Shown here one piece after another: positions 1 to 64,000 of a stretch of 64,000 bases of DNA. The notes beneath the pieces are model-generated. The model was not told the DNA's origin. It saw only the letters and a program-made list of their open reading frames with translations, and ran no database searches. The DNA is taken from NCBI GenBank assembly GCA_963834265.1, contig CAWIAU010000001.1, positions 469,523 through 533,522 of the forward strand, written 5' to 3'. How positions within the stretch are numbered: the stretch's first letter is position 1; each line of letters starts with the position of its first letter. The position numbers were made by a program, and so were the translations under genes. The DNA comes from an uncultured bacterium (GTDB lineage: Bacteria; Patescibacteriota; Saccharimonadia; Saccharimonadales; 2-12-FULL-41-12).

Positions 1-35
1 ATCAGGAACTTTTCGGGCCTGAGACAATCCATGGA
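1..35 (-). repeat. Window-truncated copy of the modular intergenic repeat family: inverted start of module Z (atcaggaacttttcgggcctgag) followed by the ccatgg junction motif
   Basis: Exact reverse-complement match to ctcaggcccgaaaagttcctgat at 31526-31548 and a near match at 5215-5237; seen directly in the sequence. Confidence 0.6.
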
Positions 36-610
36 AAAATTACTAAAGATAATTTTGATTTATAAGAAGTTATTGAGAGTTTGGGGGTTGTTGTCCGGAA
101 AGTATTGCTAATGTGCCGGGGCTGACTCTGAGTGTTAGTGTTCTGTCAAAATGACGTCCTATGGCCGGATGTGTGCCCGGATCTCCTAATTCTCTTAACC
201 CAGCGGATATCTGTGCAATGTGTAAACCTGCCGTGGCGCCTTCTTCTCCCATTAAACTTGTAACCGGAGGTAATTCCGGCTCAAATTGTCTACCTTGCCC
301 CCCCTCGTAGTTGGCCTCTGGCATAAAGTTCTCTCCTATAATTTTCTCTTAACAATGAGATTATACCATAGGATTCTTATGCATCTTTTTTTGATCAATT
401 ATGTCGAAGTCCATGGATTTTACCAGCATTTGCCGGAACGGATTGATGCTCAATCAAATTGGCTTAAATCACTGATACGAAATCAGTTTTGCTTCTCATA
501 TAAATAATAAAGCGGGACCGACCAAAGGGAGTCTTTCGTATCAAAGGCTATTCTGGTATTGGGTGGCAGACATTTGATTGGCAACCGCCGCGGCTCTTTT
601 GAATACTTTT

Positions 611-670
611 CTAGCTGAAGAGAAAAGTAGGTCGAGCCGACCTTCAGGTCGGGCTGAAACTGATTTTTCT
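611..670 (-). repeat. Inverted degenerate copy of the module X start (aaatcag-ttcag-...cctgaaggtc...) of the intergenic repeat family. It also forms a GC hairpin plus T-run that could terminate topA on the minus strand
   Basis: The reverse complement aaaatcagtttcagcccgacctgaaggtcggctcgacctacttttct aligns with 56261-56310 (ttaaatcagcttcagaccggcctgaaggtcagcccgacttcctttttg). Confidence 0.5.
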
Positions 671-703
671 AATCACTAATCCCTAAAACCTAATCACTTA
701 CTC

Positions 704-2998
704 TCACTTCTTCGCAGTTTTGCGTTTGAAGGAGCGTTTTTTGCGGGCCGGGGCTTTGGCCAGCATTTCTTTGGCTGTGGCCTCGTCAATATCTTCAGCT
801 TTCATATCTTTGGGGATGCGGGCATTCTTTTTGCCGTCGGTAATGTATGCACCGTAGGGGCCATTGACAATTGATACGCCGTTTTTGAATTGCGCCACAT
901 ACTTATTTGCATCTTTTTCAAGTTTTTCTTTGTAGAGTTGAAGAGCTTCTTCTATTGTAATTTGCATAGGATCAAGGGGTTTAATCGACACAAATAACTT
1001 GTCTACCTGAATATAGGGACCAAAGCGGCCAATGTTAGCCTTAATTTCTTTGCCGTCCTCGGTCTTCCCTACTGTACGCGGCAATTTGAACATATCCAGC
1101 GCCTGCTCGAAAGTAACTGTCTTGAGGTTTGCACCATCAGGCAAAGGCGCAAAGACCGGCTTCTCATCATCTTCTGTCTCACCCATCTGCAACATCGGGC
1201 CGTAACGGCCGTAACGGGCAACAATTGGCTTGTTTGTCTTTGGATCAACACCCAGAGCTCTGGACTTGCTTGTTTCCTGCCGGTTAGCAGCATCAGATTT
1301 GGCAACAAGCGGATGAAAAGATTCATAAAATGTAGCAATAGTCTTATTCCAACTCTGTTTACCTTCGGCAATTTTGTCAAAATCAGCTTCGGCTTTGGCC
1401 GTAAAGTCGTAGTCCATAATCGGCGCGAAATACTGCAGCAAAAAATCTGTCGTCATATCGGCCAGATAGGTTGGTAATAACTTGCTCCGCTCTACGCCGG
1501 TTAACTCTGTAGTTGTTTCGCGGGTGACAATCTTGTCTTTCAGTGTCAGATTCCGGAGATCGCGACTACGTCCCTCTGAGTCAGCTTTCTCGACATAACC
1601 GCGACTTTGAATGGTAGAAATAGTCGGGGCGTAAGTGCTGGGTCGCCCGATACCGAGCTCTTCCAGCTTTTTCACCAGTGAGGCCTCTGAGTATCTTGCC
1701 GGTGGACGATCGAACGATTCTATCGCATGTATATAATTCAGTTTGAGGTCGCTTCCATCTGCTACCTGCGGCAATATGGTATCGTCTTTGCCACCACCAT
1801 AGACGCGAAGATAACCATCAAAAGTCAGAACTTCACCTTTAGCCAGTAATACTTCCGGCCGGCCGGAGATGCTTATAGTAAGCTCTGCCCTTTCCAGTTG
1901 CGCACCGGACATCTGACTGGCCAGAGCACGGCGCCAGACAAGCTGATATAAACGATTTTGCTGTTCATCTGCTCCGGCACTAAGAATATTGAAATCCGTA
2001 GGTCTGATAGCTTCGTGGGCTTCCTGTGCGCTTGCGTTCTTTGTCGTGTATTGGCGGGTAGTGTGATAATTACTACCGTAAGTCTTTTCAATATATTGAG
2101 CGGCTGCTGATAAAGCTGTATTCGAGAGGTTCGTACTGTCGGTACGCATATATGTGATATGGCCATTTTCGTATAATCTCTGCGCCAGAGTCATGGTCTG
2201 CCGAACGCTGAAGCCAAGTTTGGCCGAAGCTTCCTGTTGCAGACTACTTGTCGTAAAAGGGGCCGCGGGGTTGCGAACGCCGGCCTTTTTCTCAGATCCG
2301 GCAACAGTGAAGGTGCTGTCTGCTACGCCATTCAGAAAATCTTCGACAGTCTGTTCATCTGGTAATTGCTTTGGCAGTATGGCTTTGAGCTCATCACCTC
2401 CCGCATCGAAATAAGCGCTGACTTTAAACTGCGAGTTACTGGTGAACTTCTCAATCTCACGTTCGCGCTCGACAATTAGCCGTACTGCAACAGACTGTAC
2501 GCGGCCGGCACTGAGCCCGGTCTGGACCTTTTTCCACAGCACAGGAGACAGCTCATAGCCTACGAGACGGTCCAGCACGCGCCGTGCCTGCTGGGCGTCT
2601 ACCAGATTTATATCAACGGTACGGGGATTTTTGACAGCCGCGTCAATTGCAGGTTTAGTGATCTCATGGAATACAATCCGTTTAGTAGTCTCAGGTTTAA
2701 GTCCCAAAGCATGGCACAGATGCCAGGCAATTGCTTCTCCTTCCCGGTCTTCATCAGAGGCCAACCAGACTGTTTCAGAGCTTTTGGCCGCTTTTTTGAG
2801 GTCATTTACAACTTTTTTCTTGTCGTCTGCTATTTCGTAAGTTGGCTCGAAACCGTTTTCTTTGTCAATTGAGAGACCTTTTTTAGGTAAATCACGGATA
2901 TGGCCGAAACTGCTCATGACCGTGAAGTCACTACCGAGATATTTCTCTATGGTTTTGCCCTTGGCCGGGCTCTCAACAATTACCAGATTTTTACTCAT
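704..2998 (-). CDS. topA: DNA topoisomerase I (type IA) with a Toprim domain, core domains and a Lys-rich C-terminal tail
   Basis: 764 aa. N-terminus LVIVESPAKGKTIEKYLG...EGEAIAWH is the Toprim/TopA signature; overall length and motif order are typical of TopA. Confidence 0.93.
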   Translation of the reverse strand: MSKNLVIVESPAKGKTIEKYLGSDFTVMSSFGHIRDLPKKGLSIDKENGFEPTYEIADDKKKVVNDLKKAAKSSETVWLASDEDREGEAIAWHLCHALGLKPETTKRIVFHEITKPAIDAAVKNPRTVDINLVDAQQARRVLDRLVGYELSPVLWKKVQTGLSAGRVQSVAVRLIVEREREIEKFTSNSQFKVSAYFDAGGDELKAILPKQLPDEQTVEDFLNGVADSTFTVAGSEKKAGVRNPAAPFTTSSLQQEASAKLGFSVRQTMTLAQRLYENGHITYMRTDSTNLSNTALSAAAQYIEKTYGSNYHTTRQYTTKNASAQEAHEAIRPTDFNILSAGADEQQNRLYQLVWRRALASQMSGAQLERAELTISISGRPEVLLAKGEVLTFDGYLRVYGGGKDDTILPQVADGSDLKLNYIHAIESFDRPPARYSEASLVKKLEELGIGRPSTYAPTISTIQSRGYVEKADSEGRSRDLRNLTLKDKIVTRETTTELTGVERSKLLPTYLADMTTDFLLQYFAPIMDYDFTAKAEADFDKIAEGKQSWNKTIATFYESFHPLVAKSDAANRQETSKSRALGVDPKTNKPIVARYGRYGPMLQMGETEDDEKPVFAPLPDGANLKTVTFEQALDMFKLPRTVGKTEDGKEIKANIGRFGPYIQVDKLFVSIKPLDPMQITIEEALQLYKEKLEKDANKYVAQFKNGVSIVNGPYGAYITDGKKNARIPKDMKAEDIDEATAKEMLAKAPARKKRSFKRKTAKK

Positions 2999-3150
2999 GC
3001 ATCTCCGGATTATTCAAATAAAGTTGTAATGGTTAGTATACCCTACTCTTATAAAGGACAAGTTTCAAGCCTACGATGCTTGCTAAGCCTAGTCAAGAGG
3101 TTTGGAATAATCCTTATGGTATAATATTATCAATCTAAAGAGAGATCAAA

Positions 3151-4821
3151 ATGTATAAAAGCTTTATAAACGGGTTGATACTCGCAGTATTGCTGACAGC
3201 AACTTTGTTGCAGGCCGCTACTCCTGTCTTTGCAGCCACATCAATCAGACTGTACCTGAATCCCGGGTCAAGGACTGTTACGAACGGTACGGCTTTCGCT
3301 GTACAGATGCGTCTGAGCAAAAACGACAACACATTTGTCAAACACGTCCGGGCCAGCCTCAACTTTCCTGCAGATAAGCTGGCAGTGAGTTCGATCTCTT
3401 CTGCGGGCAGCTACTTTATTGTCCCGGAGGGCGTCGGGGCAACTTATAATAACAGCACCGGAACGGTTACATACGAAGGCGGTAATGATGATTCTGCAAA
3501 TGCAGGAGACTTTCTGGTCGCAACCATCAACTTCGTGACTAAGAGTCCGGGCACTGCGGGTGTGATATTTAATGGTCAGTCCAGGGCTACCTTTACGAGC
3601 AATGGCGAGAATCGTCTGACTGGTACAACAGGCGGTACATATACTATTAGTTCTCCACCCGCGCCCCCTCCACCGCCAGGCCCGTCACCACCCCCCCCGC
3701 CCGGTCCGTCTCCGTCACCACCCCCCGCCGGCAATCCGGTTATACCGCCAATCCTTTCTATACCTGCGCCAGCATCACCTCTGTCACCTGGTGGTATCAG
3801 GCCCGCACCAGGCGCCCCTACATCAACTCCTGCCAATCCACCACCAGGTACAGCTCCTGATACTGAAGATATCAACAATGAATATTCTCCTGAATCCGGT
3901 CCCGTATTTCAGGTAAGTAACATACAAGTGACTGAAGTTACCAGCAGTTCGGCTATTATCAGCTGGGAGACAGCTCAGGGGACTACCGGTACAGCAATAA
4001 GTTATGGAACTGATGCCAAAAACCTCAGGAATGTTCGTCAGGCAGGCGATCCACTGTCTGATGTGAGAATAAAAATTGATAAACTTCCCTCCGGTAAGAC
4101 AATATATTATGAGATAACTGCTGTAGATGGAAGTCAACAGGCAGTACATAAGGGCAGTTTCAAAACCGTTAACGGACCTTTCTGGGCTTCGAATCTTTTC
4201 CGGGGTTTCATGATTCTAACGGGGCTGATACTACTTTTAGGATTATTATTCTTTCTGTTCAGAAAAAATCATCATCGTCGTCATGCAAAATCCGGTCTTT
4301 CTCCGGCGCTTCAGAATACCAGAGCTCCATCACCGTCTGAAGCATCAGCAATTCTGAGCGCAGTAGCTACCTCTCACAAAAAGCAGACGGCAAAAATCAG
4401 TTCGCCTGCTCCATCACCGCCACCTCCGAAAATAATGCCCTTGCCGCCACCTCAGCTACCGCATATTGATCCGGCAATTAGCAAATTCGCGCCGATACCG
4501 GAATCCGTCACGAATATAGAGCCACAGCCACAATCTTCTGCGCATAAGCACGAAAAGTCTTCGGTGCCGGCTCCTCCTAATGTACCTGTACTTCCTCCCG
4601 CGACCACTCCTGAGCCTATCCCGTATACCGGCAAGGCTTCTACCTCTGCAAATCCCAGCACGCACTGGCCATGGACTGCCGAAGGCCAGACTACTCCGGC
4701 TGGTGCCGCTGCGACGAAATCAAAGCTACAGGAATATAAGGACGAACCCGACATGTTTGAGCTTGGTGAAGCCCGCCTGAAACAGGAAGAAGCGGAGCTG
4801 GCAAAGAAAAATCCAAAATAG
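3151..4821 (+). CDS. Secreted or membrane-anchored surface protein. It has a signal peptide, a cohesin-like Ig-fold domain, a polyproline linker (PPPPGPSP repeats), a fibronectin type III-like domain, a TM helix and a Pro-rich cytoplasmic tail
   Basis: N-terminal hydrophobic signal (LILAVLLTATLLQAATPVFA); the pattern GDFLVATINFVTKSPGTAGVIF resembles cohesin-like domains; VSNIQVTEVTSSSAIISWE is an FN3-like start; hydrophobic segment FMILTGLILLLGLLFFLF. Confidence 0.7.
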   Translation: MYKSFINGLILAVLLTATLLQAATPVFAATSIRLYLNPGSRTVTNGTAFAVQMRLSKNDNTFVKHVRASLNFPADKLAVSSISSAGSYFIVPEGVGATYNNSTGTVTYEGGNDDSANAGDFLVATINFVTKSPGTAGVIFNGQSRATFTSNGENRLTGTTGGTYTISSPPAPPPPPGPSPPPPPGPSPSPPPAGNPVIPPILSIPAPASPLSPGGIRPAPGAPTSTPANPPPGTAPDTEDINNEYSPESGPVFQVSNIQVTEVTSSSAIISWETAQGTTGTAISYGTDAKNLRNVRQAGDPLSDVRIKIDKLPSGKTIYYEITAVDGSQQAVHKGSFKTVNGPFWASNLFRGFMILTGLILLLGLLFFLFRKNHHRRHAKSGLSPALQNTRAPSPSEASAILSAVATSHKKQTAKISSPAPSPPPPKIMPLPPPQLPHIDPAISKFAPIPESVTNIEPQPQSSAHKHEKSSVPAPPNVPVLPPATTPEPIPYTGKASTSANPSTHWPWTAEGQTTPAGAAATKSKLQEYKDEPDMFELGEARLKQEEAELAKKNPK

Positions 4822-4852
4822 ATACATTTTTATAATTTAAATCCAGTTTTAT

Positions 4853-5430
4853 GACGACTTGAAAAGTCGCCCCGAGTCACTTTCTTGTGCCAACAAAAAC
4901 CATGTTCTTCCGACGAAGAACCAAGTCGATACTTTTACCAACAGCTGCAAAAGTATCCAAAAAGAGCCGCAGCGGTTGCCAAAACAAAGACTGTCACTCA
5001 AAACCAGGTTAACCTGTGACATGGAAAACTCCCTCTGGTCGGCCCTGTTCTATTTTATTAGCAGAACGAACAGGGCTGGTTCCATGCCAATGATTCAGAT
5101 CAACCTGAATGAGCGTCAATCCGTTTTGCCAAATGCTGGATGGAACCATGGACTAAAGTATTTTTATTTATAAATAATCCAAAATTATCTTTAGTAATTT
5201 TTCCTTGGATTTCTCTCAGGCCCGAAAAGTTCCTGAGGAGCGAGTGCCAAAAGCACAATTAGAGCCGAAGCAATGTTTGAGACATTTCCTCTTTGAGTAT
5301 AGTTAAGAAATGTTGAGTTTGCTGAGCATTGTGGTTTTGACAATGAGATCCTAAAGAATCTTTTCGTCGCCTGTTGTTTCTTTGCCTACTTTCTGGTCAA
5401 CACAAGAAAGTAGGTTGAGGTGACTCTAAA
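4853..5430 (+). repeat. Archetype full copy of the modular intergenic repeat family (X+Y+Z contiguous). Module X 4853-4990 has a tgccaac-loop hairpin, the gttcttccgacgaagaac hairpin and gttgccaaaa. The middle segment carries actccctctggtcgg plus a variable hairpin. Module Y 5110-5152 is gttttgccaaatgctgg...ccatgg. Module Z 5215-5430 is caggcccgaaaagttcctga...gtgccaaaag...hairpin cctactttctggtcaacacaagaaagtagg
   Basis: Module-by-module similarity to 28035-28290, 28975-29050, 30645-30895, 31515-31737, 56255-56520, 1-35 and 611-670; seen directly. Confidence 0.8.
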
Positions 5431-5467
5431 GAGTCAACTTGAAATGGGTTTTATAAAAATAATAACT

Positions 5468-6328
5468 TTATTTGAGTTTCCAGTGATTATTTCCCAGCGG
5501 GTGGAGGACGCCTTTGATTTCCAGCATAGTCAGATGTTGTTGGAATTGCTCTACGGGCAGATCGCTTTTGAGTAGCAGTTCATGGCCGTCCTGAGATCCG
5601 CCCCGAAGATGGACCAGTATAGCCTCTTCCTCTACATTTTCGGCGTAATACTTATGTTGTGTCTCTTGTGTTGTGATATTAATATTCATTGCCTCAAAGA
5701 TATCCCCGATACATGTCACGGGCGTAGCGCCTATTTTGATCAGGTTATTCGTACCGGCACTGGTCGGACTGGTAATGTTGCCGGGTACAACCAGTACCGT
5801 TTTGCCTTGCTCCATGGCAAAACGAGCAGTATGCAGACTACCACTTCTTTCAGCAGCTTCTGTTACCAGCAAAGCATCGGAAAAGCCGGCAATGATCCGG
5901 TTGCGCTCAATAAAGCTCCCCTGATGCGGACGCGCTGCATTTTCGTATTCGCTTACCAGCAAACCACCGGATTCTGTGATTTGTCGTGCCAGACTGTGGT
6001 GACTGGCAGGATAGATAGCTTTGACCCCGCCCGGGAGCACTGCAATAGTCGTGCCATGTGTATCAAGCGCTGCTTTATGAGCAATGCTGTCTACTCCCAA
6101 AGCGAGTCCGCTGACTATTACAATTCCCTGCCTTGACGCAGCAGATGTCAGATCGGTGGTAATTGTTCTGCCGTACGGAGTGATATTTCTTGATCCGACA
6201 ACACCAAGTACCGGATTCTGAAGTAATATTTCCAGGTCAGCCCCCATGCAGGTTAATTGCTTTGGTATCTGAGGCAACTGCTTTAGTCTTTCAGGGAGTT
6301 CGTTACAAGATAATATTGTCGGTTTCAT
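5468..6328 (-). CDS. dprA: DNA processing protein A (DprA/Smf), Rossmann-like DNA-binding domain
   Basis: 286 aa; VVGSRNITPYGRTIT...VIVSGLALGVDSIAHKAAL...LPGGV...ERNRIIAGFSDALLVTEAAERSGSLHTARFAMEQGKTVLVVPG are typical DprA motifs. Confidence 0.88.
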   Translation of the reverse strand: MKPTILSCNELPERLKQLPQIPKQLTCMGADLEILLQNPVLGVVGSRNITPYGRTITTDLTSAASRQGIVIVSGLALGVDSIAHKAALDTHGTTIAVLPGGVKAIYPASHHSLARQITESGGLLVSEYENAARPHQGSFIERNRIIAGFSDALLVTEAAERSGSLHTARFAMEQGKTVLVVPGNITSPTSAGTNNLIKIGATPVTCIGDIFEAMNINITTQETQHKYYAENVEEEAILVHLRGGSQDGHELLLKSDLPVEQFQQHLTMLEIKGVLHPLGNNHWKLK

Positions 6329-6370
6329 TTTTTCATCAAGTTGTTATTTATACAAAATAAGTTTAAGGTA

Positions 6371-6399
6371 TTGACATAAAGTAATATTTTTGCTATTAT
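6371..6399 (+). promoter_or_regulatory. Near-consensus sigma70-type promoter: TTGACA, 17-bp spacer, TATTAT
   Basis: TTGACA at 6371-6376, 17-nt spacer, TATTAT at 6394-6399; no ORF follows for more than 500 nt. Confidence 0.7.
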
Positions 6400-6405
6400 T
6401 GCAAC

Positions 6406-6757
6406 TTGTAAGTCCCGTTTAGCGGGATTTTCGTACCTTACACCCAATGTTTGTCCGACAGGCTTGCCTGGGAGACATTCGTTAGATTGTTTTAGAGTTT
6501 ATACTAAGTTGTACCCTCCGCTTAGTATATATTATCTTACGACTTGTCGTGAGAACTCTAAAACAAGCTAACCCCTTTAACTACAACCATTAAAGTGAGT
6601 CTGAATGATTCCGTCTTACGACGGAGACACAGGTCCGTATATACTACCTGGACATTGATGTTTCGCTGGGTGGGTTGAAGGGTGTTTTTTGAGCTTGACA
6701 GGTTCGAGCTCTGTAAGGAGCTTCCAGCGGTGCCCACCCCCTCTGGAAGCTCCTTTT
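6406..6757 (+). ncRNA. Candidate structured noncoding RNA (about 350 nt) of unknown class, transcribed from the 6371 promoter and ended by an intrinsic terminator. It contains multiple internal hairpins (for example tatactaag...cttagtata 9 bp, cttacgac-ttg-gtcgtgag, tccgtc-ttac-gacgga) and a long-range helix gttttagagtt/aactctaaaac
   Basis: The promoter-to-terminator unit contains no ORF of 60 aa or more on either strand, has dense secondary structure, and sits 185 nt upstream of the next gene, which has its own TATAAT box. Confidence 0.5.
6717..6757 (+). terminator. Intrinsic terminator: 11-bp perfect stem ggagcttccag/ctggaagctcc with a 15-nt loop, followed by TTTT
   Basis: Perfect inverted repeat at 6717-6727 and 6743-6753, then a T-run at 6754-6757. 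Confidence 0.7.
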
Positions 6758-6949
6758 AGTTATTATTGCCCACCCGGCCATAATTTTTTGCTAAAAATTT
6801 GCCTGGGTTTGCCTCATCGTCGACACATTTCCGGACTGACATAAGGCCACTGGCATTTTTCACCTTCGGAAGCTCATTGTACTTATAATTTAATTATATA
6901 TTTTGCGAAAAGTACATAACATACTATAATAAGTAACAGATGTAAGGAA

Positions 6950-7423
6950 ATGTTTATGAAACTATTATCCATTGAGATGCCGGAACGTACATTGCGAGCA
7001 AGAATCGTGGCTCAATTAGAACCAACTGAACAGATACGATTATATAACCTGGCTCAGGCTTCGGCAGTTACTGCGTTCTATGATTTGATCGGGTACCCTT
7101 TGAACAGGAATATTGCATTTAGTACAAGAAAGTATAATTTTGATTTTCCCGATGGGGTCGTTTTGACTAGCAGGTCAATTACGCCCCCGGGGCTAAACAC
7201 TATATTATTAGGGCTCTTAACCAGAGATAGCGGAGAGATCACTGATTTGGGCCATAAAATTGATCTGATAAATCCTGACGGGTCTGTGGGCGAGAGAGTA
7301 TTCAACGGGCTACTGACGCATTCCCCTGAAGGAATAGTGAGCCCCTCCGAAGTTGCTACGATGGAAGCCGCTGCGGATATACTGGCAGTAGCATGTGTAG
7401 AATCAGGAATTGGCTTACGTTAA
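6950..7423 (+). CDS. Hypothetical protein (157 aa)
   Basis: ORF with an AAGGAA RBS 8 nt upstream and TATAAT at 6925-6930; no recognisable motif. Confidence 0.5.
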   Translation: MFMKLLSIEMPERTLRARIVAQLEPTEQIRLYNLAQASAVTAFYDLIGYPLNRNIAFSTRKYNFDFPDGVVLTSRSITPPGLNTILLGLLTRDSGEITDLGHKIDLINPDGSVGERVFNGLLTHSPEGIVSPSEVATMEAAADILAVACVESGIGLR

Positions 7424-7437
7424 TATTTTTTTAGCTT

Positions 7438-8094
7438 TTAGATTATGAAGCTGCGGGTTTCGGCATTCAGCCGGGCGTTCCCGTAGATATATTCTGTCAG
7501 AATACTATTTGTTTCCCGTGTGAGAGAATCGAGATGCTTTGTTTCCTCTGTTGTGAACCTAGCGAGTACAAAATCTGTACTATCGATTTGCTCTGGTTTT
7601 TTGGGTCCGATTCCTATCCGCATACGTCCTGATTCTTCCCCGCCATGCTGAATGATCGATTTGATACCGTTGTGTCCGGCAGGACTGCCGCCAATTCGTG
7701 TGCGAATCTGGCCGAAATCTATATCCAGTTCATCGTAAACAATTAGTGTTTTGGAAACATCAATGCGGTAAAAATGCTGTACCGCCTGCATCGCTTCCCC
7801 GCTCAGGTTCATAAGGGTGACAGGCTTGATCAATACGACACGTACACTGCCCATAGTAAGGATAGAGATCATACACTTCAGATCTTTTTTGATAATCCAG
7901 TCCGGAAATTCCTGCTTATCAGCAAACTGATCTAACACCGCAAACCCGATATTATGCCGGGTGCCTTCATATTCTTTGCCAATATTTCCCAGTCCCACAA
8001 TCAATACATTGGTTTCGAGCCCAACAGAGTAGATAGGTATACTACTGCCAACATCGGGTTTTTTCTGAAATAATGCCATTAAAAAGCTCCCCAA
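7438..8094 (-). CDS. pth: Peptidyl-tRNA hydrolase. The true start is probably internal, near 8076
   Basis: LIVGLGNIGKEYEGTRHNIGF...MNLSGEAM...GHNGIKSI are Pth family motifs; the N-terminal 18-25 aa of the ORF are probably not translated. Confidence 0.85.
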   Translation of the reverse strand: MGSFLMALFQKKPDVGSSIPIYSVGLETNVLIVGLGNIGKEYEGTRHNIGFAVLDQFADKQEFPDWIIKKDLKCMISILTMGSVRVVLIKPVTLMNLSGEAMQAVQHFYRIDVSKTLIVYDELDIDFGQIRTRIGGSPAGHNGIKSIIQHGGEESGRMRIGIGPKKPEQIDSTDFVLARFTTEETKHLDSLTRETNSILTEYIYGNARLNAETRSFII

Positions 8095-8171
8095 GAGTTA
8101 ATTTGCCATTGAGGATTAACAATAAGCAATAAATCAGCGATGAACGATTGGCTATGAAAGTCTGTTCCCGA

Positions 8172-8226
8172 ATTGTAAATTGCTAACTGATAATTCATTG
8201 AACATTGTAAATTGCTAACTGATAAT
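8172..8226. repeat. Perfect 23-bp tandem direct repeat attgtaaattgctaactgataat (two copies, 32-bp period) in the der-pth intergenic region, upstream of pth
   Basis: Copies at 8172-8194 and 8204-8226; seen directly. Confidence 0.8.
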
Positions 8227-8239
8227 CTGAAAAATAAAT

Positions 8240-9616
8240 TCATGATTTATTTTCTTTGGTAGGGCTTTCGCCGTGTTTGTGGCGGCCGGCTTTTTCGATG
8301 AACCATAACTGGACAGATGTGCCCTCGTAGCCGAATTCACGGCGCATTTCTGTCTCCAGGTATCGTTTGTAGCTCCAGTGAAGAAATTTGGTATGCGCAC
8401 CGAATATTTTGAATGCAGGAATCGGATTATCATCTTCCTGAACGATATAGTTGAGCTTCGGTGCGCGGTTCCTGAGTCCGGCGGGCGGATGCTTCTCTGC
8501 CACACGGCGCAGCCAGCGGTTAAGTTCGGTGGTTTTGAGCCGTTTGGTACGTTGTTCCATAATATCCATGACAAGAGTATAGATCTGAGTTACATTCTGA
8601 CCCGTTATGCTGCTGGTAAATATTACGGGTGCCCATGGAATAAACTCATAATTACTCTTAATGCGGGGTGTTAATGTGTCCCTGGTATAAGCGTCTTTGT
8701 CTTCGACATCATCCCATTTGCTCACCACGAGAATGAGCCCTTTTCCTGCTTCTTTGATCATACCTGCGATTTTCTGGTCCAGCTGGACATTCAGTTCGCT
8801 GGCGTCCATGAGCAGTAAGCACACGTCTGCCTCTTCGATGGCCGACAATGCGCGGATTACACTGAACTTCTCTACTCCCCGCTCTATCTTACCACTGCGT
8901 CGTATGCCTGCCGTATCGAGTAATTCAATCTCACGCTGGTCGTATTTGATAACTGTACGGTTGATGTCGCGAGTGGTGCCCGCCTTGTCAGCTACAATTG
9001 CCTGTTGCTTCTTAGCTAAGGCATTGAACAGGCTGGACTTGCCGACATTCGGACGTCCCAGCAAAGCTACTCTGATCCGGTCATCCGCTTCGCGAATAGT
9101 GCTCTTAGGCAAAATACCGGACAGATAATCCAGCAAATCATCGAGCCCACGTGCTTGTGTGACAGAGGTAGCAAAAATTTTTTTAATACCCAGTTTTTGA
9201 AGATGATCCGGGCTTTGGCCACGGACTTTGTCAACCTTATTGCCGATCAGTATCACTGGTTTCTTGCTTTTGAGAGCCATTTTGGCAACACGCCGGTCCT
9301 CCTCAGTAATTTGCAGATGTGCTTCGACTATAACTATGATCACATCCGCGCTATCTGCTGCCTGTGCAATCTGTTCCTGTATGGTAAATTCAAAGTCGTC
9401 CTCCGGACTTTTCATACCAGCTGTATCTACCAGCCAGAAATTATGCAGGTCTTTCCCATGCCCTATGGTGGCTTTGGCAATGATACTGTCGCGTGTTGTA
9501 CCAGGTTCATCAGCCACAATGGCTTCGCGTCGACTCAGAACAGCATTAAAGAGACTGGATTTACCCACGTTTGCTCGTCCCACAATTGCCACAATAGGCA
9601 CTTTCTTACTACTCAT
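8240..9616 (-). CDS. der: Ribosome-associated GTPase Der/EngA (tandem GTPase domains plus a KH-like C-terminal domain)
   Basis: Two P-loops (GRANVGKSSLFN and GRPNVGKSSLFN), two DTAG motifs, 458 aa. Confidence 0.92.
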   Translation of the reverse strand: MSSKKVPIVAIVGRANVGKSSLFNAVLSRREAIVADEPGTTRDSIIAKATIGHGKDLHNFWLVDTAGMKSPEDDFEFTIQEQIAQAADSADVIIVIVEAHLQITEEDRRVAKMALKSKKPVILIGNKVDKVRGQSPDHLQKLGIKKIFATSVTQARGLDDLLDYLSGILPKSTIREADDRIRVALLGRPNVGKSSLFNALAKKQQAIVADKAGTTRDINRTVIKYDQREIELLDTAGIRRSGKIERGVEKFSVIRALSAIEEADVCLLLMDASELNVQLDQKIAGMIKEAGKGLILVVSKWDDVEDKDAYTRDTLTPRIKSNYEFIPWAPVIFTSSITGQNVTQIYTLVMDIMEQRTKRLKTTELNRWLRRVAEKHPPAGLRNRAPKLNYIVQEDDNPIPAFKIFGAHTKFLHWSYKRYLETEMRREFGYEGTSVQLWFIEKAGRHKHGESPTKENKS

Positions 9617-9645
9617 TATTTATAGTATACCTCTGTTAACCTTAG

Positions 9646-9675
9646 TTGACAAGGTGAAAGAAATAGTGATATAAA
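9646..9675 (+). promoter_or_regulatory. Sigma70-type promoter: TTGACA, 17/18-bp spacer, ATATAA/TATAAA
   Basis: TTGACA at 9646-9651 and tataaa at 9670-9675, about 20 nt upstream of the 9697 ORF. Confidence 0.55.
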
Positions 9676-9696
9676 TATTACTTCGAACCAAAGAGG

Positions 9697-10227
9697 ATGA
9701 TTCCTGCGAGAGGAGAAAGTTTTATGACAACAGATATGTTCGAGCGCATAGTTCCGGTAATGCAGTTAATCCCGCGCGATGCACATGCCGATCAGTCGCT
9801 GCGGGGCAAGCATGAACGCATACTGGACTCTTTACTGTGGAGAGTTGCCGAAAGCGGCCGAAGCCTTTTTTTTCATCGATGGTCTCTCAGTGACTACAAT
9901 CAGTATGTTGCCGATCTGCGGGTGTCCGATAACCTGAGGCCGGTTAGTGCGAGCCCGGAATTAACCGATGGCAGAGATGGGTGCCGGACTGAGGTAATTA
10001 CCGCCTCCAATATTACAGATGATGAGGCCCGTGAGCTGTGTTATGAAGTACGGGTTGGCTTTATTCAGGCAGTTAACTCAGAGTCAACCAGGGAAACCGG
10101 GTATGGATTTATAATAATGGATGCCTTAGCCACGGAGGCTCACTCTGATATTGAGCCGTCAGAAACTGATACTTCTCTATCCGGACCACAAAGTTTTAAT
10201 GTTCATATGGTTGTCGGCAAACGCTGA
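9697..10227 (+). CDS. Hypothetical protein (176 aa)
   Basis: ORF downstream of a good promoter; no recognisable motif. Confidence 0.5.
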   Translation: MIPARGESFMTTDMFERIVPVMQLIPRDAHADQSLRGKHERILDSLLWRVAESGRSLFFHRWSLSDYNQYVADLRVSDNLRPVSASPELTDGRDGCRTEVITASNITDDEARELCYEVRVGFIQAVNSESTRETGYGFIIMDALATEAHSDIEPSETDTSLSGPQSFNVHMVVGKR

Positions 10228-10260
10228 TTCCGGTTAAGAATTACTATTTGGTTACAACCA

Positions 10261-10965
10261 TTACTTCTTTGGCTTATATATGGGAAAGTTTAACTGTATA
10301 TAATTCCCTGGTTTCGGTTCGTCTGAAGCATTTTTTGAGTTTAGGGAATAATTGCCGAATACGGTTCGGTGAAGTCGGATAATTTTATAGCCCAAAGATT
10401 CAAAAGTGCGGCGTATTTGCCGGTTTCGTCCTTCGCGCATCGTTACATGCCAGCTACGTCGCGTATTATCAATAGCCCGGAGCATAAGGCGACTTGGTCC
10501 GTCATCGAGGTCTATGCCTTTATCGCTGATTATCTGTTGATGTAACGGAGCTAAGGGGCTATCGAGTTCTACTTCATACATTTTAACTTTTTGATATCGG
10601 GGATGGGTAAGCATATTGGCAAGGTCTCCGTCATTTGTCAGCAGCAATAGTCCGCTGGAGTTTTTGTCCAGCCGTCCGACAGGATTCAGATAATGCAATT
10701 CTTCCGGGAGCAAATCATACACTGTTTTGTTTCCCTGCCCGGCTCTGGAGCACACATATCCGACCGGTTTATTGAGCATAACGGTGATGGTATTGATAAG
10801 GGGTGTAATAACACGACCGTCAAGAGTCACCTGATCGGTGTCTGAAACAAATTGTCCCTGAGATGGCAGTTGCCCGTTGACTGTAACTCTTCCTTTCACA
10901 ATAGCGGTATCGGCTGCCCTCCGGCTAAGGCCGCTTGAGCGGGCTATATATTGGTTCAAACGCAT
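10261..10965 (-). CDS. rRNA pseudouridine synthase of the RsuA/RluB family (S4 domain plus catalytic domain)
   Basis: N-terminal S4-like LNQYIARSSGLSRRAADTAI; catalytic region NKPVGYVCS...GRLDKNSSGLLLLTNDG containing the catalytic Asp. Confidence 0.85.
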   Translation of the reverse strand: MRLNQYIARSSGLSRRAADTAIVKGRVTVNGQLPSQGQFVSDTDQVTLDGRVITPLINTITVMLNKPVGYVCSRAGQGNKTVYDLLPEELHYLNPVGRLDKNSSGLLLLTNDGDLANMLTHPRYQKVKMYEVELDSPLAPLHQQIISDKGIDLDDGPSRLMLRAIDNTRRSWHVTMREGRNRQIRRTFESLGYKIIRLHRTVFGNYSLNSKNASDEPKPGNYIQLNFPIYKPKK

Positions 10966-11031
10966 AACTATAGTATAAAGTCCGTGACCTGAACATCAAA
11001 TATCGTTTGATAAATTGTTGCAAACTTCGTA

Positions 11032-12384
11032 TTAGAGAGAAATTTCGTCGTGTTTATCGTTCGCCGGCGTGGATCCGGCCTGAGGTGCGGGAGTAATATT
11101 GCTGCCTGCCGATGGATTGATGACAGCGGCTTTTTTTTCTTCTGCTGCCAGTAGTGCGTCAAAGTCAGGTTTTTTTGCCGGATCGTTGATCGGTTGGATG
11201 ACTTTTTTGTTACGGTTTGTGTTTTCCTGTTCTGCAGTACTGGGCGTGACAACCTGATCGAGTAAGGCAGTGTCTGTTTCAGCCGCCGAAGCCGATACTT
11301 CAGTTTTGGGCTCTTTTTCGGTTGGTTCTTCAGATGACAATGCTGTTTCGGGACCGGAATTGTTATCTGCGTCTGCTGCTATCAGAGCCTGTTCCAGAGT
11401 CAGACCGGCAGATGGCCGTGGTTCTTCAGCTTTGACTGATGTCTGATCAGTAGCAATAGCAGCCGGCTCAGGTGTTTCTACTATTTCATCGGGTGGAGTT
11501 GGCAGTACAACCCCGGCGGGGGTAGCGGAATCCGAAGTAACTGTGGAGGCAGGTGGCACGGAACTCTCAGTAGTAGTCGGGGGTGTTCTAAGCAATGACT
11601 CTACCGCTGCCAGTTCCGGAGACTTTATCGGCGGCTCTGAAGTTTCCGGAGTTCCGGCAATTGTTGTGTCGGCTTGTTCGACTGGTGCAGCCGGAGCAGC
11701 CACTGTTGTGGTGTCTTCGGATGAAGCCGGAGGAGATGTAGAGGGATCTGTCACAGGAGGCGTCGCCTGAACCGGAGGAGGATCTGCAGCTGATACCGCC
11801 GGAGTATCGACAGGCATAGCAGCAGGAGCTGCAACTGCCGGATCAGTAGCAGAAGGGGGCGGAGCGGTGACCGCAGGAGCGACATCCGGTACCGGAGAAG
11901 TAACAACCGTGGGTGCGGGAGTGGCCGGAGTGACCACAGGGCCCACGGTTGCCGGAGTAGTAATAGCAGGCGGCGCCGGAACTTCTGCGACTTTTTTATT
12001 ACTTTCCTCCTGGCTGTGGCCGTCCAGCACGTCGCGTACTACTTTGGCAACGTCTTCCAGGGTTACCTGGGATTTTACGAGATAACGATCCGCGCCTAGC
12101 TTATCGGCCCTGGCTTTGTCTTCTGCCTGAGACAATGCAGTCATCATAATAACTTTGGTATCTTTAGTTTCGGGTGCGTTGCGAAGGATATCCAGCATGT
12201 CAAATCCGCTGATACGCGGCATCATTACATCTGAAATTATCAGATCGGGCTTTTCTTTAACTGCCAGCGCCAGAGCTTCCTCGCCGTCTTTGGCGGCTAC
12301 AATTTCATGACCCTCTGCCTGCAGTCGGGTTCCGTAAATCTCGCGGAGATTATTATCATCCTCAACCAGCATTATCTTCGACAT
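11032..12384 (-). CDS. Response regulator with a single receiver domain (about 120 aa) followed by a roughly 330-aa low-complexity Pro/Thr/Ala/Val-rich tail; no recognisable output domain
   Basis: IMLVEDDNNLREIY...DLIISDVMMPRISGFDMLDIL...KVIMMTAL is a CheY-like receiver; the rest is PATV-rich. Confidence 0.8.
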   Translation of the reverse strand: MSKIMLVEDDNNLREIYGTRLQAEGHEIVAAKDGEEALALAVKEKPDLIISDVMMPRISGFDMLDILRNAPETKDTKVIMMTALSQAEDKARADKLGADRYLVKSQVTLEDVAKVVRDVLDGHSQEESNKKVAEVPAPPAITTPATVGPVVTPATPAPTVVTSPVPDVAPAVTAPPPSATDPAVAAPAAMPVDTPAVSAADPPPVQATPPVTDPSTSPPASSEDTTTVAAPAAPVEQADTTIAGTPETSEPPIKSPELAAVESLLRTPPTTTESSVPPASTVTSDSATPAGVVLPTPPDEIVETPEPAAIATDQTSVKAEEPRPSAGLTLEQALIAADADNNSGPETALSSEEPTEKEPKTEVSASAAETDTALLDQVVTPSTAEQENTNRNKKVIQPINDPAKKPDFDALLAAEEKKAAVINPSAGSNITPAPQAGSTPANDKHDEISL

Positions 12385-12444
12385 TCTAGTACTTCCTCAC
12401 AAAGGTTTGTTGGTTATGGTTATACACCGAAAAGTATAGCATAT

Positions 12445-13773
12445 TCATACCGAAATAGTCGTTTTTTCACTTAGCTGCATTTGAGCAGCCCTGCCGGCAC
12501 TGAGTCGAGGCAGATTAATGTAGAATGTACTGCCTTTTCCCAGCGTACTTTCAGCCCATATAGTGCCTCCGTATAATTCAACGATTTTACGGCAGATAAA
12601 CAATCCCAGACCGGTTCCGCCAATTGAACGGGTAGCTGAGTTGTCGACCCGATAAAACTTCTGGAACAAATGCGGCAGATCTTCAGCAGGAATACCCGGT
12701 CCGGTATCAGCAAGACGGACCTGGACTACTTCCTGATTGCCGGTAATAGCGAGAGAAAGTTTACCCCTCTCGGTGTATTTAACTGCATTATCAGAAAGAT
12801 TCGTTATAACCTCCCGGAATCGATCGGGATCTATGTGGGCATAGTAAATTGGTGCTACAGCTTTCATGCTGCTTCCCCCGGTGTCACTGGCATCTATAAT
12901 ATTTCCGTCGCCACCTGCAGGATGGGAATTAATGATATATTCCATTTCCAGGCCCTTTTTCTGAGCGCTGAATCGCAGATCTTCAGCAAGTTGCTCAAGG
13001 AAAGCTCCCATATCTGTAACGACCGGATGACTGGTCAGCCGACCATCCTCTGCCTTGGCGCTGGTAAGCAGATCCTGGAATAGCTGGCCTAAGTGCTGGG
13101 TGCTTGTATGTGCCTTCTCCAGAAATTCGCGGCCTTTAGCGTCAACGCTACTAACTTTGTCATTAAGTGCGAGTGCCAGATAGCCTTCAATGGCTGCCAC
13201 CGGCGTACGCATCTCGTGGCTGGCAGTACTAATGAAGTCTGCCCGGCGCTTTTCTTCGTCTTTTTCGCGGCTGACGTCACGGAATACCGCGATAGCACCT
13301 ATAAGTTCATTATTTTTCGGAATGATAACGGGTGAGACTACTAAGGATATAAATACTGCCCTGCCTTTGCGTGTCATCAGCTGGGATGTCTGGCTTATGC
13401 GCTCCCGGGTGGCAAGGACTTTAGTAAACGGATGATCTTCGTCTGATATCGCCACCGGTGTCTGCTCGTCTGTATTCAGCCTCAATACTGCCCGGGCATC
13501 CAGATTCACCGCTTCATCAGCCAGCCATTCGGTCATGTTTGACGCGGCAGTATTGACAATATTGATAGCACAGCCGGTATCGACAGCTATAATCCCATCT
13601 GTAATCGATTGGATAAGTATCTCAGATTGAGCTTCTTTACTGCGCAATGCACCGGTCAGTTGGTTGACCTGCTGTTGTCCTCTGGGCCTGCGATGCTTAG
13701 CCCACCAGAACCAGATAAAACCTGACATCGCCAGAAGTACAACGCCCGCTACAATAAGAAGTGGGATTATCAC
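12445..13773 (-). CDS. Sensor histidine kinase (N-terminal TM helix, PAS-like domain, HisKA, HATPase_c); cognate of the adjacent response regulator
   Basis: H-box FISTASHEMRTPVAAIEGY; G-boxes DTGPGIP and GGTGLGLFICRKIV; N-terminal hydrophobic helix. Confidence 0.88.
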   Translation of the reverse strand: MIIPLLIVAGVVLLAMSGFIWFWWAKHRRPRGQQQVNQLTGALRSKEAQSEILIQSITDGIIAVDTGCAINIVNTAASNMTEWLADEAVNLDARAVLRLNTDEQTPVAISDEDHPFTKVLATRERISQTSQLMTRKGRAVFISLVVSPVIIPKNNELIGAIAVFRDVSREKDEEKRRADFISTASHEMRTPVAAIEGYLALALNDKVSSVDAKGREFLEKAHTSTQHLGQLFQDLLTSAKAEDGRLTSHPVVTDMGAFLEQLAEDLRFSAQKKGLEMEYIINSHPAGGDGNIIDASDTGGSSMKAVAPIYYAHIDPDRFREVITNLSDNAVKYTERGKLSLAITGNQEVVQVRLADTGPGIPAEDLPHLFQKFYRVDNSATRSIGGTGLGLFICRKIVELYGGTIWAESTLGKGSTFYINLPRLSAGRAAQMQLSEKTTISV

Positions 13774-13902
13774 AACCGCACGCAGTTATTTATTAGCATA
13801 ATTACTTTTAAGTATACAACAGATGCGGAACATTTACCGACAGACGAATTAACTGCGTGCTTTCTGATTCTTATCTGTTATGATATGATTTCGAGGCTTA
13901 AG

Positions 13903-13921
13903 TTGGTCCCGTCGTCTAACG
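13903..13921 (+). repeat. 19-nt exact duplicate of the 5' end region of tRNA-Glu (ttggtcccgtcgtctaacg), 160 bp upstream of the intact tRNA
   Basis: Identical to 14082-14100; seen directly. Confidence 0.8.
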
Positions 13922-14083
13922 TGAGAAATGCCTGTGGCACTTCCCAAGGAAAGCTTCCGATGGCAACTTGTTGGCAATAGTGAAGTTTCGGGCCCGCGGA
14001 ACGAGGGTAGGACATCTTAAGCGTTTGGTGATTTGGGTATCATAGATACGCTAAAACTTTAAAATTCACGAAAGTTTAATTTT

Positions 14084-14158
14084 GGTCCCGTCGTCTAACG
14101 GTCAGGACACCAGGTTCTCATCCTGGCAATAGGGGTTCGATTCCCCTCGGGATCACCA
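14084..14158 (+). tRNA. tRNA-Glu (anticodon CUC), 75 nt with encoded CCA
   Basis: Cloverleaf: acceptor GGTCCCG/CGGGATC, D-arm GTCT..GGAC, anticodon stem CCAGG/CCTGG with loop TTCTCAT, T-arm AGGGG-TTCGATT-CCCCT; close to the E. coli tRNA-Glu scaffold. Confidence 0.9.
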
Positions 14159-15779
14159 CAAGAGACTTTGCCTCGTGCAAGGTCTTTTTTGATGACGATA
14201 CTTCTTTGTCTAACAGATGTGCTTCACGAAAAACGTATCCAGTTTTTGTGGTTCCAAATTTCATGTCTGCAAATACGCTTACGCCATTAGGCAAAACCAT
14301 CTTTTGGAACCGTAATCTGTTGTCACCATCTGCAATGTTCCACATACGGGCAGCGTTGGCCATATAGTCGATAGCCATATCAATTACTTTGTTCACGTCT
14401 AGGAACTCCTGCTCAATCTCACTGAGTTCAATCTCCATACTGGTACGTTCTATGGCAATCTTGTCTTTTTGCTCCGCAAGTTCGATGTCGTTAATGGCAC
14501 CACGTCTACACATGTCTATATATTCAGACTTTTGTTTGTCGAGGTCTGTTATATTCTTCTGTGCCATCGTTCGTCTGGCAACAGTTTCTGCGTAGTCAGC
14601 ATTCCACTTGCGAAGGACTATCTCTCTAAAAAGAGAAAGAGAGGCTGGAGAGGGCTGTAAGCCCTCAATTAGCCTCTCGAATGCCTCGTGTAACTCCGTA
14701 CGAGCTAGCGTAAGGTGCTTGTACGTACCTTTCTGCTTTCCCGTACGTCGTACTACGCCTTTGCAGTGCGTACAGTGATAGTACTCGTAGGCACCACCTG
14801 AGCGTCCCTTAGAAAGGCTACCTGTAAGCGTATTACCGCAGTAGCCACATGTTAAAAACCGTCGTAATGTCCACCTGCTTCGATTTTCACCATACGTGTG
14901 TTTCGGTTGGTCGTTATCGCCACGTAGCCTTGATTGTATCTGCCAATACTCGTCGGCGGTGATGAGTGCATTGTGAAAATGTAATCCCACTTGCATGTCA
15001 TCAAGCCCTTTACCACTTACAAAACCCGCATATATGGGGTTTCTGAGCATTGAGTAGACTGTGCTTTGACCAACTGGCTTATCGTACATCTTGCTGTATT
15101 TGCGTTTGCCATTAACAAGGGTTAAGCCTTTTGCTTGTATCTTGTACTTGCTGGCTGCTAGCGTAGAGGCACTGTCATTCAATATCTTGCCTTTAGCGAA
15201 ATCCTTGAGAAAACGCTGGACGTGCTTTGCCATCTCATCAGGTTCAACCGTCGGACGCTTTAAGCTATCTTTGATGTTTCGGTACCCAATCGGTGCTTTA
15301 TGTACCCAGCCGCCTTCCTGTAGCCTTGCTTGCATCCCTTTCGATGAACGCTCAGAGCGAACAGCATTGTCAAACTCAGCAAACGAAGCCAAAATGTGCT
15401 CCATTAGCTTGCCAGACGGTGTGTCCTCGAGTAGCTCAGTAGCAGAGCACAGTCTTATGCCCAACTTCATGAATATATTTACCAGTGCTATGTGGTCCTC
15501 GGTTTTACGAGCGAGCCTATCCAGCTTCCACACAACGACGTACTTGATTTCACCCTTATGTTCCATGCAGTAGCTTATAAGCTCTTTGAGCTGAGTACGG
15601 TCGGCAGTTTTGGCACTTTCACCTTCTTCTATGAAAACCCTTTCAACTGTGGCGTTAAGGCTTTTGGCGACAAAGTCACGACAAGCCTTCTCTTGCATCT
15701 CAAGACTTTTGTTCATCTCGGCTTGCTCTACGGTTGATACTCGTGTGTAAATAACAGCTTTCATGCCTGTCTCCTCCAC
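14118..15779 (-). CDS. Large serine recombinase/integrase (resolvase catalytic domain, recombinase domain, zinc ribbon, coiled-coil). The likely start is at 15764 (MKAVIYTRVS). The 3' end overlaps tRNA-Glu by about 40 nt
   Basis: IYTRVSTVEQ (catalytic Ser region), ...VVVWKLDRLAR..., zinc-ribbon CGYCG...CTHC, 553 aa. Confidence 0.9.
   Translation of the reverse strand: MEETGMKAVIYTRVSTVEQAEMNKSLEMQEKACRDFVAKSLNATVERVFIEEGESAKTADRTQLKELISYCMEHKGEIKYVVVWKLDRLARKTEDHIALVNIFMKLGIRLCSATELLEDTPSGKLMEHILASFAEFDNAVRSERSSKGMQARLQEGGWVHKAPIGYRNIKDSLKRPTVEPDEMAKHVQRFLKDFAKGKILNDSASTLAASKYKIQAKGLTLVNGKRKYSKMYDKPVGQSTVYSMLRNPIYAGFVSGKGLDDMQVGLHFHNALITADEYWQIQSRLRGDNDQPKHTYGENRSRWTLRRFLTCGYCGNTLTGSLSKGRSGGAYEYYHCTHCKGVVRRTGKQKGTYKHLTLARTELHEAFERLIEGLQPSPASLSLFREIVLRKWNADYAETVARRTMAQKNITDLDKQKSEYIDMCRRGAINDIELAEQKDKIAIERTSMEIELSEIEQEFLDVNKVIDMAIDYMANAARMWNIADGDNRLRFQKMVLPNGVSVFADMKFGTTKTGYVFREAHLLDKEVSSSKKTLHEAKSLVVIPRGIEPLLPG
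14164..14190 (+). terminator. Intrinsic terminator after tRNA-Glu (stem gactttgc/gcaaggtc plus T6)
   Basis: Hairpin at 14164-14184 followed by tttttt at 14185-14190. Confidence 0.6.
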
Positions 15780-15806
15780 TTATTGTCGTTATTAAATTGT
15801 TAAAGT

Positions 15807-15992
15807 TCAACCAACCATCGTAGAGTTTGGAACCGATGGCTCCTTTTTGATGCTCTTGATGGTGATTTCCGCCATGAGTTCAAGCTCCAAGATTAGTGCC
15901 TCGACTTCGGCATCAGATAAGCTAGCATACTCTTTCCCAAGTAGTTTCCTAGCTTCCTTTGTTGATATTATTTGCTGTTGCTCGTCTAACAT
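15807..15992 (-). CDS. Small hypothetical protein (61 aa) immediately upstream of the serine recombinase; possible recombination directionality or regulatory factor (speculative)
   Basis: ORF only; position in a recombinase operon. Confidence 0.3.
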   Translation of the reverse strand: MLDEQQQIISTKEARKLLGKEYASLSDAEVEALILELELMAEITIKSIKKEPSVPNSTMVG

Positions 15993-16260
15993 GACAAGAC
16001 GATGATAGGCTCATACGGCATTCCGTTCAGGCAGTCACGAGAAAAAGTACGAGACGTATGCGACACGACCTCGCCTAGCAATAGTTCAAATACGGTTTGT
16101 TACGGTTTGTCTCGGTCAATACCTAAAAGAATGTCAGCCATTTCAGTACTAACTCGTATGGGATTTATTAACTCTACTTCGTCTTTGCCAATACGCTTAA
16201 AAAATATATCTTTGAGCAGTTTACTAAAACCACACTGTCTCAAAGTCTCTGATATGTCAT

Positions 16261-16693
16261 CTAGATCTTGCAAGCCGCGTCAACGTCTCTTTTGAGTTCC
16301 GCCAGCTTCACAAGAGAACCAGGACGATTGTTAATGATGTAGCTGGTCAGCAGGTCAGGTTGTAGCCCCGCTCTCAAACGTTTAATATGACGCTTTTTTT
16401 CACCAACTACCAACCATAAGTTAAGCCCATCTTTCATCAGGCGAACCTCAATATCCTTTTGATGACTGGCAGCAGCAGGTGTGGTACGGGGGCTTGAGCT
16501 TTCGTTCAAGTTCAGCGTAGATTACGTCAAACTTGTCTGAGAGCCTAAGCTCAACCGCATCTTCCATCATCGCATCATAATCAAAAATATCTGGGGCACG
16601 ACGTGGTATCGGGTCTACTTTAACAACGGTGAAGTCAAGGTCAAAATTAACAGGCACATTTGCTCTCACCGAATTGGCCATACGCCATATCAT
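16261..16693 (-). pseudogene. Disrupted gene of unknown function (two overlapping reading frames, 82 and 81 aa, with an open upstream extension)
   Basis: Two frames overlap at 16448-16509; the upstream frame continues without a start. Confidence 0.4.
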
Positions 16694-16833
16694 TTCGCGA
16701 GATATTGTTTGCGATACAGCACCAAGCGGTGTTTCACCATTATGCAGGATTAAACCGCTTAATTCTAATCGGTCCTTCTGGAGCTTCTACGTTTTCAATG
16801 ATGATTTTAGTGCGTGTTGCAGGGTTGATGTAG

Positions 16834-17052
16834 TTATACTGCCGATTTTTCGGCAACTGGGCTATCGCTGATACTAGGTCGGACGCTGTAATTTGCATAT
16901 TCGTTATTATTACTTTCTAAGAAGTATAATAGCGTATCTGCTATGCCTTTTGAAAGCACAAAGGGTACTCCGTTGCCAATCATTTTGAACTTTGCACTCA
17001 AGCTAACGGTTGGCGGCAGTTCAAACTCCTTTGGTAATGACTGGAGAGACAT
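16834..17052 (-). pseudogene. C-terminal fragment of a DNA (cytosine-5) methyltransferase (motifs IX-X only)
   Basis: LQSLPKEFELP...KMIGNGVPFVLSKGIADTLL matches the C5-MTase C-terminal motif (RLQGFPDDF...IGNAV); the N-terminal catalytic motifs are absent and the upstream space is occupied by the recombinase fragment. Confidence 0.65.
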
Positions 17053-17141
17053 CGCTTCGGCAACACTTATCCGTCTTGGAAGATAGGGGTGCAGATGAAC
17101 CTCATTATTGCCATATGCACAGGGTGGGCGAATATCTCCAT

Positions 17142-17940
17142 CTATGTAAACTTGGAGACACGCAATAGGTCGGACTTATATGATTTAACCAGTGTAGTTA
17201 CAAAAGTATGCCGAAAACCATGAATAGTCTTTTCAATCTCAAGCTCTGTCAACAATTCTTTTACGACATACCGCAGTCCTCGTGTTGTTAATCGACTGCC
17301 TTTTGTTTTGCCCCAAAGTGATGTGAATAGGGGTAATGCTTCGTCTCGCACCTGTGAGCTGCGTAGATACGCCCTGATGGCTTTGGTCGCCCTCGGGGTG
17401 GAGACAGATGTATTGTTTGCTGTCTCTGCCTTTTCCTAGCACTTGAACACGACCAGAAGCTAGGTCAACATCACCGATGTCCAACCGTACTATTTCTATT
17501 TGCCGAAGCCCTTGATACAGCAGCAATGCTACCACTGCCCGTAAGCGTAGTATCTTGAAACTGTCTGATTGCTCACGAAGGTGCTGACATACCATCTCCG
17601 CTTCCTGCTCCGTCAGACCCTCAACTTTGTGTTGAAGTGTTTGCTGGAACGACTTGACACCCAAGCTCAGGTCAATCGAGATTGCTCCACGCCTATACAG
17701 TTCCTTGAGTGCTATACGGGCAACTGCTAAGTATTTATTCTTGGCGGCAATACCGAAATCTGTTCGGCTACGCAGATATTTCTTATACTCCAGCAATGAA
17801 TTACGGTTGATGCCGTTACGGTGGAGAAAACCCGCAAATTGTGGCAGCCGTGCCAAGTAATCCTGCTTAGTGCTTTCGGCTATGTCCATATCATCAAACA
17901 GTGTCGGTGTGCCAATAACAGATAGAAAATTACTCATCAC
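17142..17940 (-). pseudogene. Tyrosine recombinase (XerC/D or phage-integrase family), frameshifted and C-terminally truncated
   Basis: N-terminal part 17239-17940 has the box I region LRLRAVVALLLYQGLRQIEIVRLDIGDVDL...VLGKGRDSK. The C-terminal HGFRHTFVT motif (HxxRH) is in another frame at 17142-17351. No catalytic Tyr segment was found. Confidence 0.7.
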
Positions 17941-18533
17941 TTGCTCCTTTCAACTGACGGAGCTTGGCAACATACCTATCATCGCCACTATCGGGTTCAA
18001 CCTTGCTGTATTCATCGAACCAGAGCTTATGGCGAAAGTCTATCTCGTCCTGTGTGCCATCTTGCCAGTTTCCAAGCATCTTACGACCTCGCTTTGTATG
18101 AAAATCTAAGCTGAACTCGGGGATTTGCAGCAACTTACCACCAGTGTGTTCGGTGCGTATCAGGTTTACTAAGCTATCGGCTTCACGGGTCTTAATCGCC
18201 CTGCACAGGTAAATGATTGCCTGAAACAGGAACACCAGAGCATCGTTTTTCTTTCGATTTATGCCTGTGATTGCAATCTGGTAGTTACTCAGTAGAGAGC
18301 TAACCAGTATTGCGGCATCTGGCGTTGCATTGCCTATGTCCTCACTTGCGATTATTAGCACCCGTTTCCATACGTATTTGTGATAGCCGCTTTCGTGAAT
18401 TATAAGATGCCCAGTAACAGGCTTCGTACTCTAGATTACGTCTGATACATTTCTGCAAGGCACTCGCTACTTCGTCGAACGTATAGTCGTTAATTAGTTT
18501 AATTTCATAGGGTTTTGATGATGCTGTTGCCAT
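17930..18533 (-). pseudogene. Fragment corresponding to the C-terminal (MgsA_C) domain of a RarA/MgsA recombination ATPase. It is split over two frames and lacks the AAA+ domain
   Basis: DEVASALQKCIRRNLEYEACYWA (compare SALHKSIRGSDPDAALYW) in 18342-18533, and LIIASEDIGNATPDAA...ALVFLFQAIIYLCRAIKT (compare RRLVIIASEDIGLADP...LAQAVIYLA.APKSN) in 17930-18361. Confidence 0.6.
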
Positions 18534-18794
18534 TTACTTGTCTCCTTTGGCTCAAGCTCATCTTCGCAGGTAAAAACAGGGGTGACAACCGCTATTTTTG
18601 TGAAGTTTTGTGAATATTAAGGTACTGGCTGTTCGGGAGCTTTTGATTGCTGACTTTGCTCTTGTTGCTTCTGACGTTCATAACGCATAATCGTCAGTTT
18701 CTCCATAGACTTGACAGCTTTATCCAGTTGCTCACGTTCTTCATCTGACAATGGCTTTGTCTCGTCTTCTATTACGTGAGTAAAAGCTTTCGGT

Positions 18795-19112
18795 TCAGCC
18801 CAGCCATATATAACTTGAAACAGTAGCTTCTGAGCGACCAAACGAGCCTTTAAGGGCAGAATTGACCACCGCCATTGTGATAACGTCAGTGTGAACTGCC
18901 AATCTGGCACGGTCTCGCTCAAACAGCTTTTCAAAGTCCATCTCTTGGAAATGTTTATTTACTGTCTCACGGCTAATACCAGTGAGCTTGGCAATCTCGT
19001 CTTGAGTTGGGGACTTTTGAGAAGTCTTATAGTGCGTCAGGATTGCGTTACTAATCCTGCGGTGGTTATCTTCCCAGTCGAGCCTTTTGTCTTTTGGAGA
19101 GTTTTGAGACAT
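18795..19112 (-). CDS. Helix-turn-helix DNA-binding regulator (about 106 aa from the internal Met at 19112). It is possibly fused by a frameshift to the overlapping downstream ORF 18617-18934. It is divergently transcribed from the cargo operon
   Basis: SPTQDEIAKLTGISRETVNKHFQEM is a typical HTH; AAAGGG RBS upstream of the 19112 start; a 140-nt two-frame overlap with 18617-18934 suggests a frameshift. Confidence 0.55.
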   Translation of the reverse strand: MSQNSPKDKRLDWEDNHRRISNAILTHYKTSQKSPTQDEIAKLTGISRETVNKHFQEMDFEKLFERDRARLAVHTDVITMAVVNSALKGSFGRSEATVSSYIWLG

Positions 19113-19229
19113 CAACAACCCTTTAGTTAATTGGTATTGTCTTGTCTCCGTTAGATATATTTTACCATAACCACATCTGTTAATATACCTATTTGTTATA
19201 GTTTCAGCACCAGTTAAGAGGAGTAGGAT

Positions 19230-19430
19230 ATGGACATAAAACCTGCTGATATTGCAGATATGCAAAAGCTATATAAAAAACACTTCGGCATTGAGTTAGA
19301 CTACGATACTGCCTACCGTAAACTAACGATGCTCGTGCGACAAATGGAGTTAGTCTATCAACCAATAACCAAAAAACAAGCTGATGCAATTCACGGTAGT
19401 GATGAGGAAGCAAAAAAGCATAAGGATTAA
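19230..19430 (+). CDS. Small hypothetical protein (66 aa), first gene of the cargo operon
   Basis: Strong RBS GAGGAGTAGGAT before the ATG; no recognisable motif. Confidence 0.5.
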   Translation: MDIKPADIADMQKLYKKHFGIELDYDTAYRKLTMLVRQMELVYQPITKKQADAIHGSDEEAKKHKD

Positions 19431-19458
19431 CAGGGGTAGAAATGATATAATAAGGAGT

Positions 19459-19924
19459 ATGAACTTTGAATTACTAGGCTGGTTGGTAGCGGCGGGAACA
19501 CTGGCTTTTACCGTTTATACCCATTTCGATAAGAAAAAGAGCCAAAAGGTTAAATTAAAAGTCACGTTTCAGAATGGAATGCTGACATTTCACGGTGGCG
19601 AGCTGAGCGAGGCGATGTTGTTTATCAAAAGCTGCGAACATTGGAAATAAAGCAGTTACTATCAATACACCCCATATAAATGTAAAACACAACGACGGCG
19701 GTTCACTATTTACCGAGTTCGGTTCGTACCAACGATTACCGTACGTACTCGAGCCAGGAGACAGTGTGGTTGCGTGGCACGAGATAAAGCCAATTGCCCA
19801 AGCTCTAAAAGGGCACGGGCTAACGGGCAAGATTAAATTAGAAGGCTATTTTACTAGCCAAGTCGGTGATGAGTATAAAGCTAAAGCCTACACCCTGGAC
19901 GTAGACGACTGGTCTAAGGATTAA
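19459..19924 (+). pseudogene. Frameshifted gene. The N-terminal part (19459-19650, 63 aa, one TM helix, AAGGAG RBS) continues in the +1 frame (about 19607-19924, no in-frame ATG) as a beta-rich domain. The shift is probably within the A4 homopolymer near 19627-19630 (assembly error, programmed +1 frameshift, or decay)
   Basis: The second frame is open from 19607 to a TAA at 19922-19924 and encodes about 105 aa (...GSLFTEFGSYQRLPYVLEPGDSVVAWHEIKPIAQALKGHGLTGKIKLEGYF...) with no ATG, GTG or TTG start before residue 50; it ends 4 nt before the next ATG. Confidence 0.5.
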
Positions 19925-19928
19925 CACT

Positions 19929-21176
19929 ATGCCGATTGTCGGTGGCCAAATGTATGCAGAAGCCAGAGAGCAATTACGCAACTTCAACGAGCTGAATGTA
20001 CTTATACTTGGTTCAAGCACGAGAGAGATTGTAGCATTTCTGGAACAACTCAGCACGATGCACGTATACATCAATCAAACTCTGGGAACTAATGTAGGCA
20101 TAAAAGTTCACTGCACTGGTGCTTTTGATAGCAGAATTGCCCAACACTTTGGCTTAACGGTCCGTTCGCTGTCCGATATAAACGAGACTTCAACAAAAGA
20201 GCTTGTTCAAGCTGCCGACATTGACGTTATCTTCGACCAAGACAATGTATTGAGCAAACGGTACGCCCAGGATAATTTCTATGCCTTTCAGACTGTGAAT
20301 AGACTGACCGAGCTAGTTGCTTCCTGTGAAGACTTCTTAGTAGGAAATGACATCGCTTGGCTCTTTTCAAACATTACGTGGAACTTGCCCCTATTTATGC
20401 GTTACTTTGACCGCCCTGGGTTGTGTAGGGACTATTTTATGTTTATGGGCGAATGTACGGGCACTCACGGTTATACTAGCGACCAACAAGATAAAGTCAG
20501 GTACATCGCTAACCGCCTCGGGCAAATCGAGTATTCAAAAGACATCATACAGTCCTATATCAAGCGTATGCGTAAGGCAAAGCGTAATGGTTACTCGGAG
20601 CAAGATTTTGGTCTAGAGCTGAACTATCATCTTGGAAACTACTACTTCCTGATTGCTGGAGTTCTGGATAGTATGGCAAGGCTGTTGAATAACGTCTTGA
20701 AACTAGAACTAAACCGTCACCAGCTAGCACTTGAAAAAGAGGATTTTATTAACGCCAACAGGCGTAAAAGAACTGGCCTCGTCCGCATACTCACCAAAAG
20801 AGAGTTCACAGATTGGCAAAGCTTTTTAAAAGAACGCCGACACTTTATAGCCCACGAAGGTGATATGAGACAAAGCCCCCTCGTCGAGCAAAACGATGTA
20901 CTGCTAACTAACGACGAGGTAGAGAGACTGGTTGATGCCCAGAGCGACTGGACATATATGGCAACATTCACCACACGAGAAGTTATCCAAGCATTACGAG
21001 CTCAATCGGCTCAGATGGTTCGTATACAGCACGATTACAAAACAGTTGCTGAGTACGCAATGATAGTACCGAACGCCAACGGTACTAAGATATTCCAGCC
21101 CTTGAGGAGTATTGAGTATGACTATGACCAACTTGCTGACGTAATGACTAAGTTCCTGGCTAGATTAAAGGGCTGA
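19929..21176 (+). CDS. Hypothetical 415-aa cargo protein with a Rossmann-like N-terminal domain and a C-terminal R-x4-H (HEPN-like) motif (KERRHFIAHEG); candidate RNase or abortive-infection effector (hypothesis)
   Basis: Alternating beta-alpha pattern NVLILGSST...MHVYINQ...GIKVHCTGAF...DIDVIFDQD in the first roughly 120 aa; RRHFIAH motif at about residue 305; located on the integrated element as the last gene of an operon. Confidence 0.55.
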   Translation: MPIVGGQMYAEAREQLRNFNELNVLILGSSTREIVAFLEQLSTMHVYINQTLGTNVGIKVHCTGAFDSRIAQHFGLTVRSLSDINETSTKELVQAADIDVIFDQDNVLSKRYAQDNFYAFQTVNRLTELVASCEDFLVGNDIAWLFSNITWNLPLFMRYFDRPGLCRDYFMFMGECTGTHGYTSDQQDKVRYIANRLGQIEYSKDIIQSYIKRMRKAKRNGYSEQDFGLELNYHLGNYYFLIAGVLDSMARLLNNVLKLELNRHQLALEKEDFINANRRKRTGLVRILTKREFTDWQSFLKERRHFIAHEGDMRQSPLVEQNDVLLTNDEVERLVDAQSDWTYMATFTTREVIQALRAQSAQMVRIQHDYKTVAEYAMIVPNANGTKIFQPLRSIEYDYDQLADVMTKFLARLKG

Positions 21177-21365
21177 TTGATAGGTTCCATTCTATACCTG
21201 CACTAATGCACGTACTTTCTTCACTGATGTCGTATCTAGCACGTCGTGCCAGGAGACTAGTTCCTTCTTGAGTAGGTTCCAATTCTTTATCTCGTAGTTC
21301 ACCAGGAAAATGGACCGCGTTTTTTGTGGTCTGTTTTCATGTTAATTGTTGATAGAGAATCGAAC

Positions 21366-21388
21366 GGGAATGTTCGGTGAACATTCCC
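21366..21388. repeat. Perfect 10-bp inverted repeat with a 3-nt spacer (gggaatgttc ggt gaacattccc), about 60 bp inside the attR-like end of the element
   Basis: Seen directly; nested with cgaac...gttcg. Confidence 0.7.
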
Positions 21389-21444
21389 CGCCCGCCGCTC
21401 CAAAGGAGTTGCCTTAGCAAAAGTAATTTTCTTTTGCGGCAAGG

Positions 21445-21464
21445 TCGATTCCCCCGGATCACCA
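21445..21464 (+). repeat. Imperfect direct repeat of the tRNA-Glu 3' end (attR-like remnant)
   Basis: tcgattcccccggatcacca versus tRNA 14138-14158 tcgattcccctcgggatcacca (20 of 22). Confidence 0.7.
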
Positions 21465-21465
21465 A

Positions 21466-22191
21466 TTATTTGCTTTGCAAAGTTTTGTTAAACCACTTTA
21501 GGATAGTATTTTGCAGGGTTTCTTTCCACCTGGGCTCAGTCAGGGTGTGCGGAGCCCCCTCGATCACATATAGCTGCTTCTTGTCCGCTTGCATGGCGGC
21601 GTTTATGTAGGCTTTGGGGATAGATAACGGAATGAGCGCGTCATTTTCTGAGGCCACCACTAGTAAGCTACCGTTGAAATTACGGATAGCATTGCCGGCA
21701 GGTGTAGCTTCTAAATCTCCTATCTGATGAAATTGTCTATTTTCATTAACCATCGTTTCTGCCATGCTAAGCCGCATCATTTCGGCAGTGTAAGCCGCAG
21801 GGGCACGAAACACAATGCTCCGTATAAGTCGTTTGTCAGATACCATAGCTGCGAGGATTGCTCCAACACTTGACCCGACAAGACCTATGCTGGTGGCATC
21901 TACTTCGGGTTGGCTGACTAGAAAATCGTATGCGGCTAAAGCATCGCTAATGGCTTCTGCAACCGTAGACCTTTCAAAGTCTCCTTCGCTTTCGCCATGG
22001 CCACGCATACTGATAGCAAGCCCTGCAATTCCCTGCTCTGCTAAACTTTGAGTTAGAGTTATATAGCTGTTCTCGGAACTCGTCATTCCATGAAAAATAA
22101 TTACACCCGGACAAGGTTTTTTGACCGCTGGCGGTATAGCAAGGGTGCCATGAATTGTCAGGCTATCACTCAAAAATGTTACTTCCTGCAT
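21466..22191 (-). CDS. Alpha/beta hydrolase (dienelactone hydrolase or S9-like serine hydrolase fold)
   Basis: Nucleophile elbow LVGSSVGA (GxSxG) and the motif GHGESEG; 241 aa. Confidence 0.75.
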   Translation of the reverse strand: MQEVTFLSDSLTIHGTLAIPPAVKKPCPGVIIFHGMTSSENSYITLTQSLAEQGIAGLAISMRGHGESEGDFERSTVAEAISDALAAYDFLVSQPEVDATSIGLVGSSVGAILAAMVSDKRLIRSIVFRAPAAYTAEMMRLSMAETMVNENRQFHQIGDLEATPAGNAIRNFNGSLLVVASENDALIPLSIPKAYINAAMQADKKQLYVIEGAPHTLTEPRWKETLQNTILKWFNKTLQSK

Positions 22192-22262
22192 TGTCCCAGT
22201 ATACTAAAGAAAGCTTCACTAGTGCTTGAGGAGTAATTAGCGAAGCTGCCTTCCTTTTAATT

Positions 22263-23552
22263 CTAGACACGGTTCAGAAGAAGTTCAAAATATTTGCTGC
22301 CACCGAAAGCGGGGATTTTCTGACGCACAATCCCCTTGCCTTCCAGTGAATTGAGCGAATGGACCATGAACAGATCGTAGCGTTCATTTATCTCATCAAC
22401 TGCTTCGGTCAGCCATTCCTGCTTGTTTTCTGTATCGAACAGGCTGGCCTGAGCCCTGCGCGTTGGCGTAATCTGATAGCAGGTCACTCCTATGGTAGTT
22501 ACTTTAGCTTTAGGACGCTGGTTGAATAGATACAGAGCTCTTTCATAAACTTCGCGGTCGGTATAAAAACTGGTTTTGTGCATTTTGCGAACCTGCCAGT
22601 ACTCATTGCCTTCCAGGACCAGCCAGACTAACATGCCGCGGGCATCCACACCTTGGTAGCGCAACTTCCGGCCAACAGTTTCACACAGGTATTGGAACCG
22701 GGGCAGGATTACCGAACTGTCATCGGTTCGCTGGTCCATTACGTATTGCCGGCCGACATGACCTAGTTTGGTTATATTATCGTCCGTTTCCCAGCCGCGC
22801 AGTCGCTGGTACCAGTCATCGCCGATCACGCTATGAAATACTTGCCGCCGTAGAGTATCCGAGCTAGCGCTAAGGAATTCCAGCGGGGTGAAGATACCGG
22901 CGGCGTTCAGCCGAGCTTCATAGTGTCGGGCGATACCGCTGATATCCGTAAGTTGCATTGAGGCATAAACATCATTCAGATTCTTATGATCTATAACGTC
23001 CAGGCCGTCCGGCTTATGCAGGCCGGCGGCGGTTTTGGCCAGGAATCTGTTGGGACCGATACCGATATTGACCCGCATCCACTTACCTATCTCACTTTTC
23101 AGACGCTGTTTGATCTCAATGCCGATATCCGGAAGAGGCCGCTTGTTGAGAGTGGAGCGGGTACTGTGAAAGTCGATTATGCCCTCGTCTATACTCTTCA
23201 TTTTGACATCCGGCGAATAGCTCTTCATGATCGCACACAATTTTTGATATACATGGTGGTACTTTGGCGGATCAGACTCCAGCATCATAAAATTCGGGAT
23301 AATCATGCGTGCCTCAATCAGTCCCATCCCCACTTTTATGCCCAGGGCCTTTGCTTCGTATGACGCGGCAATTACACAGCAGTTTCTGGACAGGCGGTTA
23401 GTCACGCCTATTGGCCGGCCACGAAGGCTCGTTCTGGCTTGTTGTTCAATGGTGGCAAAAGCAGAGTTCAGGTCAATATGCATGATAAGTGGCTCTTCCT
23501 GGTTGAATCCGAGTTCTCCCCACCTTGCCTGCGCGGCAATATAGCTTTTCAT
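22263..23552 (-). CDS. Y-family DNA polymerase (DinB/UmuC-like translesion polymerase)
   Basis: IMHIDLNSAFATIE (compare IIHVDMDCFFAAVE), ...SIDEGIIDF..., ...IGIGPNRFLAKTAAGLHKPDG (compare KFLAKIASDMNKPNG). Confidence 0.88.
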   Translation of the reverse strand: MKSYIAAQARWGELGFNQEEPLIMHIDLNSAFATIEQQARTSLRGRPIGVTNRLSRNCCVIAASYEAKALGIKVGMGLIEARMIIPNFMMLESDPPKYHHVYQKLCAIMKSYSPDVKMKSIDEGIIDFHSTRSTLNKRPLPDIGIEIKQRLKSEIGKWMRVNIGIGPNRFLAKTAAGLHKPDGLDVIDHKNLNDVYASMQLTDISGIARHYEARLNAAGIFTPLEFLSASSDTLRRQVFHSVIGDDWYQRLRGWETDDNITKLGHVGRQYVMDQRTDDSSVILPRFQYLCETVGRKLRYQGVDARGMLVWLVLEGNEYWQVRKMHKTSFYTDREVYERALYLFNQRPKAKVTTIGVTCYQITPTRRAQASLFDTENKQEWLTEAVDEINERYDLFMVHSLNSLEGKGIVRQKIPAFGGSKYFELLLNRV

Positions 23553-23815
23553 TTTGCTACTCCTTCCAGTATGGCTACCAGGGTCCAGGTAAGCATTTCG
23601 GCATCGAACTCCAGCCGGTAATCATTGGTTCCGTCGCTCATATCGAACACATGGATCATGCGTTGACCTTTTCTGGTGGGATGACGCAGTCCCAGCTCGC
23701 TGAAAGTTATTTCTTCGCCCCGATATTTCATCCTGGCGGGTACGACGAGATGCGTCGGATTACCCTGAGAATGGAAAACTGTAATTACTTCTACTCTTTG
23801 ATTAACTTCATACAT
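23549..23815 (-). CDS. Small hypothetical protein (88 aa) translationally coupled (ATGA overlap) upstream of the Y-family polymerase; possible polymerase accessory factor
   Basis: 4-nt overlap of stop and start; no S24 peptidase (UmuD) motifs. Confidence 0.45.
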   Translation of the reverse strand: MYEVNQRVEVITVFHSQGNPTHLVVPARMKYRGEEITFSELGLRHPTRKGQRMIHVFDMSDGTNDYRLEFDAEMLTWTLVAILEGVAK

Positions 23816-24037
23816 ATCTAAACAACCCCGGTTATACAGTAAATGGAACGGAATTTGGTTGTATGGTTGCCTGATAGGTCTTTGCGGCCGTCCAGCCCGC
23901 TAGTTGCCGTGACAGGAAACTAAGTGTTGTTCAGATAAGGATTCGCAGGGACGCTTTTAGCGTGAAGCTATAGTGTGTATGCTACCTGTTCTTATTATAA
24001 AGGATCGGTCAATAGGAGAATATGCCCGGCGGTTGAG

Positions 24038-25315
24038 TTAGGGGGTGAAGGCGATGCGGCCGGGGTCGGCTACTATGGAGAACCATGTTTGGCCGGGGTT
24101 AAGGGCCAGCTTTTGTCCGGCTTCATCTATGAATTCAAACTGGTCTTTGGGACCGGCTTTTTTCCATGTTCCCTTTTGCAACTGCCCGTCCTGAAAAACA
24201 TACATCATTCCGGCTCCGGTTGTCTGATATACCGAATATACACCGTTCTGCGAGAATCCCATGACAAGTGCTACGACAACCTTTGGTTCTATTATGGCAC
24301 CACTGTGCTGGTCTGTATGTGGCCTGCCACCTAAGCTTCGGTGATAGGAGTTTGTAGCCGGAATGTAATCGTAGTGCGGGTTATATAAAAAGCTTGAAAT
24401 ATTGAAATCAATACTTTTGGCTGTGACCGGCTGGCCCGGTTTCTCGGCTTTGCGCAGGTAGCTGGTGAATGTACTGGTCGTAAAACCGCGGGCCCGGGAG
24501 ACTTCATCCAGTGCAGCCATATTAGTATAGAGATTGTGGGGCGCATAGCGGTCGCTTGCCCGCCGGAACGCCTGAGCGTTGGCGCCATGGTCAATATCTT
24601 TAACTCCCAGACTTTTAATCTTTGCCAGCCCTTCGCCGCTGCCGCCGGCATGCACCACGGACGCATCAAATGGCAGGAAGAAGTCGATATAATACGGCCG
24701 TATTGAGCGGACCGGACCGATATTTCCCGGCTGGTTCTCCTGATACATAGCGTTGAAGCGGGTAATCCCTCCCTCGGCAATAGCTTCAAATACGACTCCT
24801 GCTTCGCGGAGACCTGCTTGCGGGCGGGCATCAGGGCTGTTTTCTATCTGAACTGATGTAACGGGTCGTGCATTAAGCTCTACAGGTACGACCGCCCCCG
24901 TCAAACGGGAGGGTTCAGTAGTAGGCTTGGGGGGCGGATCAGCTGTTTTGGGCTGTAAGGCGGGCGCATTTGTAACCTGCGACGGCTTCTTCTGCAATAG
25001 AGCATAAGTTATACCGCTTCCACCCAGAATTACTACGGCGACCAGCAGGCCGGCTATAATACGTCCTTTTTTACTCTCAGGCCATATTTTTTGCACAAAA
25101 CTTTTGTATCGTTGCCATAAAGATTGTTTGCTATTCGAATTATCAGGAAAAATATCACCGACGTTAATGCTACCCGAATCATTACTTACCACAGATTCTT
25201 CCTGCTCTGCTACAACATCGGGCGGTACAAACGGCGGTTCCTCAGAATCAGAATCCGTATTTTTGAACGAATTTTTGTTCCCGGGCCCATTCGCAGGGCG
25301 GATGTCATCAAGCAT
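24038..25315 (-). CDS. Membrane-anchored secreted protein, DUF3048-like (YerB family), with an N-terminal cytoplasmic segment and a TM helix
   Basis: TM IIAGLLVAVVILGGSGITYALL; C-terminal domain with ...REAGVVFEAIAEGGITRFNAMY..., resembling DUF3048 as far as memory allows. Confidence 0.5.
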   Translation of the reverse strand: MLDDIRPANGPGNKNSFKNTDSDSEEPPFVPPDVVAEQEESVVSNDSGSINVGDIFPDNSNSKQSLWQRYKSFVQKIWPESKKGRIIAGLLVAVVILGGSGITYALLQKKPSQVTNAPALQPKTADPPPKPTTEPSRLTGAVVPVELNARPVTSVQIENSPDARPQAGLREAGVVFEAIAEGGITRFNAMYQENQPGNIGPVRSIRPYYIDFFLPFDASVVHAGGSGEGLAKIKSLGVKDIDHGANAQAFRRASDRYAPHNLYTNMAALDEVSRARGFTTSTFTSYLRKAEKPGQPVTAKSIDFNISSFLYNPHYDYIPATNSYHRSLGGRPHTDQHSGAIIEPKVVVALVMGFSQNGVYSVYQTTGAGMMYVFQDGQLQKGTWKKAGPKDQFEFIDEAGQKLALNPGQTWFSIVADPGRIAFTP

Positions 25316-25355
25316 ATCGGTCTATTGTATCAAAGCTTACGTTTATGTGACAAAT

Positions 25356-26786
25356 TTACAAATGTTCAAGTTGTTCATTGATCCTTCGCATGACTGTTTC
25401 CTTGCGCAGCACAGCAAGGGTTTCAGCCAGACCGGGGCTCGCAGACGACTGAGTAGTCGCGATACGGATCAGGCTGAACAAGATACCTGGTTTTTGCCCG
25501 GTTTCGTCCAGAAGTTTATTCAGTGCTTCTTGCAGTGACTCAACATCAAAGGTGGTATCAATCAATTTTGCCCGGGCTGACATCAACAATTCTTTTTGCT
25601 CTTGCAGATCAAGCTTTTTGAGCTGTTTGTTGTTAGCTATCAGATCCGGATTGACCGGTAAATCTTCGAAGAAAAATTGTGTAAGTTCCGGCAGTTCGGC
25701 AAAGAACTTCAATCGTTCCTGTACCAGACTCAGAACCTGTTTTTTGTAGTCATCAGTATAGTTTTTTGCAGCTTGCGACCAGAATTTCTCCACTTTTATA
25801 TACAGGTCTTCAGAACTGAGGTTACGGATATGCGCACCGTTGAGCCATATAAGACGCTGCTCATCAAATTGTGCCCCGCCCTTGTGAACGCGGGCCGGAT
25901 CAAATTTTTTAATCAGCTCTTCTGTAGTGAATATTTCCTGCTCGGTGCCGTCATTCCAGCCGAGTGTGGCCAGAAAATTCACCATAGCCTCCGGTAGATA
26001 ACCCTCCTTTTGATAATCCAGTATATCCTTTGCGCCATCACGTTTGGAGAGCTTTTTGTTGCCGCCGGGATTCAGGACAAATGGCAGTGTTGCCATAATG
26101 GGAGGCGATATTTCCAGGGCTTCGTAAAGATTGAGATATTTGGGAATCGAAGCGATAAATTCCTGGCTGCGAATAACGTGGGTAATTTGCATTTCATGAT
26201 CATCTATAATATGAGCGAAGTTATACGTCGGGAAGCCATCAGATTTCATCAGAATAAAGTCGTCAATCACTTCCGGACCGGTTGCCAGGTCTCCCATTAC
26301 AGCGTCCTGCCACTGATATTCTTTGGGCTCGCTTCTCAGGCGCAGAGGCTGAGTCCCGTCCCAGACAGGGGGATTTCCCGGCCGGTAATCCCGGAACAGA
26401 AACGGGCGCTTTTCTGCCCTTGCCTGGTCACGAAAAGCCTGAAGCTCATTTTTGTCATATGGGTCAGGGTAGGCTTTATCTTGTTCTACCAGTTTCACTG
26501 CCCATTTTTTATAAATATCCAGTCGTTCACTCTGTTTGTAAGGGCCATATTGACCATCTCTATCCGGCCCTTCGTCCCAATCTATGCCCAGCCATCCCAG
26601 ACTTTTGATAATATGCTGAACTGAACCTGTTACTTCCCTGTCCTGATCAGTGTCTTCGATACGCAGGATAAACTTCCCTCCGCGCTTGCGGGCCAAAAGC
26701 CAGGCAAAAAGTGCCGTCCGTACGCCCCCCACATGCATAAAACCCGTAGGGCTGGGTGCAAACCGTGTTCTTACTGTAGTGCTCAT
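25356..26786 (-). CDS. gltX: Glutamyl-tRNA synthetase
   Basis: HIGH motif region RFAPSPTGFMHVGG; KMSKS-like KLSKRDG; 476 aa. Confidence 0.92.
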   Translation of the reverse strand: MSTTVRTRFAPSPTGFMHVGGVRTALFAWLLARKRGGKFILRIEDTDQDREVTGSVQHIIKSLGWLGIDWDEGPDRDGQYGPYKQSERLDIYKKWAVKLVEQDKAYPDPYDKNELQAFRDQARAEKRPFLFRDYRPGNPPVWDGTQPLRLRSEPKEYQWQDAVMGDLATGPEVIDDFILMKSDGFPTYNFAHIIDDHEMQITHVIRSQEFIASIPKYLNLYEALEISPPIMATLPFVLNPGGNKKLSKRDGAKDILDYQKEGYLPEAMVNFLATLGWNDGTEQEIFTTEELIKKFDPARVHKGGAQFDEQRLIWLNGAHIRNLSSEDLYIKVEKFWSQAAKNYTDDYKKQVLSLVQERLKFFAELPELTQFFFEDLPVNPDLIANNKQLKKLDLQEQKELLMSARAKLIDTTFDVESLQEALNKLLDETGQKPGILFSLIRIATTQSSASPGLAETLAVLRKETVMRRINEQLEHL

Positions 26787-26813
26787 TTACTTCAAGTCTA
26801 ACAGATACAGCAT

Positions 26814-27926
26814 TTACAGGCTATTGGCGATGCGAAGTAACTGGTCGTCGCTTAGACTGGCGTTGCCCGCAATGTCATACCAGACACCGGCGTCAACCCA
26901 TGTAACATTGGATCCACCATATATATACAGTGTTCTGCCCCGGTCATCCGGATAAGTACGAAGCTCGCTCTTGTCGCGTGCATAGTTAGACAGTAGTGTG
27001 GCCGGAGACCATTCGCTTACCTGCTGTTTAACCTGAAAAAATTTATTGTCGGTGCGGGATTTAAACGAAATCACAACTTTGCCCGGTTCGGCTTCGATCG
27101 GTCCTGCTATCCCGAAACCTGATGGGCTATAGCCCGGAAGGCCGGCCGAAAACCCCGCTCTGGAAGCCGCTACGCGCATCTGAACATCGGGAACATTCTG
27201 ATATGCAAAGAATCCGGTCAGTAGTACAACTGCCAGCGTTGACGAAACAATAGTCATGCGTTTCGGCTTCTTTGTCTTTATATGATGCGAATTCAAATGA
27301 GATGTCGCGCCCTCTATGGCATGCTCGAGGCTTTTACTGATATGACTGGCCGGATGAGCTGCAACCGAGGCTGCAGTTGTCTGTGTCGCGTGTGTATGTG
27401 ATTTCGGTGGAGCAGCAACAGGTATAGATTCGACGTGTTTGGTAAATGCAGATGAAACCGTACCTGTGTAAAAACGACTGATTATATTACTTTTTTTTAT
27501 TTTTTTGGCACGTTCCAATCTTGCTCTATGATCCAATGGCAGAAGAGCGGTTGGTTTGTAGTCCCTGATGTGTTCAGACTTTTTGGTTGCGTGCGGCTGC
27601 GTAAGCTGTGGTTTGGTCACACCTGGCCTCATAAGTGTCTTTGATTTCTGAGTCGATGAGTGTAAATGCTTTGAGGTATGAGCAGCCGGTTGTCGTTTAG
27701 CGGCATGACGGTTAGTTTTATGAGTGGTAGTATTTGCCGAAAAATTCTCTGTATGCTGCCGGACAAAGCCGTCTATAACGCCATGACCGGGCGGTGCAAC
27801 AGGCATGGATGATGTTTCCAAAATGTCTGCAGGACTCTTCTCCGGCTCGGAAGACCCGAGTATTTTGCCTGTATGGGCATCATAGCGAACGCCGTTTAGC
27901 TCTATATATGTTTTTTTGTTGCTCAC
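26814..27926 (-). CDS. Hypothetical single-pass membrane protein (370 aa) with a basic or His-rich cytoplasmic region and an extracytoplasmic C-terminal domain
   Basis: TM MTIVSSTLAVVLLTGFFAY; no recognised catalytic motif. Confidence 0.5.
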   Translation of the reverse strand: MSNKKTYIELNGVRYDAHTGKILGSSEPEKSPADILETSSMPVAPPGHGVIDGFVRQHTENFSANTTTHKTNRHAAKRQPAAHTSKHLHSSTQKSKTLMRPGVTKPQLTQPHATKKSEHIRDYKPTALLPLDHRARLERAKKIKKSNIISRFYTGTVSSAFTKHVESIPVAAPPKSHTHATQTTAASVAAHPASHISKSLEHAIEGATSHLNSHHIKTKKPKRMTIVSSTLAVVLLTGFFAYQNVPDVQMRVAASRAGFSAGLPGYSPSGFGIAGPIEAEPGKVVISFKSRTDNKFFQVKQQVSEWSPATLLSNYARDKSELRTYPDDRGRTLYIYGGSNVTWVDAGVWYDIAGNASLSDDQLLRIANSL

Positions 27927-28034
27927 GTTTTACTCTTGGTTGTTTCTGGCTGGTTATGTTTATCTTAGTGTAAACCTCTGGTTCAAAAAGGTAAAGCATA
28001 AAATACGCATTCTGAAAAGCAACTAAAAACAAAT

Positions 28035-28290
28035 CTTTTTTTAAATCAGTTTCAAATGCCCTGCTTCGCAGTCCACTTGAGCTACTTTCTTGTGCCAACA
28101 AGAAAGTAGCCAAAGAAATGGCAGCAGTTGCCAAAAGCCTACTGAGTCCAATACCAGACTGACTTGTGATGTCCAGGACTCCTTACGGTCGGTCATTTTT
28201 ATAATTTTATAAGAGAAAAATGACTGGCTGGACATCAATGATTCAAGTCACCCTGATTGGACTCAATCGGTTTTGCCAAATGCTGGTCAG
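28035..28290 (+). repeat. Copy of intergenic repeat modules X+Y (perfect 11-bp hairpin ctactttcttg-tgccaa-caagaaagtag; gttgccaaaag; actccttacggtcgg; ggttttgccaaatgctgg)
   Basis: Alignable with 4853-5152 and 30645-30895. Confidence 0.75.
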
Positions 28291-28303
28291 AATCAATAAT
28301 CAG

Positions 28304-28906
28304 CTAAAGAGCGATCATAGTGTTAAGGGCAGTATTTATTGCTGAAATTGCTTCCGTTTCTTTCGTTGCTTGTGGGTCTTGCTGTGAGCTTGTACAACTT
28401 CCCCCAGGAGGACCCGCCAAATAATAGTAATCGTTAAGTTGTTTTTTGAATCGTGGGCTGTTTTCAGACATCATTGCGTCGTAGGTTTCCTTGAAGCTTC
28501 CCGCTTCACCAATTTCACCTATATATTTATCCAGTGCTTTACCTCTCTCAATAATAACCGTGCTGGCTGTGCAGTCTTTTGTAATGTTGTCTAAAATTTT
28601 TGACCTAAAGGCAAAGACAATGTTGCCATTTTGTTTTGTGTAAGCAAGACCATCTACCTGATCATTCAGTGGTATTTTAATTCCCCACTCGCTAACCGTT
28701 AAGTATTTTTGACTTGCTACTACTTCGTTCGTTGTATCAGTTTCTGGCTTTGGGTCATTCTTCTGAGAAGAAACCGATGAAGAATCTTCATTTTTATCTT
28801 TACTGGCATTAATCACATAGAATCCTGTGCCGGCAATCATTGATAAGGCAACGATTATTAATATGCCCTCGATTACACCGAAACCTTTTTGAGTAAGCTT
28901 TTGCAT
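28304..28906 (-). CDS. Type IV pilin-like protein (class III signal peptide, prepilin cleavage motif KGF|GVIEG with Glu at +5)
   Basis: N-terminus MQKLTQKGFGVIEGILIIVALSMIAGTGFYV. Confidence 0.75.
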   Translation of the reverse strand: MQKLTQKGFGVIEGILIIVALSMIAGTGFYVINASKDKNEDSSSVSSQKNDPKPETDTTNEVVASQKYLTVSEWGIKIPLNDQVDGLAYTKQNGNIVFAFRSKILDNITKDCTASTVIIERGKALDKYIGEIGEAGSFKETYDAMMSENSPRFKKQLNDYYYLAGPPGGSCTSSQQDPQATKETEAISAINTALNTMIAL

Positions 28907-28974
28907 AATATACTCTGCATTTCGATTATGGTTGTTTTAAATTACTATACAGCTTTTGATCTTAAATAAATACT

Positions 28975-29050
28975 TTAGTCCATGGCTCCCAACCAGGCCT
29001 TACAGCTTCCTGATAAGCGAGTGTCAGAAGAACAGTTCTTTTCTTTGCTA
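28975..29050 (+). repeat. Degenerate copy of the module Z start (ccatgg...caggcc...cttcctgataagcgagtgtcagaag)
   Basis: Aligns with 31515-31560 and 5146-5250, with an internal deletion. Confidence 0.5.
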
Positions 29051-29120
29051 AAAGAATTTGTATTTAGGAAAATAAAATATTACTTCTGTTATATAATAGA
29101 ATCTACAGCCTCACAAAACT

Positions 29121-30611
29121 ATGGAATTTCTTGATCCGATAAAAAAACGTCAGCGCTCTATCCGTCTCAACATCGGTCACTTACTTATGGCGGCTTTGGT
29201 TGTTATCGGTACCTATGTTCTGGTTCTGAGGGCTCAGGGCTATGATATAGATCGCAAGAGTGGCGAAGTTATACAAAATGCACTGGTTTTTGTTGACAGT
29301 GCTCCTGATGCGGCCACGATTAAAATAAATAACGAGCAATATAAAGACCTGACAAATACACGAATGGCTCTGCCGGACGGTAGCTATAAGTTAGAGCTTA
29401 ATAAAGCGGGTTATCGTGGCTGGCAAAGAGAATTTTCGGTAATTGGCGGTAGCGTGGAGCGATTTACTTATCCCGTGTTATTTCCCGAAAAGCTGGCGTC
29501 TGCAGAAGTGCAGACTTTTGACGGCGTGCCGACGATTGCTACAGAAAGCCCTGATCGCAAGTGGGTTTTGCTCGGACAACCCGGAACTACGGATACTTTT
29601 ACTCAGTATAATCTCGGGGCACTTACGAACCGTAAGCCCGCTGCTACATCATTCAAATTGCCTGCAGGCGTATTAACGGAGGCTGAGGGGGCACAGAGCT
29701 GGCAATTTGTTGAATGGTCCAGCGATAACCGGCATGTATTGCTCAGGCATATTTTCACGGGCGGACAAGAGTTCATTCTTGTCGATCGTGATGATCCAAC
29801 CCAGACAGTTAATATTAATCGTCAGCTTGCTCAGAACCCTACTACCATTACTCTGCGGGATAAAAGGTTTGATCAGCTATACCTGCATAATCAGGCCGAC
29901 CTGACTCTTAAAACTGCTGATTTGAAAACCCGTGTAGTCACACCCCTGTTAAATGGTGTATTAAGTTACAAATCACACGGTGGAGACAGGCTACTATACT
30001 CAACCGTTAGTCCTGCAGAGCAGGCCAAAGCAAGAATCTTCCTGAAAACCGGCAATGATACGTACGTGCTGCGTGATATACCTGTGTCAGCCAGTATGCC
30101 TCTGGAAATAGCACAATTCAACAATCACTGGTACATAGTAATCGGTAGCGACGCCGAGCAAAAAGTATACATATATAAAGATCCGCAGAATATTCTGAAA
30201 CTGCGTAATGACCAGAAGCCTGCGATTACTGCCATTTTTCGCATGGGAGGTCCTTTGCAGTCCTTGTCATTCTCTAATAACACTCGCATGATCATGGCTA
30301 ATAGCGGTCAGCATTTTAATATTTATGACATTGAGACAAAGCGTAGCTACGGATACAATATTACGGATCCACTTGACATCGGAAGCATTCCTCTCTGGAT
30401 GGATGGTCACCGTTTACTGATCCGCAGCGCAGGTAATGTAATCGTATTTGATTACGACGGTATTAATAAGCAGATATTAGTTCCTTCTGACCCTGCTATT
30501 CCCGTATTTTTTGACCGTGATTATGAAGCACTTTACAGTCTTAGCCCTTCTCTGTCTGCATCCGGCAAGCAGGTCTTCGGTCGCACCGAACTCCGCGTAC
30601 TGCCCAAATAG
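29121..30611 (+). CDS. Membrane-anchored PEGA-domain protein followed by a beta-rich (propeller-like) extracytoplasmic domain
   Basis: TM LLMAALVVIGTYVLVL; PEGA-like ATIKINNEQYKDLTNTRMALPDGSYKLELNKAGY. Confidence 0.65.
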   Translation: MEFLDPIKKRQRSIRLNIGHLLMAALVVIGTYVLVLRAQGYDIDRKSGEVIQNALVFVDSAPDAATIKINNEQYKDLTNTRMALPDGSYKLELNKAGYRGWQREFSVIGGSVERFTYPVLFPEKLASAEVQTFDGVPTIATESPDRKWVLLGQPGTTDTFTQYNLGALTNRKPAATSFKLPAGVLTEAEGAQSWQFVEWSSDNRHVLLRHIFTGGQEFILVDRDDPTQTVNINRQLAQNPTTITLRDKRFDQLYLHNQADLTLKTADLKTRVVTPLLNGVLSYKSHGGDRLLYSTVSPAEQAKARIFLKTGNDTYVLRDIPVSASMPLEIAQFNNHWYIVIGSDAEQKVYIYKDPQNILKLRNDQKPAITAIFRMGGPLQSLSFSNNTRMIMANSGQHFNIYDIETKRSYGYNITDPLDIGSIPLWMDGHRLLIRSAGNVIVFDYDGINKQILVPSDPAIPVFFDRDYEALYSLSPSLSASGKQVFGRTELRVLPK

Positions 30612-30644
30612 CCAGGATTATATTTTCGATTAATTTTTTTGATA

Positions 30645-30895
30645 AAAAATAGTTCTTCCGACGAAGAACCAAGTCAATACTTTTGTCAGCAGCAACAAAA
30701 GTATCCAAAAACGCCGCAGACAGTTGCCAAAATCACGATAGAAAATCAGTCCAAATAGAGCGTGGCTCCGGAACTCCCTCCGGTCGACCCCACCTTATAT
30801 TTTTATAGAAAGGCGGGGCTAGTCCTCGCCAATGACTCGCTCTATTTGCCCGAATTTTCATCGGTTTTGCCAAATGCTGAAGTAATTCATGGATT
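30645..30895 (+). repeat. Copy of intergenic repeat modules X+Y (gttcttccgacgaagaac hairpin; gttgccaaaa; actccctccggtcga; ggttttgccaaatgctg; catgga)
   Basis: About 85% identical to 4904-4984 and alignable to 5123-5152. Confidence 0.75.
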
Positions 30896-30956
30896 TTTTT
30901 TATCAATTTAAAAACATATCATTGATAATTTTACCTTAATATGATAATGTGATGAA

Positions 30957-31502
30957 ATGGTAATTCCGCTCGAGGCTCAGACCTTTGAAACATATGAAGC
31001 AAATACGGCATCGCAAAGAACGGCTCTTGGACTTTCGAGAGATATAGCTAATTTGGCTATTGAGCAATTTGCGTGTAGTGAGCCGACAAAACCTGCTGCA
31101 TTTTATTTTTCGGGCCCTGCGGGCGTTGGAAAGACACATCTACTTCATTCAATTGCAGCAGTTCTTATTGAAAATGAAATCCCGCATGCTAGATGGCAGA
31201 AAGACCTAGGACCTTCAGTAGCTGAACAGATTAAACATGTACAATTAATTGATGATTTTGATCCTACCTTACTTTATATATTTAATCGGGCTGTTGTTGA
31301 CTGTTACTATCCGAGAGGTCAGTTATTAGTTATTAACTCTAATGAACCATTAAAAGTTGTCAAAAATGGACTTAAAAGTATCGATGAACACGGACGTGCG
31401 GCTTCTCGTTTGTCAGAAATGATTAAAAGAGGTCAGGAAATCAAAATGACGGGGCCTGATCATCGACAAACAGGTAATTTCCCCAAAGCTATTCCAAAAT
31501 AA
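30957..31502 (+). CDS. DnaA domain III / Hda-like AAA+ ATPase (181 aa; there is no DnaA N-terminal domain or domain IV)
   Basis: QTFETYEAN (compare DnaA YTFDNFV), Walker A FSGPAGVGKTHLLHSI, Walker B LIDDFD, sensor-1 LLVINSNEPL. Confidence 0.7.
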   Translation: MVIPLEAQTFETYEANTASQRTALGLSRDIANLAIEQFACSEPTKPAAFYFSGPAGVGKTHLLHSIAAVLIENEIPHARWQKDLGPSVAEQIKHVQLIDDFDPTLLYIFNRAVVDCYYPRGQLLVINSNEPLKVVKNGLKSIDEHGRAASRLSEMIKRGQEIKMTGPDHRQTGNFPKAIPK

Positions 31503-31514
31503 TAATGTGTTTGT

Positions 31515-31737
31515 CCATGGTTTGCCTCAGGCCCGAAAAGTTCCTGATTAGCGAGTGCCAAAAGTACAATTAGAGCGAAGCAGTGTCTAAGCCAATCTCT
31601 CATTGAAAGTAATTAAAAATTGGTGAGTTTGCTGAGCATTGTGCTTTTTGACAATAAGATCATAAAGAAGCTTTTCGAGCCTGTTGCTTCTTTGCCTACT
31701 TTCTGGTCAACACAAGAAAGTAGGTTGTGGTGACTTT
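31515..31737 (+). repeat. Copy of intergenic repeat module Z (ccatgg...ctcaggcccgaaaagttcctga...gtgccaaaag...hairpin cctactttctggtcaacacaagaaagtagg)
   Basis: About 85-90% identical to 5215-5430. Confidence 0.8.
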
Positions 31738-31784
31738 TAAGTCGTCATGAATATGGATTTTATTAAAAATAATTCTTTATGGGT

Positions 31785-32984
31785 TTAGAACCAGTTTTTT
31801 ATTTTTTGCCAGAGGCTGGGTGAATTACTGGGGAGAACCGTGGGCTGCTCGTTAGGATTAACGGTGCTTGCTGCATTTGCATTGGGGTCAGGAAATATCT
31901 GTTCTGCCTGGATGATCAGACGGTTGGTAGAAAGACCGGGAGGATCGCAGGTTATCAGTGTAACAATTGATGTCCGGTCTTTGGGAGGTCCCAGAACAGA
32001 TACATCGGAAGGATTGGTGACGTACTTATTGTAGATTTTGTATACGTACTGTTTGCTGTCTTTGTGAATTATAAATGTGTCACCGGTATCCAGACTTTTT
32101 AGCAGAAGAAAAGCAAATTTGTACTGTCCTTTATTAAGGATATTGCCGCTGGAGTGACCGAAGAGCACCGCATTTCCCTTTTCGCCGGGATTCGGTGTCG
32201 TGCCATAATGTACAACTCCCCTCTCCAGACCTTTTTGAACGGCTGATTCTTCGATAGACGGAACATCATAAACTACGGGCGCTTCGATATTGATTTTGGG
32301 AATAATAATTTTAGGCTCAGGACTAACAGGAGCGCTGTTGTTGGGATCAACAATTATCGGTGTAGCGCTGATTGCATGACCCGGACGTATGAATGGTGTT
32401 AGAAACCTTTCGTTGAAAAAGCTGAATAAAAGGATAAAAACAACCAGACTTCCCATGCTCAGTCCGAAAAACAATGCCCTGACATGATGATTTACCTTTC
32501 TTCTCTTACCCCGCTTTTGGACACGGGTCAAAAGTTCCTGCTTGATATCCGGTCTGCTGCGTCTCGATGCCCGGGCTCTGTGAGCAGGCGTTGTGGGTGC
32601 ATGGACTGGTTTGACATTTTGCTGGGGCGGAATGACTTTTGGTTCAGAAACTTTCTTCTCAGGCTGTTTGGTCCTTTGTTCGTGAGCAGTATAGAACTCC
32701 TGCCAGATCTCATGCTTCTCGTTATCCGGTAACTGCTGATAGTACTCGTGCCAGGCTATCTGTATTTCTGCCAGGCTACGTCCACTAAGGCTAAGATCCT
32801 GCATATATTTCTGATGTTTGGAAAGATGCAGGTTATCGCTATGGGGTAATTCAAGAATTTCTTCTTGTGCGTTAGGCTCGTCTTTATATAACGCGTCAAG
32901 TTTTCCGCGTATTAAATTAGCTGCCGATTCCTGTTGCAGCTTACTATCTACTGTAGGTGGTGTTGGATGAGCATGTGAGTCCAT
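31785..32984 (-). CDS. Sortase-family transpeptidase with an N-terminal cytoplasmic extension and a TM anchor
   Basis: TLITCDP (TLxTC active-site Cys motif), NAVLFGHSSG (His), TM ALFFGLSMGSLVVFILLFSFF. Confidence 0.8.
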   Translation of the reverse strand: MDSHAHPTPPTVDSKLQQESAANLIRGKLDALYKDEPNAQEEILELPHSDNLHLSKHQKYMQDLSLSGRSLAEIQIAWHEYYQQLPDNEKHEIWQEFYTAHEQRTKQPEKKVSEPKVIPPQQNVKPVHAPTTPAHRARASRRSRPDIKQELLTRVQKRGKRRKVNHHVRALFFGLSMGSLVVFILLFSFFNERFLTPFIRPGHAISATPIIVDPNNSAPVSPEPKIIIPKINIEAPVVYDVPSIEESAVQKGLERGVVHYGTTPNPGEKGNAVLFGHSSGNILNKGQYKFAFLLLKSLDTGDTFIIHKDSKQYVYKIYNKYVTNPSDVSVLGPPKDRTSIVTLITCDPPGLSTNRLIIQAEQIFPDPNANAASTVNPNEQPTVLPSNSPSLWQKIKNWF

Positions 32985-33068
32985 TGCAAATTACATCAAA
33001 GACGCGTTCTGGCGTCTAATAAGCAATTATAGTACAATTCAAAGCGTTATCATATCTGTTGAAGCATT

Positions 33069-33079
33069 TGCCGCGGTGG
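33069..33079 (+). repeat. 11-nt duplicate of the tRNA-Leu 5' end region (tgccgcggtgg), 50 bp upstream of the intact tRNA
   Basis: Identical to 33129-33139. Confidence 0.5.
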
Positions 33080-33129
33080 TAGAACCAAGTGCGGAGCACG
33101 TTAAATTATTGATGCATATTTCCCTTTGT

Positions 33130-33214
33130 GCCGCGGTGGCGGAATTGGTATACGCGCACGACTCAAAATCGTGTTCCTAACGGATTGAGAGTTCAAGTCT
33201 CTCCCGCGGCACCA
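33130..33214 (+). tRNA. tRNA-Leu (anticodon CAA), 85 nt with a long variable arm and encoded CCA
   Basis: Acceptor GCCGCGG/CCGCGGC; anticodon stem CACGA/TCGTG with loop CTCAAAA; variable arm; T-arm GAGAG-TTCAAGT-CTCTC. Confidence 0.88.
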
Positions 33215-33268
33215 AAGGCAAAGATGCGGCCGGACTTTAGAATCCTGTGAGAGCAATACCCGCGCCCG

Positions 33269-33292
33269 GTTCAGGTCTCTCCCGCGGCACCA
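33269..33292 (+). repeat. 23/24-nt direct repeat of the tRNA-Leu 3' end (gttcaggtctctcccgcggcacca), 54 bp downstream of the tRNA; att-site-like scar
   Basis: Compare 33191-33214 gttcaagtctctcccgcggcacca. The upstream context does not fold as a tRNA (the T-stem 5' strand is missing). Confidence 0.75.
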
Positions 33293-33308
33293 CAATATTT
33301 CAAATGGC

Positions 33309-34079
33309 TTATCTAACCAGGCTGGTGGTCAGGGCTTCGAATATTTTCCCGGGATTTTGCATGGTCCAGACAGCTGCTTTTACAGCCAGAATCGTTTGAT
33401 TGCTTTCATCAGGTGATGTACCTGATACCTGCCCGGCGGAGCTTACCCACGTAAAGCCCCCATGCTCAGTAACTAATGAACCTTTTTTACCGGATGTAAT
33501 TTTATGTAGTATTTCGCTTAGTCGGATCGCTCCTGTTTCAGAAGTTATAGCTGTTGTCAGTTCCAGTTCAGTGCCTAGTTTCTGCAACCTTTTTGCGCCA
33601 AGTATTATATTGACCGGTCTTTGAAGCAGTTGTTCAGCGGGGACATTTGTGCTGGCCAGAGCAGATTCAGCAATGGTCACGGGCGCCATACATCGCAGCA
33701 GATAACCGTCAATAACAGTAGTAGTCTCGCTGCTTCTGCCCAGATCTCCGGCCAAGAGTACATGATCTGCCCATTCACTGGCCTCAAAAAAGTTGCTGAG
33801 CGCAGTCTTAGCGAAGCTTCCGCTGCTATTGCCAGGAGCATACTCGATATTTGGTAACATCTTCGTTACCTTGCGCGTGCTCTCAGGCATAATGACCCGA
33901 ACCGTCCCTGCTCCGGCTTTTTCAGCTGCAGCATATGCAGCGGCAACATGCGAGAATTCCTGTGCCTGCCCGCCGATGATTAACAACTTTCCCGCCCCGT
34001 TCTTATTCTGTGGCCGGCTCCAGATCAAATCCGGAAACAAGGGTTTATCAGGATCCTGTCTCTGCCAATAATTACTCAT
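33309..34079 (-). CDS. nnrD: ADP-dependent NAD(P)H-hydrate dehydratase (YjeF C-terminal / carbohydrate kinase-like domain)
   Basis: GKLLIIGGQAQEFSHVAAAYAAAEKAGAGTVRV; 256 aa. Confidence 0.65.
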   Translation of the reverse strand: MSNYWQRQDPDKPLFPDLIWSRPQNKNGAGKLLIIGGQAQEFSHVAAAYAAAEKAGAGTVRVIMPESTRKVTKMLPNIEYAPGNSSGSFAKTALSNFFEASEWADHVLLAGDLGRSSETTTVIDGYLLRCMAPVTIAESALASTNVPAEQLLQRPVNIILGAKRLQKLGTELELTTAITSETGAIRLSEILHKITSGKKGSLVTEHGGFTWVSSAGQVSGTSPDESNQTILAVKAAVWTMQNPGKIFEALTTSLVR

Positions 34080-34708
34080 GATTTTTGAGTTGTAATTTTA
34101 TTATGGGAATTATCAATAACTAAAGACTGATTATCCTTAAGTTCTATGAGAGTCTGGTTGCTTTTGTGCAGATCGCGGGTTTTTTGGATAGCTTCCTGGA
34201 AGTTTTGATTGTCGGCGTGTGGGATGATGAAGTGCGGGGTCAGGTTGAGGGTTTCCCATACTATTTCTTCGGCAAATTCTGGCGGATCGGCGAATTCTAT
34301 ACCTTTTAAGCTATTGCCGGCCATTATCGCTCCGGCACTTTCGCCGCCGTAGACTACCCCACTCTCCAACACTTCTTTGATAATCTGACTAAATCCGCTG
34401 CGCTGCATCTCATAGCTCAGACAAAAGGTGTTGCCGCCCATTACCCAGATTAATTCATAACTCTGCAAAGTATTCTTCAGAGTGTTCATATCGTTATGGT
34501 TCCGTAAATCCACTGTCTCAATTTGATTAAATCTCAGACTTTTCAGATATAAACTAACGTCATTGATCTTTATGTTGCGTGCCCGCCCGACGTAGTAATC
34601 CTGAGCATTCGGAATTATTGCTACTTTCGTCTCATTTGGTATTTGACCAAGTAGCCTGATCAGATCATTCGGCGTTGGTATACGATAAGACGACAGGTAA
34701 AGTTTCAC
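34076..34708 (-). CDS. Peptidase S51 family (dipeptidase E / cyanophycinase-like)
   Basis: GGNTF and GESAG (GxSAG catalytic Ser) motifs; 210 aa. Confidence 0.75.
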   Translation of the reverse strand: MKLYLSSYRIPTPNDLIRLLGQIPNETKVAIIPNAQDYYVGRARNIKINDVSLYLKSLRFNQIETVDLRNHNDMNTLKNTLQSYELIWVMGGNTFCLSYEMQRSGFSQIIKEVLESGVVYGGESAGAIMAGNSLKGIEFADPPEFAEEIVWETLNLTPHFIIPHADNQNFQEAIQKTRDLHKSNQTLIELKDNQSLVIDNSHNKITTQKS

Positions 34709-35817
34709 AATCGTTCCAAAAATCTGCAGAGTACGCCGTAGTAAGTTTGCAGACCAGCCATTTCAACGCATTCATCGTCGCAATGAGGATTTTTGCACAG
34801 CGGGCCAAAGGTGATTCCATCTATACCCTTTTGAGTATAGAAGCGCACATCTGAAGCACCGTGCTTTTTTACGAAACGAGCTGGTTTTTTGGTTGTATCT
34901 GCGAGCACATCTGCCAGTAACTGAACATGATGATTATCCTCAGGAACCAGGTGTTCAGACTCCAGATGGATTACATTTACCTCCAAAGTTTCATCAGCGA
35001 TATCATTAAGAGACCCCAAAATTGTATCAGCATTTTGACTGAAAAAAGGATCGCCTGATACAAAACGAAAATCCACCTGGGCCGAAGCTTTATCAGCCAG
35101 AGCATTAATAGCAGTGTTAGGAGTACTGAGGACAGCAATGTTAAGCGTTGTTTCCCATGTTTCCTGATCGCGTATCGGGTAAGCCTTGCGCAAATTAGTC
35201 AGCGCGTGAAGCAACACATCAATAGCACTTGTTCCCTGCCACTGGTAGGCACCGTGAGCTGTTTTGCCATTAGTGGTCAACTCCAGCATGCAGACACCTT
35301 TGGATTCGGTATTGATCTCCATATCAGTGTGTTCGCCGATTATTACAAACTCAGCCTTTAATCCCTGTTGCATCTGATAGCCTGTCCCGTCATTTCCACC
35401 TAATTCCTCGTCAGTAACCAGCTGGAGGCCTACAGGAGAATTTATTTTTTCAGCCATATCGATAAGAGCGAGAGTCATAACCAGGGCGGCCGATTTCATG
35501 TCGCAGGCACCCCTGGCGTATAATTTGCCACCCTTTTTGTAAGGCTTGAACTGTTCAGGTTTAGCTGGTACTACGTCCAGATGCGCATTGAATAGCACTT
35601 CAAATTTGTCCGGTCGGTCAGGTCCAAAATAAATCAGAGCACTTGGTTTGCCGTTTGATTCGAACTTTTCGATAGTAAACTGTGGCGGTAAGAGTTTAAG
35701 GAGAAATTCCAGCGCCTCTACTAGCTTCTCCGGTTTATCAGCAACGGATTCAATAGTTAGCAGATCAATCAGGATCTCTTCATAATCGCTGCGCATTGTG
35801 TTTTGTGAGGATAGCAT
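34705..35817 (-). CDS. M20 family metallopeptidase or deacylase (ArgE/DapE/CPG2-like)
   Basis: HLDVVPA, GACDMKSA, TDEELGG and GEHTD are metal-binding and catalytic motifs of M20. Confidence 0.8.
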   Translation of the reverse strand: MLSSQNTMRSDYEEILIDLLTIESVADKPEKLVEALEFLLKLLPPQFTIEKFESNGKPSALIYFGPDRPDKFEVLFNAHLDVVPAKPEQFKPYKKGGKLYARGACDMKSAALVMTLALIDMAEKINSPVGLQLVTDEELGGNDGTGYQMQQGLKAEFVIIGEHTDMEINTESKGVCMLELTTNGKTAHGAYQWQGTSAIDVLLHALTNLRKAYPIRDQETWETTLNIAVLSTPNTAINALADKASAQVDFRFVSGDPFFSQNADTILGSLNDIADETLEVNVIHLESEHLVPEDNHHVQLLADVLADTTKKPARFVKKHGASDVRFYTQKGIDGITFGPLCKNPHCDDECVEMAGLQTYYGVLCRFLERL

Positions 35818-35879
35818 ATATCCTCCAGTGTACCGATTTTATGTCAAAAATAACAGTTGGTGGAAGTCTTCATTTCAAT

Positions 35880-37004
35880 TTAAAGTAGTTGTAATGTTCT
35901 TTTAATTACTGTACTAAGTTCTACCCGGCCTCTTTTATCAAGAATATAATTAGGATCGGTTCTTCCTTTAGTCGGACTTGCTTCCCCGAGTAAGCCTGCT
36001 AATTGCTCAGGATTTTTAATTTCACCGCTTTCGATTGCATCATGGAATAATCGTAGTACCTCGACAAGCCTATTTGAATCTTTAGGATCGATAGCAAGCA
36101 TTTTGGGCACGTCGTGCGATCCGTCTAAGAGTACTGCGCTGCCCATAGAGGCTCCTACGATACACATACTCGATAAATGATTGATTGATGCTACTCTGCG
36201 TTCTTCGGGCTCCATTTCTTCCGGAAGCGAATGTCCGCGGGCGATAATTGCTATTTGCTTGTTTCCTTCTCCTACCGGTAGCAAGCCTGTAGCTATACCA
36301 GGAAATGTACCCCGGCTGGCAACAGTGCCAATATTAACACCGGAATTTTCATTTTCTGCGCTGTTTGCCCGTATGGCAATAATTGCATTTTTTACGGTTT
36401 TTGGACTGCCATCACTACTATTCTTTACAGCCGAAGGCAAACCATTATAAGCGGCAAAAAGTCCCCTTATAGCTGTAGATTGCATATCTCTTGTTCCGGT
36501 CCATGGTCCGGTTAAATAAGGAGCGATCTCTCCCAGCTGTGTACATTGTGTGATTTCGCTAAGGATCGGTATTCCTCTGTTGAATGCCTCATGTAAAATT
36601 TCGCTTAGACGCTCCCTTTCTCCAGGATCCAGGCTATGTATCATACCTGTCCAACCTTTATTTGTCCGTGGTTTGCCGCCATTAATACGTGCAGCCATCA
36701 CATCATCAGGATGGGCTTCCTGTTCTTCTTCAATAAAATCAAACAGAGGACCATAGTCTGTTTTGGAGTCAGCCGAACATCCTCCGACTACTATTAATTT
36801 GCCTGGTGATTCGCGAGTATAAATTTTACCTACTCTTGAACGATTTTCATCCCGCATTCTGACCGCATCAGGATCAAGCCTTTCGACTATATCTCCAATG
36901 CGCTCCTCTCCCCCGTAAGCATCCATGACTCCGGCCAGATGCTGCGATGCCTGTTCATCGAGTCCCCAATGTTGTTGCAATGCTTCCTGAACCTCTGCTG
37001 ACAT
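35880..37004 (-). CDS. 3-deoxy-7-phosphoheptulonate (DAHP) synthase, class I (AroG/F/H-like)
   Basis: LIVVGGCSADS (compare LLVVIGPCSIHD), GGKPRTNKGWTG (compare EKPRTTVGWKG), LLDGSHD (compare IDFSH). Confidence 0.8.
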   Translation of the reverse strand: MSAEVQEALQQHWGLDEQASQHLAGVMDAYGGEERIGDIVERLDPDAVRMRDENRSRVGKIYTRESPGKLIVVGGCSADSKTDYGPLFDFIEEEQEAHPDDVMAARINGGKPRTNKGWTGMIHSLDPGERERLSEILHEAFNRGIPILSEITQCTQLGEIAPYLTGPWTGTRDMQSTAIRGLFAAYNGLPSAVKNSSDGSPKTVKNAIIAIRANSAENENSGVNIGTVASRGTFPGIATGLLPVGEGNKQIAIIARGHSLPEEMEPEERRVASINHLSSMCIVGASMGSAVLLDGSHDVPKMLAIDPKDSNRLVEVLRLFHDAIESGEIKNPEQLAGLLGEASPTKGRTDPNYILDKRGRVELSTVIKRTLQLL

Positions 37005-37028
37005 AATTTACTAACACTTCCTTTACAC

Positions 37029-37058
37029 ATAAAAAATCGCCTTCTTGCTAAAGGCGAT
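37029..37058 (-). terminator. Intrinsic terminator (minus strand) after the 37189 gene: stem atcgcctt/aaggcgat plus a U-run
   Basis: Hairpin at 37036-37058 with an A6 run at 37031-37036 on the plus strand. Confidence 0.6.
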
Positions 37059-37188
37059 CTGGTTTTGTTCTCTTAAATTTTAGTAAATAATAAACCAACC
37101 GCCTATTGGGCAAAAAACGGGTTGGTAAACCAATATCGGGTATTACTTACGATCACAATTACATATTCTAGCAGCAGGAGCAGATCTG

Positions 37189-37677
37189 TCAAATTTTTTC
37201 TGCTCCTCCGAGAGCAACTCCTCCTAATTTATCGGTTTGAGCGCTGTCGTTTCCATGCATTGATAATGTTGCTTCAAACCAGTCCAAAAAAAGTTTTGTA
37301 TTATTTTCATCTTCCAGAACTTGTTCTCCGCAGCTAATAAGTTCTGCTACTGCCTCTTCGGGATTAGCAGCGGATAAGCCGTATCCGGACTCTCCGTGAT
37401 GCGGATAGCGAACAAAAATATAACGTCCCTCCGGGGTTTGCCGTGACATAAGCCCTTTTCTCCATAGACCTGCAATTATCAAAGCCGGTTTTTGGGGATC
37501 ATCCCTGGCAGTTATTAAAGAAGCGTGCAGGGAATCACGGAACTCGTCTCGTTTCGCGGGGGGCTCATGTTGATAATACCGATGGGTTGCAGCTTGGATA
37601 ACTTCATCTGCCACACTTTCGGGCACCAGAACTGTCAGTTGCTCTGAAACCATTGCATGCTCCGGACTTGTGCTCAT
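37189..37677 (-). CDS. Hypothetical protein (162 aa)
   Basis: ORF in an operon; 4-nt overlap with upstream ridA. Confidence 0.5.
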   Translation of the reverse strand: MSTSPEHAMVSEQLTVLVPESVADEVIQAATHRYYQHEPPAKRDEFRDSLHASLITARDDPQKPALIIAGLWRKGLMSRQTPEGRYIFVRYPHHGESGYGLSAANPEEAVAELISCGEQVLEDENNTKLFLDWFEATLSMHGNDSAQTDKLGGVALGGAEKI

Positions 37678-38036
37678 ACGGCTTTGTAAGCTACAGCTTC
37701 TATTTCAATAAGTATTTTGTTGTCCCCAATCCGGGGGAAGCCGCTGACTTCTACGCAGGAGCGAGCTGGCGGTATACCGGTGAAATAATTCACGTAGATT
37801 TCATTCACTGCCGCATAATCGTCCATATTATTGAGGAAAACTGTTGTTTTGACTATATTACCAAGAGACAGATTCGCCGATTTCAGCACTGCTTCAAGAT
37901 TTTTCAGAGTCTGATGAGTCTGGTCATGGATGGAAATTTTTGCCTGCTTTGTCTCCGGATCAATACCAGTTTGTCCGGACATAAAATATAAATCTCCGGC
38001 TTGACGCACCGGTGTAAGTATGCCGAAAGGACTCAT
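37674..38036 (-). CDS. ridA: RidA/YjgF family reactive-intermediate deaminase
   Basis: GDLYFMSGQTGIDPETKQ...TVFLNNMDDYAAVNEIY...SCVEVSGFPRIGDNKILIEIEAVA. Confidence 0.85.
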   Translation of the reverse strand: MSPFGILTPVRQAGDLYFMSGQTGIDPETKQAKISIHDQTHQTLKNLEAVLKSANLSLGNIVKTTVFLNNMDDYAAVNEIYVNYFTGIPPARSCVEVSGFPRIGDNKILIEIEAVAYKAV

Positions 38037-38275
38037 GAGACCATCTCTGCTTCCGGTAATGCATCGTAAGCAGTTACGCTCTCAATTGCTATGCATCCTG
38101 CAACCTCGATGACAGGATTTCTGTGATCGACCTGACTTCGGGGGTCAAGTGATCCGTTTTCATACAGATACCTTTGTACCCCGCTTTGATCCTGAGTAGT
38201 GATGGCTTCGCCTTCCGGTCCCCGCGCCAGACGTCTAATCTCTGCGTAACCTGCTTGAATATTTGAATCTGACAT
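38033..38275 (-). CDS. Hypothetical small protein (80 aa)
   Basis: ORF only; coupled by a 4-nt overlap to ridA. Confidence 0.4.
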   Translation of the reverse strand: MSDSNIQAGYAEIRRLARGPEGEAITTQDQSGVQRYLYENGSLDPRSQVDHRNPVIEVAGCIAIESVTAYDALPEAEMVS

Positions 38276-38300
38276 ATAGTCCTTTCGTAAGCACTTATAG

Positions 38301-38498
38301 TTATTGTGCTTTTAGCTGTGGTAAGTTCGTTACTGCGCATATACCATCTACAGTTGTCGCAGCTACCGGACCGATTGCTAAGTCCGGTCCCGGTCCATCT
38401 GATCGCAATTCAGCTAAAAGATCATCCAAATCAGGACCGGTAACCCCGTAAAGCTCCTCAGGGCTTCTTCCGTCTCGTACGTATTCTCCGCCTATCAT
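38301..38498 (-). CDS. Hypothetical small protein (65 aa)
   Basis: ORF only. Confidence 0.35.
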   Translation of the reverse strand: MIGGEYVRDGRSPEELYGVTGPDLDDLLAELRSDGPGPDLAIGPVAATTVDGICAVTNLPQLKAQ

Positions 38499-38519
38499 TT
38501 TTTATCCTTTCTTTAAACA

Positions 38520-38550
38520 TTAAAAAACTCCCGCTTTTTGGAGCGGGAGC
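38520..38550 (-). terminator. Intrinsic terminator (minus strand) downstream of the leuA-family gene: stem gctcccgc/gcgggagc plus U6
   Basis: Hairpin at 38528-38549 with an A6 run at 38522-38527 on the plus strand. Confidence 0.65.
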
Positions 38551-38683
38551 TTATTTATGTTCGTTTGTTATTTTACGTATATAAAAAGCTACCCGCTGAT
38601 TGGGAGAATAATCACCGCCATCACGTGAGTTAGTTTTCTATACATGTTTTCCATCATCCTCTTTTTATATTCGCTTGTCAAGC

Positions 38684-40246
38684 TTACTCTTGCTGAGTTC
38701 TCTTACGTTCATCATTACGGCGGATCATATTAATCGCAGTCATGTAACCATTAATGCCAGTCGCATCGACACTGTGTGACTCTACATAGATGCTAAAGTT
38801 ATGTCCATTTTGTATTACTTTGACTTTTCCGCTAGCACTGCCATCACTGCCGGGTCTGATCGAGTCTGCATGGAAGTCGCCAATGTCCCCCTTGAATTCC
38901 ATGGCTAGATTCGTAGCTTTTATCAAAGCGTCAATACCACCGGTGCCATTGCTTTCGCCGAATTTTTCTACGTCTTTGTCGATAATCCGGACCCGGGCAG
39001 TTGTGCCTTTCGGGCCGCCGTTTATACTCCAATCCGCTAATTTAATTTCATCGACAATTTTTTCACCTAAGATCCCGGCTGCGATTACTTCTATTTCGTT
39101 ATCCATCAGATCCCGTCCGACTATTGCTGCACGTTGCTTGATAGCTACAGTCATAACTCTTAACTGATTTGTGTCTGCTTTTATGGACAAGGCTTCCAGA
39201 CGACTGCCTACACCGGCTTTTCCGGACTGATCACCAATACTTATCTCACCGGCAATCTGTCCGTAGTCCTCAGCCCTTAAGCATTCGTATGTATTGGGAT
39301 CGTCTATAACTCCGTCCTGATGAATTCCTGTTCCATGGGCAAATGAATATGGTCCGGTCAGTGGTTCATTCGGAGGTATTGCCCGGCCGCCTAACGCTGC
39401 TACTAACTGGCTCAAACGTGTTTGTTCCTTAGTGTCGACCCGGCTGTACACTTCCACGGGGATATAAGATACGCCTTCAAACAAACCGGATACAACTGTG
39501 GCCAGCCGGGCGTTACCTGGTCGTTCGCCTATTCCGTTTGCGGATACCTGTGCCTGTCGTGCGCCAGCGCCGATTGCTGCCAATGTATTAACGGTCGCGA
39601 AATCACGATCATTATGGCAATGAGCCGATATAACGACATCCGGATGGCTGGCATGAATACGTTTGCATACGTTAGCAATTAACTTAGCGTACTGAATGTG
39701 ATCCATGTAGCCGGTTGTATCCGGTATATTTATTGTGTTTGCTCCATTTTCAACTGCTACCTCGCAGACTCTCATCATAAAATCGAAATCTGATCTGGTA
39801 GCATCCATTGGCGAAAACTCCACATCCTCGGTAAATGTTTTGGCTCTCGTGACTGCATCCAAAGTTTTTGAAATAACAATATCAGGATTTGTTTTTTGTT
39901 GGTTCATATGGATTTCAGAAGTTGACATAAAAACATGTAATCTGGCCCCGCCTTTATCTTTGGCGGGTTCGATAGCTTCCCACCCCCTTTCAATATCATT
40001 TGGTACTGTACGGCATAGTGCTGCCACTACAGCGTTGCCTACTTCGCCGGCAACGGCATAAACTGCCTGAAATTCGCTTTCGTTCGCAATCGGGAAACCA
40101 GCCTCGATAACATCAACGCGCATCCGGTCCAACTCCTTCGCAACTTCGACCTTGCCATCATGGCCAAAATTGATCCCGATAGCCTGATTACCATCCCGAA
40201 GGGTTGTATCAAAAATTCTCACCTGATTTGAATCAATTTCTTTCAT
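38684..40246 (-). CDS. leuA: 2-isopropylmalate synthase / (R)-citramalate synthase family (LeuA/CimA), with a C-terminal regulatory domain
   Basis: RIFDTTLRDGNQA, ...DVIEAGFP..., ...NTINIPDTTGY..., ...SAHCHNDRDFATVNTLAAIGAGARQAQVSANGIGERPGN closely parallel E. coli LeuA; 520 aa. Confidence 0.82.
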   Translation of the reverse strand: MKEIDSNQVRIFDTTLRDGNQAIGINFGHDGKVEVAKELDRMRVDVIEAGFPIANESEFQAVYAVAGEVGNAVVAALCRTVPNDIERGWEAIEPAKDKGGARLHVFMSTSEIHMNQQKTNPDIVISKTLDAVTRAKTFTEDVEFSPMDATRSDFDFMMRVCEVAVENGANTINIPDTTGYMDHIQYAKLIANVCKRIHASHPDVVISAHCHNDRDFATVNTLAAIGAGARQAQVSANGIGERPGNARLATVVSGLFEGVSYIPVEVYSRVDTKEQTRLSQLVAALGGRAIPPNEPLTGPYSFAHGTGIHQDGVIDDPNTYECLRAEDYGQIAGEISIGDQSGKAGVGSRLEALSIKADTNQLRVMTVAIKQRAAIVGRDLMDNEIEVIAAGILGEKIVDEIKLADWSINGGPKGTTARVRIIDKDVEKFGESNGTGGIDALIKATNLAMEFKGDIGDFHADSIRPGSDGSASGKVKVIQNGHNFSIYVESHSVDATGINGYMTAINMIRRNDERKRTQQE

Positions 40247-40266
40247 CTACTGGCTCCTCTCAAATT

Positions 40267-40404
40267 AAAAAAACTTCCCGGGGATGAAGCTTACTTGGTT
40301 CAGACTGTACTTGAGCGCTATTTACGCGAAGCTTCAACCATGTTGAAGCACAGCCCTTTAAGGCTGAGGAGGAGTCCAAATTGCTTCGCAATGGTTATAA
40401 ACAT
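40267..40404 (-). promoter_or_regulatory. Attenuator-like leader. Hairpin gcttcaac-catg-gttgaagc (overlapping the 3' end of the peptide ORF), palindromic gaagcttc/aagcttc alternative pairing, and a terminal hairpin cttcatccccgggaag plus U7 (plus strand 40267-40289) immediately before the leuA RBS GAGGAG
   Basis: Structures read directly from the sequence. Confidence 0.45.
40318..40404 (-). CDS. Candidate leader peptide (28 aa, MFITIAKQFGLLLSLKGLCFNMVEASRK) with a run of Leu codons (CTC CTC CTC AGC CTT), upstream of the leuA-family gene
   Basis: Small ORF in the 178-nt leader; followed by alternative hairpins and a U7-tailed hairpin 20 nt before the leuA RBS; no obvious SD for the peptide itself. 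Confidence 0.45.
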   Translation of the reverse strand: MFITIAKQFGLLLSLKGLCFNMVEASRK

Positions 40405-40424
40405 ATTAATTCTAATATATCATC

Positions 40425-41144
40425 CTAGGTATTGCTGTCAATTTCTAAGGAGTATTGTCCGTTTCTTTCTAGGAATTTATACACCATATTTTTTCGCTCA
40501 ACTACTATTTCCCAGCCTTGTTTATGCGCGTGGTTGAACAATTTCCTAGCGGGATTGAAAGCAATGGGACGTTCCACCATTTCGAGCATCTGTATGTCGT
40601 TTTCAGTATCGCCAATCGCAATACTCCCCGATAAATCAAGGGAGTGCTTCCGGATAAGATCATTGAGAGTTTGCTTCTTATTAATCGCCGGCGTGGTGAT
40701 TTTGCCGGTGAATTTACCATTTGCCTGATGAAATATCGCCCCGATGCAATCATCAAAGCCGTAATGCTGTGATATGCGTTCCACCGCTTCCATCGGCGAA
40801 CCGGAAATTGCGAATAAAAGATAGTCCTGGTCTTTGAGAGACGCTACCAACTCTCTGGTGTAGATGTAGGATTGATCTTTGTGTTCCTCAAATGCTATAT
40901 CTATTGCATTTGTGAACTGTGTGACGGGGATACCTTGTAGTACTTGCTCAAAAACCTCAATCATCACCATTTGATAAGTGTCAAAATCAGATAATCGGCG
41001 CTTCCAGTCTGCTCGCGCAGAAGTTACGCGCTTGTATAACTCGGAATCGATATTGCCCGCCCGCGCCAAAGTATCGAATATTGCATGATACAGCTGCCAC
41101 CGGATTAAAGTCCCATCCAGATCAAACACCGCAAATTTATGCAT
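40425..41144 (-). CDS. HAD-superfamily hydrolase (subfamily IB-like phosphatase)
   Basis: N-terminal motif I FAVFDLDGTLI; 239 aa. Confidence 0.75.
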   Translation of the reverse strand: MHKFAVFDLDGTLIRWQLYHAIFDTLARAGNIDSELYKRVTSARADWKRRLSDFDTYQMVMIEVFEQVLQGIPVTQFTNAIDIAFEEHKDQSYIYTRELVASLKDQDYLLFAISGSPMEAVERISQHYGFDDCIGAIFHQANGKFTGKITTPAINKKQTLNDLIRKHSLDLSGSIAIGDTENDIQMLEMVERPIAFNPARKLFNHAHKQGWEIVVERKNMVYKFLERNGQYSLEIDSNT

Positions 41145-41164
41145 ACTATTATATTACACTCTTT

Positions 41165-42034
41165 TTATATCTGTTCGCTGTCTTCAGCTATATACGCCTC
41201 TAATTGTTCACCTTCAGCCCCAAATTCTTTATAAACCGCGTCCAATCTATCGGCTAAACCATACTCTTTTGCCATCCTGTTTATTCGACTGAATACGCCA
41301 AAATCGTATAAAGTTTGAGCGGATATTGCGTTCGAATAATCATAAAGCATACGTGGTTTAAAGCCCACTATTCGCTTCAAGGCGCCGGGGTCTCGTCCCG
41401 CGACTGCGTACTGATTAAGTCGTATATGACTGCCAGGCATAGCATCATCCCTGTTTATAGCGAATCTTTCTCCGTCTATCATCGTGCTAAGTTCAGCGTC
41501 TGATATGGGAACTAGCAATTTTCTTCGCTCTTCCTCCAGTGAATAGTAATTTGCTTCAGATATACGGATGCTCATTAATTTGTTTGCTGTATGTGCATGT
41601 TCCTCAGGGATAGGCTCCCCTAAGTGTGAAGTAGGATTGACTGCAGTATGAAGTAATAGGCTGTAAGCTCCGGGCTCCTTTATCTCTCCAACTATATAAA
41701 ATGGAGTGGACGGGTTGGTATAATCCGAAGATTGTGGACTCAGCCAGAGCAAATCACGCTGAACTTTTCTATATGTGGGAGCATTGGGGATAGCCGGAAA
41801 AGCGAACGGATTATAGGAATCTTTGGCTTTATCGTATACTGCTGGTGGAAAGATACCAACCATGTCTTGAAGCATTTTCCGCATTGCAACGTCAGGCAAT
41901 AATTCTGGAGCTCCGAGTATAGCTTGTTCGCCAATTTTACTACAAAGGTACCAATCAGCTTCTTGCTGAATTCTATCCATGTCAGCAAGTAATTCAAGAT
42001 GATCTCTGGCTGCCTCAACGAGTTCTTTGCTCAT
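41165..42034 (-). CDS. Hypothetical protein (289 aa)
   Basis: ORF only. Confidence 0.5.
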   Translation of the reverse strand: MSKELVEAARDHLELLADMDRIQQEADWYLCSKIGEQAILGAPELLPDVAMRKMLQDMVGIFPPAVYDKAKDSYNPFAFPAIPNAPTYRKVQRDLLWLSPQSSDYTNPSTPFYIVGEIKEPGAYSLLLHTAVNPTSHLGEPIPEEHAHTANKLMSIRISEANYYSLEEERRKLLVPISDAELSTMIDGERFAINRDDAMPGSHIRLNQYAVAGRDPGALKRIVGFKPRMLYDYSNAISAQTLYDFGVFSRINRMAKEYGLADRLDAVYKEFGAEGEQLEAYIAEDSEQI

Positions 42035-42089
42035 ACAGTAATTATACTTTATAATAGATAAAATACAAAGTATATTGTTTAAAGTTTAT

Positions 42090-42884
42090 TTAAACAAGAG
42101 ATATACTGACGGGGCAATGGTCGGAGCCCAGGACATCGGCGTGGATTTCGGCTTTTTTTACCTTATCTTTCAAAGCATTTGATACGAGAAAATAGTCGAT
42201 ACGCCAACCTACATTGCGGGCACGGGCATTGGCCCAATGGGTCCACCACGTGTAGTAGCCGTTTCCCTGTTTAAATATTCTGAATGTATCGGTGAAACCG
42301 GCCTTCAGCCAGTTATCAAAACCTGATCTTTCCTGGTCGCTAAAGCCTTTTTTGCCTATATTCGGCTTCGGATTGGCCAGATCGTCCTCTGTATGGGCGA
42401 CGTTCATGTCGCCGCAGTAGATTACTGGTTTTTTAGTTTGCAGATCAGTGCAGTAAGCAACCATGGCTTTATCCCATTCCTGCCTTAAATCTATTCTTAG
42501 TAATCCGTCTTTTGCATTGGGCGTATAGCAAGTCACAACATAATAAATATCAAATTCCAGCGTAATCACCCTACCCTCTTTATTGGCGTCGCCGTATCCG
42601 TCGGAGGCCAGACCGCTTGATTTTATAAATTTTTCAGGAATATCATTGATAATAGCGATCGGCTTAATTCTGGTGAATATAGCCGTGCCGGAATATCCTT
42701 TTTTGTCTGCAGAATTCCAGTATTCTTCGTAGCCGCTCAGATCAACAATAGCCTGCCCCTGCTCAGCTTTAGTCTCTTGTAAACAGAGAATGTCCGGCTG
42801 ATGCTTTGCTATAAATTCCTGAAAAGTTCCTTTTTTGACGATGGCTCGGATACCATTAACATTCCACGAGTAAATTTTTGTCAT
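42090..42884 (-). CDS. xth: Exodeoxyribonuclease III (AP endonuclease, EEP family)
   Basis: MTKIYSWNVNGIRA...DILCLQETK...C-terminal SDHCP. Confidence 0.9.
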   Translation of the reverse strand: MTKIYSWNVNGIRAIVKKGTFQEFIAKHQPDILCLQETKAEQGQAIVDLSGYEEYWNSADKKGYSGTAIFTRIKPIAIINDIPEKFIKSSGLASDGYGDANKEGRVITLEFDIYYVVTCYTPNAKDGLLRIDLRQEWDKAMVAYCTDLQTKKPVIYCGDMNVAHTEDDLANPKPNIGKKGFSDQERSGFDNWLKAGFTDTFRIFKQGNGYYTWWTHWANARARNVGWRIDYFLVSNALKDKVKKAEIHADVLGSDHCPVSISLV

Positions 42885-42932
42885 AATCTTTTTATTGTAG
42901 CACCGTCCCCTGGTCTGCTAAACTAAGAGCCA

Positions 42933-43640
42933 ATGCCTTATAAAAGAGTTTTACTGAAGTTTTCGGGTGAGCAATTAGCGGGTAAGACCGATGGCGGATT
43001 TGATGCTGAATTTGGCGGCTGGCTGGCCGAACAGATCAAAACAGTCACCGAATCCGGCTGTCAGGTGGTCATAATGGTAGGTGGCGGCAACTTTATCCGC
43101 GGTGCGCAGATTGCCGGCCACGGTATCCAGCGCGTGACAGCGGACCATATGGGTATGCTGGCAACTATGATCAATGCTCTTGCTCTGACGGATATTTTCG
43201 AACACAACGGTGTTCCCACCCGCTGCCTCAGTGTCATAAACGCTCAACAGGTAGCAGAACCATTTGTCCATCGGCTGGCCAACAAGCATTTGCAAAAAAG
43301 CCGCGTGGTCATAACCGCCGGCGGCCTGGGTCGTCCGTATGTTACGACCGACACAGGAGCCGTCGCACTGGCGCTGGAGCTGGACTGTGAAGTTGTACTC
43401 AAAGCTACCAAATTCGACGGAGTGTACGAGAAAGACCCTGCACAGTTTCCTGACGCCAAGCGCTATGATTCACTGACCTTCCAGGAAGCTGTCGAGAGTC
43501 CACATGTCAAAGTCATGGACAAAGCTGCTCTCGGTATGGCTATGGAACTCAATGTGCCTATTATTATCTTTGACGCCATGCAGGACGGCAATATCGCCCG
43601 TGTAGTTAGCGGCGAAAACGTCGGCACAAAAATCAGCTAG
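42933..43640 (+). CDS. pyrH: UMP kinase
   Basis: KRVLLKFSGEQLAG...VIMVGGGNFIRG... Confidence 0.92.
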   Translation: MPYKRVLLKFSGEQLAGKTDGGFDAEFGGWLAEQIKTVTESGCQVVIMVGGGNFIRGAQIAGHGIQRVTADHMGMLATMINALALTDIFEHNGVPTRCLSVINAQQVAEPFVHRLANKHLQKSRVVITAGGLGRPYVTTDTGAVALALELDCEVVLKATKFDGVYEKDPAQFPDAKRYDSLTFQEAVESPHVKVMDKAALGMAMELNVPIIIFDAMQDGNIARVVSGENVGTKIS

Positions 43641-43641
43641 A

Positions 43642-44208
43642 TTAAATGGCGGCGGCCGGTTGCGGTCCGGCAAACTGAGCTAATTCATCCGGCGTAGGTA
43701 GACGAAGCTGTAGCGTATGGAAATCAGCGGTATATTCAGTTTTTCGTTGGCCAGGCCATTTGCCAAGATCTGGAACGATCTCTTGTTCATTAGCATTCGC
43801 ATATACGCCATCAAGGGTAAAGTTTAGCTCGTGCCAATAATCTGCGTCGGGATCATTATCTGGCCTGTCTATGTCGAGTTCAGCATTTCTTGCGTAAGCG
43901 CCCATAATAGCAGCGGCATGGTCTTCGTCAATCGCAAGATCGACAGAATATGCTTCGAAACCACCTCCCAGTGCATACGATGTTCCGGCATCGTATCGAA
44001 TACGGCTTGGGTCTTTAATACCCACTATAATAAATCCATCAGCAATTACAGCTTGGCCAATACGCAGCGCGGATTCTCTATTTTGCGCCTCAAGCTCCTT
44101 TGCTGACTCAAATTTTCTCCTGGCATCCTGTTTTGCAGTATCTGATATATGATGTTCGACCAGTAAAGTTTCTAAAGTTTCCAGACTTCCGGGCATTGCT
44201 ATCTTCAA
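43642..44208 (-). CDS. Hypothetical protein (188 aa)
   Basis: ORF only. Confidence 0.45.
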   Translation of the reverse strand: MKIAMPGSLETLETLLVEHHISDTAKQDARRKFESAKELEAQNRESALRIGQAVIADGFIIVGIKDPSRIRYDAGTSYALGGGFEAYSVDLAIDEDHAAAIMGAYARNAELDIDRPDNDPDADYWHELNFTLDGVYANANEQEIVPDLGKWPGQRKTEYTADFHTLQLRLPTPDELAQFAGPQPAAAI

Positions 44209-44273
44209 TTTATTAAGCTCACATTAGCCCATGTATAATTTAAATGCAAGCACTAGCGGCTTAAATATATTCG

Positions 44274-44363
44274 TGGCGGAGGGAGAGGGATTCGAACCCT
44301 CGATGGGGTTGCCCCCAAACCGCCTTTCCAAGACGGCGCCATAGGCCACTAGGCGACCCCTCC
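44274..44363 (-). tRNA. tRNA-Ser (anticodon GGA), 90 nt with a long variable arm and encoded CCA
   Basis: The reverse complement gives GGAGGGG...anticodon stem CCGTC/GGCGG, loop TTGGAAA, variable arm TTTGGGGGCAACCCCATC, T-arm GAGGG-TTCGAAT-CCCTC, acceptor TCCCTCC-G-CCA. Confidence 0.85.
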
Positions 44364-44426
44364 GTAATACTTACACAATTTTACCACAAAAACACCTTGC
44401 GGGTCCTGCGTCAATCAGCGTAGACT

Positions 44427-45344
44427 ATGGTATACATGTCGATCATAGAACTAAAAGACCTCAGCAAACTCTACGGCTTCGGCGATGCAACGACCGTGGC
44501 GCTGGAAGATGTCAATTTACAGATTGAAAAAGGTGAATTTGTAGCAATTATGGGTCCCAGCGGTTCCGGCAAGTCATCACTAATGCATATTATCGGACTG
44601 TTGGACCATCCCACTCATGGAGTTTATCGTCTGGACGGACGTTCGGTCGAGAAGCTGACCCACAATACCCGGGCAAAAGCCCGTCGTAATAAGATTGGAT
44701 TCGTATTCCAGTCATTCAGTCTGCTTCCGCGCATGAATGTCATTGAAAATGTAGCACTGCCACTGGCATATAAAGGCAAAATGGTATCCAGGCGGCTCAA
44801 AATGGCGGATGCTATGTTGGAACGAGTCGGACTGGCGGACAGGGCTTATTATCTGCCCAGGCAGCTTAGCGGCGGCCAGATACAGCGGGCAGCTATCGCC
44901 AGAGCGCTGATCAATGATCCGACTATCATTATTGCCGACGAACCTACCGGCAATCTTGACAGTGCTTCCTCGCGTCTCGTAATGGAACTACTACGGGAGA
45001 TACACCGTATGGGCAATACAATTCTGATGGTTACTCATAATCCTGAACTCACCCGTTATGCCAGCCGGGTTCTCTATATGCGCGATGGTAATGTCGAACG
45101 TGACGAATCGAATATAATTGGCGAAATTGCCAAAAGAGCTCAGAAAGAAGCCGAATTCACGCCGGGAATAAGCGAAGAAGATGATCTGGCGGGCGTGTCG
45201 GCACTTATGAAAGAGGTGGCCAAAGAAGATGATCAGAACCCTCATGCCCGCAAAGCACCCAAAAAGGCCAGAGCTAAACGTCGCATAACTGCCAGGCCCA
45301 GCAAACAGCGTCGCAACAAATCAAAGAAAGCAGACGATAAGTAA
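44427..45344 (+). CDS. ABC transporter ATP-binding protein (MacB/LolD/FtsE-like) with a Lys/Arg-rich C-terminal tail
   Basis: Walker A GPSGSGKSS, signature LSGGQIQR, Walker B IIIADEPTGNLD. Confidence 0.88.
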   Translation: MVYMSIIELKDLSKLYGFGDATTVALEDVNLQIEKGEFVAIMGPSGSGKSSLMHIIGLLDHPTHGVYRLDGRSVEKLTHNTRAKARRNKIGFVFQSFSLLPRMNVIENVALPLAYKGKMVSRRLKMADAMLERVGLADRAYYLPRQLSGGQIQRAAIARALINDPTIIIADEPTGNLDSASSRLVMELLREIHRMGNTILMVTHNPELTRYASRVLYMRDGNVERDESNIIGEIAKRAQKEAEFTPGISEEDDLAGVSALMKEVAKEDDQNPHARKAPKKARAKRRITARPSKQRRNKSKKADDK

Positions 45345-45516
45345 TGACTTTTTACCTGCCTGGATTCAAAATGCTATTTCTCTCTGAGAAACGGAGCAAG
45401 ACGTACAACTGGTACGGTGATGGGAGTAACGCAGGAGAAAATAACATTTTGGACCAGGAACTTTTGCGGGCATACTGCTCTGCAGGCGGGCAGGCAAAAG
45501 AGGCAGGTAGAAAGAT

Positions 45517-46746
45517 ATGATGATCGCGGAGAATTTCCGAATGGCCCGCACTTCTCTGCGTTCTGCGCGTCTGCGGAGTTTTCTGACAATGCTCGGTATT
45601 ATCATCGGCGTTGTAAGTGTAGTTACAATAGTTTCCCTGGGCGAGGGGGTCAAACGACAGCTTTCGCGCGAAGTAAAGCATCTGGGTGACACATTAATCA
45701 CTGTCAGACCAGGCAAACTGGTCAACCGGGACAGTAATGGCAATATAACCAGCGTAAATTTACTCTCTGGTTTTTCAGTCAGTACTCTTACCGGAAAAGA
45801 TCTGGATGCTATATCGAAAACTCCGCACATCAGTTTGGCTGTCCCGCTCAGTCTCGTTATAGGTACACCTTCCAATAACGACAAAACCTTAGACAAAAGT
45901 TTTATTATAGCTACCTCGCCGGATATGCCGGAAATTCTGAATCAAAAAGTAGAGTTCGGAACCTTCTTCGGAGAAGAAGATCATAACAAACGGACAGTAG
46001 TTATCGGGCAGGTCATTGCTGAGCAGTTATACGGAGAGGCGGTTCCTATAGGTAAAAGTATGCAAATTCGCGGGCAGGAATTTATAATAAGGGGCATCTT
46101 CGAAAAATTTACGAGCAATGGCCTCAATCCGGCGATTGACTTCAACGCAGGAGTCTTTATACCATTCGATACGGGCAAAGTGATCAGCGGCGGTAACCAG
46201 CCGATTTATGAGATACTCGCCAAAGTTGACACCCCTGAGGCTGTAGATGATACGGCACGTGACGTAACAAATTCATTGAAAGCTGCTCATTCCGGACAGG
46301 AAGATTTTACCGTGCTCAAACATGACGAAACAATCTCTGTTTCCGCGTCAGCCATCAACCTGATAACACGGCTGATAGCAATGCTGGCTGCTATTTCACT
46401 TTTTGTAGGTGGTATCGGCATTATGAATGTCATGCTGGTGTCTGTATCCGAACGTACCCGTGAAATCGGCCTCCGCAAAGCGATCGGAGCTACGAACAGG
46501 CAGATCAGAGACCAGTTCATGACAGAAGCCATGCTGCTGAGCTTCTGGGGTTCTGCGATAGGTATATTACTCGCTTTAATCACTAATCTGATAATTCGGA
46601 TTACCACTGATTTTCAACCTATCATCACCTGGCCGGTTGTAGCGATTGCCATGGGTGTGTCTGTTCTGGTCGGACTGATCTTCGGTACAGCCCCTGCCAT
46701 TAAAGCTTCACGCAAAAATCCCATTGACGCCCTCCGCTCAATGTAG
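45517..46746 (+). CDS. ABC transporter permease, MacB/FtsX family (N-terminal TM, large periplasmic domain, C-terminal FtsX 3-TM bundle)
   Basis: Typical MacB_PCD plus FtsX layout; C-terminal ...GIMNVMLVSVSERTREIGLRKAIGA... Confidence 0.85.
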   Translation: MMIAENFRMARTSLRSARLRSFLTMLGIIIGVVSVVTIVSLGEGVKRQLSREVKHLGDTLITVRPGKLVNRDSNGNITSVNLLSGFSVSTLTGKDLDAISKTPHISLAVPLSLVIGTPSNNDKTLDKSFIIATSPDMPEILNQKVEFGTFFGEEDHNKRTVVIGQVIAEQLYGEAVPIGKSMQIRGQEFIIRGIFEKFTSNGLNPAIDFNAGVFIPFDTGKVISGGNQPIYEILAKVDTPEAVDDTARDVTNSLKAAHSGQEDFTVLKHDETISVSASAINLITRLIAMLAAISLFVGGIGIMNVMLVSVSERTREIGLRKAIGATNRQIRDQFMTEAMLLSFWGSAIGILLALITNLIIRITTDFQPIITWPVVAIAMGVSVLVGLIFGTAPAIKASRKNPIDALRSM

Positions 46747-46765
46747 ACGATTGGTCGTCAGTAGT

Positions 46766-49603
46766 CTAACGAATATTTTTCTTCGAAAACATCATGATTA
46801 ACAAAGCCGAAATAAGAGGTGCGAATAAAACGGGCGGAAGCTTCAGGATGGCTACGCCTAAAATAATCGTTAGTGCCACCCAAAGCAGGCCATTCTTTCT
46901 GGAAATACGCGAACGTAAGTACTCGGCACCCAGATAGTAATATGGAAAGACAGTAATGACCAGGAATGTGCTGGAAAGCAAGCCGCAGATCAGGACTACG
47001 GCCAGTCCCTCCCAGAATGGACTGGCGATAGCTAACGGTATGAGAGAGAAAACAGCAGTCAAACTGGTAGCAATCAGTGGGCGGAACCGTTCTGCCAAAG
47101 CTTCGTGTGCAGCATCCACAGCCCCCCTACCTGCTCGTCTGGCTTGATTGGCGTAATCGACCAGAAGTATCGTATTTTTAAGACTAAGTCCTATCAGGGC
47201 AAAGAAGCCTAATGCCGAAAAGAAACTGAAGGGATTATTGGATAGATACAATCCCAGTGCAATCCCGAAGAAGCTGAATGGCAATGCCATAAAGATCAGT
47301 AACGGCTGGAGCAGGCTGCGGAACTGTGTGGCGAGTAATAAGTACATAACCAACAGTAATAACGGAAATGCAATGGCGAGGGTTTTGAAGCTATCCTGGT
47401 TTTCCTGTTCCTGACCTAATTCGAATGTTAAAGCCCTTTTGTCTAAGCCATAGGCTGCAACCCGGCTTTCGGAAAATTCTTTTTCCAGCTTTCCCTTCAA
47501 TATTGTGAACAGTGCCGAGGTGTCTTTATCTGCGAATTTCACATTCACGCCGATATATTGCGTATTGTCATTTCTGGTAAAAATACTGGTATTATCTACG
47601 CTCACGTTCTCAATTCTGGCAATAGTACCATTCGGACGTTTTATCTCAGTTTTCTGTATGTAAGCTGCCAGGTCTTCGGCAAATTTTTGAGAGGCGCTAC
47701 GATCTTTGCCGGCATCCACGTGAGCGCTGAACTGTCCCTCGGGTCCTCCGGCTCCCAGCTGCCCGACTTTTACCTGTGCCTCATCAAAGTTATTGAACTT
47801 CTGCTGTAAATCAGCGGCTATTTGGGGTGATGCGATGTCCCTTTCTTTATAACTAAGCAGATTTATCGTGAGTGTAGCGCTGGATACGTTGGCTTGACCA
47901 TAATACGACGCACGGGCAAAATTATCCTTGAGGTCATCGCCGACTAAGCTGTTTGTCTTATCGGCAATATTCTCAGCCTTTTCAATATTGGTATCAGGAG
48001 AAAACGTCAATGTTACCTGAAGTTGATTGCTATCCTTTTCCGGCGGGAAGATATTAAATTTAACATTTTGTTTAAAAATAAATACTCCCGCGCCGATGAA
48101 TCCAAAGCCAACCACTACTGCAGTTATCACTACAGTTAACAATTTCTTGTGAGAGTTTCTGGCCCACAACATTGGCGCGGAAATGAATCGGGCAATGCGA
48201 GCCTCTATGCCTGCTGAAGTTTCATGAACATTTTTGGCCCCCATTTGTTTTTTGCCGAGCAGGAAGAAGCGGGAAAAGAGCGGGATAAAAACCAAAGCAA
48301 CCAGCAAACTTATGAGGAGTGCGGAAATGATTGTTATCGGTATAGCGCGGATAAAGCTGCCCAGGATCCCGCCAACAAATAGAAACGGCGCAAAACTAAG
48401 TGCTGCGGTCAGTGTGGCTGCGACCATAGCTTTGCCTATCTTGCGGGTAGCAACAGAAATTGCTTGTTTAGCATCTCTTTGCCGTCGGCGCTGCGAATCG
48501 ATCGCTTCGGACATGATAATTGTATCGTCAACAATCAGCGATAGTCCCAGAACCAGCGAGAACAGTGTAATAGTATTTAGCGTATAGCCTATGGCGTAAA
48601 GTAATGCATTGACCGCGGCTATGACCGTAACCATGGCAATAACCGTAATGACAGATGCCCTGATAGCAATCAGAATTGATCCGACCACCAGAATAACTGC
48701 CAAACCCTCTAACAGGGCTTTTTGCAGCTCACTGATTTGACTTTTGATATCCGGTGCATAACTAGCACTTATAACTGCTATATAATCCTTAAATTCCGGA
48801 TTGGCATTGAGTTTGCCTATCGCTTCCCTGACTTGTTTATCAAGTTCAATGTTATCAGTTTTGTCCGGAGCACTTATGCCGATCAAAGCCGCAGGATAAA
48901 AATTACTCTGGTTATTACTTCGTTCTCCATACCGATCAAAGCTCTTTTTAGTTAGCTGGGACTGTCCTGTTGCCGGATTGATAGCCGACTCATACTGCTC
49001 CAGAGCCGATACTCCATCTACAAGCGGGAGATTTTGTGATTTTATGAACCCGGAAGCTTTTTTAGCCTGTTCAACTAATTTCTCATTGGGGACAGCACTG
49101 TCTTTTGCATAAAAAGCTACAACCAGATCATCGCCACGTTCGGTAAAGCCGAATTTGTAGGCTTCCAGATTTATTGTTGCCTGTTGCGGCAGAATATGAC
49201 TGTCAGTAATCTCCCGCGCAAGTTCTGAGCTTCGTGATTCGGCATTTACGTTTTCGTTATAGATAACCTGTGCCGAATAATAATTATCGAAACTCTGGGT
49301 CTGTACTGTCTTGACTCCGTCTTTTTTGAGCAGGAATTCGCTTAGCGGTTTGCTGATATCCTGGTCGACTTTGGCAGGATCGTTCACCAGGTAGCTGCCT
49401 TTGGCCAGAGCCAGCGGGGTTTCGATGGATGGGAAGCCTTCACGCTTGAGCAGTGTGCTATAGCTCAATGCTCCGAAGATAACAATAAGAAGCCATAAAA
49501 ATGCAGTCCTGCGCGGCCTGTTAAAGAAAAACAGACTTAATTTCTGCAATCTATTCAGATCTGTTTTTTCGGTTGTTTTACGCCTCGTACGAAATACAGT
49601 CAT
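46766..49603 (-). CDS. RND-superfamily transporter permease (AcrB/MMPL-like, 12 TM, two large loops)
   Basis: N-terminus FFFNRPRRTAFLWLLIVIFGALSY...EGFPSIETP resembles the AcrB family start; 945 aa; hydrophobicity pattern. Confidence 0.75.
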   Translation of the reverse strand: MTVFRTRRKTTEKTDLNRLQKLSLFFFNRPRRTAFLWLLIVIFGALSYSTLLKREGFPSIETPLALAKGSYLVNDPAKVDQDISKPLSEFLLKKDGVKTVQTQSFDNYYSAQVIYNENVNAESRSSELAREITDSHILPQQATINLEAYKFGFTERGDDLVVAFYAKDSAVPNEKLVEQAKKASGFIKSQNLPLVDGVSALEQYESAINPATGQSQLTKKSFDRYGERSNNQSNFYPAALIGISAPDKTDNIELDKQVREAIGKLNANPEFKDYIAVISASYAPDIKSQISELQKALLEGLAVILVVGSILIAIRASVITVIAMVTVIAAVNALLYAIGYTLNTITLFSLVLGLSLIVDDTIIMSEAIDSQRRRQRDAKQAISVATRKIGKAMVAATLTAALSFAPFLFVGGILGSFIRAIPITIISALLISLLVALVFIPLFSRFFLLGKKQMGAKNVHETSAGIEARIARFISAPMLWARNSHKKLLTVVITAVVVGFGFIGAGVFIFKQNVKFNIFPPEKDSNQLQVTLTFSPDTNIEKAENIADKTNSLVGDDLKDNFARASYYGQANVSSATLTINLLSYKERDIASPQIAADLQQKFNNFDEAQVKVGQLGAGGPEGQFSAHVDAGKDRSASQKFAEDLAAYIQKTEIKRPNGTIARIENVSVDNTSIFTRNDNTQYIGVNVKFADKDTSALFTILKGKLEKEFSESRVAAYGLDKRALTFELGQEQENQDSFKTLAIAFPLLLLVMYLLLATQFRSLLQPLLIFMALPFSFFGIALGLYLSNNPFSFFSALGFFALIGLSLKNTILLVDYANQARRAGRGAVDAAHEALAERFRPLIATSLTAVFSLIPLAIASPFWEGLAVVLICGLLSSTFLVITVFPYYYLGAEYLRSRISRKNGLLWVALTIILGVAILKLPPVLFAPLISALLIMMFSKKNIR

Positions 49604-49649
49604 TGCTCCGTTACTTCCGGGAAAATTTACTATTCACTATACAGTAAAT

Positions 49650-50039
49650 TTACCGGAAGCAATAAAATGAGTAATAATCAGGGATCTGTTTAACAGCTAA
49701 CCGAGAAGCTCTCCATGGATGTTCAATAGGGCCGTCAGGTAATGGAGCAGACTCTATGTAGTTTCCACCATCGAGAACAGATCCGAGGGTAGGATGAGGA
49801 GCAACACCACCAGCTAACTGATCTCCCGTCATGACCTGTTGAGTGCCGTCAAGGCCGGGTTCGAATTCGCCGATCTCAGGCGCGGATTCTGTTCTTGCTC
49901 TTAGTTGTATGGACAAGCTGGCACCTACTGCCTCAAATGCAATTTGAGCAAGTTCCCCTATAGCCCCTAATTTGGGGGAGATTTTCAACTCAGCGCCATT
50001 CTCATGTTCCGGATCTGTCATATATAATAACAATAGCAC
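49650..50039 (-). CDS. Hypothetical protein (start uncertain)
   Basis: ORF only. Confidence 0.4.
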   Translation of the reverse strand: MLLLLYMTDPEHENGAELKISPKLGAIGELAQIAFEAVGASLSIQLRARTESAPEIGEFEPGLDGTQQVMTGDQLAGGVAPHPTLGSVLDGGNYIESAPLPDGPIEHPWRASRLAVKQIPDYYSFYCFR

Positions 50040-50073
50040 AAAATATTAACGAAGTCAATATGCGGGCTCTGAT

Positions 50074-50805
50074 CTATCGATATTCGGGATTTTCGAAATC
50101 GAAGCGGGCACCGGCATCCCACTGTGAGCGCTGATTACCGTAGGCCGGAATTCCTCCATTATTTTTCAACATTTGGGCTATATGCATCAGGTTCCATGTC
50201 ATAAATGTTGTGTTGCGGTTGGTGAAGTCATTATCAAGGCCGATAGGTGTGCCATCTTCCCTCATGTCACCATAGCTCGGTCCTGGTCCAGCCTCTCCGA
50301 TCCACCCGGCATCAGCTTGCGGCGGAATGGTATAGCCGATGTGCTGCAGGCTGTAGAGAATGTTCTGCGTACAATGCTTGATGCCATCTTCATTGCCGGT
50401 AATCAGCGCACCGCCCACTTTGCCGTAGTATGCATACTGGCCAGCCTCATTGAGCTCACTGGAGTTACCGTACAGCCGCTCGATCACCTGCTTCATTATC
50501 GAGCTATTGTCTCCCAGCCAGATCGGCCCTCCCAGCACTAATATGTCCGCTGCCTGAACCTTCTTATATATATCCGGCCATTCGTCAACCTTCCAGCCGT
50601 GTTCCCGCATATCAGGATAGATTCCGGTTGCGATCTGATGATCAATTGCACGAATAGTTTGTACTTCTACTCCGTTTTTTTGCATAATCTTACAGCTGAT
50701 TTCAATTAAAAGATCAGTATGACTCGGATTCGGGGACTTAGTAAGCGTACAGTTGAAATATAATGCTTTCAATCCGCTGAAATCATATTTTTTGGTCTTA
50801 TTCAT
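50074..50805 (-). CDS. Flavodoxin-like fold NAD(P)H-dependent oxidoreductase (FMN reductase / quinone reductase-like)
   Basis: LKALYFNCTLTKSPNPSHTD...ADILVLGGPIW pattern typical of the family. Confidence 0.6.
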   Translation of the reverse strand: MNKTKKYDFSGLKALYFNCTLTKSPNPSHTDLLIEISCKIMQKNGVEVQTIRAIDHQIATGIYPDMREHGWKVDEWPDIYKKVQAADILVLGGPIWLGDNSSIMKQVIERLYGNSSELNEAGQYAYYGKVGGALITGNEDGIKHCTQNILYSLQHIGYTIPPQADAGWIGEAGPGPSYGDMREDGTPIGLDNDFTNRNTTFMTWNLMHIAQMLKNNGGIPAYGNQRSQWDAGARFDFENPEYR

Positions 50806-50819
50806 GTCTATTCCTCAAA

Positions 50820-51575
50820 TTAGTTTGCCTTTATTAACTCCAACAATTCATTATGGACCCTGCCATTACTGATAAGGGCGCCGTTGATCGGCTGGTCATA
50901 CCTCTGCTCATTACCTTCCAGATCTGTAACTTTGCCGCCTGCTTCTTCGATAATTACTTTGGTAGCAGCAACATCGTGAGAGTGTTTACCGCTATGTATA
51001 TGAGCGGCAAACTGTCCCGCAGCTACCATCATCGAGCTATACACACAGGAGTACATTATAAAGATTCTTAGTTTGCGTTCCTTGATAGCATTATAGCAAC
51101 CAAGGCTGTTATGACTAGAGAACCCCAGAGGGGTAAGCGGGTCCAGTTTGTCGGAATTTACCTGTATTTTAGAGTTATTCATGAAGGCGCCTTTGCCCTT
51201 TTCCGCGCTGAACATCCGCCTGAGGTAGGGATCATAAACGACACCCGCGATTGGTACGCCGTCAATTGCCAGTGCCAGTGAGAATACATTAGTCGGTATA
51301 CCATACGCGTACGGAATAGTGCCGTCTATCGGGTCGCAAATCCAAACATATTTGTGGTGATCTTTCTGGCTGCTTTCTTCCTCGCCTCGCACGCCGTGAT
51401 CCGGATAATGCTTAGCGACTTCATCGATTACCATCCTGTTGACGGTTGTATCGGCAATCGTCAGGGGCGAATTGTCAGCTTTGTTTTCAGTCACCACGCC
51501 GATCTGAAAATGCTCCAGCATGATGTCGCCGGCTTTTAGGGCCAGTTCCTTCGCAAATGTCAGGTAATCACGCAT
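50820..51575 (-). CDS. Inositol monophosphatase family phosphatase (SuhB/CysQ-like)
   Basis: GEEES and WICDPIDGTIPY motifs. Confidence 0.85.
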   Translation of the reverse strand: MRDYLTFAKELALKAGDIMLEHFQIGVVTENKADNSPLTIADTTVNRMVIDEVAKHYPDHGVRGEEESSQKDHHKYVWICDPIDGTIPYAYGIPTNVFSLALAIDGVPIAGVVYDPYLRRMFSAEKGKGAFMNNSKIQVNSDKLDPLTPLGFSSHNSLGCYNAIKERKLRIFIMYSCVYSSMMVAAGQFAAHIHSGKHSHDVAATKVIIEEAGGKVTDLEGNEQRYDQPINGALISNGRVHNELLELIKAN

Positions 51576-51578
51576 CCC

Positions 51579-52130
51579 CTAAAGTATACTCTCTATAACA
51601 GGTAATATTTCCGGCAATTCCGTAAATCGCGGATCAGTATTGACGCTAAAGTGTTTCATGCCCGTCATTATCACTAACCTGGCGCTCAGTTGCGAGCTTA
51701 AATACTCTGCACCCACCATAGGGCAATGAGGATCATCATCGCTATGTATGAATACAATTTTTGAACATTTTGCCTGAATTTTCTCAAAACTGTATAGTTC
51801 ATGAAACAAATTTTTTAGCGCCGGCCATCCCAGGTCGTCCCTGAATGCGGCAACCAATATCATGCCGCCAACTGATTGATCTAAGGCTTCAATCAGATAT
51901 AAGGCTTCTACCGCTCCCGCAGAGTGGCCGATTATAATCAGGTCTTTGTCAAAGTCGAACGGACTGTTGTCCAGAATATACGGAGTCCATACTTTAGAAT
52001 CGGGTTCACCTGAATTAGGCAAATCAGGTCTCCAGACATGATGGCCCCGGCTTTTCAGCTGCTGATCAAGCCATGGAAACCAGTTTGTTCCTGAACTGCC
52101 GCCCGTTCCGTGCAAAATTATAAAATTCAC
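51579..52130 (-). CDS. Serine hydrolase of the RBBP9/YdeN family (alpha/beta fold)
   Basis: MNFIILHGTGGSSGTNWFPWL...IIGHSAGA. Confidence 0.75.
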   Translation of the reverse strand: MNFIILHGTGGSSGTNWFPWLDQQLKSRGHHVWRPDLPNSGEPDSKVWTPYILDNSPFDFDKDLIIIGHSAGAVEALYLIEALDQSVGGMILVAAFRDDLGWPALKNLFHELYSFEKIQAKCSKIVFIHSDDDPHCPMVGAEYLSSQLSARLVIMTGMKHFSVNTDPRFTELPEILPVIESIL

Positions 52131-52169
52131 AATATCGCCATAACTTTATTTTATCAAACATATAAAATA

Positions 52170-53426
<1,257 letters not shown>

Positions 53427-53483
53427 CTATGCTTGCATAGGAACAACTGTTTTAGTATTGTTCTTGGAAAAGGAGACATAATT

Positions 53484-54050
53484 ATGGGCAAATATGATAG
53501 TGAACTTGGACGCCATAGGCCCTATACAGCCGGAGAAAAAGTCAGAAGATTTATAGGAGGAAGTGTGGCGCTCGGCTTGGCATATGTTACTCCGTGGGGG
53601 CATGCTGATAAACCGCTAATACTTAAAGACGGCAAGCAGACAGCATTAGCAGAATATAGAGATCATTACAGAACGCAGAGTCCCGCTGGTAAATTTGCTT
53701 TACAATATCTAATGACAACCACAATAGTTGTGACGTCTGAAGGAGGATCTGGGATAAGGGATTTAATGTCTGCCGATAAGAAATTCGGATTCGATATTAA
53801 TAATGGCTGCTTGGAAGATAGCTCCTATGATATCGATGGTGGAATTGGATCGCCGTCTGCAGTAGCAACACCGCATGTTGATAGAAATCATCCCGATGTA
53901 CTGACCATTACAGCTGGTAAAGGCAACGAGGAGCCTTTGGTGTTTAGGGGTGTCATAGAGAGAGATAAGTTAATTCCCGTAGGTGGCTACACAGAAGATG
54001 CGCTTAGTAGTACTTTTGAATGCCAAACAGGTATAGTTAGCTCCTCTTAG
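53484..54050 (+). CDS. Hypothetical protein (188 aa) upstream of the purP pair
   Basis: AAGGAGA RBS before the ATG at 53484; the longer ORF from 53208 overlaps tgt and is unlikely. Confidence 0.5.
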   Translation: MGKYDSELGRHRPYTAGEKVRRFIGGSVALGLAYVTPWGHADKPLILKDGKQTALAEYRDHYRTQSPAGKFALQYLMTTTIVVTSEGGSGIRDLMSADKKFGFDINNGCLEDSSYDIDGGIGSPSAVATPHVDRNHPDVLTITAGKGNEEPLVFRGVIERDKLIPVGGYTEDALSSTFECQTGIVSSS

Positions 54051-54106
54051 TTAATCTAGGTATTGGGATTTTTGCACCAATAGAGCACATACAGTATACT
54101 TAATAG

Positions 54107-55120
54107 ATGAAAATGACGGACTTTCGGATTGGCACACTTGGTAGCCATTCGGCGCTTCAGATACTCAAAGGTGCGCACGACGAGGGTTTTGAGACTGTAG
54201 TCATTACTGAACATGGCAAATCCAGACCCTACAAGTCCTTTGGTGTAGCCGACACGATTATAGAAGTTGATTCGTTCAATAGCGTTGATAAACTAGAGCC
54301 TCGGCTGATTAAAGAAAAAGTAATACTAATCCCCCACGGTTCATTCTTTAGCGCCTACGGCCTGGAAGCACTGGGCAAAATGAAAGCTATGTACTTCGGC
54401 AACAAAGCGATTCTGCCGTGGGAAGAAGACCGTACGAAACAGCGCGAGTGGCTCAAGAAATCCGGCCTGACCCTGCCTAAAATTTATAAAACACCCGAAG
54501 ATATCGATGGTCCGGTTATCATCAAATTCTTTGGTGCCGGCGGAGGTAAAGGTTACTTCCTGGCGACCAGCACTGCTGAGTTCCATCAAAAGATCAAACC
54601 ATTCGAAGGACGAAAATATATTATCCAGCAGTATGTAGTCGGTGCGCCGATCTACGTGCACTATTTTTATTCTCCGCTTAATGACGAACTGGAAGTCATG
54701 GGCATGGATAAACGCTACGAAACAAACGTTGACTCTATCGGCCGGATAAGTGCCAAAGATCAGCTGGATCTGAATATTGAGAGTTCATACAACATCATGG
54801 GTAATATGCCTCTGGTGATTCGCGAATCGTTATTGCCGGAAATCTTCGAAATGGGCCAGCGCGTCGTAGACACTTCTAAAAAGCTGGAACCTCACGGGCT
54901 GTTCGGGCCGTTCTGTCTGGAAATGATTGTAACCCCGGAGCTGGAGTTTTATGTATTTGAGATATCGGCCCGTATCGTAGCCGGTACCAATCCATACATC
55001 AACGGTTCGCCCTACACTGATCTGCGGTACAGTGAGCCGATGAGTACCGGCCGGCGGATTGCCCGTGAAATCAAACATTCGATCGATCAGGACAAAATGG
55101 ATATGGTGATACAGCAATGA
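54107..55120 (+). CDS. purP: PurP-family ATP-grasp enzyme (archaeal-type FAICAR synthetase, 5-formaminoimidazole-4-carboxamide ribonucleotide synthetase), paralog 1
   Basis: IGTLGSHSALQILKGAHDEGFETV, ...HYFYSPLNDELEVMGMDKRYETNVD..., ...GPFCLE..., ...GRRIAREIK match conserved PurP blocks. Confidence 0.7.
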   Translation: MKMTDFRIGTLGSHSALQILKGAHDEGFETVVITEHGKSRPYKSFGVADTIIEVDSFNSVDKLEPRLIKEKVILIPHGSFFSAYGLEALGKMKAMYFGNKAILPWEEDRTKQREWLKKSGLTLPKIYKTPEDIDGPVIIKFFGAGGGKGYFLATSTAEFHQKIKPFEGRKYIIQQYVVGAPIYVHYFYSPLNDELEVMGMDKRYETNVDSIGRISAKDQLDLNIESSYNIMGNMPLVIRESLLPEIFEMGQRVVDTSKKLEPHGLFGPFCLEMIVTPELEFYVFEISARIVAGTNPYINGSPYTDLRYSEPMSTGRRIAREIKHSIDQDKMDMVIQQ

Positions 55121-56244
55121 TTACCTCTGACGATATAGGTAAAATTGCTGATGAATATGACAAGTCGAAGATTCGAATAGGAAGTCTGGGCGGACATAGC
55201 GCGCTTGATGTATGTCGTGGGGCCAAAGCCGAAGGATTCGAAACAGTTGTTGTAGCTCAGAAAGGCCGCGAAGAAGTATATAGCAGGCATTACAAAACCC
55301 GGGGCGATCGGGGTTGTGTTGATCATGTGATAGTCGTCGATAAGTTCGCAGATATCGTGAAACCGGAGATTCAGCAACGACTTCGTGATCTGAACGTCAT
55401 TTTCGTACACAGCCGTTATTTCTGGGTATATTGTGATTATAAACAAATCGAAAATGAATTCCTTGTCCCAATCCTGGGTAATCGGGTATTAGTGCGTAAG
55501 GAAGAGCGTGATGAGTCAAACAATCAGTATTTCCTGCTCAGAGAAGCCGGTATCAGACTCCCCCGCCAGTTTGATAAGCCGGAAGATATTGACCGATTGG
55601 TACTAGTAAAGGCAGCTGAGGCTGAACGCAGCTACGAGCGCGCCTTTTTCCTGGTCAATAACTACGCTGATTACAAAGCCAGTTCTGCAAAGATGATTGC
55701 GAGTGGCTACATAAGTGAAGAATCACTGGATGCAGCGGTTATTGAAGAATTTGTTGTCGGACCGCAGGTCAATCTGAACTACTTCTATTCTCCTCTGACA
55801 GATGAGGTTGAGCTGTGCGGTACAGATATTCGCAGGCAAACCAATATTGACGGATTGCTGCGTATGACCGCACCGGAACAGATCGAAGTACTCAAACATG
55901 TCCGGCCCAAATATATAGAGAATGGCCACCAGTCAGTGACTATCAAGGAATCATTACTTGGCAAAGCCTACGAGGCCGGTGAAGCCTTCGTAGCAGCCGT
56001 CAAAAAACACTATCCACCAGGCATGATAGGTCCATTCGCCCTGCAGGGTGCCATTACCGCCGGGCCGCCTACTGAGGAGTTATATGTGTTCGACGTCAGT
56101 ATGCGTATCCCGGGCAGTCCCGGAACGATGTTTACCCCTTATTCCGGGTACATGCACGGCGAAAATATGTCCGTCGGTCGTCGCGTCGCCCGCGAAATCA
56201 AGTGGGCTGTTGAGCAAGATAAGCTCGGATTATTAATTACATAA
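55117..56244 (+). CDS. PurP-family ATP-grasp enzyme, paralog 2 (translationally coupled to paralog 1 by an ATGA overlap)
   Basis: IGSLGGHSALDVCRGAKAEGFETV, ...NYFYSPLTDEVELCGTDIRRQTNIDG..., ...GPFALQ..., ...GRRVAREIK. Confidence 0.7.
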   Translation: MITSDDIGKIADEYDKSKIRIGSLGGHSALDVCRGAKAEGFETVVVAQKGREEVYSRHYKTRGDRGCVDHVIVVDKFADIVKPEIQQRLRDLNVIFVHSRYFWVYCDYKQIENEFLVPILGNRVLVRKEERDESNNQYFLLREAGIRLPRQFDKPEDIDRLVLVKAAEAERSYERAFFLVNNYADYKASSAKMIASGYISEESLDAAVIEEFVVGPQVNLNYFYSPLTDEVELCGTDIRRQTNIDGLLRMTAPEQIEVLKHVRPKYIENGHQSVTIKESLLGKAYEAGEAFVAAVKKHYPPGMIGPFALQGAITAGPPTEELYVFDVSMRIPGSPGTMFTPYSGYMHGENMSVGRRVAREIKWAVEQDKLGLLIT

Positions 56245-56254
56245 TTTTTTTTAA

Positions 56255-56520
56255 ATCAGCTTCAGACCGGCCTGAAGGTCAGCCCGACTTCCTTTTTGTG
56301 CCAACAAAAACGAAGCGAAAAAATGGCAGGACTCGAAAAGCTTTTTTATGATCTCATTGTCAAAAAGCACAATGCCCGGCAAACTTGATATTTCTTTTAT
56401 TAATTTTTACAGAATAAAATATCTTCAAACACTGCCTCGACTCTATTTGTGCTTTTGACACTCGCTCATCAGGAAGCTTTTCGGGCCTGGCAAAAACCAT
56501 GGACTGAAGTATTATTAAAC
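56255..56520. repeat. Mosaic copy of the intergenic repeat. It has the module X start with the hairpin cttcctttttg-tgccaa-caaaaacgaag, the inverted module Z middle and start (tctcattgtcaaaaagcacaatgc; ttgtgcttttgacactcgctcatcaggaagcttttcgggcctgg), and the Y-end motif aaccatggactgaagtatt
   Basis: Segment-wise matches to 28035-28140, 5215-5330 (reverse complement) and 5143-5165. Confidence 0.75.
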
Positions 56521-56553
56521 TGAATAATGAAGAAATAAATAAAAAAGGGGATA

Positions 56554-57744
56554 TTACCTGACTGCTACGTAAACGTCTGATGTTTCAACTTTGCGCATTA
56601 CTATTTGCAGCAACTGCATGCGCCGGGATCGAAATGCCCCGGCACAGGAAAGCAAGTAAAAATTCCACATGCGATAGAACCGTTCGTCGTACTTATCGCT
56701 AATTTCGTCGTAATGATCCACGAAGTTCGCATGCCAGGCCATGAGTGTTTTGTCGTAATATGGACCGAAGTTATGGATGTCTTCGATAATTAATTTTTTC
56801 TCTATTGCCTGGCTAATTTGAGTTAATGATGGTATTACGCCACCGGGAAAAATATATTTATCTATCCATGGGTCGACAAACTTTGTGGAGCGATTATTGC
56901 TAATCATGTGATGAAGCATTAGGCCTCCATCGTTTAACATGTCTTTGCACTGCTTAAAGAATGCGGCGTAATTTTTGGGTCCTACGTGTTCCATGATACC
57001 TATCGATACGATACGGTCGTAGAAGCCGCTTACGTCCCGGTAATCCTTTTCCTCAATAATTACGGGTAAACCCTTGCTGCGTTCCCTGGCCACTATAACC
57101 TGTTCGGCAGCCGGGGTGACGGCCGTAACCCTAACACCGTAATTGCGGGCCGCATATTCTGCGAATCCACCCCAACCGCAACCAAGGTCTAACAGGCTCA
57201 TTCCTTTTTTGAGATACAGTTTCCGGCATACTAAATCCATTTTTGCTTTCTGAGCTTCTTCTAAAGTATCAACGTCTTTCCAGTAAGCGCAAGTATACAT
57301 CATACTCTTGTCAAGCATGCGTTTGTACAGATCATTGCCAATTTCATAATGGTGAGAGGCATTTTGTGCGGATTTTCTGTAGGACTGTGGATTGGACAGC
57401 ATAGCACCAAGAAACGACTGGACCATCGCCGGGCTAATTTTTGCCTTTTCTCTGACATTTGCTTCCATAAGACGGGCTACGAATTCATCAAGACGCTCTA
57501 CGTCCCACCAGCCGTCCATATAAGATTCGCCGATACCAAGCTCACGCCTGGATAGAACACTTTTATAAAAGCGGTCATCGTGAACCTGAATGTCGAATGG
57601 TCTGCCGCCGTCGATTTTCACATCACCCAGAGATAGCAGATATTTTACAGTATTTTTTGCATCGGACATAAGGCGTAGTATATACGCCAGACCTATTGGC
57701 CCCCAAGATCTATCTTCCATGAAACGCTGATATTTAATATTCAA
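56554..57744 (-). CDS. cfa: Cyclopropane-fatty-acyl-phospholipid synthase family SAM-dependent methyltransferase
   Basis: SAM motif LLDLGCGWGGFAEYAA; CMAS-family length and N-terminal region. Confidence 0.8.
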   Translation of the reverse strand: MNIKYQRFMEDRSWGPIGLAYILRLMSDAKNTVKYLLSLGDVKIDGGRPFDIQVHDDRFYKSVLSRRELGIGESYMDGWWDVERLDEFVARLMEANVREKAKISPAMVQSFLGAMLSNPQSYRKSAQNASHHYEIGNDLYKRMLDKSMMYTCAYWKDVDTLEEAQKAKMDLVCRKLYLKKGMSLLDLGCGWGGFAEYAARNYGVRVTAVTPAAEQVIVARERSKGLPVIIEEKDYRDVSGFYDRIVSIGIMEHVGPKNYAAFFKQCKDMLNDGGLMLHHMISNNRSTKFVDPWIDKYIFPGGVIPSLTQISQAIEKKLIIEDIHNFGPYYDKTLMAWHANFVDHYDEISDKYDERFYRMWNFYLLSCAGAFRSRRMQLLQIVMRKVETSDVYVAVR

Positions 57745-57861
57745 TTTCTATATCTAAACAGCTTTTAGTTACTAACTTTGACTGTTTTCAAAGTATAAGT
57801 GGTTTACTCAGTTTTTGGACTGTGTTACGGTTGTAGTATCAGGAATGTGTGAGGAGGTGTT

Positions 57862-58605
57862 ATGAAAAAAGTTAAATTAATATTAATAGCGGGGCTTATG
57901 GTTACTGGCCTGGCTGCCCTTATTAAGACTGGTGATGCCGAAGCTTATACCTGTCTTACTCCTTCATCTGCTAATCCGTCTATCACTGTCAGTGGCACTA
58001 CGGCAACCGCAAATTTTACACTCCCAAAGGGCTGTAAGAATATTGATGTTTCACTAGTCTCATACAAAGCGCCGAACGGCACGGACGGCAAGCCTTTTGA
58101 CCAGCAGGTGCTATACAAGTCAGTTACACGGAATTATAACATTGAGGGCCGGCGTGAAATCAAGGTAGAAGTTCCAAACTGTTATTATCAGGTTGATCTG
58201 GTAATCGGGCAGCCGCTGCATAGCTTCGCAGGAGGTGTAACTTATCATGCTCAACACCGTTTCCTTCTGGCTAAACAAGGAGGAACGACCTCTTGTACGC
58301 CGGCTGTAACTCCAACTCCTCCACCGGCTACTCCCGCTACGAGTACACCATCTGCAGTGAGCATTACAAATACGAATACAAATACTAATACGGTAAGCCC
58401 TGCTGCGAAATCTCCTGTGCCTACGCCTGCTCCTGCCCCGACTCCGGAGCCAGTTCCAGATAAGGAACCGTCGGGCAAATTACCGGATACCGGTCCCGGT
58501 ACTATAGCTGCGTTCAGCTTCGGATCGACCTTTATGGGCTCTTTGCTAATGGCTTATCGAAATCGCTTTACCGGCCTTGTGGACCGGATAGCCACGCGTT
58601 TCTAG
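57862..58605 (+). CDS. Cell-wall-anchored surface protein (signal peptide, Thr/Pro-rich linker, LPDTG sortase sorting signal, hydrophobic segment and a basic tail)
   Basis: N-terminal signal MKKVKLILIAGLMVTGLAALI; C-terminal KLPDTGPGTIAAFSFGSTFMGSLLMAYRNRFTG. Confidence 0.8.
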   Translation: MKKVKLILIAGLMVTGLAALIKTGDAEAYTCLTPSSANPSITVSGTTATANFTLPKGCKNIDVSLVSYKAPNGTDGKPFDQQVLYKSVTRNYNIEGRREIKVEVPNCYYQVDLVIGQPLHSFAGGVTYHAQHRFLLAKQGGTTSCTPAVTPTPPPATPATSTPSAVSITNTNTNTNTVSPAAKSPVPTPAPAPTPEPVPDKEPSGKLPDTGPGTIAAFSFGSTFMGSLLMAYRNRFTGLVDRIATRF

Positions 58606-58618
58606 AAAAGTTACAGGT

Positions 58619-59176
58619 ATGCTGATTCATTTTGAAGACTGGTCACATCCACTTGTTACCGATTTGCTGCCACAAGACCTGCCCCATGAGAGCAGAGTTA
58701 TAAAAGCTTTTGCTACTGAGACAGATCCACGTATAGAATTAAATAAACGAGACCTCGTAGTTATTGAAGCAAGCGGAGATGTTTTCGACCGCGATGAAGT
58801 ATTTGAATATGACCAACGGGGAGCTTTTGCCAGCCTTGATCTGGAAGAAATGCTGGGAGAGTATGACTTGAGTGATCTTGGTAATCGTACGGTGAGAGCT
58901 TTGTTTCGTTTCTCAAATGAGTATGGTTTTTGTCAGGAAGCCATGTCAGCCAGGCGCAACGACGGCTGGCTGATTGCAGGGCCGTTGGATGAAATCGACG
59001 GATATAACAACGCCGGAGGGCCCGGGTACGAAAGTGCATTGCACCTGGATATATTTTTTCCAAAATCTCTGGGGATTTTGAAAGATACTGTCAATTATGA
59101 TAGTCCGGACGAAGTACTTACTGTACAAGAGGTAATGAGCCAAAGACGTAACTCACTAAAACGAAGACAGGCATAA
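58619..59176 (+). CDS. Hypothetical protein (185 aa)
   Basis: ORF only. Confidence 0.45.
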   Translation: MLIHFEDWSHPLVTDLLPQDLPHESRVIKAFATETDPRIELNKRDLVVIEASGDVFDRDEVFEYDQRGAFASLDLEEMLGEYDLSDLGNRTVRALFRFSNEYGFCQEAMSARRNDGWLIAGPLDEIDGYNNAGGPGYESALHLDIFFPKSLGILKDTVNYDSPDEVLTVQEVMSQRRNSLKRRQA

Positions 59177-60388
59177 TTACCTGACAATAACCTGGTCGCG
59201 GGCGGGGCCAACCCCGATCATCGTGATGGGTATGCCGGTTTGGTCTTCTATGAACTGTATGTATTTTTGTGCATTTGCCGGTAAGTCTTCGAATTTGCGA
59301 ATACCTTGTATATCTTCTTTCCAGTTCGGCAGATTACGATAAACAGGTTCGCATTGTTCAAGCTCGCCGGCAGAACCGGGAGCAATTTTTAATTCCTGAT
59401 TTTTATACTGGTAAGCTACGCATACAGGTATCTCTTTACCGTAGCGATTCAGACAGTCGACTTTCGTAAGTGCCAGTTCATCCGAGCCATTAACCATCTG
59501 GGCCCGCCGCAATCCCGGCAGATCAAAATGTCCCATACGACGCCAGCGGCCGGTGGTAGTTCCTTGTTCGGTATCCACTTTTCCCGCTTCACCCCGCAAT
59601 TTATGCAACAGTTCTTCATCCTTCACTTCAGTAACGAAAGGTCCTCCACCCACGTGGGACTGGGTAGCTTTGGCGACACCTATAATCCTGTCAATATACT
59701 TAGCGCTGATGCCCAGACCCGTCAGGACCCCTCCCGTAGTGGTAGACGATGAAGTGACAAACGGATACATACCATGATCAATATCGAGTAGAAATGCCTG
59801 CGCTCCCTCGGCCAGCACATTATGTTTATCTTTCAGAGCATTATTTACGAGTAGTACAGTATCGGTTATGTAGTCTTTCAGCTTATGGCAGGCGTTAGTC
59901 CATTCCCTGGGCTGATCAGTTAACTTTCCGGCCAGTATATCTTCGGCCCGCAGATTACTACGCTTATACTTAGCTGCCGCTACATATGCAATACCGGCTT
60001 TGGTTGTACCTTGACGATTTTGTCCGTCTTCCCTGTCGGAATCAAGTTTTATATGTTCGGGTGTGATCAGATGCGCCCCCAGACTGATCTTCAGATTATC
60101 GGGAGTTACATCGATGCCACGGGTTTTCAACCCGTCAATTTCTGTTCCCAGCTTGATCGGATCAAGAAATGTACCATTACCTATGACATTGACTACGTTC
60201 GGTTGAGCTGCTCCGGATGGCATCAGATGCAGCTCCAGTACTCCTCCATCCGGTAATACAACTGTATGGCCGGCATTCGGACCGCCGTTGAAGCGTGCTA
60301 CTATATCATGCTTGCTCGCAAGCATATCAACAAACCGCCCTTTACCCTCGTCTCCTCTTTGTTCTCCAACTACAATAGTTACCGGCAT
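59177..60388 (-). CDS. purA: Adenylosuccinate synthetase
   Basis: IVVGEQRGDEGKGRFVDMLA...NGGPNAGHTV. Confidence 0.92.
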   Translation of the reverse strand: MPVTIVVGEQRGDEGKGRFVDMLASKHDIVARFNGGPNAGHTVVLPDGGVLELHLMPSGAAQPNVVNVIGNGTFLDPIKLGTEIDGLKTRGIDVTPDNLKISLGAHLITPEHIKLDSDREDGQNRQGTTKAGIAYVAAAKYKRSNLRAEDILAGKLTDQPREWTNACHKLKDYITDTVLLVNNALKDKHNVLAEGAQAFLLDIDHGMYPFVTSSSTTTGGVLTGLGISAKYIDRIIGVAKATQSHVGGGPFVTEVKDEELLHKLRGEAGKVDTEQGTTTGRWRRMGHFDLPGLRRAQMVNGSDELALTKVDCLNRYGKEIPVCVAYQYKNQELKIAPGSAGELEQCEPVYRNLPNWKEDIQGIRKFEDLPANAQKYIQFIEDQTGIPITMIGVGPARDQVIVR

Positions 60389-60512
60389 GTTTACTAATAG
60401 TATATCAAATAGTATATCTAAAAACCGGGTCTTATTTTTTGTAACTGAAATTATATAAAACTAAGTTTCAATAGCCTTGTTTCACAAGTCCCTCGGGATA
60501 CTTCTGATTAGT

Positions 60513-60839
60513 TTAGTTGGGTTCAAAGAATTTTTTGGGGCGGTTGAATTGCCAGGGATCACGGACGCTGCATTTTTGGATCTCGATTGATTCCCATACT
60601 TTGCCGGTAACATATGGTTCAGAGTCCAGCCATTCCTGCAGCTCTTTTTCTGAGGGGAAGTCCATGAAAAGCATTGAGCCATTCATCCGGCCATCGTCAT
60701 CCAACAATGCGGCCCCATACCACATATTTCCCGATTGTCTCAGCTTCTCACCCAAATCAATATGATCCTGACGTACAGCCATCCGCCGATCCGGTGCTCT
60801 ATCGTCTGTTCCATCCCGCCCGATTACCAAATACTGCAT
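60513..60839 (-). CDS. YciI-like protein (dimeric alpha+beta barrel)
   Basis: MQYLVIGRDGTD...RQDHIDLGEKLRQSG...DPY pattern. Confidence 0.65.
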   Translation of the reverse strand: MQYLVIGRDGTDDRAPDRRMAVRQDHIDLGEKLRQSGNMWYGAALLDDDGRMNGSMLFMDFPSEKELQEWLDSEPYVTGKVWESIEIQKCSVRDPWQFNRPKKFFEPN

Positions 60840-60870
60840 GGCTACAGAATAGCATTTTTTAATTAAACTC

Positions 60871-61422
60871 TTACCTCGTATAGGTTGCTGTCAGTATAGC
60901 GATAAAGAAAAGTGTGAAATAAGTAATTTGAAGTAACATAAGATATTCATGCCTACCTTTGCCATGTACTAATACGGCAATCGTAGATAACATTATCAGG
61001 AGATTTATTACACAAATTATTTGCGTCGCAGAGCTTATCATCTCTGACAACAAGACCGTAATCAGCGCCGGAATGAGCAGTATAGCCGAAAAAGCCGCAA
61101 ATACCTGATGATACAGAGTTTTTCGGCCACCGGATTCCGGAATTAGCACTACAATAACCTGGGCGGCCGCACTGGTCGCGATAAATACGCTAAACCAAGA
61201 GGATAAATTAAATGCAGGCACAAACCATTTGTCAAAAAACAGTAATAACATCGGTAGAACAATAAAGAACAGGCCTATGTAGTAAAAATATGTATGTCTG
61301 TAAGCAGCCGCATGCTGGCTAAAGCTCATATGCTTGCCTTGTGGCCATCGCCACACCAAAAACCAAAGTCCACAAGACAGGATTAAAACTGATGTAATGA
61401 GTAATAATTTATAAGACTCCAC
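60871..61422 (-). CDS. Hypothetical polytopic membrane protein (183 aa)
   Basis: Five or six hydrophobic segments. Confidence 0.5.
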   Translation of the reverse strand: MESYKLLLITSVLILSCGLWFLVWRWPQGKHMSFSQHAAAYRHTYFYYIGLFFIVLPMLLLFFDKWFVPAFNLSSWFSVFIATSAAAQVIVVLIPESGGRKTLYHQVFAAFSAILLIPALITVLLSEMISSATQIICVINLLIMLSTIAVLVHGKGRHEYLMLLQITYFTLFFIAILTATYTR

Positions 61423-61429
61423 GAATTAT

Positions 61430-62971
61430 TTATTCCCATTCAATGGTGGCGGGGGGTTTGGTCGTAATTTCGTAAACTACACGGTTGATGCCTTTAACTT
61501 CGGAAACGATGCGGCTGGACATGCGTGCCAGCAGATCATAGGGTAATCGGGCCCAGTCGGCAGTCATAACATCCAGTGACTCAAAAGCTTTGATGCAGAT
61601 TACTTCTTCGTAGGTGCGGCCATCACCCATTACGCCTACAGATTTGATCGGCAGGAGCACTGCAAAATATTGGTACAGATCTTTTCGGATGTCCGGTAAT
61701 TTTTCGATTTCTTCCCGGACAATTGCATCCGCTTCCTGTAGCAGATATAAACGCTCGGGAGTAATGTCGCCTACTATCCGGACGGCTAGTCCGGGACCGG
61801 GAAATGCCTGTCGTTGTACAATTGCTTCAGGCAATCCCAGCTCGCTGCCAATACGGCGCACTTCATCCTTAAATACGGCCCGCAGAGGTTCAATCAACTT
61901 CAGATTCATCTTTTCCGGCAGTCCGCCTACGTTATGATGTGACTTTATAGTTACCGATGGTCCATTGACTGATACTGACTCAATAACATCCGGATAAAGC
62001 GTTCCCTGCACCAGAAATTCGACCCCATCAATTTGTTTGGCCTCTTCGTCGAAGATTTTGATAAACTCACCGCCGATAATCTTACGCTTCTGCTCCGGAT
62101 CAGTCACGCCGGCCAGTTTGCTCAAAAACTGGTCGGCGGCACGGATAGGCTTCACATTCAGCCCTGTCTGCTTGTAGACTTCCAGTACTTCTTCGTATTC
62201 GTTCTTGCGGAGCAAACCATTATCGACGAATATACATGTTTGCTGATCGCCGATTGCTCTGTCCACAAGAGTTGCGGCAATGGAGGAATCGACACCGCCG
62301 GATAGAGCGCAGACAACTTTTTTCTCTCCTACCAGCTCTTTGATCTTTTGGATCTCACTGCCGATGAAATGCTCCGGTGTCCAGTCCTGTTTAAAACCGC
62401 AAATGCCAACCATGAATTGCCTTAATATCTCTGTTCCATATTCAGTATGTGCTACTTCCGGATGGAACTGGAATCCATACATTTTTTTGTCGTGATTTTC
62501 GATAACGGCGATGGTGTTGGCTGATAGCGCTGTGACTACAAATCCCTTTGGCGGTGCACTGACATGAGTGCCATGGCTCATCCAGACTGTGCTGTTCTCA
62601 AAGGCCTGGTCAATAATGTCGCTGCGTTCTTTCAGGGCCAGTGTTGCTTTGCCATATTCGCGGGACGGCGAGTCTTCTACCTTGCCTCCGAAATGCTGAG
62701 AAATAAGCTGCATTCCATAGCACACACCCAGGATGGGGATGCTTTGTTCAAATAATTTGTCCGGCAGACCAGGGGCCCGGTCATCAAAAACTGAGTTAGG
62801 GCCTCCGGACAGTACAATGCCCTTAACATCATGTTTTTTTATCTCATCAACTCTCGTGTTGAATGGCAGGATAATACTAAAAACGCCGAGTTCGCGGGCT
62901 CGTCGCGCGATAAGCTGGGTAAATTGGGATCCATAATCCAAAATAACCAGAGTCTCGGGGCGTTTATCCAT
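61430..62971 (-). CDS. guaA: GMP synthase (glutamine-hydrolysing)
   Basis: N-terminal GATase ILDYGSQFTQLIARRARELGV...; ATP-PPase SGGVDSS; C-terminal dimerisation region; 513 aa. Confidence 0.93.
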   Translation of the reverse strand: MDKRPETLVILDYGSQFTQLIARRARELGVFSIILPFNTRVDEIKKHDVKGIVLSGGPNSVFDDRAPGLPDKLFEQSIPILGVCYGMQLISQHFGGKVEDSPSREYGKATLALKERSDIIDQAFENSTVWMSHGTHVSAPPKGFVVTALSANTIAVIENHDKKMYGFQFHPEVAHTEYGTEILRQFMVGICGFKQDWTPEHFIGSEIQKIKELVGEKKVVCALSGGVDSSIAATLVDRAIGDQQTCIFVDNGLLRKNEYEEVLEVYKQTGLNVKPIRAADQFLSKLAGVTDPEQKRKIIGGEFIKIFDEEAKQIDGVEFLVQGTLYPDVIESVSVNGPSVTIKSHHNVGGLPEKMNLKLIEPLRAVFKDEVRRIGSELGLPEAIVQRQAFPGPGLAVRIVGDITPERLYLLQEADAIVREEIEKLPDIRKDLYQYFAVLLPIKSVGVMGDGRTYEEVICIKAFESLDVMTADWARLPYDLLARMSSRIVSEVKGINRVVYEITTKPPATIEWE

Positions 62972-62987
62972 CTTATGCAGTAGTATA

Positions 62988-63596
62988 TCAGCTCAACGAC
63001 CGACGGGATATAAAGCCGGAGTTTTTGTCAAAGAAGCGCCAGGGTTGGTCTATAGCTTTTTTGATCCCTATTCTGGGACTTTCAGCTATATCCCGCCGCT
63101 GTTCCGCAGGCAATAACATAATTTGTCTGTCATTAAGATGACTGCCGTTAAATGAGGGGTCAATACCCAGGGCCTGAACGAGTTTAGCCGGCCCGTTGCA
63201 TAACTTATGGATATCCACTGTTTTTCGATTCTTCTGCATCAGATCGACGCCAATTACCGGCTCTAGTGCCCGAATCAAAACTGCCTCGCCACTATGGTCT
63301 CCTGCAACAATATTGAGGCAGTAATGCATGCCGTAGGTAAAATAAATATAAATTGTCCCCGGGGCCTGAAACATCGCAGCGTTACGCGGAGTCTGCCCTC
63401 TGTAAGTATGACTTGCGGGATCGAAACGGGTATAAGCTTCAGTTTCAACGATAATTCCACCGACAGCTCCGGCTTCGGTCTTATGTATCAGATGCCAGCC
63501 AATCAAAGCAGAAGCTGCCTCCGGCGCTGACCGGCTCAAAAACTCTGGAATACCCATACTTTCAGTATAATTGATCCTGAATATGACGAGACTCAC
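62988..63596 (-). CDS. mpg: DNA-3-methyladenine glycosylase (Mpg/AAG family)
   Basis: LIGWHLIH...GGIIVETEAYTRFDPASHTYRGQTPRNAAMFQAPGTIYIYFTYGMHYCLNIV. Confidence 0.85.
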   Translation of the reverse strand: MSLVIFRINYTESMGIPEFLSRSAPEAASALIGWHLIHKTEAGAVGGIIVETEAYTRFDPASHTYRGQTPRNAAMFQAPGTIYIYFTYGMHYCLNIVAGDHSGEAVLIRALEPVIGVDLMQKNRKTVDIHKLCNGPAKLVQALGIDPSFNGSHLNDRQIMLLPAEQRRDIAESPRIGIKKAIDQPWRFFDKNSGFISRRSLS

Positions 63597-64000
63597 AGAA
63601 TATCTGAATATCTTATGGCTGTGTGTGACTATTGTCGTTCTGATTGCGTTTCAGACAGAGCCGATTGGCTTTGTGATGCTCGGGACAGGTTTTCTGGGCC
63701 TCTGGTTATGCTCAGGAGATTTCCGACGGAATATAGCGTTGGTATATGGCTGCACTGCTTTGCTGGCTAATACTCCGATCAACACCGGAATTGATTTCAA
63801 ACATGGTCTGACAATGGGTATACCGCTTTTTCTGGTGGTTTTTATTCCTTATTACATCAGTAAGAATATTTACAAAAACAATCTGGTGAGATTCCCCTTC
63901 GGAAAAGGTCGGGAGTGGAAACAAAAAGAAGTATTCTATGTACTCTTTACTGCGGGAGTAGGTTTTTTAATATTACCGTTAATGTTGCGCAGCGGCAGCT
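63581..64000 (+). CDS. Polytopic membrane protein, 5' partial (runs off the window end)
   Basis: ATG at 63581, open frame to 64000 (MTRLTEYLNILWLCVTIVVLIAF...), several hydrophobic helices; not in the supplied ORF track because no stop lies inside the window. Confidence 0.45.

Follow-up and report, generated by a model that had tools for sequence, protein, structure and literature searches.

A candidate family of mobile-element-like repeat units with covarying hairpins and rods in a Saccharibacteria chromosome

Hairpin hpB, found at 28081-28110 of the window (the whole 64,000-nt stretch of DNA that was analysed), is the subterminal stem-loop of a ~300-bp repeat unit. Compensatory change is seen in hpB, in the rod of the L kind of unit and in the hairpins at the rod tips. 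The units look like the ends of mobile elements in which folding of a single strand is under selection. We read them as a lineage-specific family of non-autonomous mobile elements (MITE/mobile-insertion-cassette type), the fold being selected most likely in RNA, and give this reading a probability of about 50%. Once transcribed, the structures would act as 3' modules by which transcripts that run in from convergent neighbours are stopped, insulated or stabilised, which would make insertions tolerable, and the sequence-conserved ends would serve whatever transposase moved the elements.

The hairpin-rich units are of two kinds, L and R, which have the outer ~110 bp and the inner ~35 bp in common and contain unrelated rod-like hairpin cores of ~175 nt. 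From the outside inwards, a unit has an A+T-rich terminus, the small hairpin hpA, hpB, the sequence CCAAAGAAA, the imperfect rod and the conserved inner end CTGR-N6-CCATGGACTAAAGTATT. The base helix of the rod is CAGCRGTTGCCAAAA / GTTTTGCCAAATGCTG, and the arms of helix H4 are GATGTCCAG/CTGGACATC. One L and one R unit face each other, inverted, around no gene (E1) or around a single small gene that has a promoter of its own (E0, E2, and E3), and thus form a composite with terminal inverted repeats of ~85-115 bp; the sequence around hpB (CCAAAGAAA...) has opposite orientations at the two ends of an element. Nine units at five loci were identified in the 64 kb by nhmmer (four L, three full R, one internally deleted R, and one R cut by the window start), with alignments of 3-4 L units, 3-5 R units and, in one alignment, seven outer ends. 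Each profile, L or R, also matches the outer ends of the other kind on the opposite strand (E 2e-14 to 8e-4), and diagnostic motifs are found in 4/4 units vs 0 expected. The units occupy short gaps between genes, immediately behind stop codons, in this Saccharibacteria (CPR) chromosome. They have no ORF in common, and an SD-like GGAG followed by ATG occurs in E1 only.

E0 (1-695, minus strand) is cut by the window start and has its cargo between L and R. It includes an L unit at 395-695 (rod 420-596, hpB 604-629), the start of an R unit at 1-72, and a cargo ORF at 70-324 (84 aa) with its own TGGTATAAT promoter. E1 (4822-5470, plus strand; ~650 bp) is without cargo and is the only complete element having both ends in the window. 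It is located between the stop codons of the ORF at 3151-4821 and of dprA (5468-6328), and consists of an extra outer-end fragment (4822-4900), an L unit (4903-5175) and an R unit (5176-5470). Its L rod (4964-5142, minus strand) carries the conserved bulge ACTCCCTCTGG at 5028-5038, its R rod (5217-5373, minus strand) is followed by hpB at 5385-5414, and its terminal arms of 25 nt are 76% complementary. No plausible ORF is present in 4822-5470. The neighbouring ORF 3151-4821 was considered as a transposase and rejected; it encodes a secreted, proline-rich, membrane-anchored protein.

E2 (28028-29060) has an L unit, cargo and a deleted R unit. The L unit (28028-28300, plus strand) contains a T-run, hpA at 28061-28071, hpB, and the rod at 28116-28290; the R unit (28960-29060, plus strand) has lost most of the rod and the outer hairpins. 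The cargo gene (28304-28906, minus strand) encodes a 200-aa pilin-like protein with the N-terminus QKGFGVIEGILIIV, which is without close homologues (relatives only at <=43% identity) and belongs to a widespread pilin-like family, so that unit pairs may simply flank ordinary host genes, not carry them. E3 (30640-31790) has an L unit at 30640-30895 (plus strand; hpB variant 30677-30704, rod 30712-30884), whose hpA variant at 30652-30669 is terminator-like on the minus strand, and an R unit at 31505-31790 (plus strand; rod 31528-31684, hpB 31695-31724), whose end coincides with the stop codon of the sortase gene (31785-32984). Its cargo gene (30957-31502, plus strand) encodes a 181-aa protein with a weak AAA+ match (Walker A, DnaC/DnaA-like) and no homologues outside this organism; an IS21 IstB remnant was rejected, the Walker-A similarity being generic only. 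E4 is a solo R unit (56245-56540, minus strand; rod 56328-56498) that occupies the space from the stop codon of purP (56244) to that of a CMAS-family methyltransferase gene (56554). The cargo genes occur in both orientations, and no transposase domain was found in the cargo ORFs of E0, E2, and E3.

The sequence-only reading had described hpB as the stem ctactttcttg/tgccaa/caagaaagtag at 28082-28109, which is present there, and had pointed to a second stem, cttcctttttg/tgccaa/caaaaacgaag, at 56288-56315, which is confirmed as a homologous copy. The first is perfect, as claimed, but has 13 bp rather than 11, since G28081-C28110 and the loop-closing T-A also pair and leave a GCCA loop. No other perfect hairpin of 11 bp or more (loop 3-12) occurs in the 64-kb window, where such hairpins are expected by chance at a mean of 0.13 and a maximum of 2 (100 dinucleotide-preserving shuffles). 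The second stem, in E4, has 10/11 bp with one C.C mismatch. The copies differ at three stem positions, two of them compensated (A:T to T:A and C:G to T:A), as had been noted; the third pair, T:A to C.C, changed on both sides and lost pairing. The 56288 hairpin had been taken for another copy of the same module (repeat module X). The homology is real, but the hairpin lies in an R-type unit of opposite orientation, not in a same-orientation copy, and the two hairpins are therefore partners in the terminal inverted repeat. Across eight aligned hpB copies (seven distinct), 84% of cells are paired and both sides have changed in 5/11 pairs; none of 500 column shuffles reaches the covariation score, and pairing falls to 36-57% when the 3' partner is slid by 1-3 columns. 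As for intrinsic termination, hpB is on neither strand a G+C-rich hairpin directly followed by a U-run, and no T-run comes after it.

Covariation reaches far more helices than had been reported, including hpB, the whole L rod and the tip hairpins. In the L rod 18/44 pairs are compensatory on the top strand (86% of cells paired) and 25/57 on the bottom strand (91% of cells paired, and 100% in the tip helix). On either strand 0/500 shuffles score as high, and slid controls reduce pairing to 23-48%. Between copies the identity of the stems is 43-69%, although each copy is complementary within itself. The L rod is an unusually clean natural case of strongly diverging stems that still pair. When arms are swapped, native L rods of -56 to -75 kcal/mol give two-copy chimeras of about -43 to -46, so that the exchange costs ~20 kcal/mol. 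Structure z-scores are -6.8 for E2, -5.3 for E3, and -3.6 for E1. In R rods covariation is slight (5 pairs), and swapping their arms is uninformative. The samples are four L rods, three full R rods and eight hpB copies, all from one genome, and at n = 4, 3 and 8 the covariation statistics are weak and can be inflated by shared ancestry. A guide or antisense role of the variable arms was rejected, there being no significant match to them elsewhere in the window.

Three hairpins of the "middle segment", which are the rod tips, had been proposed to keep pairing while changing sequence. All exist and pair, although the coordinates of the first were wrong by 10-14 nt: gccctgttc/gaacagggc lies at 5042-5076 and not at 5052-5090. 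The other two are ggtcattttt/aaaaatgac(tgg) at 28191-28227 and ccccacctt/aaggcgggg at 30788-30818, the latter with one A.C that is G.U on the opposite strand. The covariation had been ascribed to a functional structured RNA or a cruciform. Pairing is indeed kept despite sequence change, beyond shuffle and slide controls, but strand-asymmetric mismatches and a one-strand consensus fold speak against the cruciform, which is disfavoured because wobble pairs are tolerated on one strand only, for which a cruciform gives no reason.

Complementary arms could also be maintained with no selection on structure. Arm-to-arm repair and template switching are known in principle for long inverted repeats, which the arms here are, and a DNA-level process (intrastrand templated repair, template switching between arms or cruciform-associated conversion) could keep the palindromes complementary, the differences between copies being due to recombination among element lineages. 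E1 and E3 look like mosaics of this kind, their L-rod arms being 43-59% identical against 84-94% for the flanks and R units, which suggests exchange of whole rods. Arm-to-arm copying would however give perfect pairs, and a wobble bias on one strand is not expected from it. Conserved asymmetric bulges of 12 nt and 7 nt persist on one arm only in all four L copies, and the E0 rod is in partial decay, so no homogenising process keeps its stems perfect. An origin of the pairing in DNA repair alone is thus very unlikely.

The mismatches point to the strand on which the fold matters. Counts of A.C and G.T are 14 and 3 in L rods and 10 and 4 in R rods (31 columns in all). The L-rod consensus fold has -42.8 kcal/mol on one strand and -22.8 on the other. 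MFE and consensus energies favour the same element strand, as do DNA energy parameters for L rods; the top strand also has conserved G.U pairs (GGUCG/CUGGYU and the base helix). Replication-linked mutation bias was rejected as the cause of the asymmetry: elements occur in both genomic orientations while GC skew is monotonic and never switches, so the bias follows the element. We infer selection on the folding of one strand, namely the one that runs R to L.

What folds is most likely RNA, with single-stranded DNA as the rival. RNA is suggested because dprA, the sortase gene and purP are transcribed straight into R ends on the favoured strand, and because two of the four L units end in a terminator-like hairpin and T-run on that strand (30671-30650 and 4921-4904). 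A hairpin of the intrinsic terminator type is formed by the hpA variant of E1 and E3 only (minus strand), and the majority of unit ends differ from canonical terminators. Against this reading, the best L-rod folds are on the strand antisense to genes entering from the L side.

If the molecule were single-stranded DNA, hairpins and rods would be the folded substrates of a moving enzyme, as in the REP/REPIN-RAYT, IS200/IS605-TnpA and attC-IntI models; copies that lose the fold would stop transposing, so that the survivors show compensated stems and a preferred strand. The strand-specific folding and the DNA parameters that favour the same strand for L rods are consistent with this, and so are the hairpins adjoining both termini, the sequence conservation of the ends, the unpaired bulges conserved within a variable stem, like the extrahelical bases of attC, and a multi-copy family with decayed and solo units. 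However, no HUH, RAYT, Y1 transposase or IntI gene was found within the 64-kb window, and the elements point both ways with respect to replication. Wobbles make up ~14% of the pairs on the bottom strand, although in DNA a G.T counts as a true mismatch. The ends are inverted, whereas IS200/IS605-type ends (PATE) are direct, with subterminal hairpins and without inverted terminal repeats, and this type was rejected; the attC R-box consensus is absent on direct reading. A DNA substrate is on balance rather unlikely.

Should the molecule be RNA, L and R could instead be two free-standing families of structured ncRNA genes acting in trans, e.g. as protein sponges, with the inverted-repeat appearance being secondary. 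A functional RNA usually shows just this picture of covarying stems with conserved loops and bulges, and on the favoured strand the conserved unpaired motifs, through which a sponge would act, are ARGGAGU, AAUCAUUG, and UUUGGCA; in size and z-score the rods resemble typical sRNAs, and E1 and E3 have a terminator-like end. Against this stand the ~110 bp of outer end that L and R have in common in inverted form, and the occurrence of truncated and solo copies. In addition, no conserved promoter was found upstream of the rods, no relative is present in Rfam, and the genomes and metagenomes scanned contain nothing similar, as is common for a young mobile repeat but not for a functional RNA. We consider such RNA genes unlikely.

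A further proposal is that the rods are single-stranded DNA promoters or priming signals of the Frpo/ssi/sso kind, active when the element is single-stranded, e.g. after competence uptake in a naturally competent lineage. In Frpo elements an intergenic hairpin imitates a duplex promoter (PMC11541004). On the favoured strand all four L rods have the motifs TTGAnn-N18-AATCAT with the same spacing (9/12 of the sigma-70 consensus in E1), and the window has dprA and pilin-like genes. The hexamer resembling a -10 box is a weak one situated in an unpaired loop, R rods are without such a motif, and there is no evidence for a single-stranded stage. A promoter scan gave no more sites than in shuffles, and none conserved upstream of rods. 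The proposal is highly improbable. A sigma-54 promoter was also rejected, the consensus features being absent.

Database searches returned no known family. At gathering thresholds Rfam found only three tRNAs in the whole window, and at E up to 10 the region 27950-31850 (E2 and E3) gave only chance-level matches far below threshold; group I/II introns, 6S, HEARO, ROOL, and ribozymes were rejected by these scans. Pfam on 50 ORFs of the window identified recombinases only in an unrelated island at 14-18 kb, which has a serine recombinase and a tyrosine-recombinase fragment and is separate from the units. Exact-motif scans of GTDB genomes gave seven matches, all chance or coding (e.g. the RelA motif MIRFAKCC), motif scans of JGI metagenomes gave 0 and then 19 matches, all chance, and those of IMG/VR three chance matches in one phage gene, then 0 and 0. 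No match to phages and plasmids was obtained by blastn. A restriction-site explanation was rejected, CCATGG not being depleted in the window (21 observed vs 15.8 expected).

Mobility of the cassettes is putative and is suggested by the repeat architecture and by their absence in relatives. The elements are small and without a transposase gene, they have terminal inverted repeats, and they occur in many copies, which are lacking at the orthologous sites of relatives. In five relatives (DprA 63-74% identical) topA comes directly after dprA, with 70-250 bp between, and no units were found in ~57 kb of their DNA, the gaps between dprA and topA and after topA included; as evidence of recent movement this is weak, because at 63-74% DprA identity the relatives are distant. 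A Logan assembly of the same organism breaks into ~1-kb contigs around dprA and the E3 cargo, which would be expected of units that are repeated there as well. Within the 64-kb window no autonomous copy with the same ends was found, and no target-site duplication was identified; the candidate direct repeats ATTATTAA (around E4) and TTTTATAA (around E1) are indistinguishable from chance or from the inverted repeat, and the termini are A+T-rich.

The units are a good candidate for a new mobile-element family, not for a new principle. Saccharibacteria and other CPR bacteria have tiny genomes, and units that bracket lineage-specific small genes give a concrete handle on how accessory genes are gained and shuffled in them. 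A limited literature search found no reports of such repeat families in Saccharibacteria/CPR. It would be a new cassette mechanism if the fold served as a signal for recombination or priming and not as the structure of a transcript. The two kinds of rod would then be structure-defined sites of an undescribed CPR gene-cassette system, which we regard as distinctly unlikely: one strand would form an L and a different R rod, both with constant bulges and with arms that vary yet stay complementary, recognised as structure like attC, the folded att sites of CTX phage, or single-strand promoter and priming signals, and the small genes would be excised, carried, re-inserted or expressed as single-stranded DNA. 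Such a system would suit a lineage taking up DNA by competence pili.

Among known systems, 6S, OLE, ROOL, GOLLD, and HEARO resemble the units in their long, highly paired RNA-like folds with conserved internal loops, and some members of this class ride on mobile elements. Unlike these, the units have no Rfam match, occur as several diverged copies per 64 kb and have inverted terminal homology. The attC sites are similar in that the hairpin is defined by structure, with conserved unpaired bases, a variable terminal structure and one preferred strand, and is associated with single small genes, promoter-bearing or promoterless. The differences are a rod of 175 nt vs 57-141 nt for attC, the absence of the R''/R' consensus (RYYYAAC / GTTRRRY) on either strand on direct reading of the base helix, and two different inverted sites per gene vs one attC per cassette in direct arrays. 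IntI is absent from the window, the recombinases there lying in the separate 14-18 kb island.

REP/REPIN, ERIC, pneumococcal BOX and Neisseria Correia units, which have 20-150 nt and near-identical copies, are also imperfect palindromes situated just after stop codons, often between convergent genes, with a modular build and a folding potential kept across copies. The units described here have ~300 nt and divergent stems and are paired around genes. Compared with REP/REPIN the rods are inverted doublets in form, but their ~75-nt arms differ between copies, and no RAYT is found in the window. Mobile insertion cassettes have IS-like inverted ends around passenger genes and no transposase, e.g. 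the IS231-derived MIC231 of Bacillus cereus. In contrast to MITEs and such cassettes, the inverted ends here are unusually long (85-115 bp), and each is followed by a ~175-nt rod that differs at the two ends. The stems covary, and the L-rod arms (E1 vs E3) diverge more than the rest of the element; neither a target-site duplication nor a parent IS was identified here. Like them, the elements are non-autonomous, multi-copy and intergenic, with terminal inverted repeats and with truncated and solo ends, and they occur in an empty version (E1) and in versions with one small gene unrelated to transposition between L and R (E0, E2, and E3).

The tgccaa-loop hairpin (hpB) belongs, by repeat finding, alignment and profile searches, to a unit of about 300 bp. 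From the outside inwards, its parts are an A+T-rich terminus (TTTTTWWAAATCMR), the small hairpin hpA, then hpB, the segment CCAAAGAAA, an imperfect hairpin core of about 175 nt (the rod), and an inner end CTGR-N6-CCATGGACTAAAGTATT. CCATGGAC occurs seven times in the window against 1.5 expected, with five occurrences at unit inner ends. Two kinds of unit, L and R, have both ends in common and unrelated rods: the L rod reads GTTGCCAA ... ACTCCYTNYGGTCG [variable tip hairpin] ... CAATGAYTC ... TCSGTTTTGCCAAATGCTG and the R rod CAGGCCCGAAAAGTTCCTGANNAGCGAGTGYCARAAG ... GAGTTTGCTGAGCATTGTG ... TTTTGACAATGAGATC, each diagnostic pattern matching 4/4 against none expected. L and R units face each other in inverted arrangement and thus form a composite whose ends are inverted repeats of some 85-115 bp. 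Profile matches between L and R on opposite strands have E-values from 2e-14 to 8e-4, and the arms of locus E1 are 76% complementary over 25 nt.

Such units are present at five loci. E0 (1-695, minus strand) holds an ORF of 84 aa that has its own TGGTATAAT promoter, its R unit being cut by the window start; E1 (4822-5470) has no cargo gene between its units; E2 (28028-29060) encloses a pilin-like 200-aa ORF read from the opposite strand, and its R unit has lost an internal part; E3 (30640-31790) has a 181-aa AAA+-like ORF; and E4 (56245-56540) is a solo R unit in reverse orientation. Since the pilin-like family of the E2 cargo is widespread, the units may sometimes simply flank ordinary genes. 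In E1, an extra outer-end fragment (4822-4900), with A+T run, hpA and a decayed hairpin (cactttcttg-tgccaa-caaaaacc), precedes a complete E3-type L unit, which suggests nested insertion or recombination between two elements. The E0 cargo ORF and ORF 3151-4821 are preceded by nearly identical extended -10 promoters, AATCCT(T)ATGGTATAAT, at 355-372 (minus strand) and 3110-3125, respectively; these represent either the consensus for strong promoters in this organism or a promoter cassette common to both.

The sequence-only reading took covariation between two hpB copies as the mark of a functional structured RNA or a cruciform. The copies read as it described, ctactttcttg-tgccaa-caagaaagtag at 28082-28109 and cttcctttttg-tgccaa-caaaaacgaag at 56288-56315, with two compensated pairs (A:T to T:A, C:G to T:A); in the third differing pair both sides have altered, giving C.C. 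The second hairpin is the inverted-repeat partner of the first and not a same-orientation copy. The first stem is in fact 13 bp long (28081-28110, GCCA loop), and no other perfect hairpin in the window reaches 11 bp (chance mean 0.13, maximum 2, in dinucleotide-preserving shuffles). At a threshold of at least 9 bp there are 12 perfect hairpins, six of them hpB copies (20 hits vs 2.7 expected). The other six are at 5798-5824, inside dprA, and in inter-ORF gaps at 6500-6529, 8231-8253, 21366-21388, 42075-42097 and 49623-49651, these five probably being ordinary terminators. Three variable hairpins reported in the middle segment also exist, at 5042-5076, 28191-28227 and 30788-30818, the first having been placed 10-14 nt off, at 5052-5090.

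Across eight hpB copies (seven distinct), 84% of cells are paired, 5/11 pairs change on both sides, and the covariation score was reached by 0/500 shuffles; slid controls were 36-57% paired. For the four L rods, RNAalifold consensus structures have 44 pairs (18 compensatory, 86% of cells paired) on the strand as drawn and 57 pairs (25 compensatory, 91% paired, tip helix 100%) on the other. These measures exceed 500/500 shuffles, the exception being 'further pair types' on the strand as drawn (32/500), and sliding lowers paired cells to 23-48%. Helix H4, for example, reads GATACGAAA/TTTCGTATC in E0, GACATGGAA/TTCCATGCC in E1, GATGTCCAG/CTGGACATC in E2 and TGGC/GCCA in E3. The copies are few and all from one genome, and the shuffles ignore relatedness, so that these figures are suggestive and do not amount to a formal test. 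An alignment-free arm swap, joining the 5' half of one L rod to the 3' half of another, cost on average 14-19 kcal/mol: native E1, E2 and E3 rods reach -56, -67 and -58 kcal/mol (chimeras -43 +/- 4), and -75, -71 and -69 kcal/mol on the other strand (chimeras -46 +/- 4). The E0 rod was no better than chimeras. The three R rods fold well with stems conserved in sequence and just 5 compensatory pairs, mainly at the tip, and the arm swap was uninformative for them.

No part of the element has diverged further than the L-rod stems, which still pair: E1 and E3 (4985-5115 vs 30733-30856) are 43-59% identical in the rod arms and 84-94% in flanks and R units; the tip is 60% and the bulge motif 93% identical. 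This divergence reflects either whole-rod exchange between element lineages or accelerated, compensated change in the stems. That a DNA-level process keeps the arms alike without any function is very unlikely. The unpaired L-rod motifs are constant, namely the loop AATGAYT and a 12-nt bulge RACTCCYTNYGG (5028-5039, 28178-28189, 30773-30784 and, on the minus strand, 519-532). On one strand (ACTCCYTNYGG) the bulge is similar to the anti-Shine-Dalgarno tail of 16S rRNA, and on the favoured strand defined below (CCRNARGGAGT) to a Shine-Dalgarno or CsrA-type GGA site; no ORF is conserved, as an ATG stands at the right distance in E1 only. TGCCAAA occurs on one element strand in 8 of its 23 window matches (4977, 5127, 5245, 28129, 28274, 30725, 30868, 31556). 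Both arms of the L-rod base helix retain it in direct orientation despite the conserved G.A and C.C mismatches that this entails, and this suggests a strand-specific recognition motif.

When each rod's 5' arm was aligned to the reverse complement of its 3' arm, A.C mismatches, which are G.U on the opposite strand, outnumbered G.T by 14 to 3 in L rods and 10 to 4 in R rods. Single-sequence L-rod energies are -74.8 vs -56.1 (E1), -71.4 vs -67.3 (E2) and -68.5 vs -57.7 kcal/mol (E3), and consensus energies -42.8 vs -22.8 (L rods) and -41.4 vs -35.8 kcal/mol (R rods), for the favoured and other strand, respectively. Mismatches, single and consensus energies agree on the composite strand reading from R end to L end. 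As elements lie in both genomic orientations and cumulative GC skew declines steadily over the whole window, the bias tracks the element and not replication. Such one-sidedness favours folding of a single strand over a cruciform.

The bias fits RNA and single-stranded DNA alike, and DNA energy parameters prefer the same strand for L rods. Folded single-stranded DNA acting as a transposition or recombination substrate, like REPIN/RAYT, IS200/605 or attC, is a possible though doubtful explanation. Three points lean towards RNA. Firstly, dprA, a sortase gene and purP stop 0-25 nt short of R outer ends, and their transcription enters these on the favoured strand. Secondly, on that strand the L outer ends of E3 (30671-30650, then TTTTTT) and E1 (4921-4904, with T-run) have hairpins scored as intrinsic terminators. 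Thirdly, G.U makes up about 14% of its pairs. Against a simple picture, conserved G.U is also found on the other strand (GGUCG/CUGGYU), transcription from L-side neighbours enters L units on the less favoured strand, and cargo genes have both orientations. Free-standing RNAs acting in trans are unlikely. TTGAnn-N18-AATCAT, conserved on the favoured strand, prompts a further reading as Frpo/sso-like single-strand promoter or priming signals, which is highly improbable.

The best explanation, with a probability of roughly one half, is a lineage-specific non-autonomous family of the MITE or mobile-insertion-cassette (MIC) type, whose folding is selected on one strand, most likely as transcribed 3' modules. 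The conserved ends would serve a transposase encoded elsewhere, and hairpins and rods would be selected to fold as one strand; as 3' modules they may stop, insulate or stabilise transcripts from tightly packed neighbours. Mobility is inferred; neither target-site duplication, an autonomous copy nor close-strain polymorphism was established.

Among the genes nearby are topA, dprA, der, pth, gltX, tgt, purA, guaA and two purP-like genes, and DprA homologues with source names come from Candidatus Saccharimonadales/Saccharibacteria. The order HK-RR-RluA-Der-Pth-DprA-TopA is kept in five relatives (DprA 63-74% identical), with topA lying 70-250 bp beyond dprA; neither L nor R units occur in about 57 kb of DNA from these relatives. 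Here the dprA-topA interval holds E1 and a surface-protein gene (3151-4821), and E0 follows topA. The surface protein is 556 aa long, secreted, proline-rich and membrane-anchored, and the conserved topA promoter region (ACGTAGGCTTGA...GGTATACTAACC) is still present at about 3020-3100. The repeat family looks lineage-specific, because motif searches in GTDB genomes, JGI metagenomes and IMG/VR gave chance matches only, no Rfam family matches the units, and the DNA from the relatives is free of them; blastn against phages and plasmids also gave chance matches only. A near-identical strain exists in run ERR12037361, since this Logan sample contains the exact DprA on a contig of 1184 bp and, on one of 1004 bp, a protein 99% identical to the E3 cargo. 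That short-read assembly of the same organism is fragmented to ~1 kb contigs around both genes, as repeats would cause, and appears to break at the units.

A probable integrated element without L or R units occupies 14084-21200 beside tRNA-Glu (14084-14158). It encodes a large serine recombinase (14118-15779, minus strand) overlapping the 3' part of the tRNA gene, a tyrosine-recombinase fragment (17239-17940), an MgsA C-terminal fragment, an HTH protein and a HEPN-domain protein (19929-21176). At 54107-56244 this Saccharibacteria genome has two tandem purP-like genes (DUF1246 + DUF1297) of the archaeal-type FAICAR synthetase family; the end of the second coincides exactly with the outer end of E4.

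Among known systems, the defining features tested for integron attC sites and IS200/605 ends are absent from the units, as are those of an intrinsic terminator from hpB itself. A structure-recognised, single-strand gene-cassette system in CPR bacteria is distinctly unlikely. The known palindromic repeats of intergenic DNA (REP/REPIN, ERIC, BOX and Correia elements) differ from the units in size, in the two different rods at the two ends and in stems that are strongly diverged yet complementary. Most tested features of MITEs and MICs are found here, including the lack of a transposase, inverted ends, multiple copies and passenger genes.

Follow-up and report, generated by a model that had tools for sequence, protein, structure and literature searches.

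Single passenger genes within putative MITE-like foldback elements of a Saccharimonadales genome

Two structured repeat modules, X+Y and Z, recur in a 64-kb stretch (64,000 nucleotides, hereafter the window) of the genome of an uncultured Saccharimonadales bacterium, in several places with a single gene between them. We interpret X+Y and Z as the two arms of one non-autonomous, MITE-like foldback element of ~0.6 kb, the cargo-bearing copies of which would resemble mobile insertion cassettes (MICs); we give this interpretation a probability of roughly 0.55. The earlier note on this DNA had listed integron attC cassettes, MITE-captured genes, and recombination between repeat copies as possible origins of the layout. 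Capture by MITEs fits best among these because the units have long terminal inverted repeats, no transposase was found in the window, the copies are diverged or broken, and one copy is free of cargo. The copies whose central palindrome loop holds a single passenger gene are built like a mobile insertion cassette, and whole units are missing from the orthologous spacers of related genomes.

The modules were placed with nhmmer profiles built from the copies themselves and scanned over the 64-kb window. Profile and covariance-model scans located four X+Y modules, with nhmmer positions 4842-5155 (+), 28039-28299 (+), 30615-30896 (+), and 681-406 (-), and five Z modules. Three of the Z modules are at 5163-5460 (+), 31490-31774 (+), and 56539-56242 (-); the fourth is a remnant (28968-29036, +), and the fifth is truncated by the window start (63-2, -). 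The covariance model of the Y hairpin (R1) detected the four X+Y copies with 132-172 bits and nothing else in the window. All four X+Y modules are followed within 700 bp downstream by a Z in the same orientation, so the pairing cannot be attributed to chance. No gene lies between the two modules in one case (4842-5460) and one gene in three, namely an 84-aa ORF (copy A), a pilin-like gene (copy C), and an Hda-like gene (copy D). The final ~90 nt of Z recur in inverted form as X: positions 22-113 of the X profile match each of the three complete Z ends on the reverse strand (nhmmer, E = 5e-7 to 8e-6). Each unit therefore has long terminal inverted repeats, as MITEs and MICs do; they are ~90 nt long, have two hairpins apiece, and were also detected as inverted-repeat pairs I6 and I11. 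Each arm additionally contains a long imperfect hairpin of 170-220 nt. The centre of the element is a palindrome (CCATGGACTAAAGTATTT / AAATACTTTAGTCCATGG) with the cargo located in its loop, and the right arms of copies C and E, read as the reverse complement, are 90-91% identical to the left palindrome arm of copy B (blastn).

Copy B (4842-5460, +) is the sole complete cargo-free element, as delineated by nhmmer, the R1 model (172 bits), its sequence, and its fold. The X hairpins (outer set 4842-4900, inner set 4904-4960) are followed by the long hairpin of Y (4967-5140), the central palindrome or hairpin (5142-5206), the long hairpin of Z, and, at the 3' end, the inverted X hairpins. Copy B contains no ORF and lies between the convergent genes 3151-4821 (+) and dprA, 5468-6328 (-). 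Copy C consists of an X+Y arm (28039-28299, +; nhmmer E = 1e-63, R1 168 bits) and the right palindrome arm (TACTTTAGTCCATGG) with the first ~75 nt of Z (28963-29050, +; blastn, alignment, and nhmmer E = 3e-8), the remainder of Z and the right terminal repeat being deleted. In copy D, the outermost X of the X+Y arm (30615-30896, +; nhmmer E = 2e-68, R1 132 bits) has decayed, and the Z arm carries the right terminal inverted repeat (31490-31774, +; nhmmer E = 1e-90); alignment to the empty sites described below puts the end of the insertion at ~31764. Copy A is inverted, with an X+Y arm downstream of topA (about 405-681, -; nhmmer E = 2e-76, R1 158 bits) and a right central-hairpin arm with the beginning of Z, truncated at the window edge (1-63, -; pairs I7 and I8, nhmmer E = 4e-9), which is 92% identical to the corresponding part of B and D. 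Copy E consists of a Z arm alone, including the palindrome arm ACTTCAGTCCATGG (56242-56539, -; nhmmer E = 1e-87 and sequence) and has no X+Y partner; it directly follows the stop codon of a cyclopropane-fatty-acid synthase (CFA-synthase) gene (56554-57744, -; Pfam CMAS) and abuts the stop of the convergent gene 55117-56244 (+). The five copies thus comprise one intact, one end-deleted, one end-decayed, one solo arm, and one cut by the window edge. With only 67-88% identity among them, they bear no sign of recent transposition, and they are mosaic, A and B sharing 92% identity at the centre and 72% across X+Y.

The earlier note had correctly recognized the bracketing of the pilin-like and Hda-like genes but overlooked copy A (1-681, -) and the solitary Z at 56242-56539 (-). 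It had also placed the genes exactly at the Y/Z junction. The cargo boundaries are indeed close to CCATGG half-sites, but there is no single fixed position: the left palindrome arm extends to CCATGGACT in A and to TCATGGA in D, whereas C has lost it. Cargo-free copy B has two half-sites about 50 nt apart.

The pilin-like cargo of copy C (28304-28906, -; 200 aa, from the ORF list) has a class-III signal (KGFGVIEGIL) and no Pfam match, and it retrieved only itself among 5.8 billion proteins, which makes it an ORFan. Its gene is inverted relative to the other two cargos; the units are separate and form no tandem array. The Hda-like cargo of copy D (30957-31502, +; 181 aa, with Pfam, PHROG, and NCBIfam matches) is a core-only AAA+ ATPase of the DnaA/DnaC/DnaI/IstB clade with intact Walker A, Walker B, and sensor motifs, and has a family of ~185-aa homologues. 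Its AlphaFold model (pLDDT 87) best matches the folds of DnaI, DnaA domain III, IstB, and DnaC, and its homologues neighbour a serine recombinase in L008 and lie close to a transposase fragment in L009. The cargo of copy A is the 84-aa ORF (70-324, -; ORF list and sequence), preceded by an AGGAG ribosome-binding site and a TGgTATAAT-type promoter; no family match was found by PHROG, NCBIfam, or plasmid comparison. The cargo of A and D is preceded by promoter-like sequences; the cargo genes apparently come with promoters of their own. The GC content of the C and D cargo is 37-38% (38% for the pilin-like segment) vs. 45.8% for the window. The cargo genes are foreign-looking, being of low GC and either ORFans or kin of mobile-element genes.

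The arrangement of X+Y, gene, and Z was confirmed by the nhmmer and covariance-model scans, with ORFs at 28304-28906 (-), 29121-30611 (+), and 30957-31502 (+). The second of these, a PEGA-domain gene that had been counted as a bracketed cassette gene, is however a conserved core gene with >380 homologues and kept synteny. It lies outside any unit, with the Z remnant of copy C on one side and X+Y of copy D on the other. The gene order GltX, 370-aa gene, PEGA, and sortase is kept in four related Saccharimonadales contigs (L003, L004, L006, and L007), in which no repeat module was detected at this locus, including by covariance-model scan. Between the 370-aa gene and PEGA, L004, L006, and L007 have a gene-free spacer of 90-130 bp vs. 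~1.19 kb in the window; between PEGA and sortase, the spacer of L003, L004, and L006 measures 20-80 bp vs. ~1.17 kb. Each of the two checkable sites is therefore empty in three of the four relatives; in L004, the flanks of the 1150-bp D unit meet at position 2092, and those of the C unit at 513-562. Because the empty spacers hold no repeat, gain or loss spans the whole X+Y-gene-Z unit. The idea that genes are carried by a split repeat with presence/absence polymorphism is supported, the spacers being gene-free in most of these relatives, but the polymorphism observed breaks at the outer ends of the unit rather than at the proposed CCATGG junction between Y and Z. The PEGA proteins of the empty-site genomes are only 48-69% identical to that of the window, so units may instead have been lost in the lineages of the relatives or assembled stepwise. 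Unrelated ORFan genes without repeats occupy the same two spacers in L003 and L007; both spacers therefore accept genes by other routes, too. A second Saccharimonadales MAG (L005) contains a related element with the same Y structure, in which X+Y is paired with an inverted X+Y in place of Z and the inverted repeats are about 230 nt long.

Among the ~50 ORFs of the window that were scanned, there is no transposase and no cognate autonomous IS or other element with the same ends. Integron integrase (IntI), attI, and attC were likewise not found in the window. The earlier statement that no integron-type integrase is present stands, but the window does contain a large serine recombinase (14118-15779) and, as the only tyrosine-recombinase signal, a 233-aa Phage_integrase fragment (17239-17940). 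Both belong to a tRNA-Glu island that is distinct from the elements, 10 kb away, and has no repeat module in its vicinity. A link of the elements to the tRNA-Leu att-scar, 1.3 kb away, is not supported. The candidate target duplications, the 8-bp TTTTATAA of copy B and the 7-bp GGTCAAC of L005, are each reached by ~12% of shuffles and are not significant; copy D has none when compared with the empty sites. The elements do not fit the IS200/IS605 type or PATEs, which have no inverted repeats, sub-terminal hairpins on a single strand, a nearby Y1 TnpA or TnpB gene, and insertion 3' of a fixed 4-5-nt target: the ends here are inverted repeats, no TnpA or TnpB is among the window ORFs scanned, and the flanks have no tetranucleotide in common.

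For the MITE-like element, we infer that units are gained as blocks. An enzyme whose gene lies elsewhere in the 720-kb genome could move them in trans, or they could arrive by recombination following DNA uptake. Cargo might enter or be exchanged at the central palindrome via illegitimate or copy-to-copy recombination, with no dedicated integrase. The folded arms may act as single-stranded RNA, as processing, stability, or termination modules, or alternatively as single-stranded DNA that is recognised during movement.

The structure of the arms is maintained by compensatory change, and that of X+Y is biased to one strand. In X+Y, 89% of the cells are paired vs. 77% in shuffles and 35-49% with the partners slid, and 33 two-sided pair changes were counted vs. 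15 in shuffles, none of the 500 shuffles reaching the observed value. The consensus energies of the two strands of X+Y are -55.8 and -32.7 kcal/mol, with 35-40 G-U pairs vs. 5-10 A-C pairs on the reverse strand. The bias tracks the orientation of the element, the inverted copy A showing it on the opposite chromosomal strand; Z has no clear strand preference. The strong compensatory variation in the Y hairpin and the strand bias point to a folded single strand, either RNA or DNA. In DNA palindromes, compensatory changes can also be a product of hairpin-templated repair, with no need for selection on a folded molecule.

These data also favour the foremost alternative, which we nevertheless consider unlikely: that X+Y and Z are resident structured non-coding RNA modules spread by duplication, either 3'-end, stability, or termination modules or an ornate RNA of ~580 nt, with ORFs in a tolerant variable loop and only incidental mobility. 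Besides the strong covariation and G-U asymmetry of X+Y, it would account for the unpaired CGACCnnAGGGAGU loop, invariant in six of six Y copies (those of the other genome included) and adjoined by a tip stem that is hypervariable yet always paired, for the fold of the whole copy B (z = -9.2 on the reverse strand vs. -5.6 on the forward strand), and for the position of Z directly after a stop codon in A, D, and E. The X1 hairpin with a U-run is also terminator-like on the favoured strand in B and D (in D on the minus strand at 30671-30650, by terminator scan), but this feature is absent from A, C, and L005. Only tRNAs reach the Rfam gathering score in the window, and copy B searched at E up to 10 gave best matches below 20 bits to unrelated small RNAs. 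Of the five copies, four are damaged or partial, which does not resemble a gene family under selection, and the missing strand preference of Z is likewise unfavourable. The Y arms of L005 are mutually inverted, so that one transcript cannot hold both in the favoured sense. Finally, an RNA gene leaves the terminal inverted repeats and the whole-unit presence/absence unexplained.

A more doubtful proposition is that the elements represent a new gene-shuttling class in CPR bacteria, a structure-defined, two-armed foldback that acts as a folded single strand of RNA or DNA and both captures and exchanges single ORFans at its central palindrome without an integron integrase. If true, it would be a second, independent gene-cassette solution, in a naturally competent lineage with tiny genomes.

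It is improbable that X+Y|Z serves as a resident recombination site comparable to integron attC/attI or the attB sites of serine integrases, where a site-specific recombinase with its gene elsewhere (perhaps one of the serine or tyrosine recombinases in this genome) would insert and excise single genes at the central CCATGG palindrome. The cargo always lies between two CCATGG half-sites in the palindrome loop, with three unrelated single genes at the same internal position, structure is conserved over sequence with one strand favoured as in attC sites, a large serine recombinase and a tyrosine-integrase fragment are within the window, and a homologue of the ATPase cargo adjoins a serine recombinase elsewhere (L008). 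Nevertheless, the attC analogy drawn earlier fails: there is no IntI, attI, or tandem array, the modules are about 250-300 nt long vs. 57-141 nt, and cargo points in both directions, apparently with its own promoters. The variable cargo boundaries, the two half-sites ~50 nt apart in cargo-free copy B, the whole-unit polymorphism as the only kind observed, and the distant location of the recombinases also disfavour such a site. Least probable is the separate insertion of X+Y and Z at gene ends, repeatedly around newly acquired ORFans, to which the solitary Z of copy E, the modular arms of L005 with no Z, and the repeat-free ORFans in the same spacers of L003 and L007 lend some weight, but for which the invariable same-orientation pairing would be very unlikely and the shared terminal inverted repeats and palindrome halves, as expected of one unit, unaccounted for.

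In the 0.7-1 Mb genomes of Saccharimonadales, few mobile elements have been recognised, and lineage-specific gene acquisition is poorly understood. With five copies in 64 kb, this rare repeat family, absent from Rfam and from the literature searched, might account for a few percent of the genome; it also breaks short-read assemblies. The elements bracket small, fast-evolving surface and DNA-handling genes of the strain-variable kind (the pilin-like protein and the DnaC/IstB-clade ATPase). If mobile, the units would offer an episymbiont a route for single-gene gain, and if the arms are functional RNAs, they would form a new class of ornate RNA.

Among known systems, ERIC, Correia/NEMIS, bcr1, and RPE are dispersed, gene-free intergenic inverted-repeat elements of 100-170 bp, often at gene ends, that form stable hairpins when co-transcribed with their neighbours and then act as RNA; the present element differs in its ~600 bp, several conserved helices, and room for an ORF. 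It resembles OLE, GOLLD, ROOL, and the HEARO/IscB omega-RNA in its ~580 nt, many covarying helices, and multi-copy, mobile-looking distribution (HEARO), but has no Rfam match and no IscB, TnpB, or phage context in the window, most of its copies are broken, and it has a two-fold inverted symmetry. Eukaryotic FB elements and Pack-MULEs have long inverted arms around captured unrelated genes and no internal transposase. These are eukaryotic, with no evidence of homology, and the cargo here consists of complete small genes, not fragments.

As in integrons, single genes are bracketed by a repeat that is contiguous elsewhere, and folded structure and one strand outweigh sequence. The attC sites of integrons are imperfect hairpins of 57-141 nt with RYYYAAC/GTTRRRY cores at the 3' end of each cassette, whereas the modules here are multi-helix, 4-5 times as long, and joined at CCATGG rather than GTTRRRY, with no IntI, attI, Pc promoter, or array. 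Integron cassettes are mostly promoterless, in one orientation, and in tandem; here we find both directions, promoter-like sequences of the cargo's own, and whole-unit polymorphism.

The closest likeness is to MITEs and MICs. A MIC consists of two inverted repeats without a transposase gene that flank at least one CDS, spans about 0.7-3 kb, and is mobilised in trans (PMC6199540; for an example, see PMC5444012). Named cases are MIC231 of Bacillus cereus and the qnrS2 MIC of Aeromonas pAC3. The elements here differ in that the window yielded neither a cognate IS nor a transposase nor any clear target duplication. Their inverted repeats are of unusual length (~90 nt here and ~230 nt in L005), a central palindrome houses the cargo, and the interior consists of ornate covarying hairpins with an invariant loop, not filler. 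They share with MITEs and MICs the inverted repeats at both ends, the absence of a transposase, a size of 0.6-1.2 kb, and copies that are empty or hold one passenger CDS; like them, they are intergenic, multiple (five loci in 64 kb), diverged, and present or absent relative to related genomes.

Three mapping routes (seed extension, blastn and nhmmer profiles made from the copies) located five repeat loci in the window, here called copies A to E. The X+Y module was found on the reverse strand at 681-406 (copy A) and on the forward strand at 4842-5155 (copy B), 28039-28299 (copy C) and 30615-30896 (copy D). The Z module lies on the reverse strand at 63-2 (copy A, truncated by the window edge) and 56539-56242 (copy E), and on the forward strand at 5163-5460 (copy B) and 31490-31774 (copy D), with a remnant at 28968-29036 (copy C, forward strand). 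CM R1, a covariance model of the Y hairpin, recovered the same four X+Y copies with 132-172 bits and matched nothing else in the window. Downstream of all four X+Y modules follows a Z in the same orientation. The gap between the two arms is about 50 nt in copy B and holds one ORF in each of copies A (an 84-aa ORF at 70-324), C (the pilin-like gene) and D (the Hda-like gene). In copy E, a Z stands alone immediately after the stop of a cyclopropane-fatty-acid synthase gene, and no X+Y was found beyond that gene. Only copy B is complete: copy A runs past the window edge, copy C is without most of Z and the right repeat, the outer X of copy D has decayed, and copy E is a solo arm. The layout of an X+Y unit, a single gene and a Z unit described in the earlier note is thus real and non-random by nhmmer, blastn, seed extension and CM R1, and it extends to two further instances, copies A and E. 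The PEGA-domain gene, counted there as a third cassette, sits between the Z remnant of copy C and the X+Y of copy D and does not belong to either unit.

The window belongs to the chromosome of a member of the Saccharimonadales (Saccharibacteria/TM7, CPR). Its genes include the housekeeping genes topA, dprA, gltX, sortase, tgt, guaA and purA, and homologues of the PEGA-domain protein carry Candidatus Saccharimonadales names. At 54107-56244, we observed two tandem paralogues of the ATP-grasp, PurP-like type (domains DUF1246 and DUF1297), the second of which has its stop codon abutting the terminal repeat of copy E. Short-read contigs of the same strain (run ERR12037361) end in or beside the copy D element (19121-30946 and 30703-31706); an 11.8-kb contig ends roughly 10 nt ahead of the start codon of the Hda-like gene, which itself stands alone on a 1-kb contig. 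These contig ends would fit near-identical arm sequence at other sites of the genome.

X+Y begins with two small hairpins, X1 and X2, spanning ~90 nt. This X part repeats the final ~90 nt of Z in inverted orientation (nhmmer E = 5e-7 to 8e-6; pairs I6 and I11), which gives the unit long terminal inverted repeats. The invariant helix CAGCGGTTGCCAAAA / TTTTGCCAAATGCTG closes Y, a long imperfect hairpin of ~170 nt, and Z contains a further long hairpin of ~160 nt. Although Z shares short motifs with Y (TTGYCAAAAC, TTTTGSCA), no link between them as inverted paralogues came from nhmmer or CM R1. Together, the end of Y and the beginning of Z form a palindrome (blastn 90-91%), whose left arm is CCATGGACTAAAGTATTT in copy B and whose right arms in copies C and E are AAATACTTTAGTCCATGG and AATACTTCAGTCCATGG, respectively. 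The cargo always occupies the loop of this central hairpin, with variable edges: the left arm is retained to CCATGGACT in copy A and to TCATGGA in copy D, and is missing in copy C. The copies are mosaic, A and B being 92% identical over the centre and the start of Z (I7, I8) and only 72% in X+Y, which suggests that the copies have recombined with one another. Each element (4842-5460, 28039-28299, 30615-31774) contains four or five occurrences of the hexamer TGCCAA (reverse complement TTGGCA), placed in loops of hairpins and at the bases of helices in X, Y and Z; this hexamer may be a protein-binding motif. A coding role of X+Y was rejected, since the ORFs of 65-104 aa that cross the arms are broken by indels and lack a conserved start codon. 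We read the whole unit as a non-autonomous foldback element, with a probability of about 0.55.

A structure alignment of the four X+Y arms of the window with two arms of a second genome showed standard pairs in 89% of the pair cells against 77% in column shuffles, and pairing fell to 35-49% when the partners were slid by 1-3 columns. Two-sided changes occurred in 33 of 68 pairs against 15 in shuffles, and the covariation score was 0.458 against 0.217; none of 500 shuffles reached any of these observed values. Every copy has a different tip stem in Y (9-10 bp), fully paired in each case, while the unpaired loop beside it, CGACCnnAGGGAGU, is invariant. The complementary strand folds much better than the strand used in the earlier note, both for the X+Y consensus (-55.8 against -32.7 kcal/mol) and for the whole of copy B (-207 against -171 kcal/mol; z = -9.2 against -5.6). 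The favoured strand of X+Y has 35-40 G-U pairs where the other strand gives A-C mismatches, whereas the reverse kind numbers 5-10. This bias tracks the orientation of the element, not the chromosomal strand, and the inverted copy A, which shows it on the opposite chromosomal strand, rules out an artefact of replication-strand mutation bias. We conclude that selection acts on X+Y in a single-stranded form, which may be either RNA or ssDNA. Part of the apparent covariation could also stem from hairpin-templated repair of DNA palindromes. On the favoured strand in copies B and D, a U-run comes after the X1 hairpin and gives it a terminator-like look; this feature is absent from copies A and C and from the related element in another Saccharimonadales genome described below. 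The Z core showed no clear strand preference, leaving functional strands that read outward with two-fold symmetry unsupported. Rfam yielded nothing relevant, either for the whole window at the gathering threshold or for copy B at E-values up to 10. A resident structured-RNA family is the leading alternative to the foldback reading, possible but rather unlikely.

The window was compared with the PEGA neighbourhoods of four other Saccharimonadales contigs, L003, L004, L006 and L007 (66, 69, 48 and 49% PEGA identity, respectively). All four keep the gene order gltX, 370-aa gene, PEGA and sortase, and none carries X, Y or Z sequence. The spacer between PEGA and sortase measures 25 bp in L003, 20 bp in L004 and 80 bp in L006 against ~1.17 kb in the window, and the flanks of the 1150-bp block at 30615-31764 join at a single point in L004, position 2092. 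Likewise, the spacer between the 370-aa gene and PEGA is 90-130 bp in L004, L006 and L007 against ~1.19 kb in the window, where the flanks of 28005-29083 join within 513-562 of L004. Because the flanks of whole blocks meet in relatives without the repeats, the visible polymorphism is that of complete X+Y-gene-Z units, although at such distances gain cannot be told from loss, nor assembly in one step from assembly in several. The proposed carriage of genes by a split repeat and the expected presence/absence polymorphism are supported, but the breakpoints lie at the outer ends of the units rather than at the Y/Z junction. Site-specific cassette exchange at CCATGG, for which the constant position of the cargo speaks and the variable edges and outer breakpoints do not, is improbable, and the integron analogy drawn in the earlier note fails on every defining feature tested. 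The same two spacers hold unrelated ORFans without flanking repeats, of 270 aa in L003 (9044-9856) and of 143 aa in L007 (11490-11921), indicating that they take up lineage-specific genes by other routes too; both are general hot spots for such genes.

Beyond the window, the repeat family is rare. The Z-motif pattern had no true match among 185,579 GTDB species representatives, JGI metagenome contigs and IMG/VR; two JGI matches were dismissed as chance, lying in a eukaryotic kinase gene. The X+Y pattern, without a match in IMG/VR, identified a single true locus, L005, in a Saccharimonadales MAG (JANWLD010000003.1). Blastn of copy B against plasmid and phage collections found no match, and we found no paper on MITEs or structured RNA of Saccharibacteria. 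The L005 element (110-700) resides between divergent genes upstream of rpsB and pairs its X+Y with a second, inverted X+Y rather than with Z, forming a near-symmetric foldback; its two Y cores share 95% identity over 43 nt, with completely different tip hairpins. The arms are accordingly modular and the design is that of a foldback. Independent half-elements, as the solitary Z of copy E might suggest, are the least probable explanation given the constant pairing of X+Y with Z and the terminal repeats that X and Z share.

No transposase was detected among the ~50 ORFs of the window. The recombinases present, a large serine recombinase (14118-15779) and a tyrosine-integrase (Phage_integrase) fragment (17239-17940), both belong to an ~8-kb tRNA-Glu island (14084-22200) that is absent from L003 and has no repeat arm nearby. 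In L003, the histidine kinase gene lies directly beside the DinB/IMS gene, identifying the island as an insertion; it encodes the 553-aa serine recombinase, Phage_integrase and MgsA_C fragments, and HTH and HEPN_Cthe2314 proteins. Candidate target duplications of copy B (TTTTATAA) and L005 (GGTCAAC) were each equalled by ~12% of shuffles and are not significant, and copy D showed none against the empty sites. The tRNA-Leu gene (33130-33214) is flanked by partial copies of its own 5' end (~33072-33086) and 3' end (~33270-33298), which look like an integration/excision scar; no link between this scar and the repeat elements was found.

A class-III signal sequence is present in the pilin-like protein, for which no homologue was detected among 5.8 billion proteins. 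The 84-aa ORF of copy A, without a family match, has a good predicted ribosome-binding site and promoter. The Hda-like protein is a member of a small ~185-aa family (seven matches below 1e-10) in which the Walker A, Walker B, sensor and arginine motifs are conserved. Its AlphaFold model with the family alignment reached a pLDDT of 87 (40 without the alignment, which was unusable), and the closest folds were DnaI, DnaA domain III, the IstB AAA+ domain, DnaC and Hda. The protein is a core-only AAA+ ATPase of the initiator/loader clade, and the intact family, motifs and confident fold rule out a decayed fragment. A homologue in L008 (34-2309) lies, in divergent orientation, beside a 553-aa large serine recombinase, and one in L009 (1357-3867) lies 1.5 kb from a transposase fragment. 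Another, on a 1.8-kb contig, has spacers of 174 and 83 bp, too short to accommodate repeat arms. These homologues constitute a small, undescribed, mobile-element-associated ATPase family. The cargo segments of copies C and D have a GC content of 37-38% against 45.8% for the window. Captured host-gene fragments (Pack-MULE-like) were rejected, as no paralogous DNA or protein was found within the window. The cargo is thus foreign-looking or kin to mobile-element genes, and is elsewhere not tied to the repeats.

Among known systems, the cargo-free form of the element resembles MITEs, and the loaded copies fit the definition of mobile insertion cassettes, in which two inverted repeats without a transposase surround a coding sequence, span 0.7-3 kb and are moved in trans (PMC6199540; a second example is given in PMC5444012). 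Unlike typical members of either class, however, the element described here has very long repeats, an ornate covarying interior with an invariant loop, a cargo position at the central palindrome and no known partner IS.
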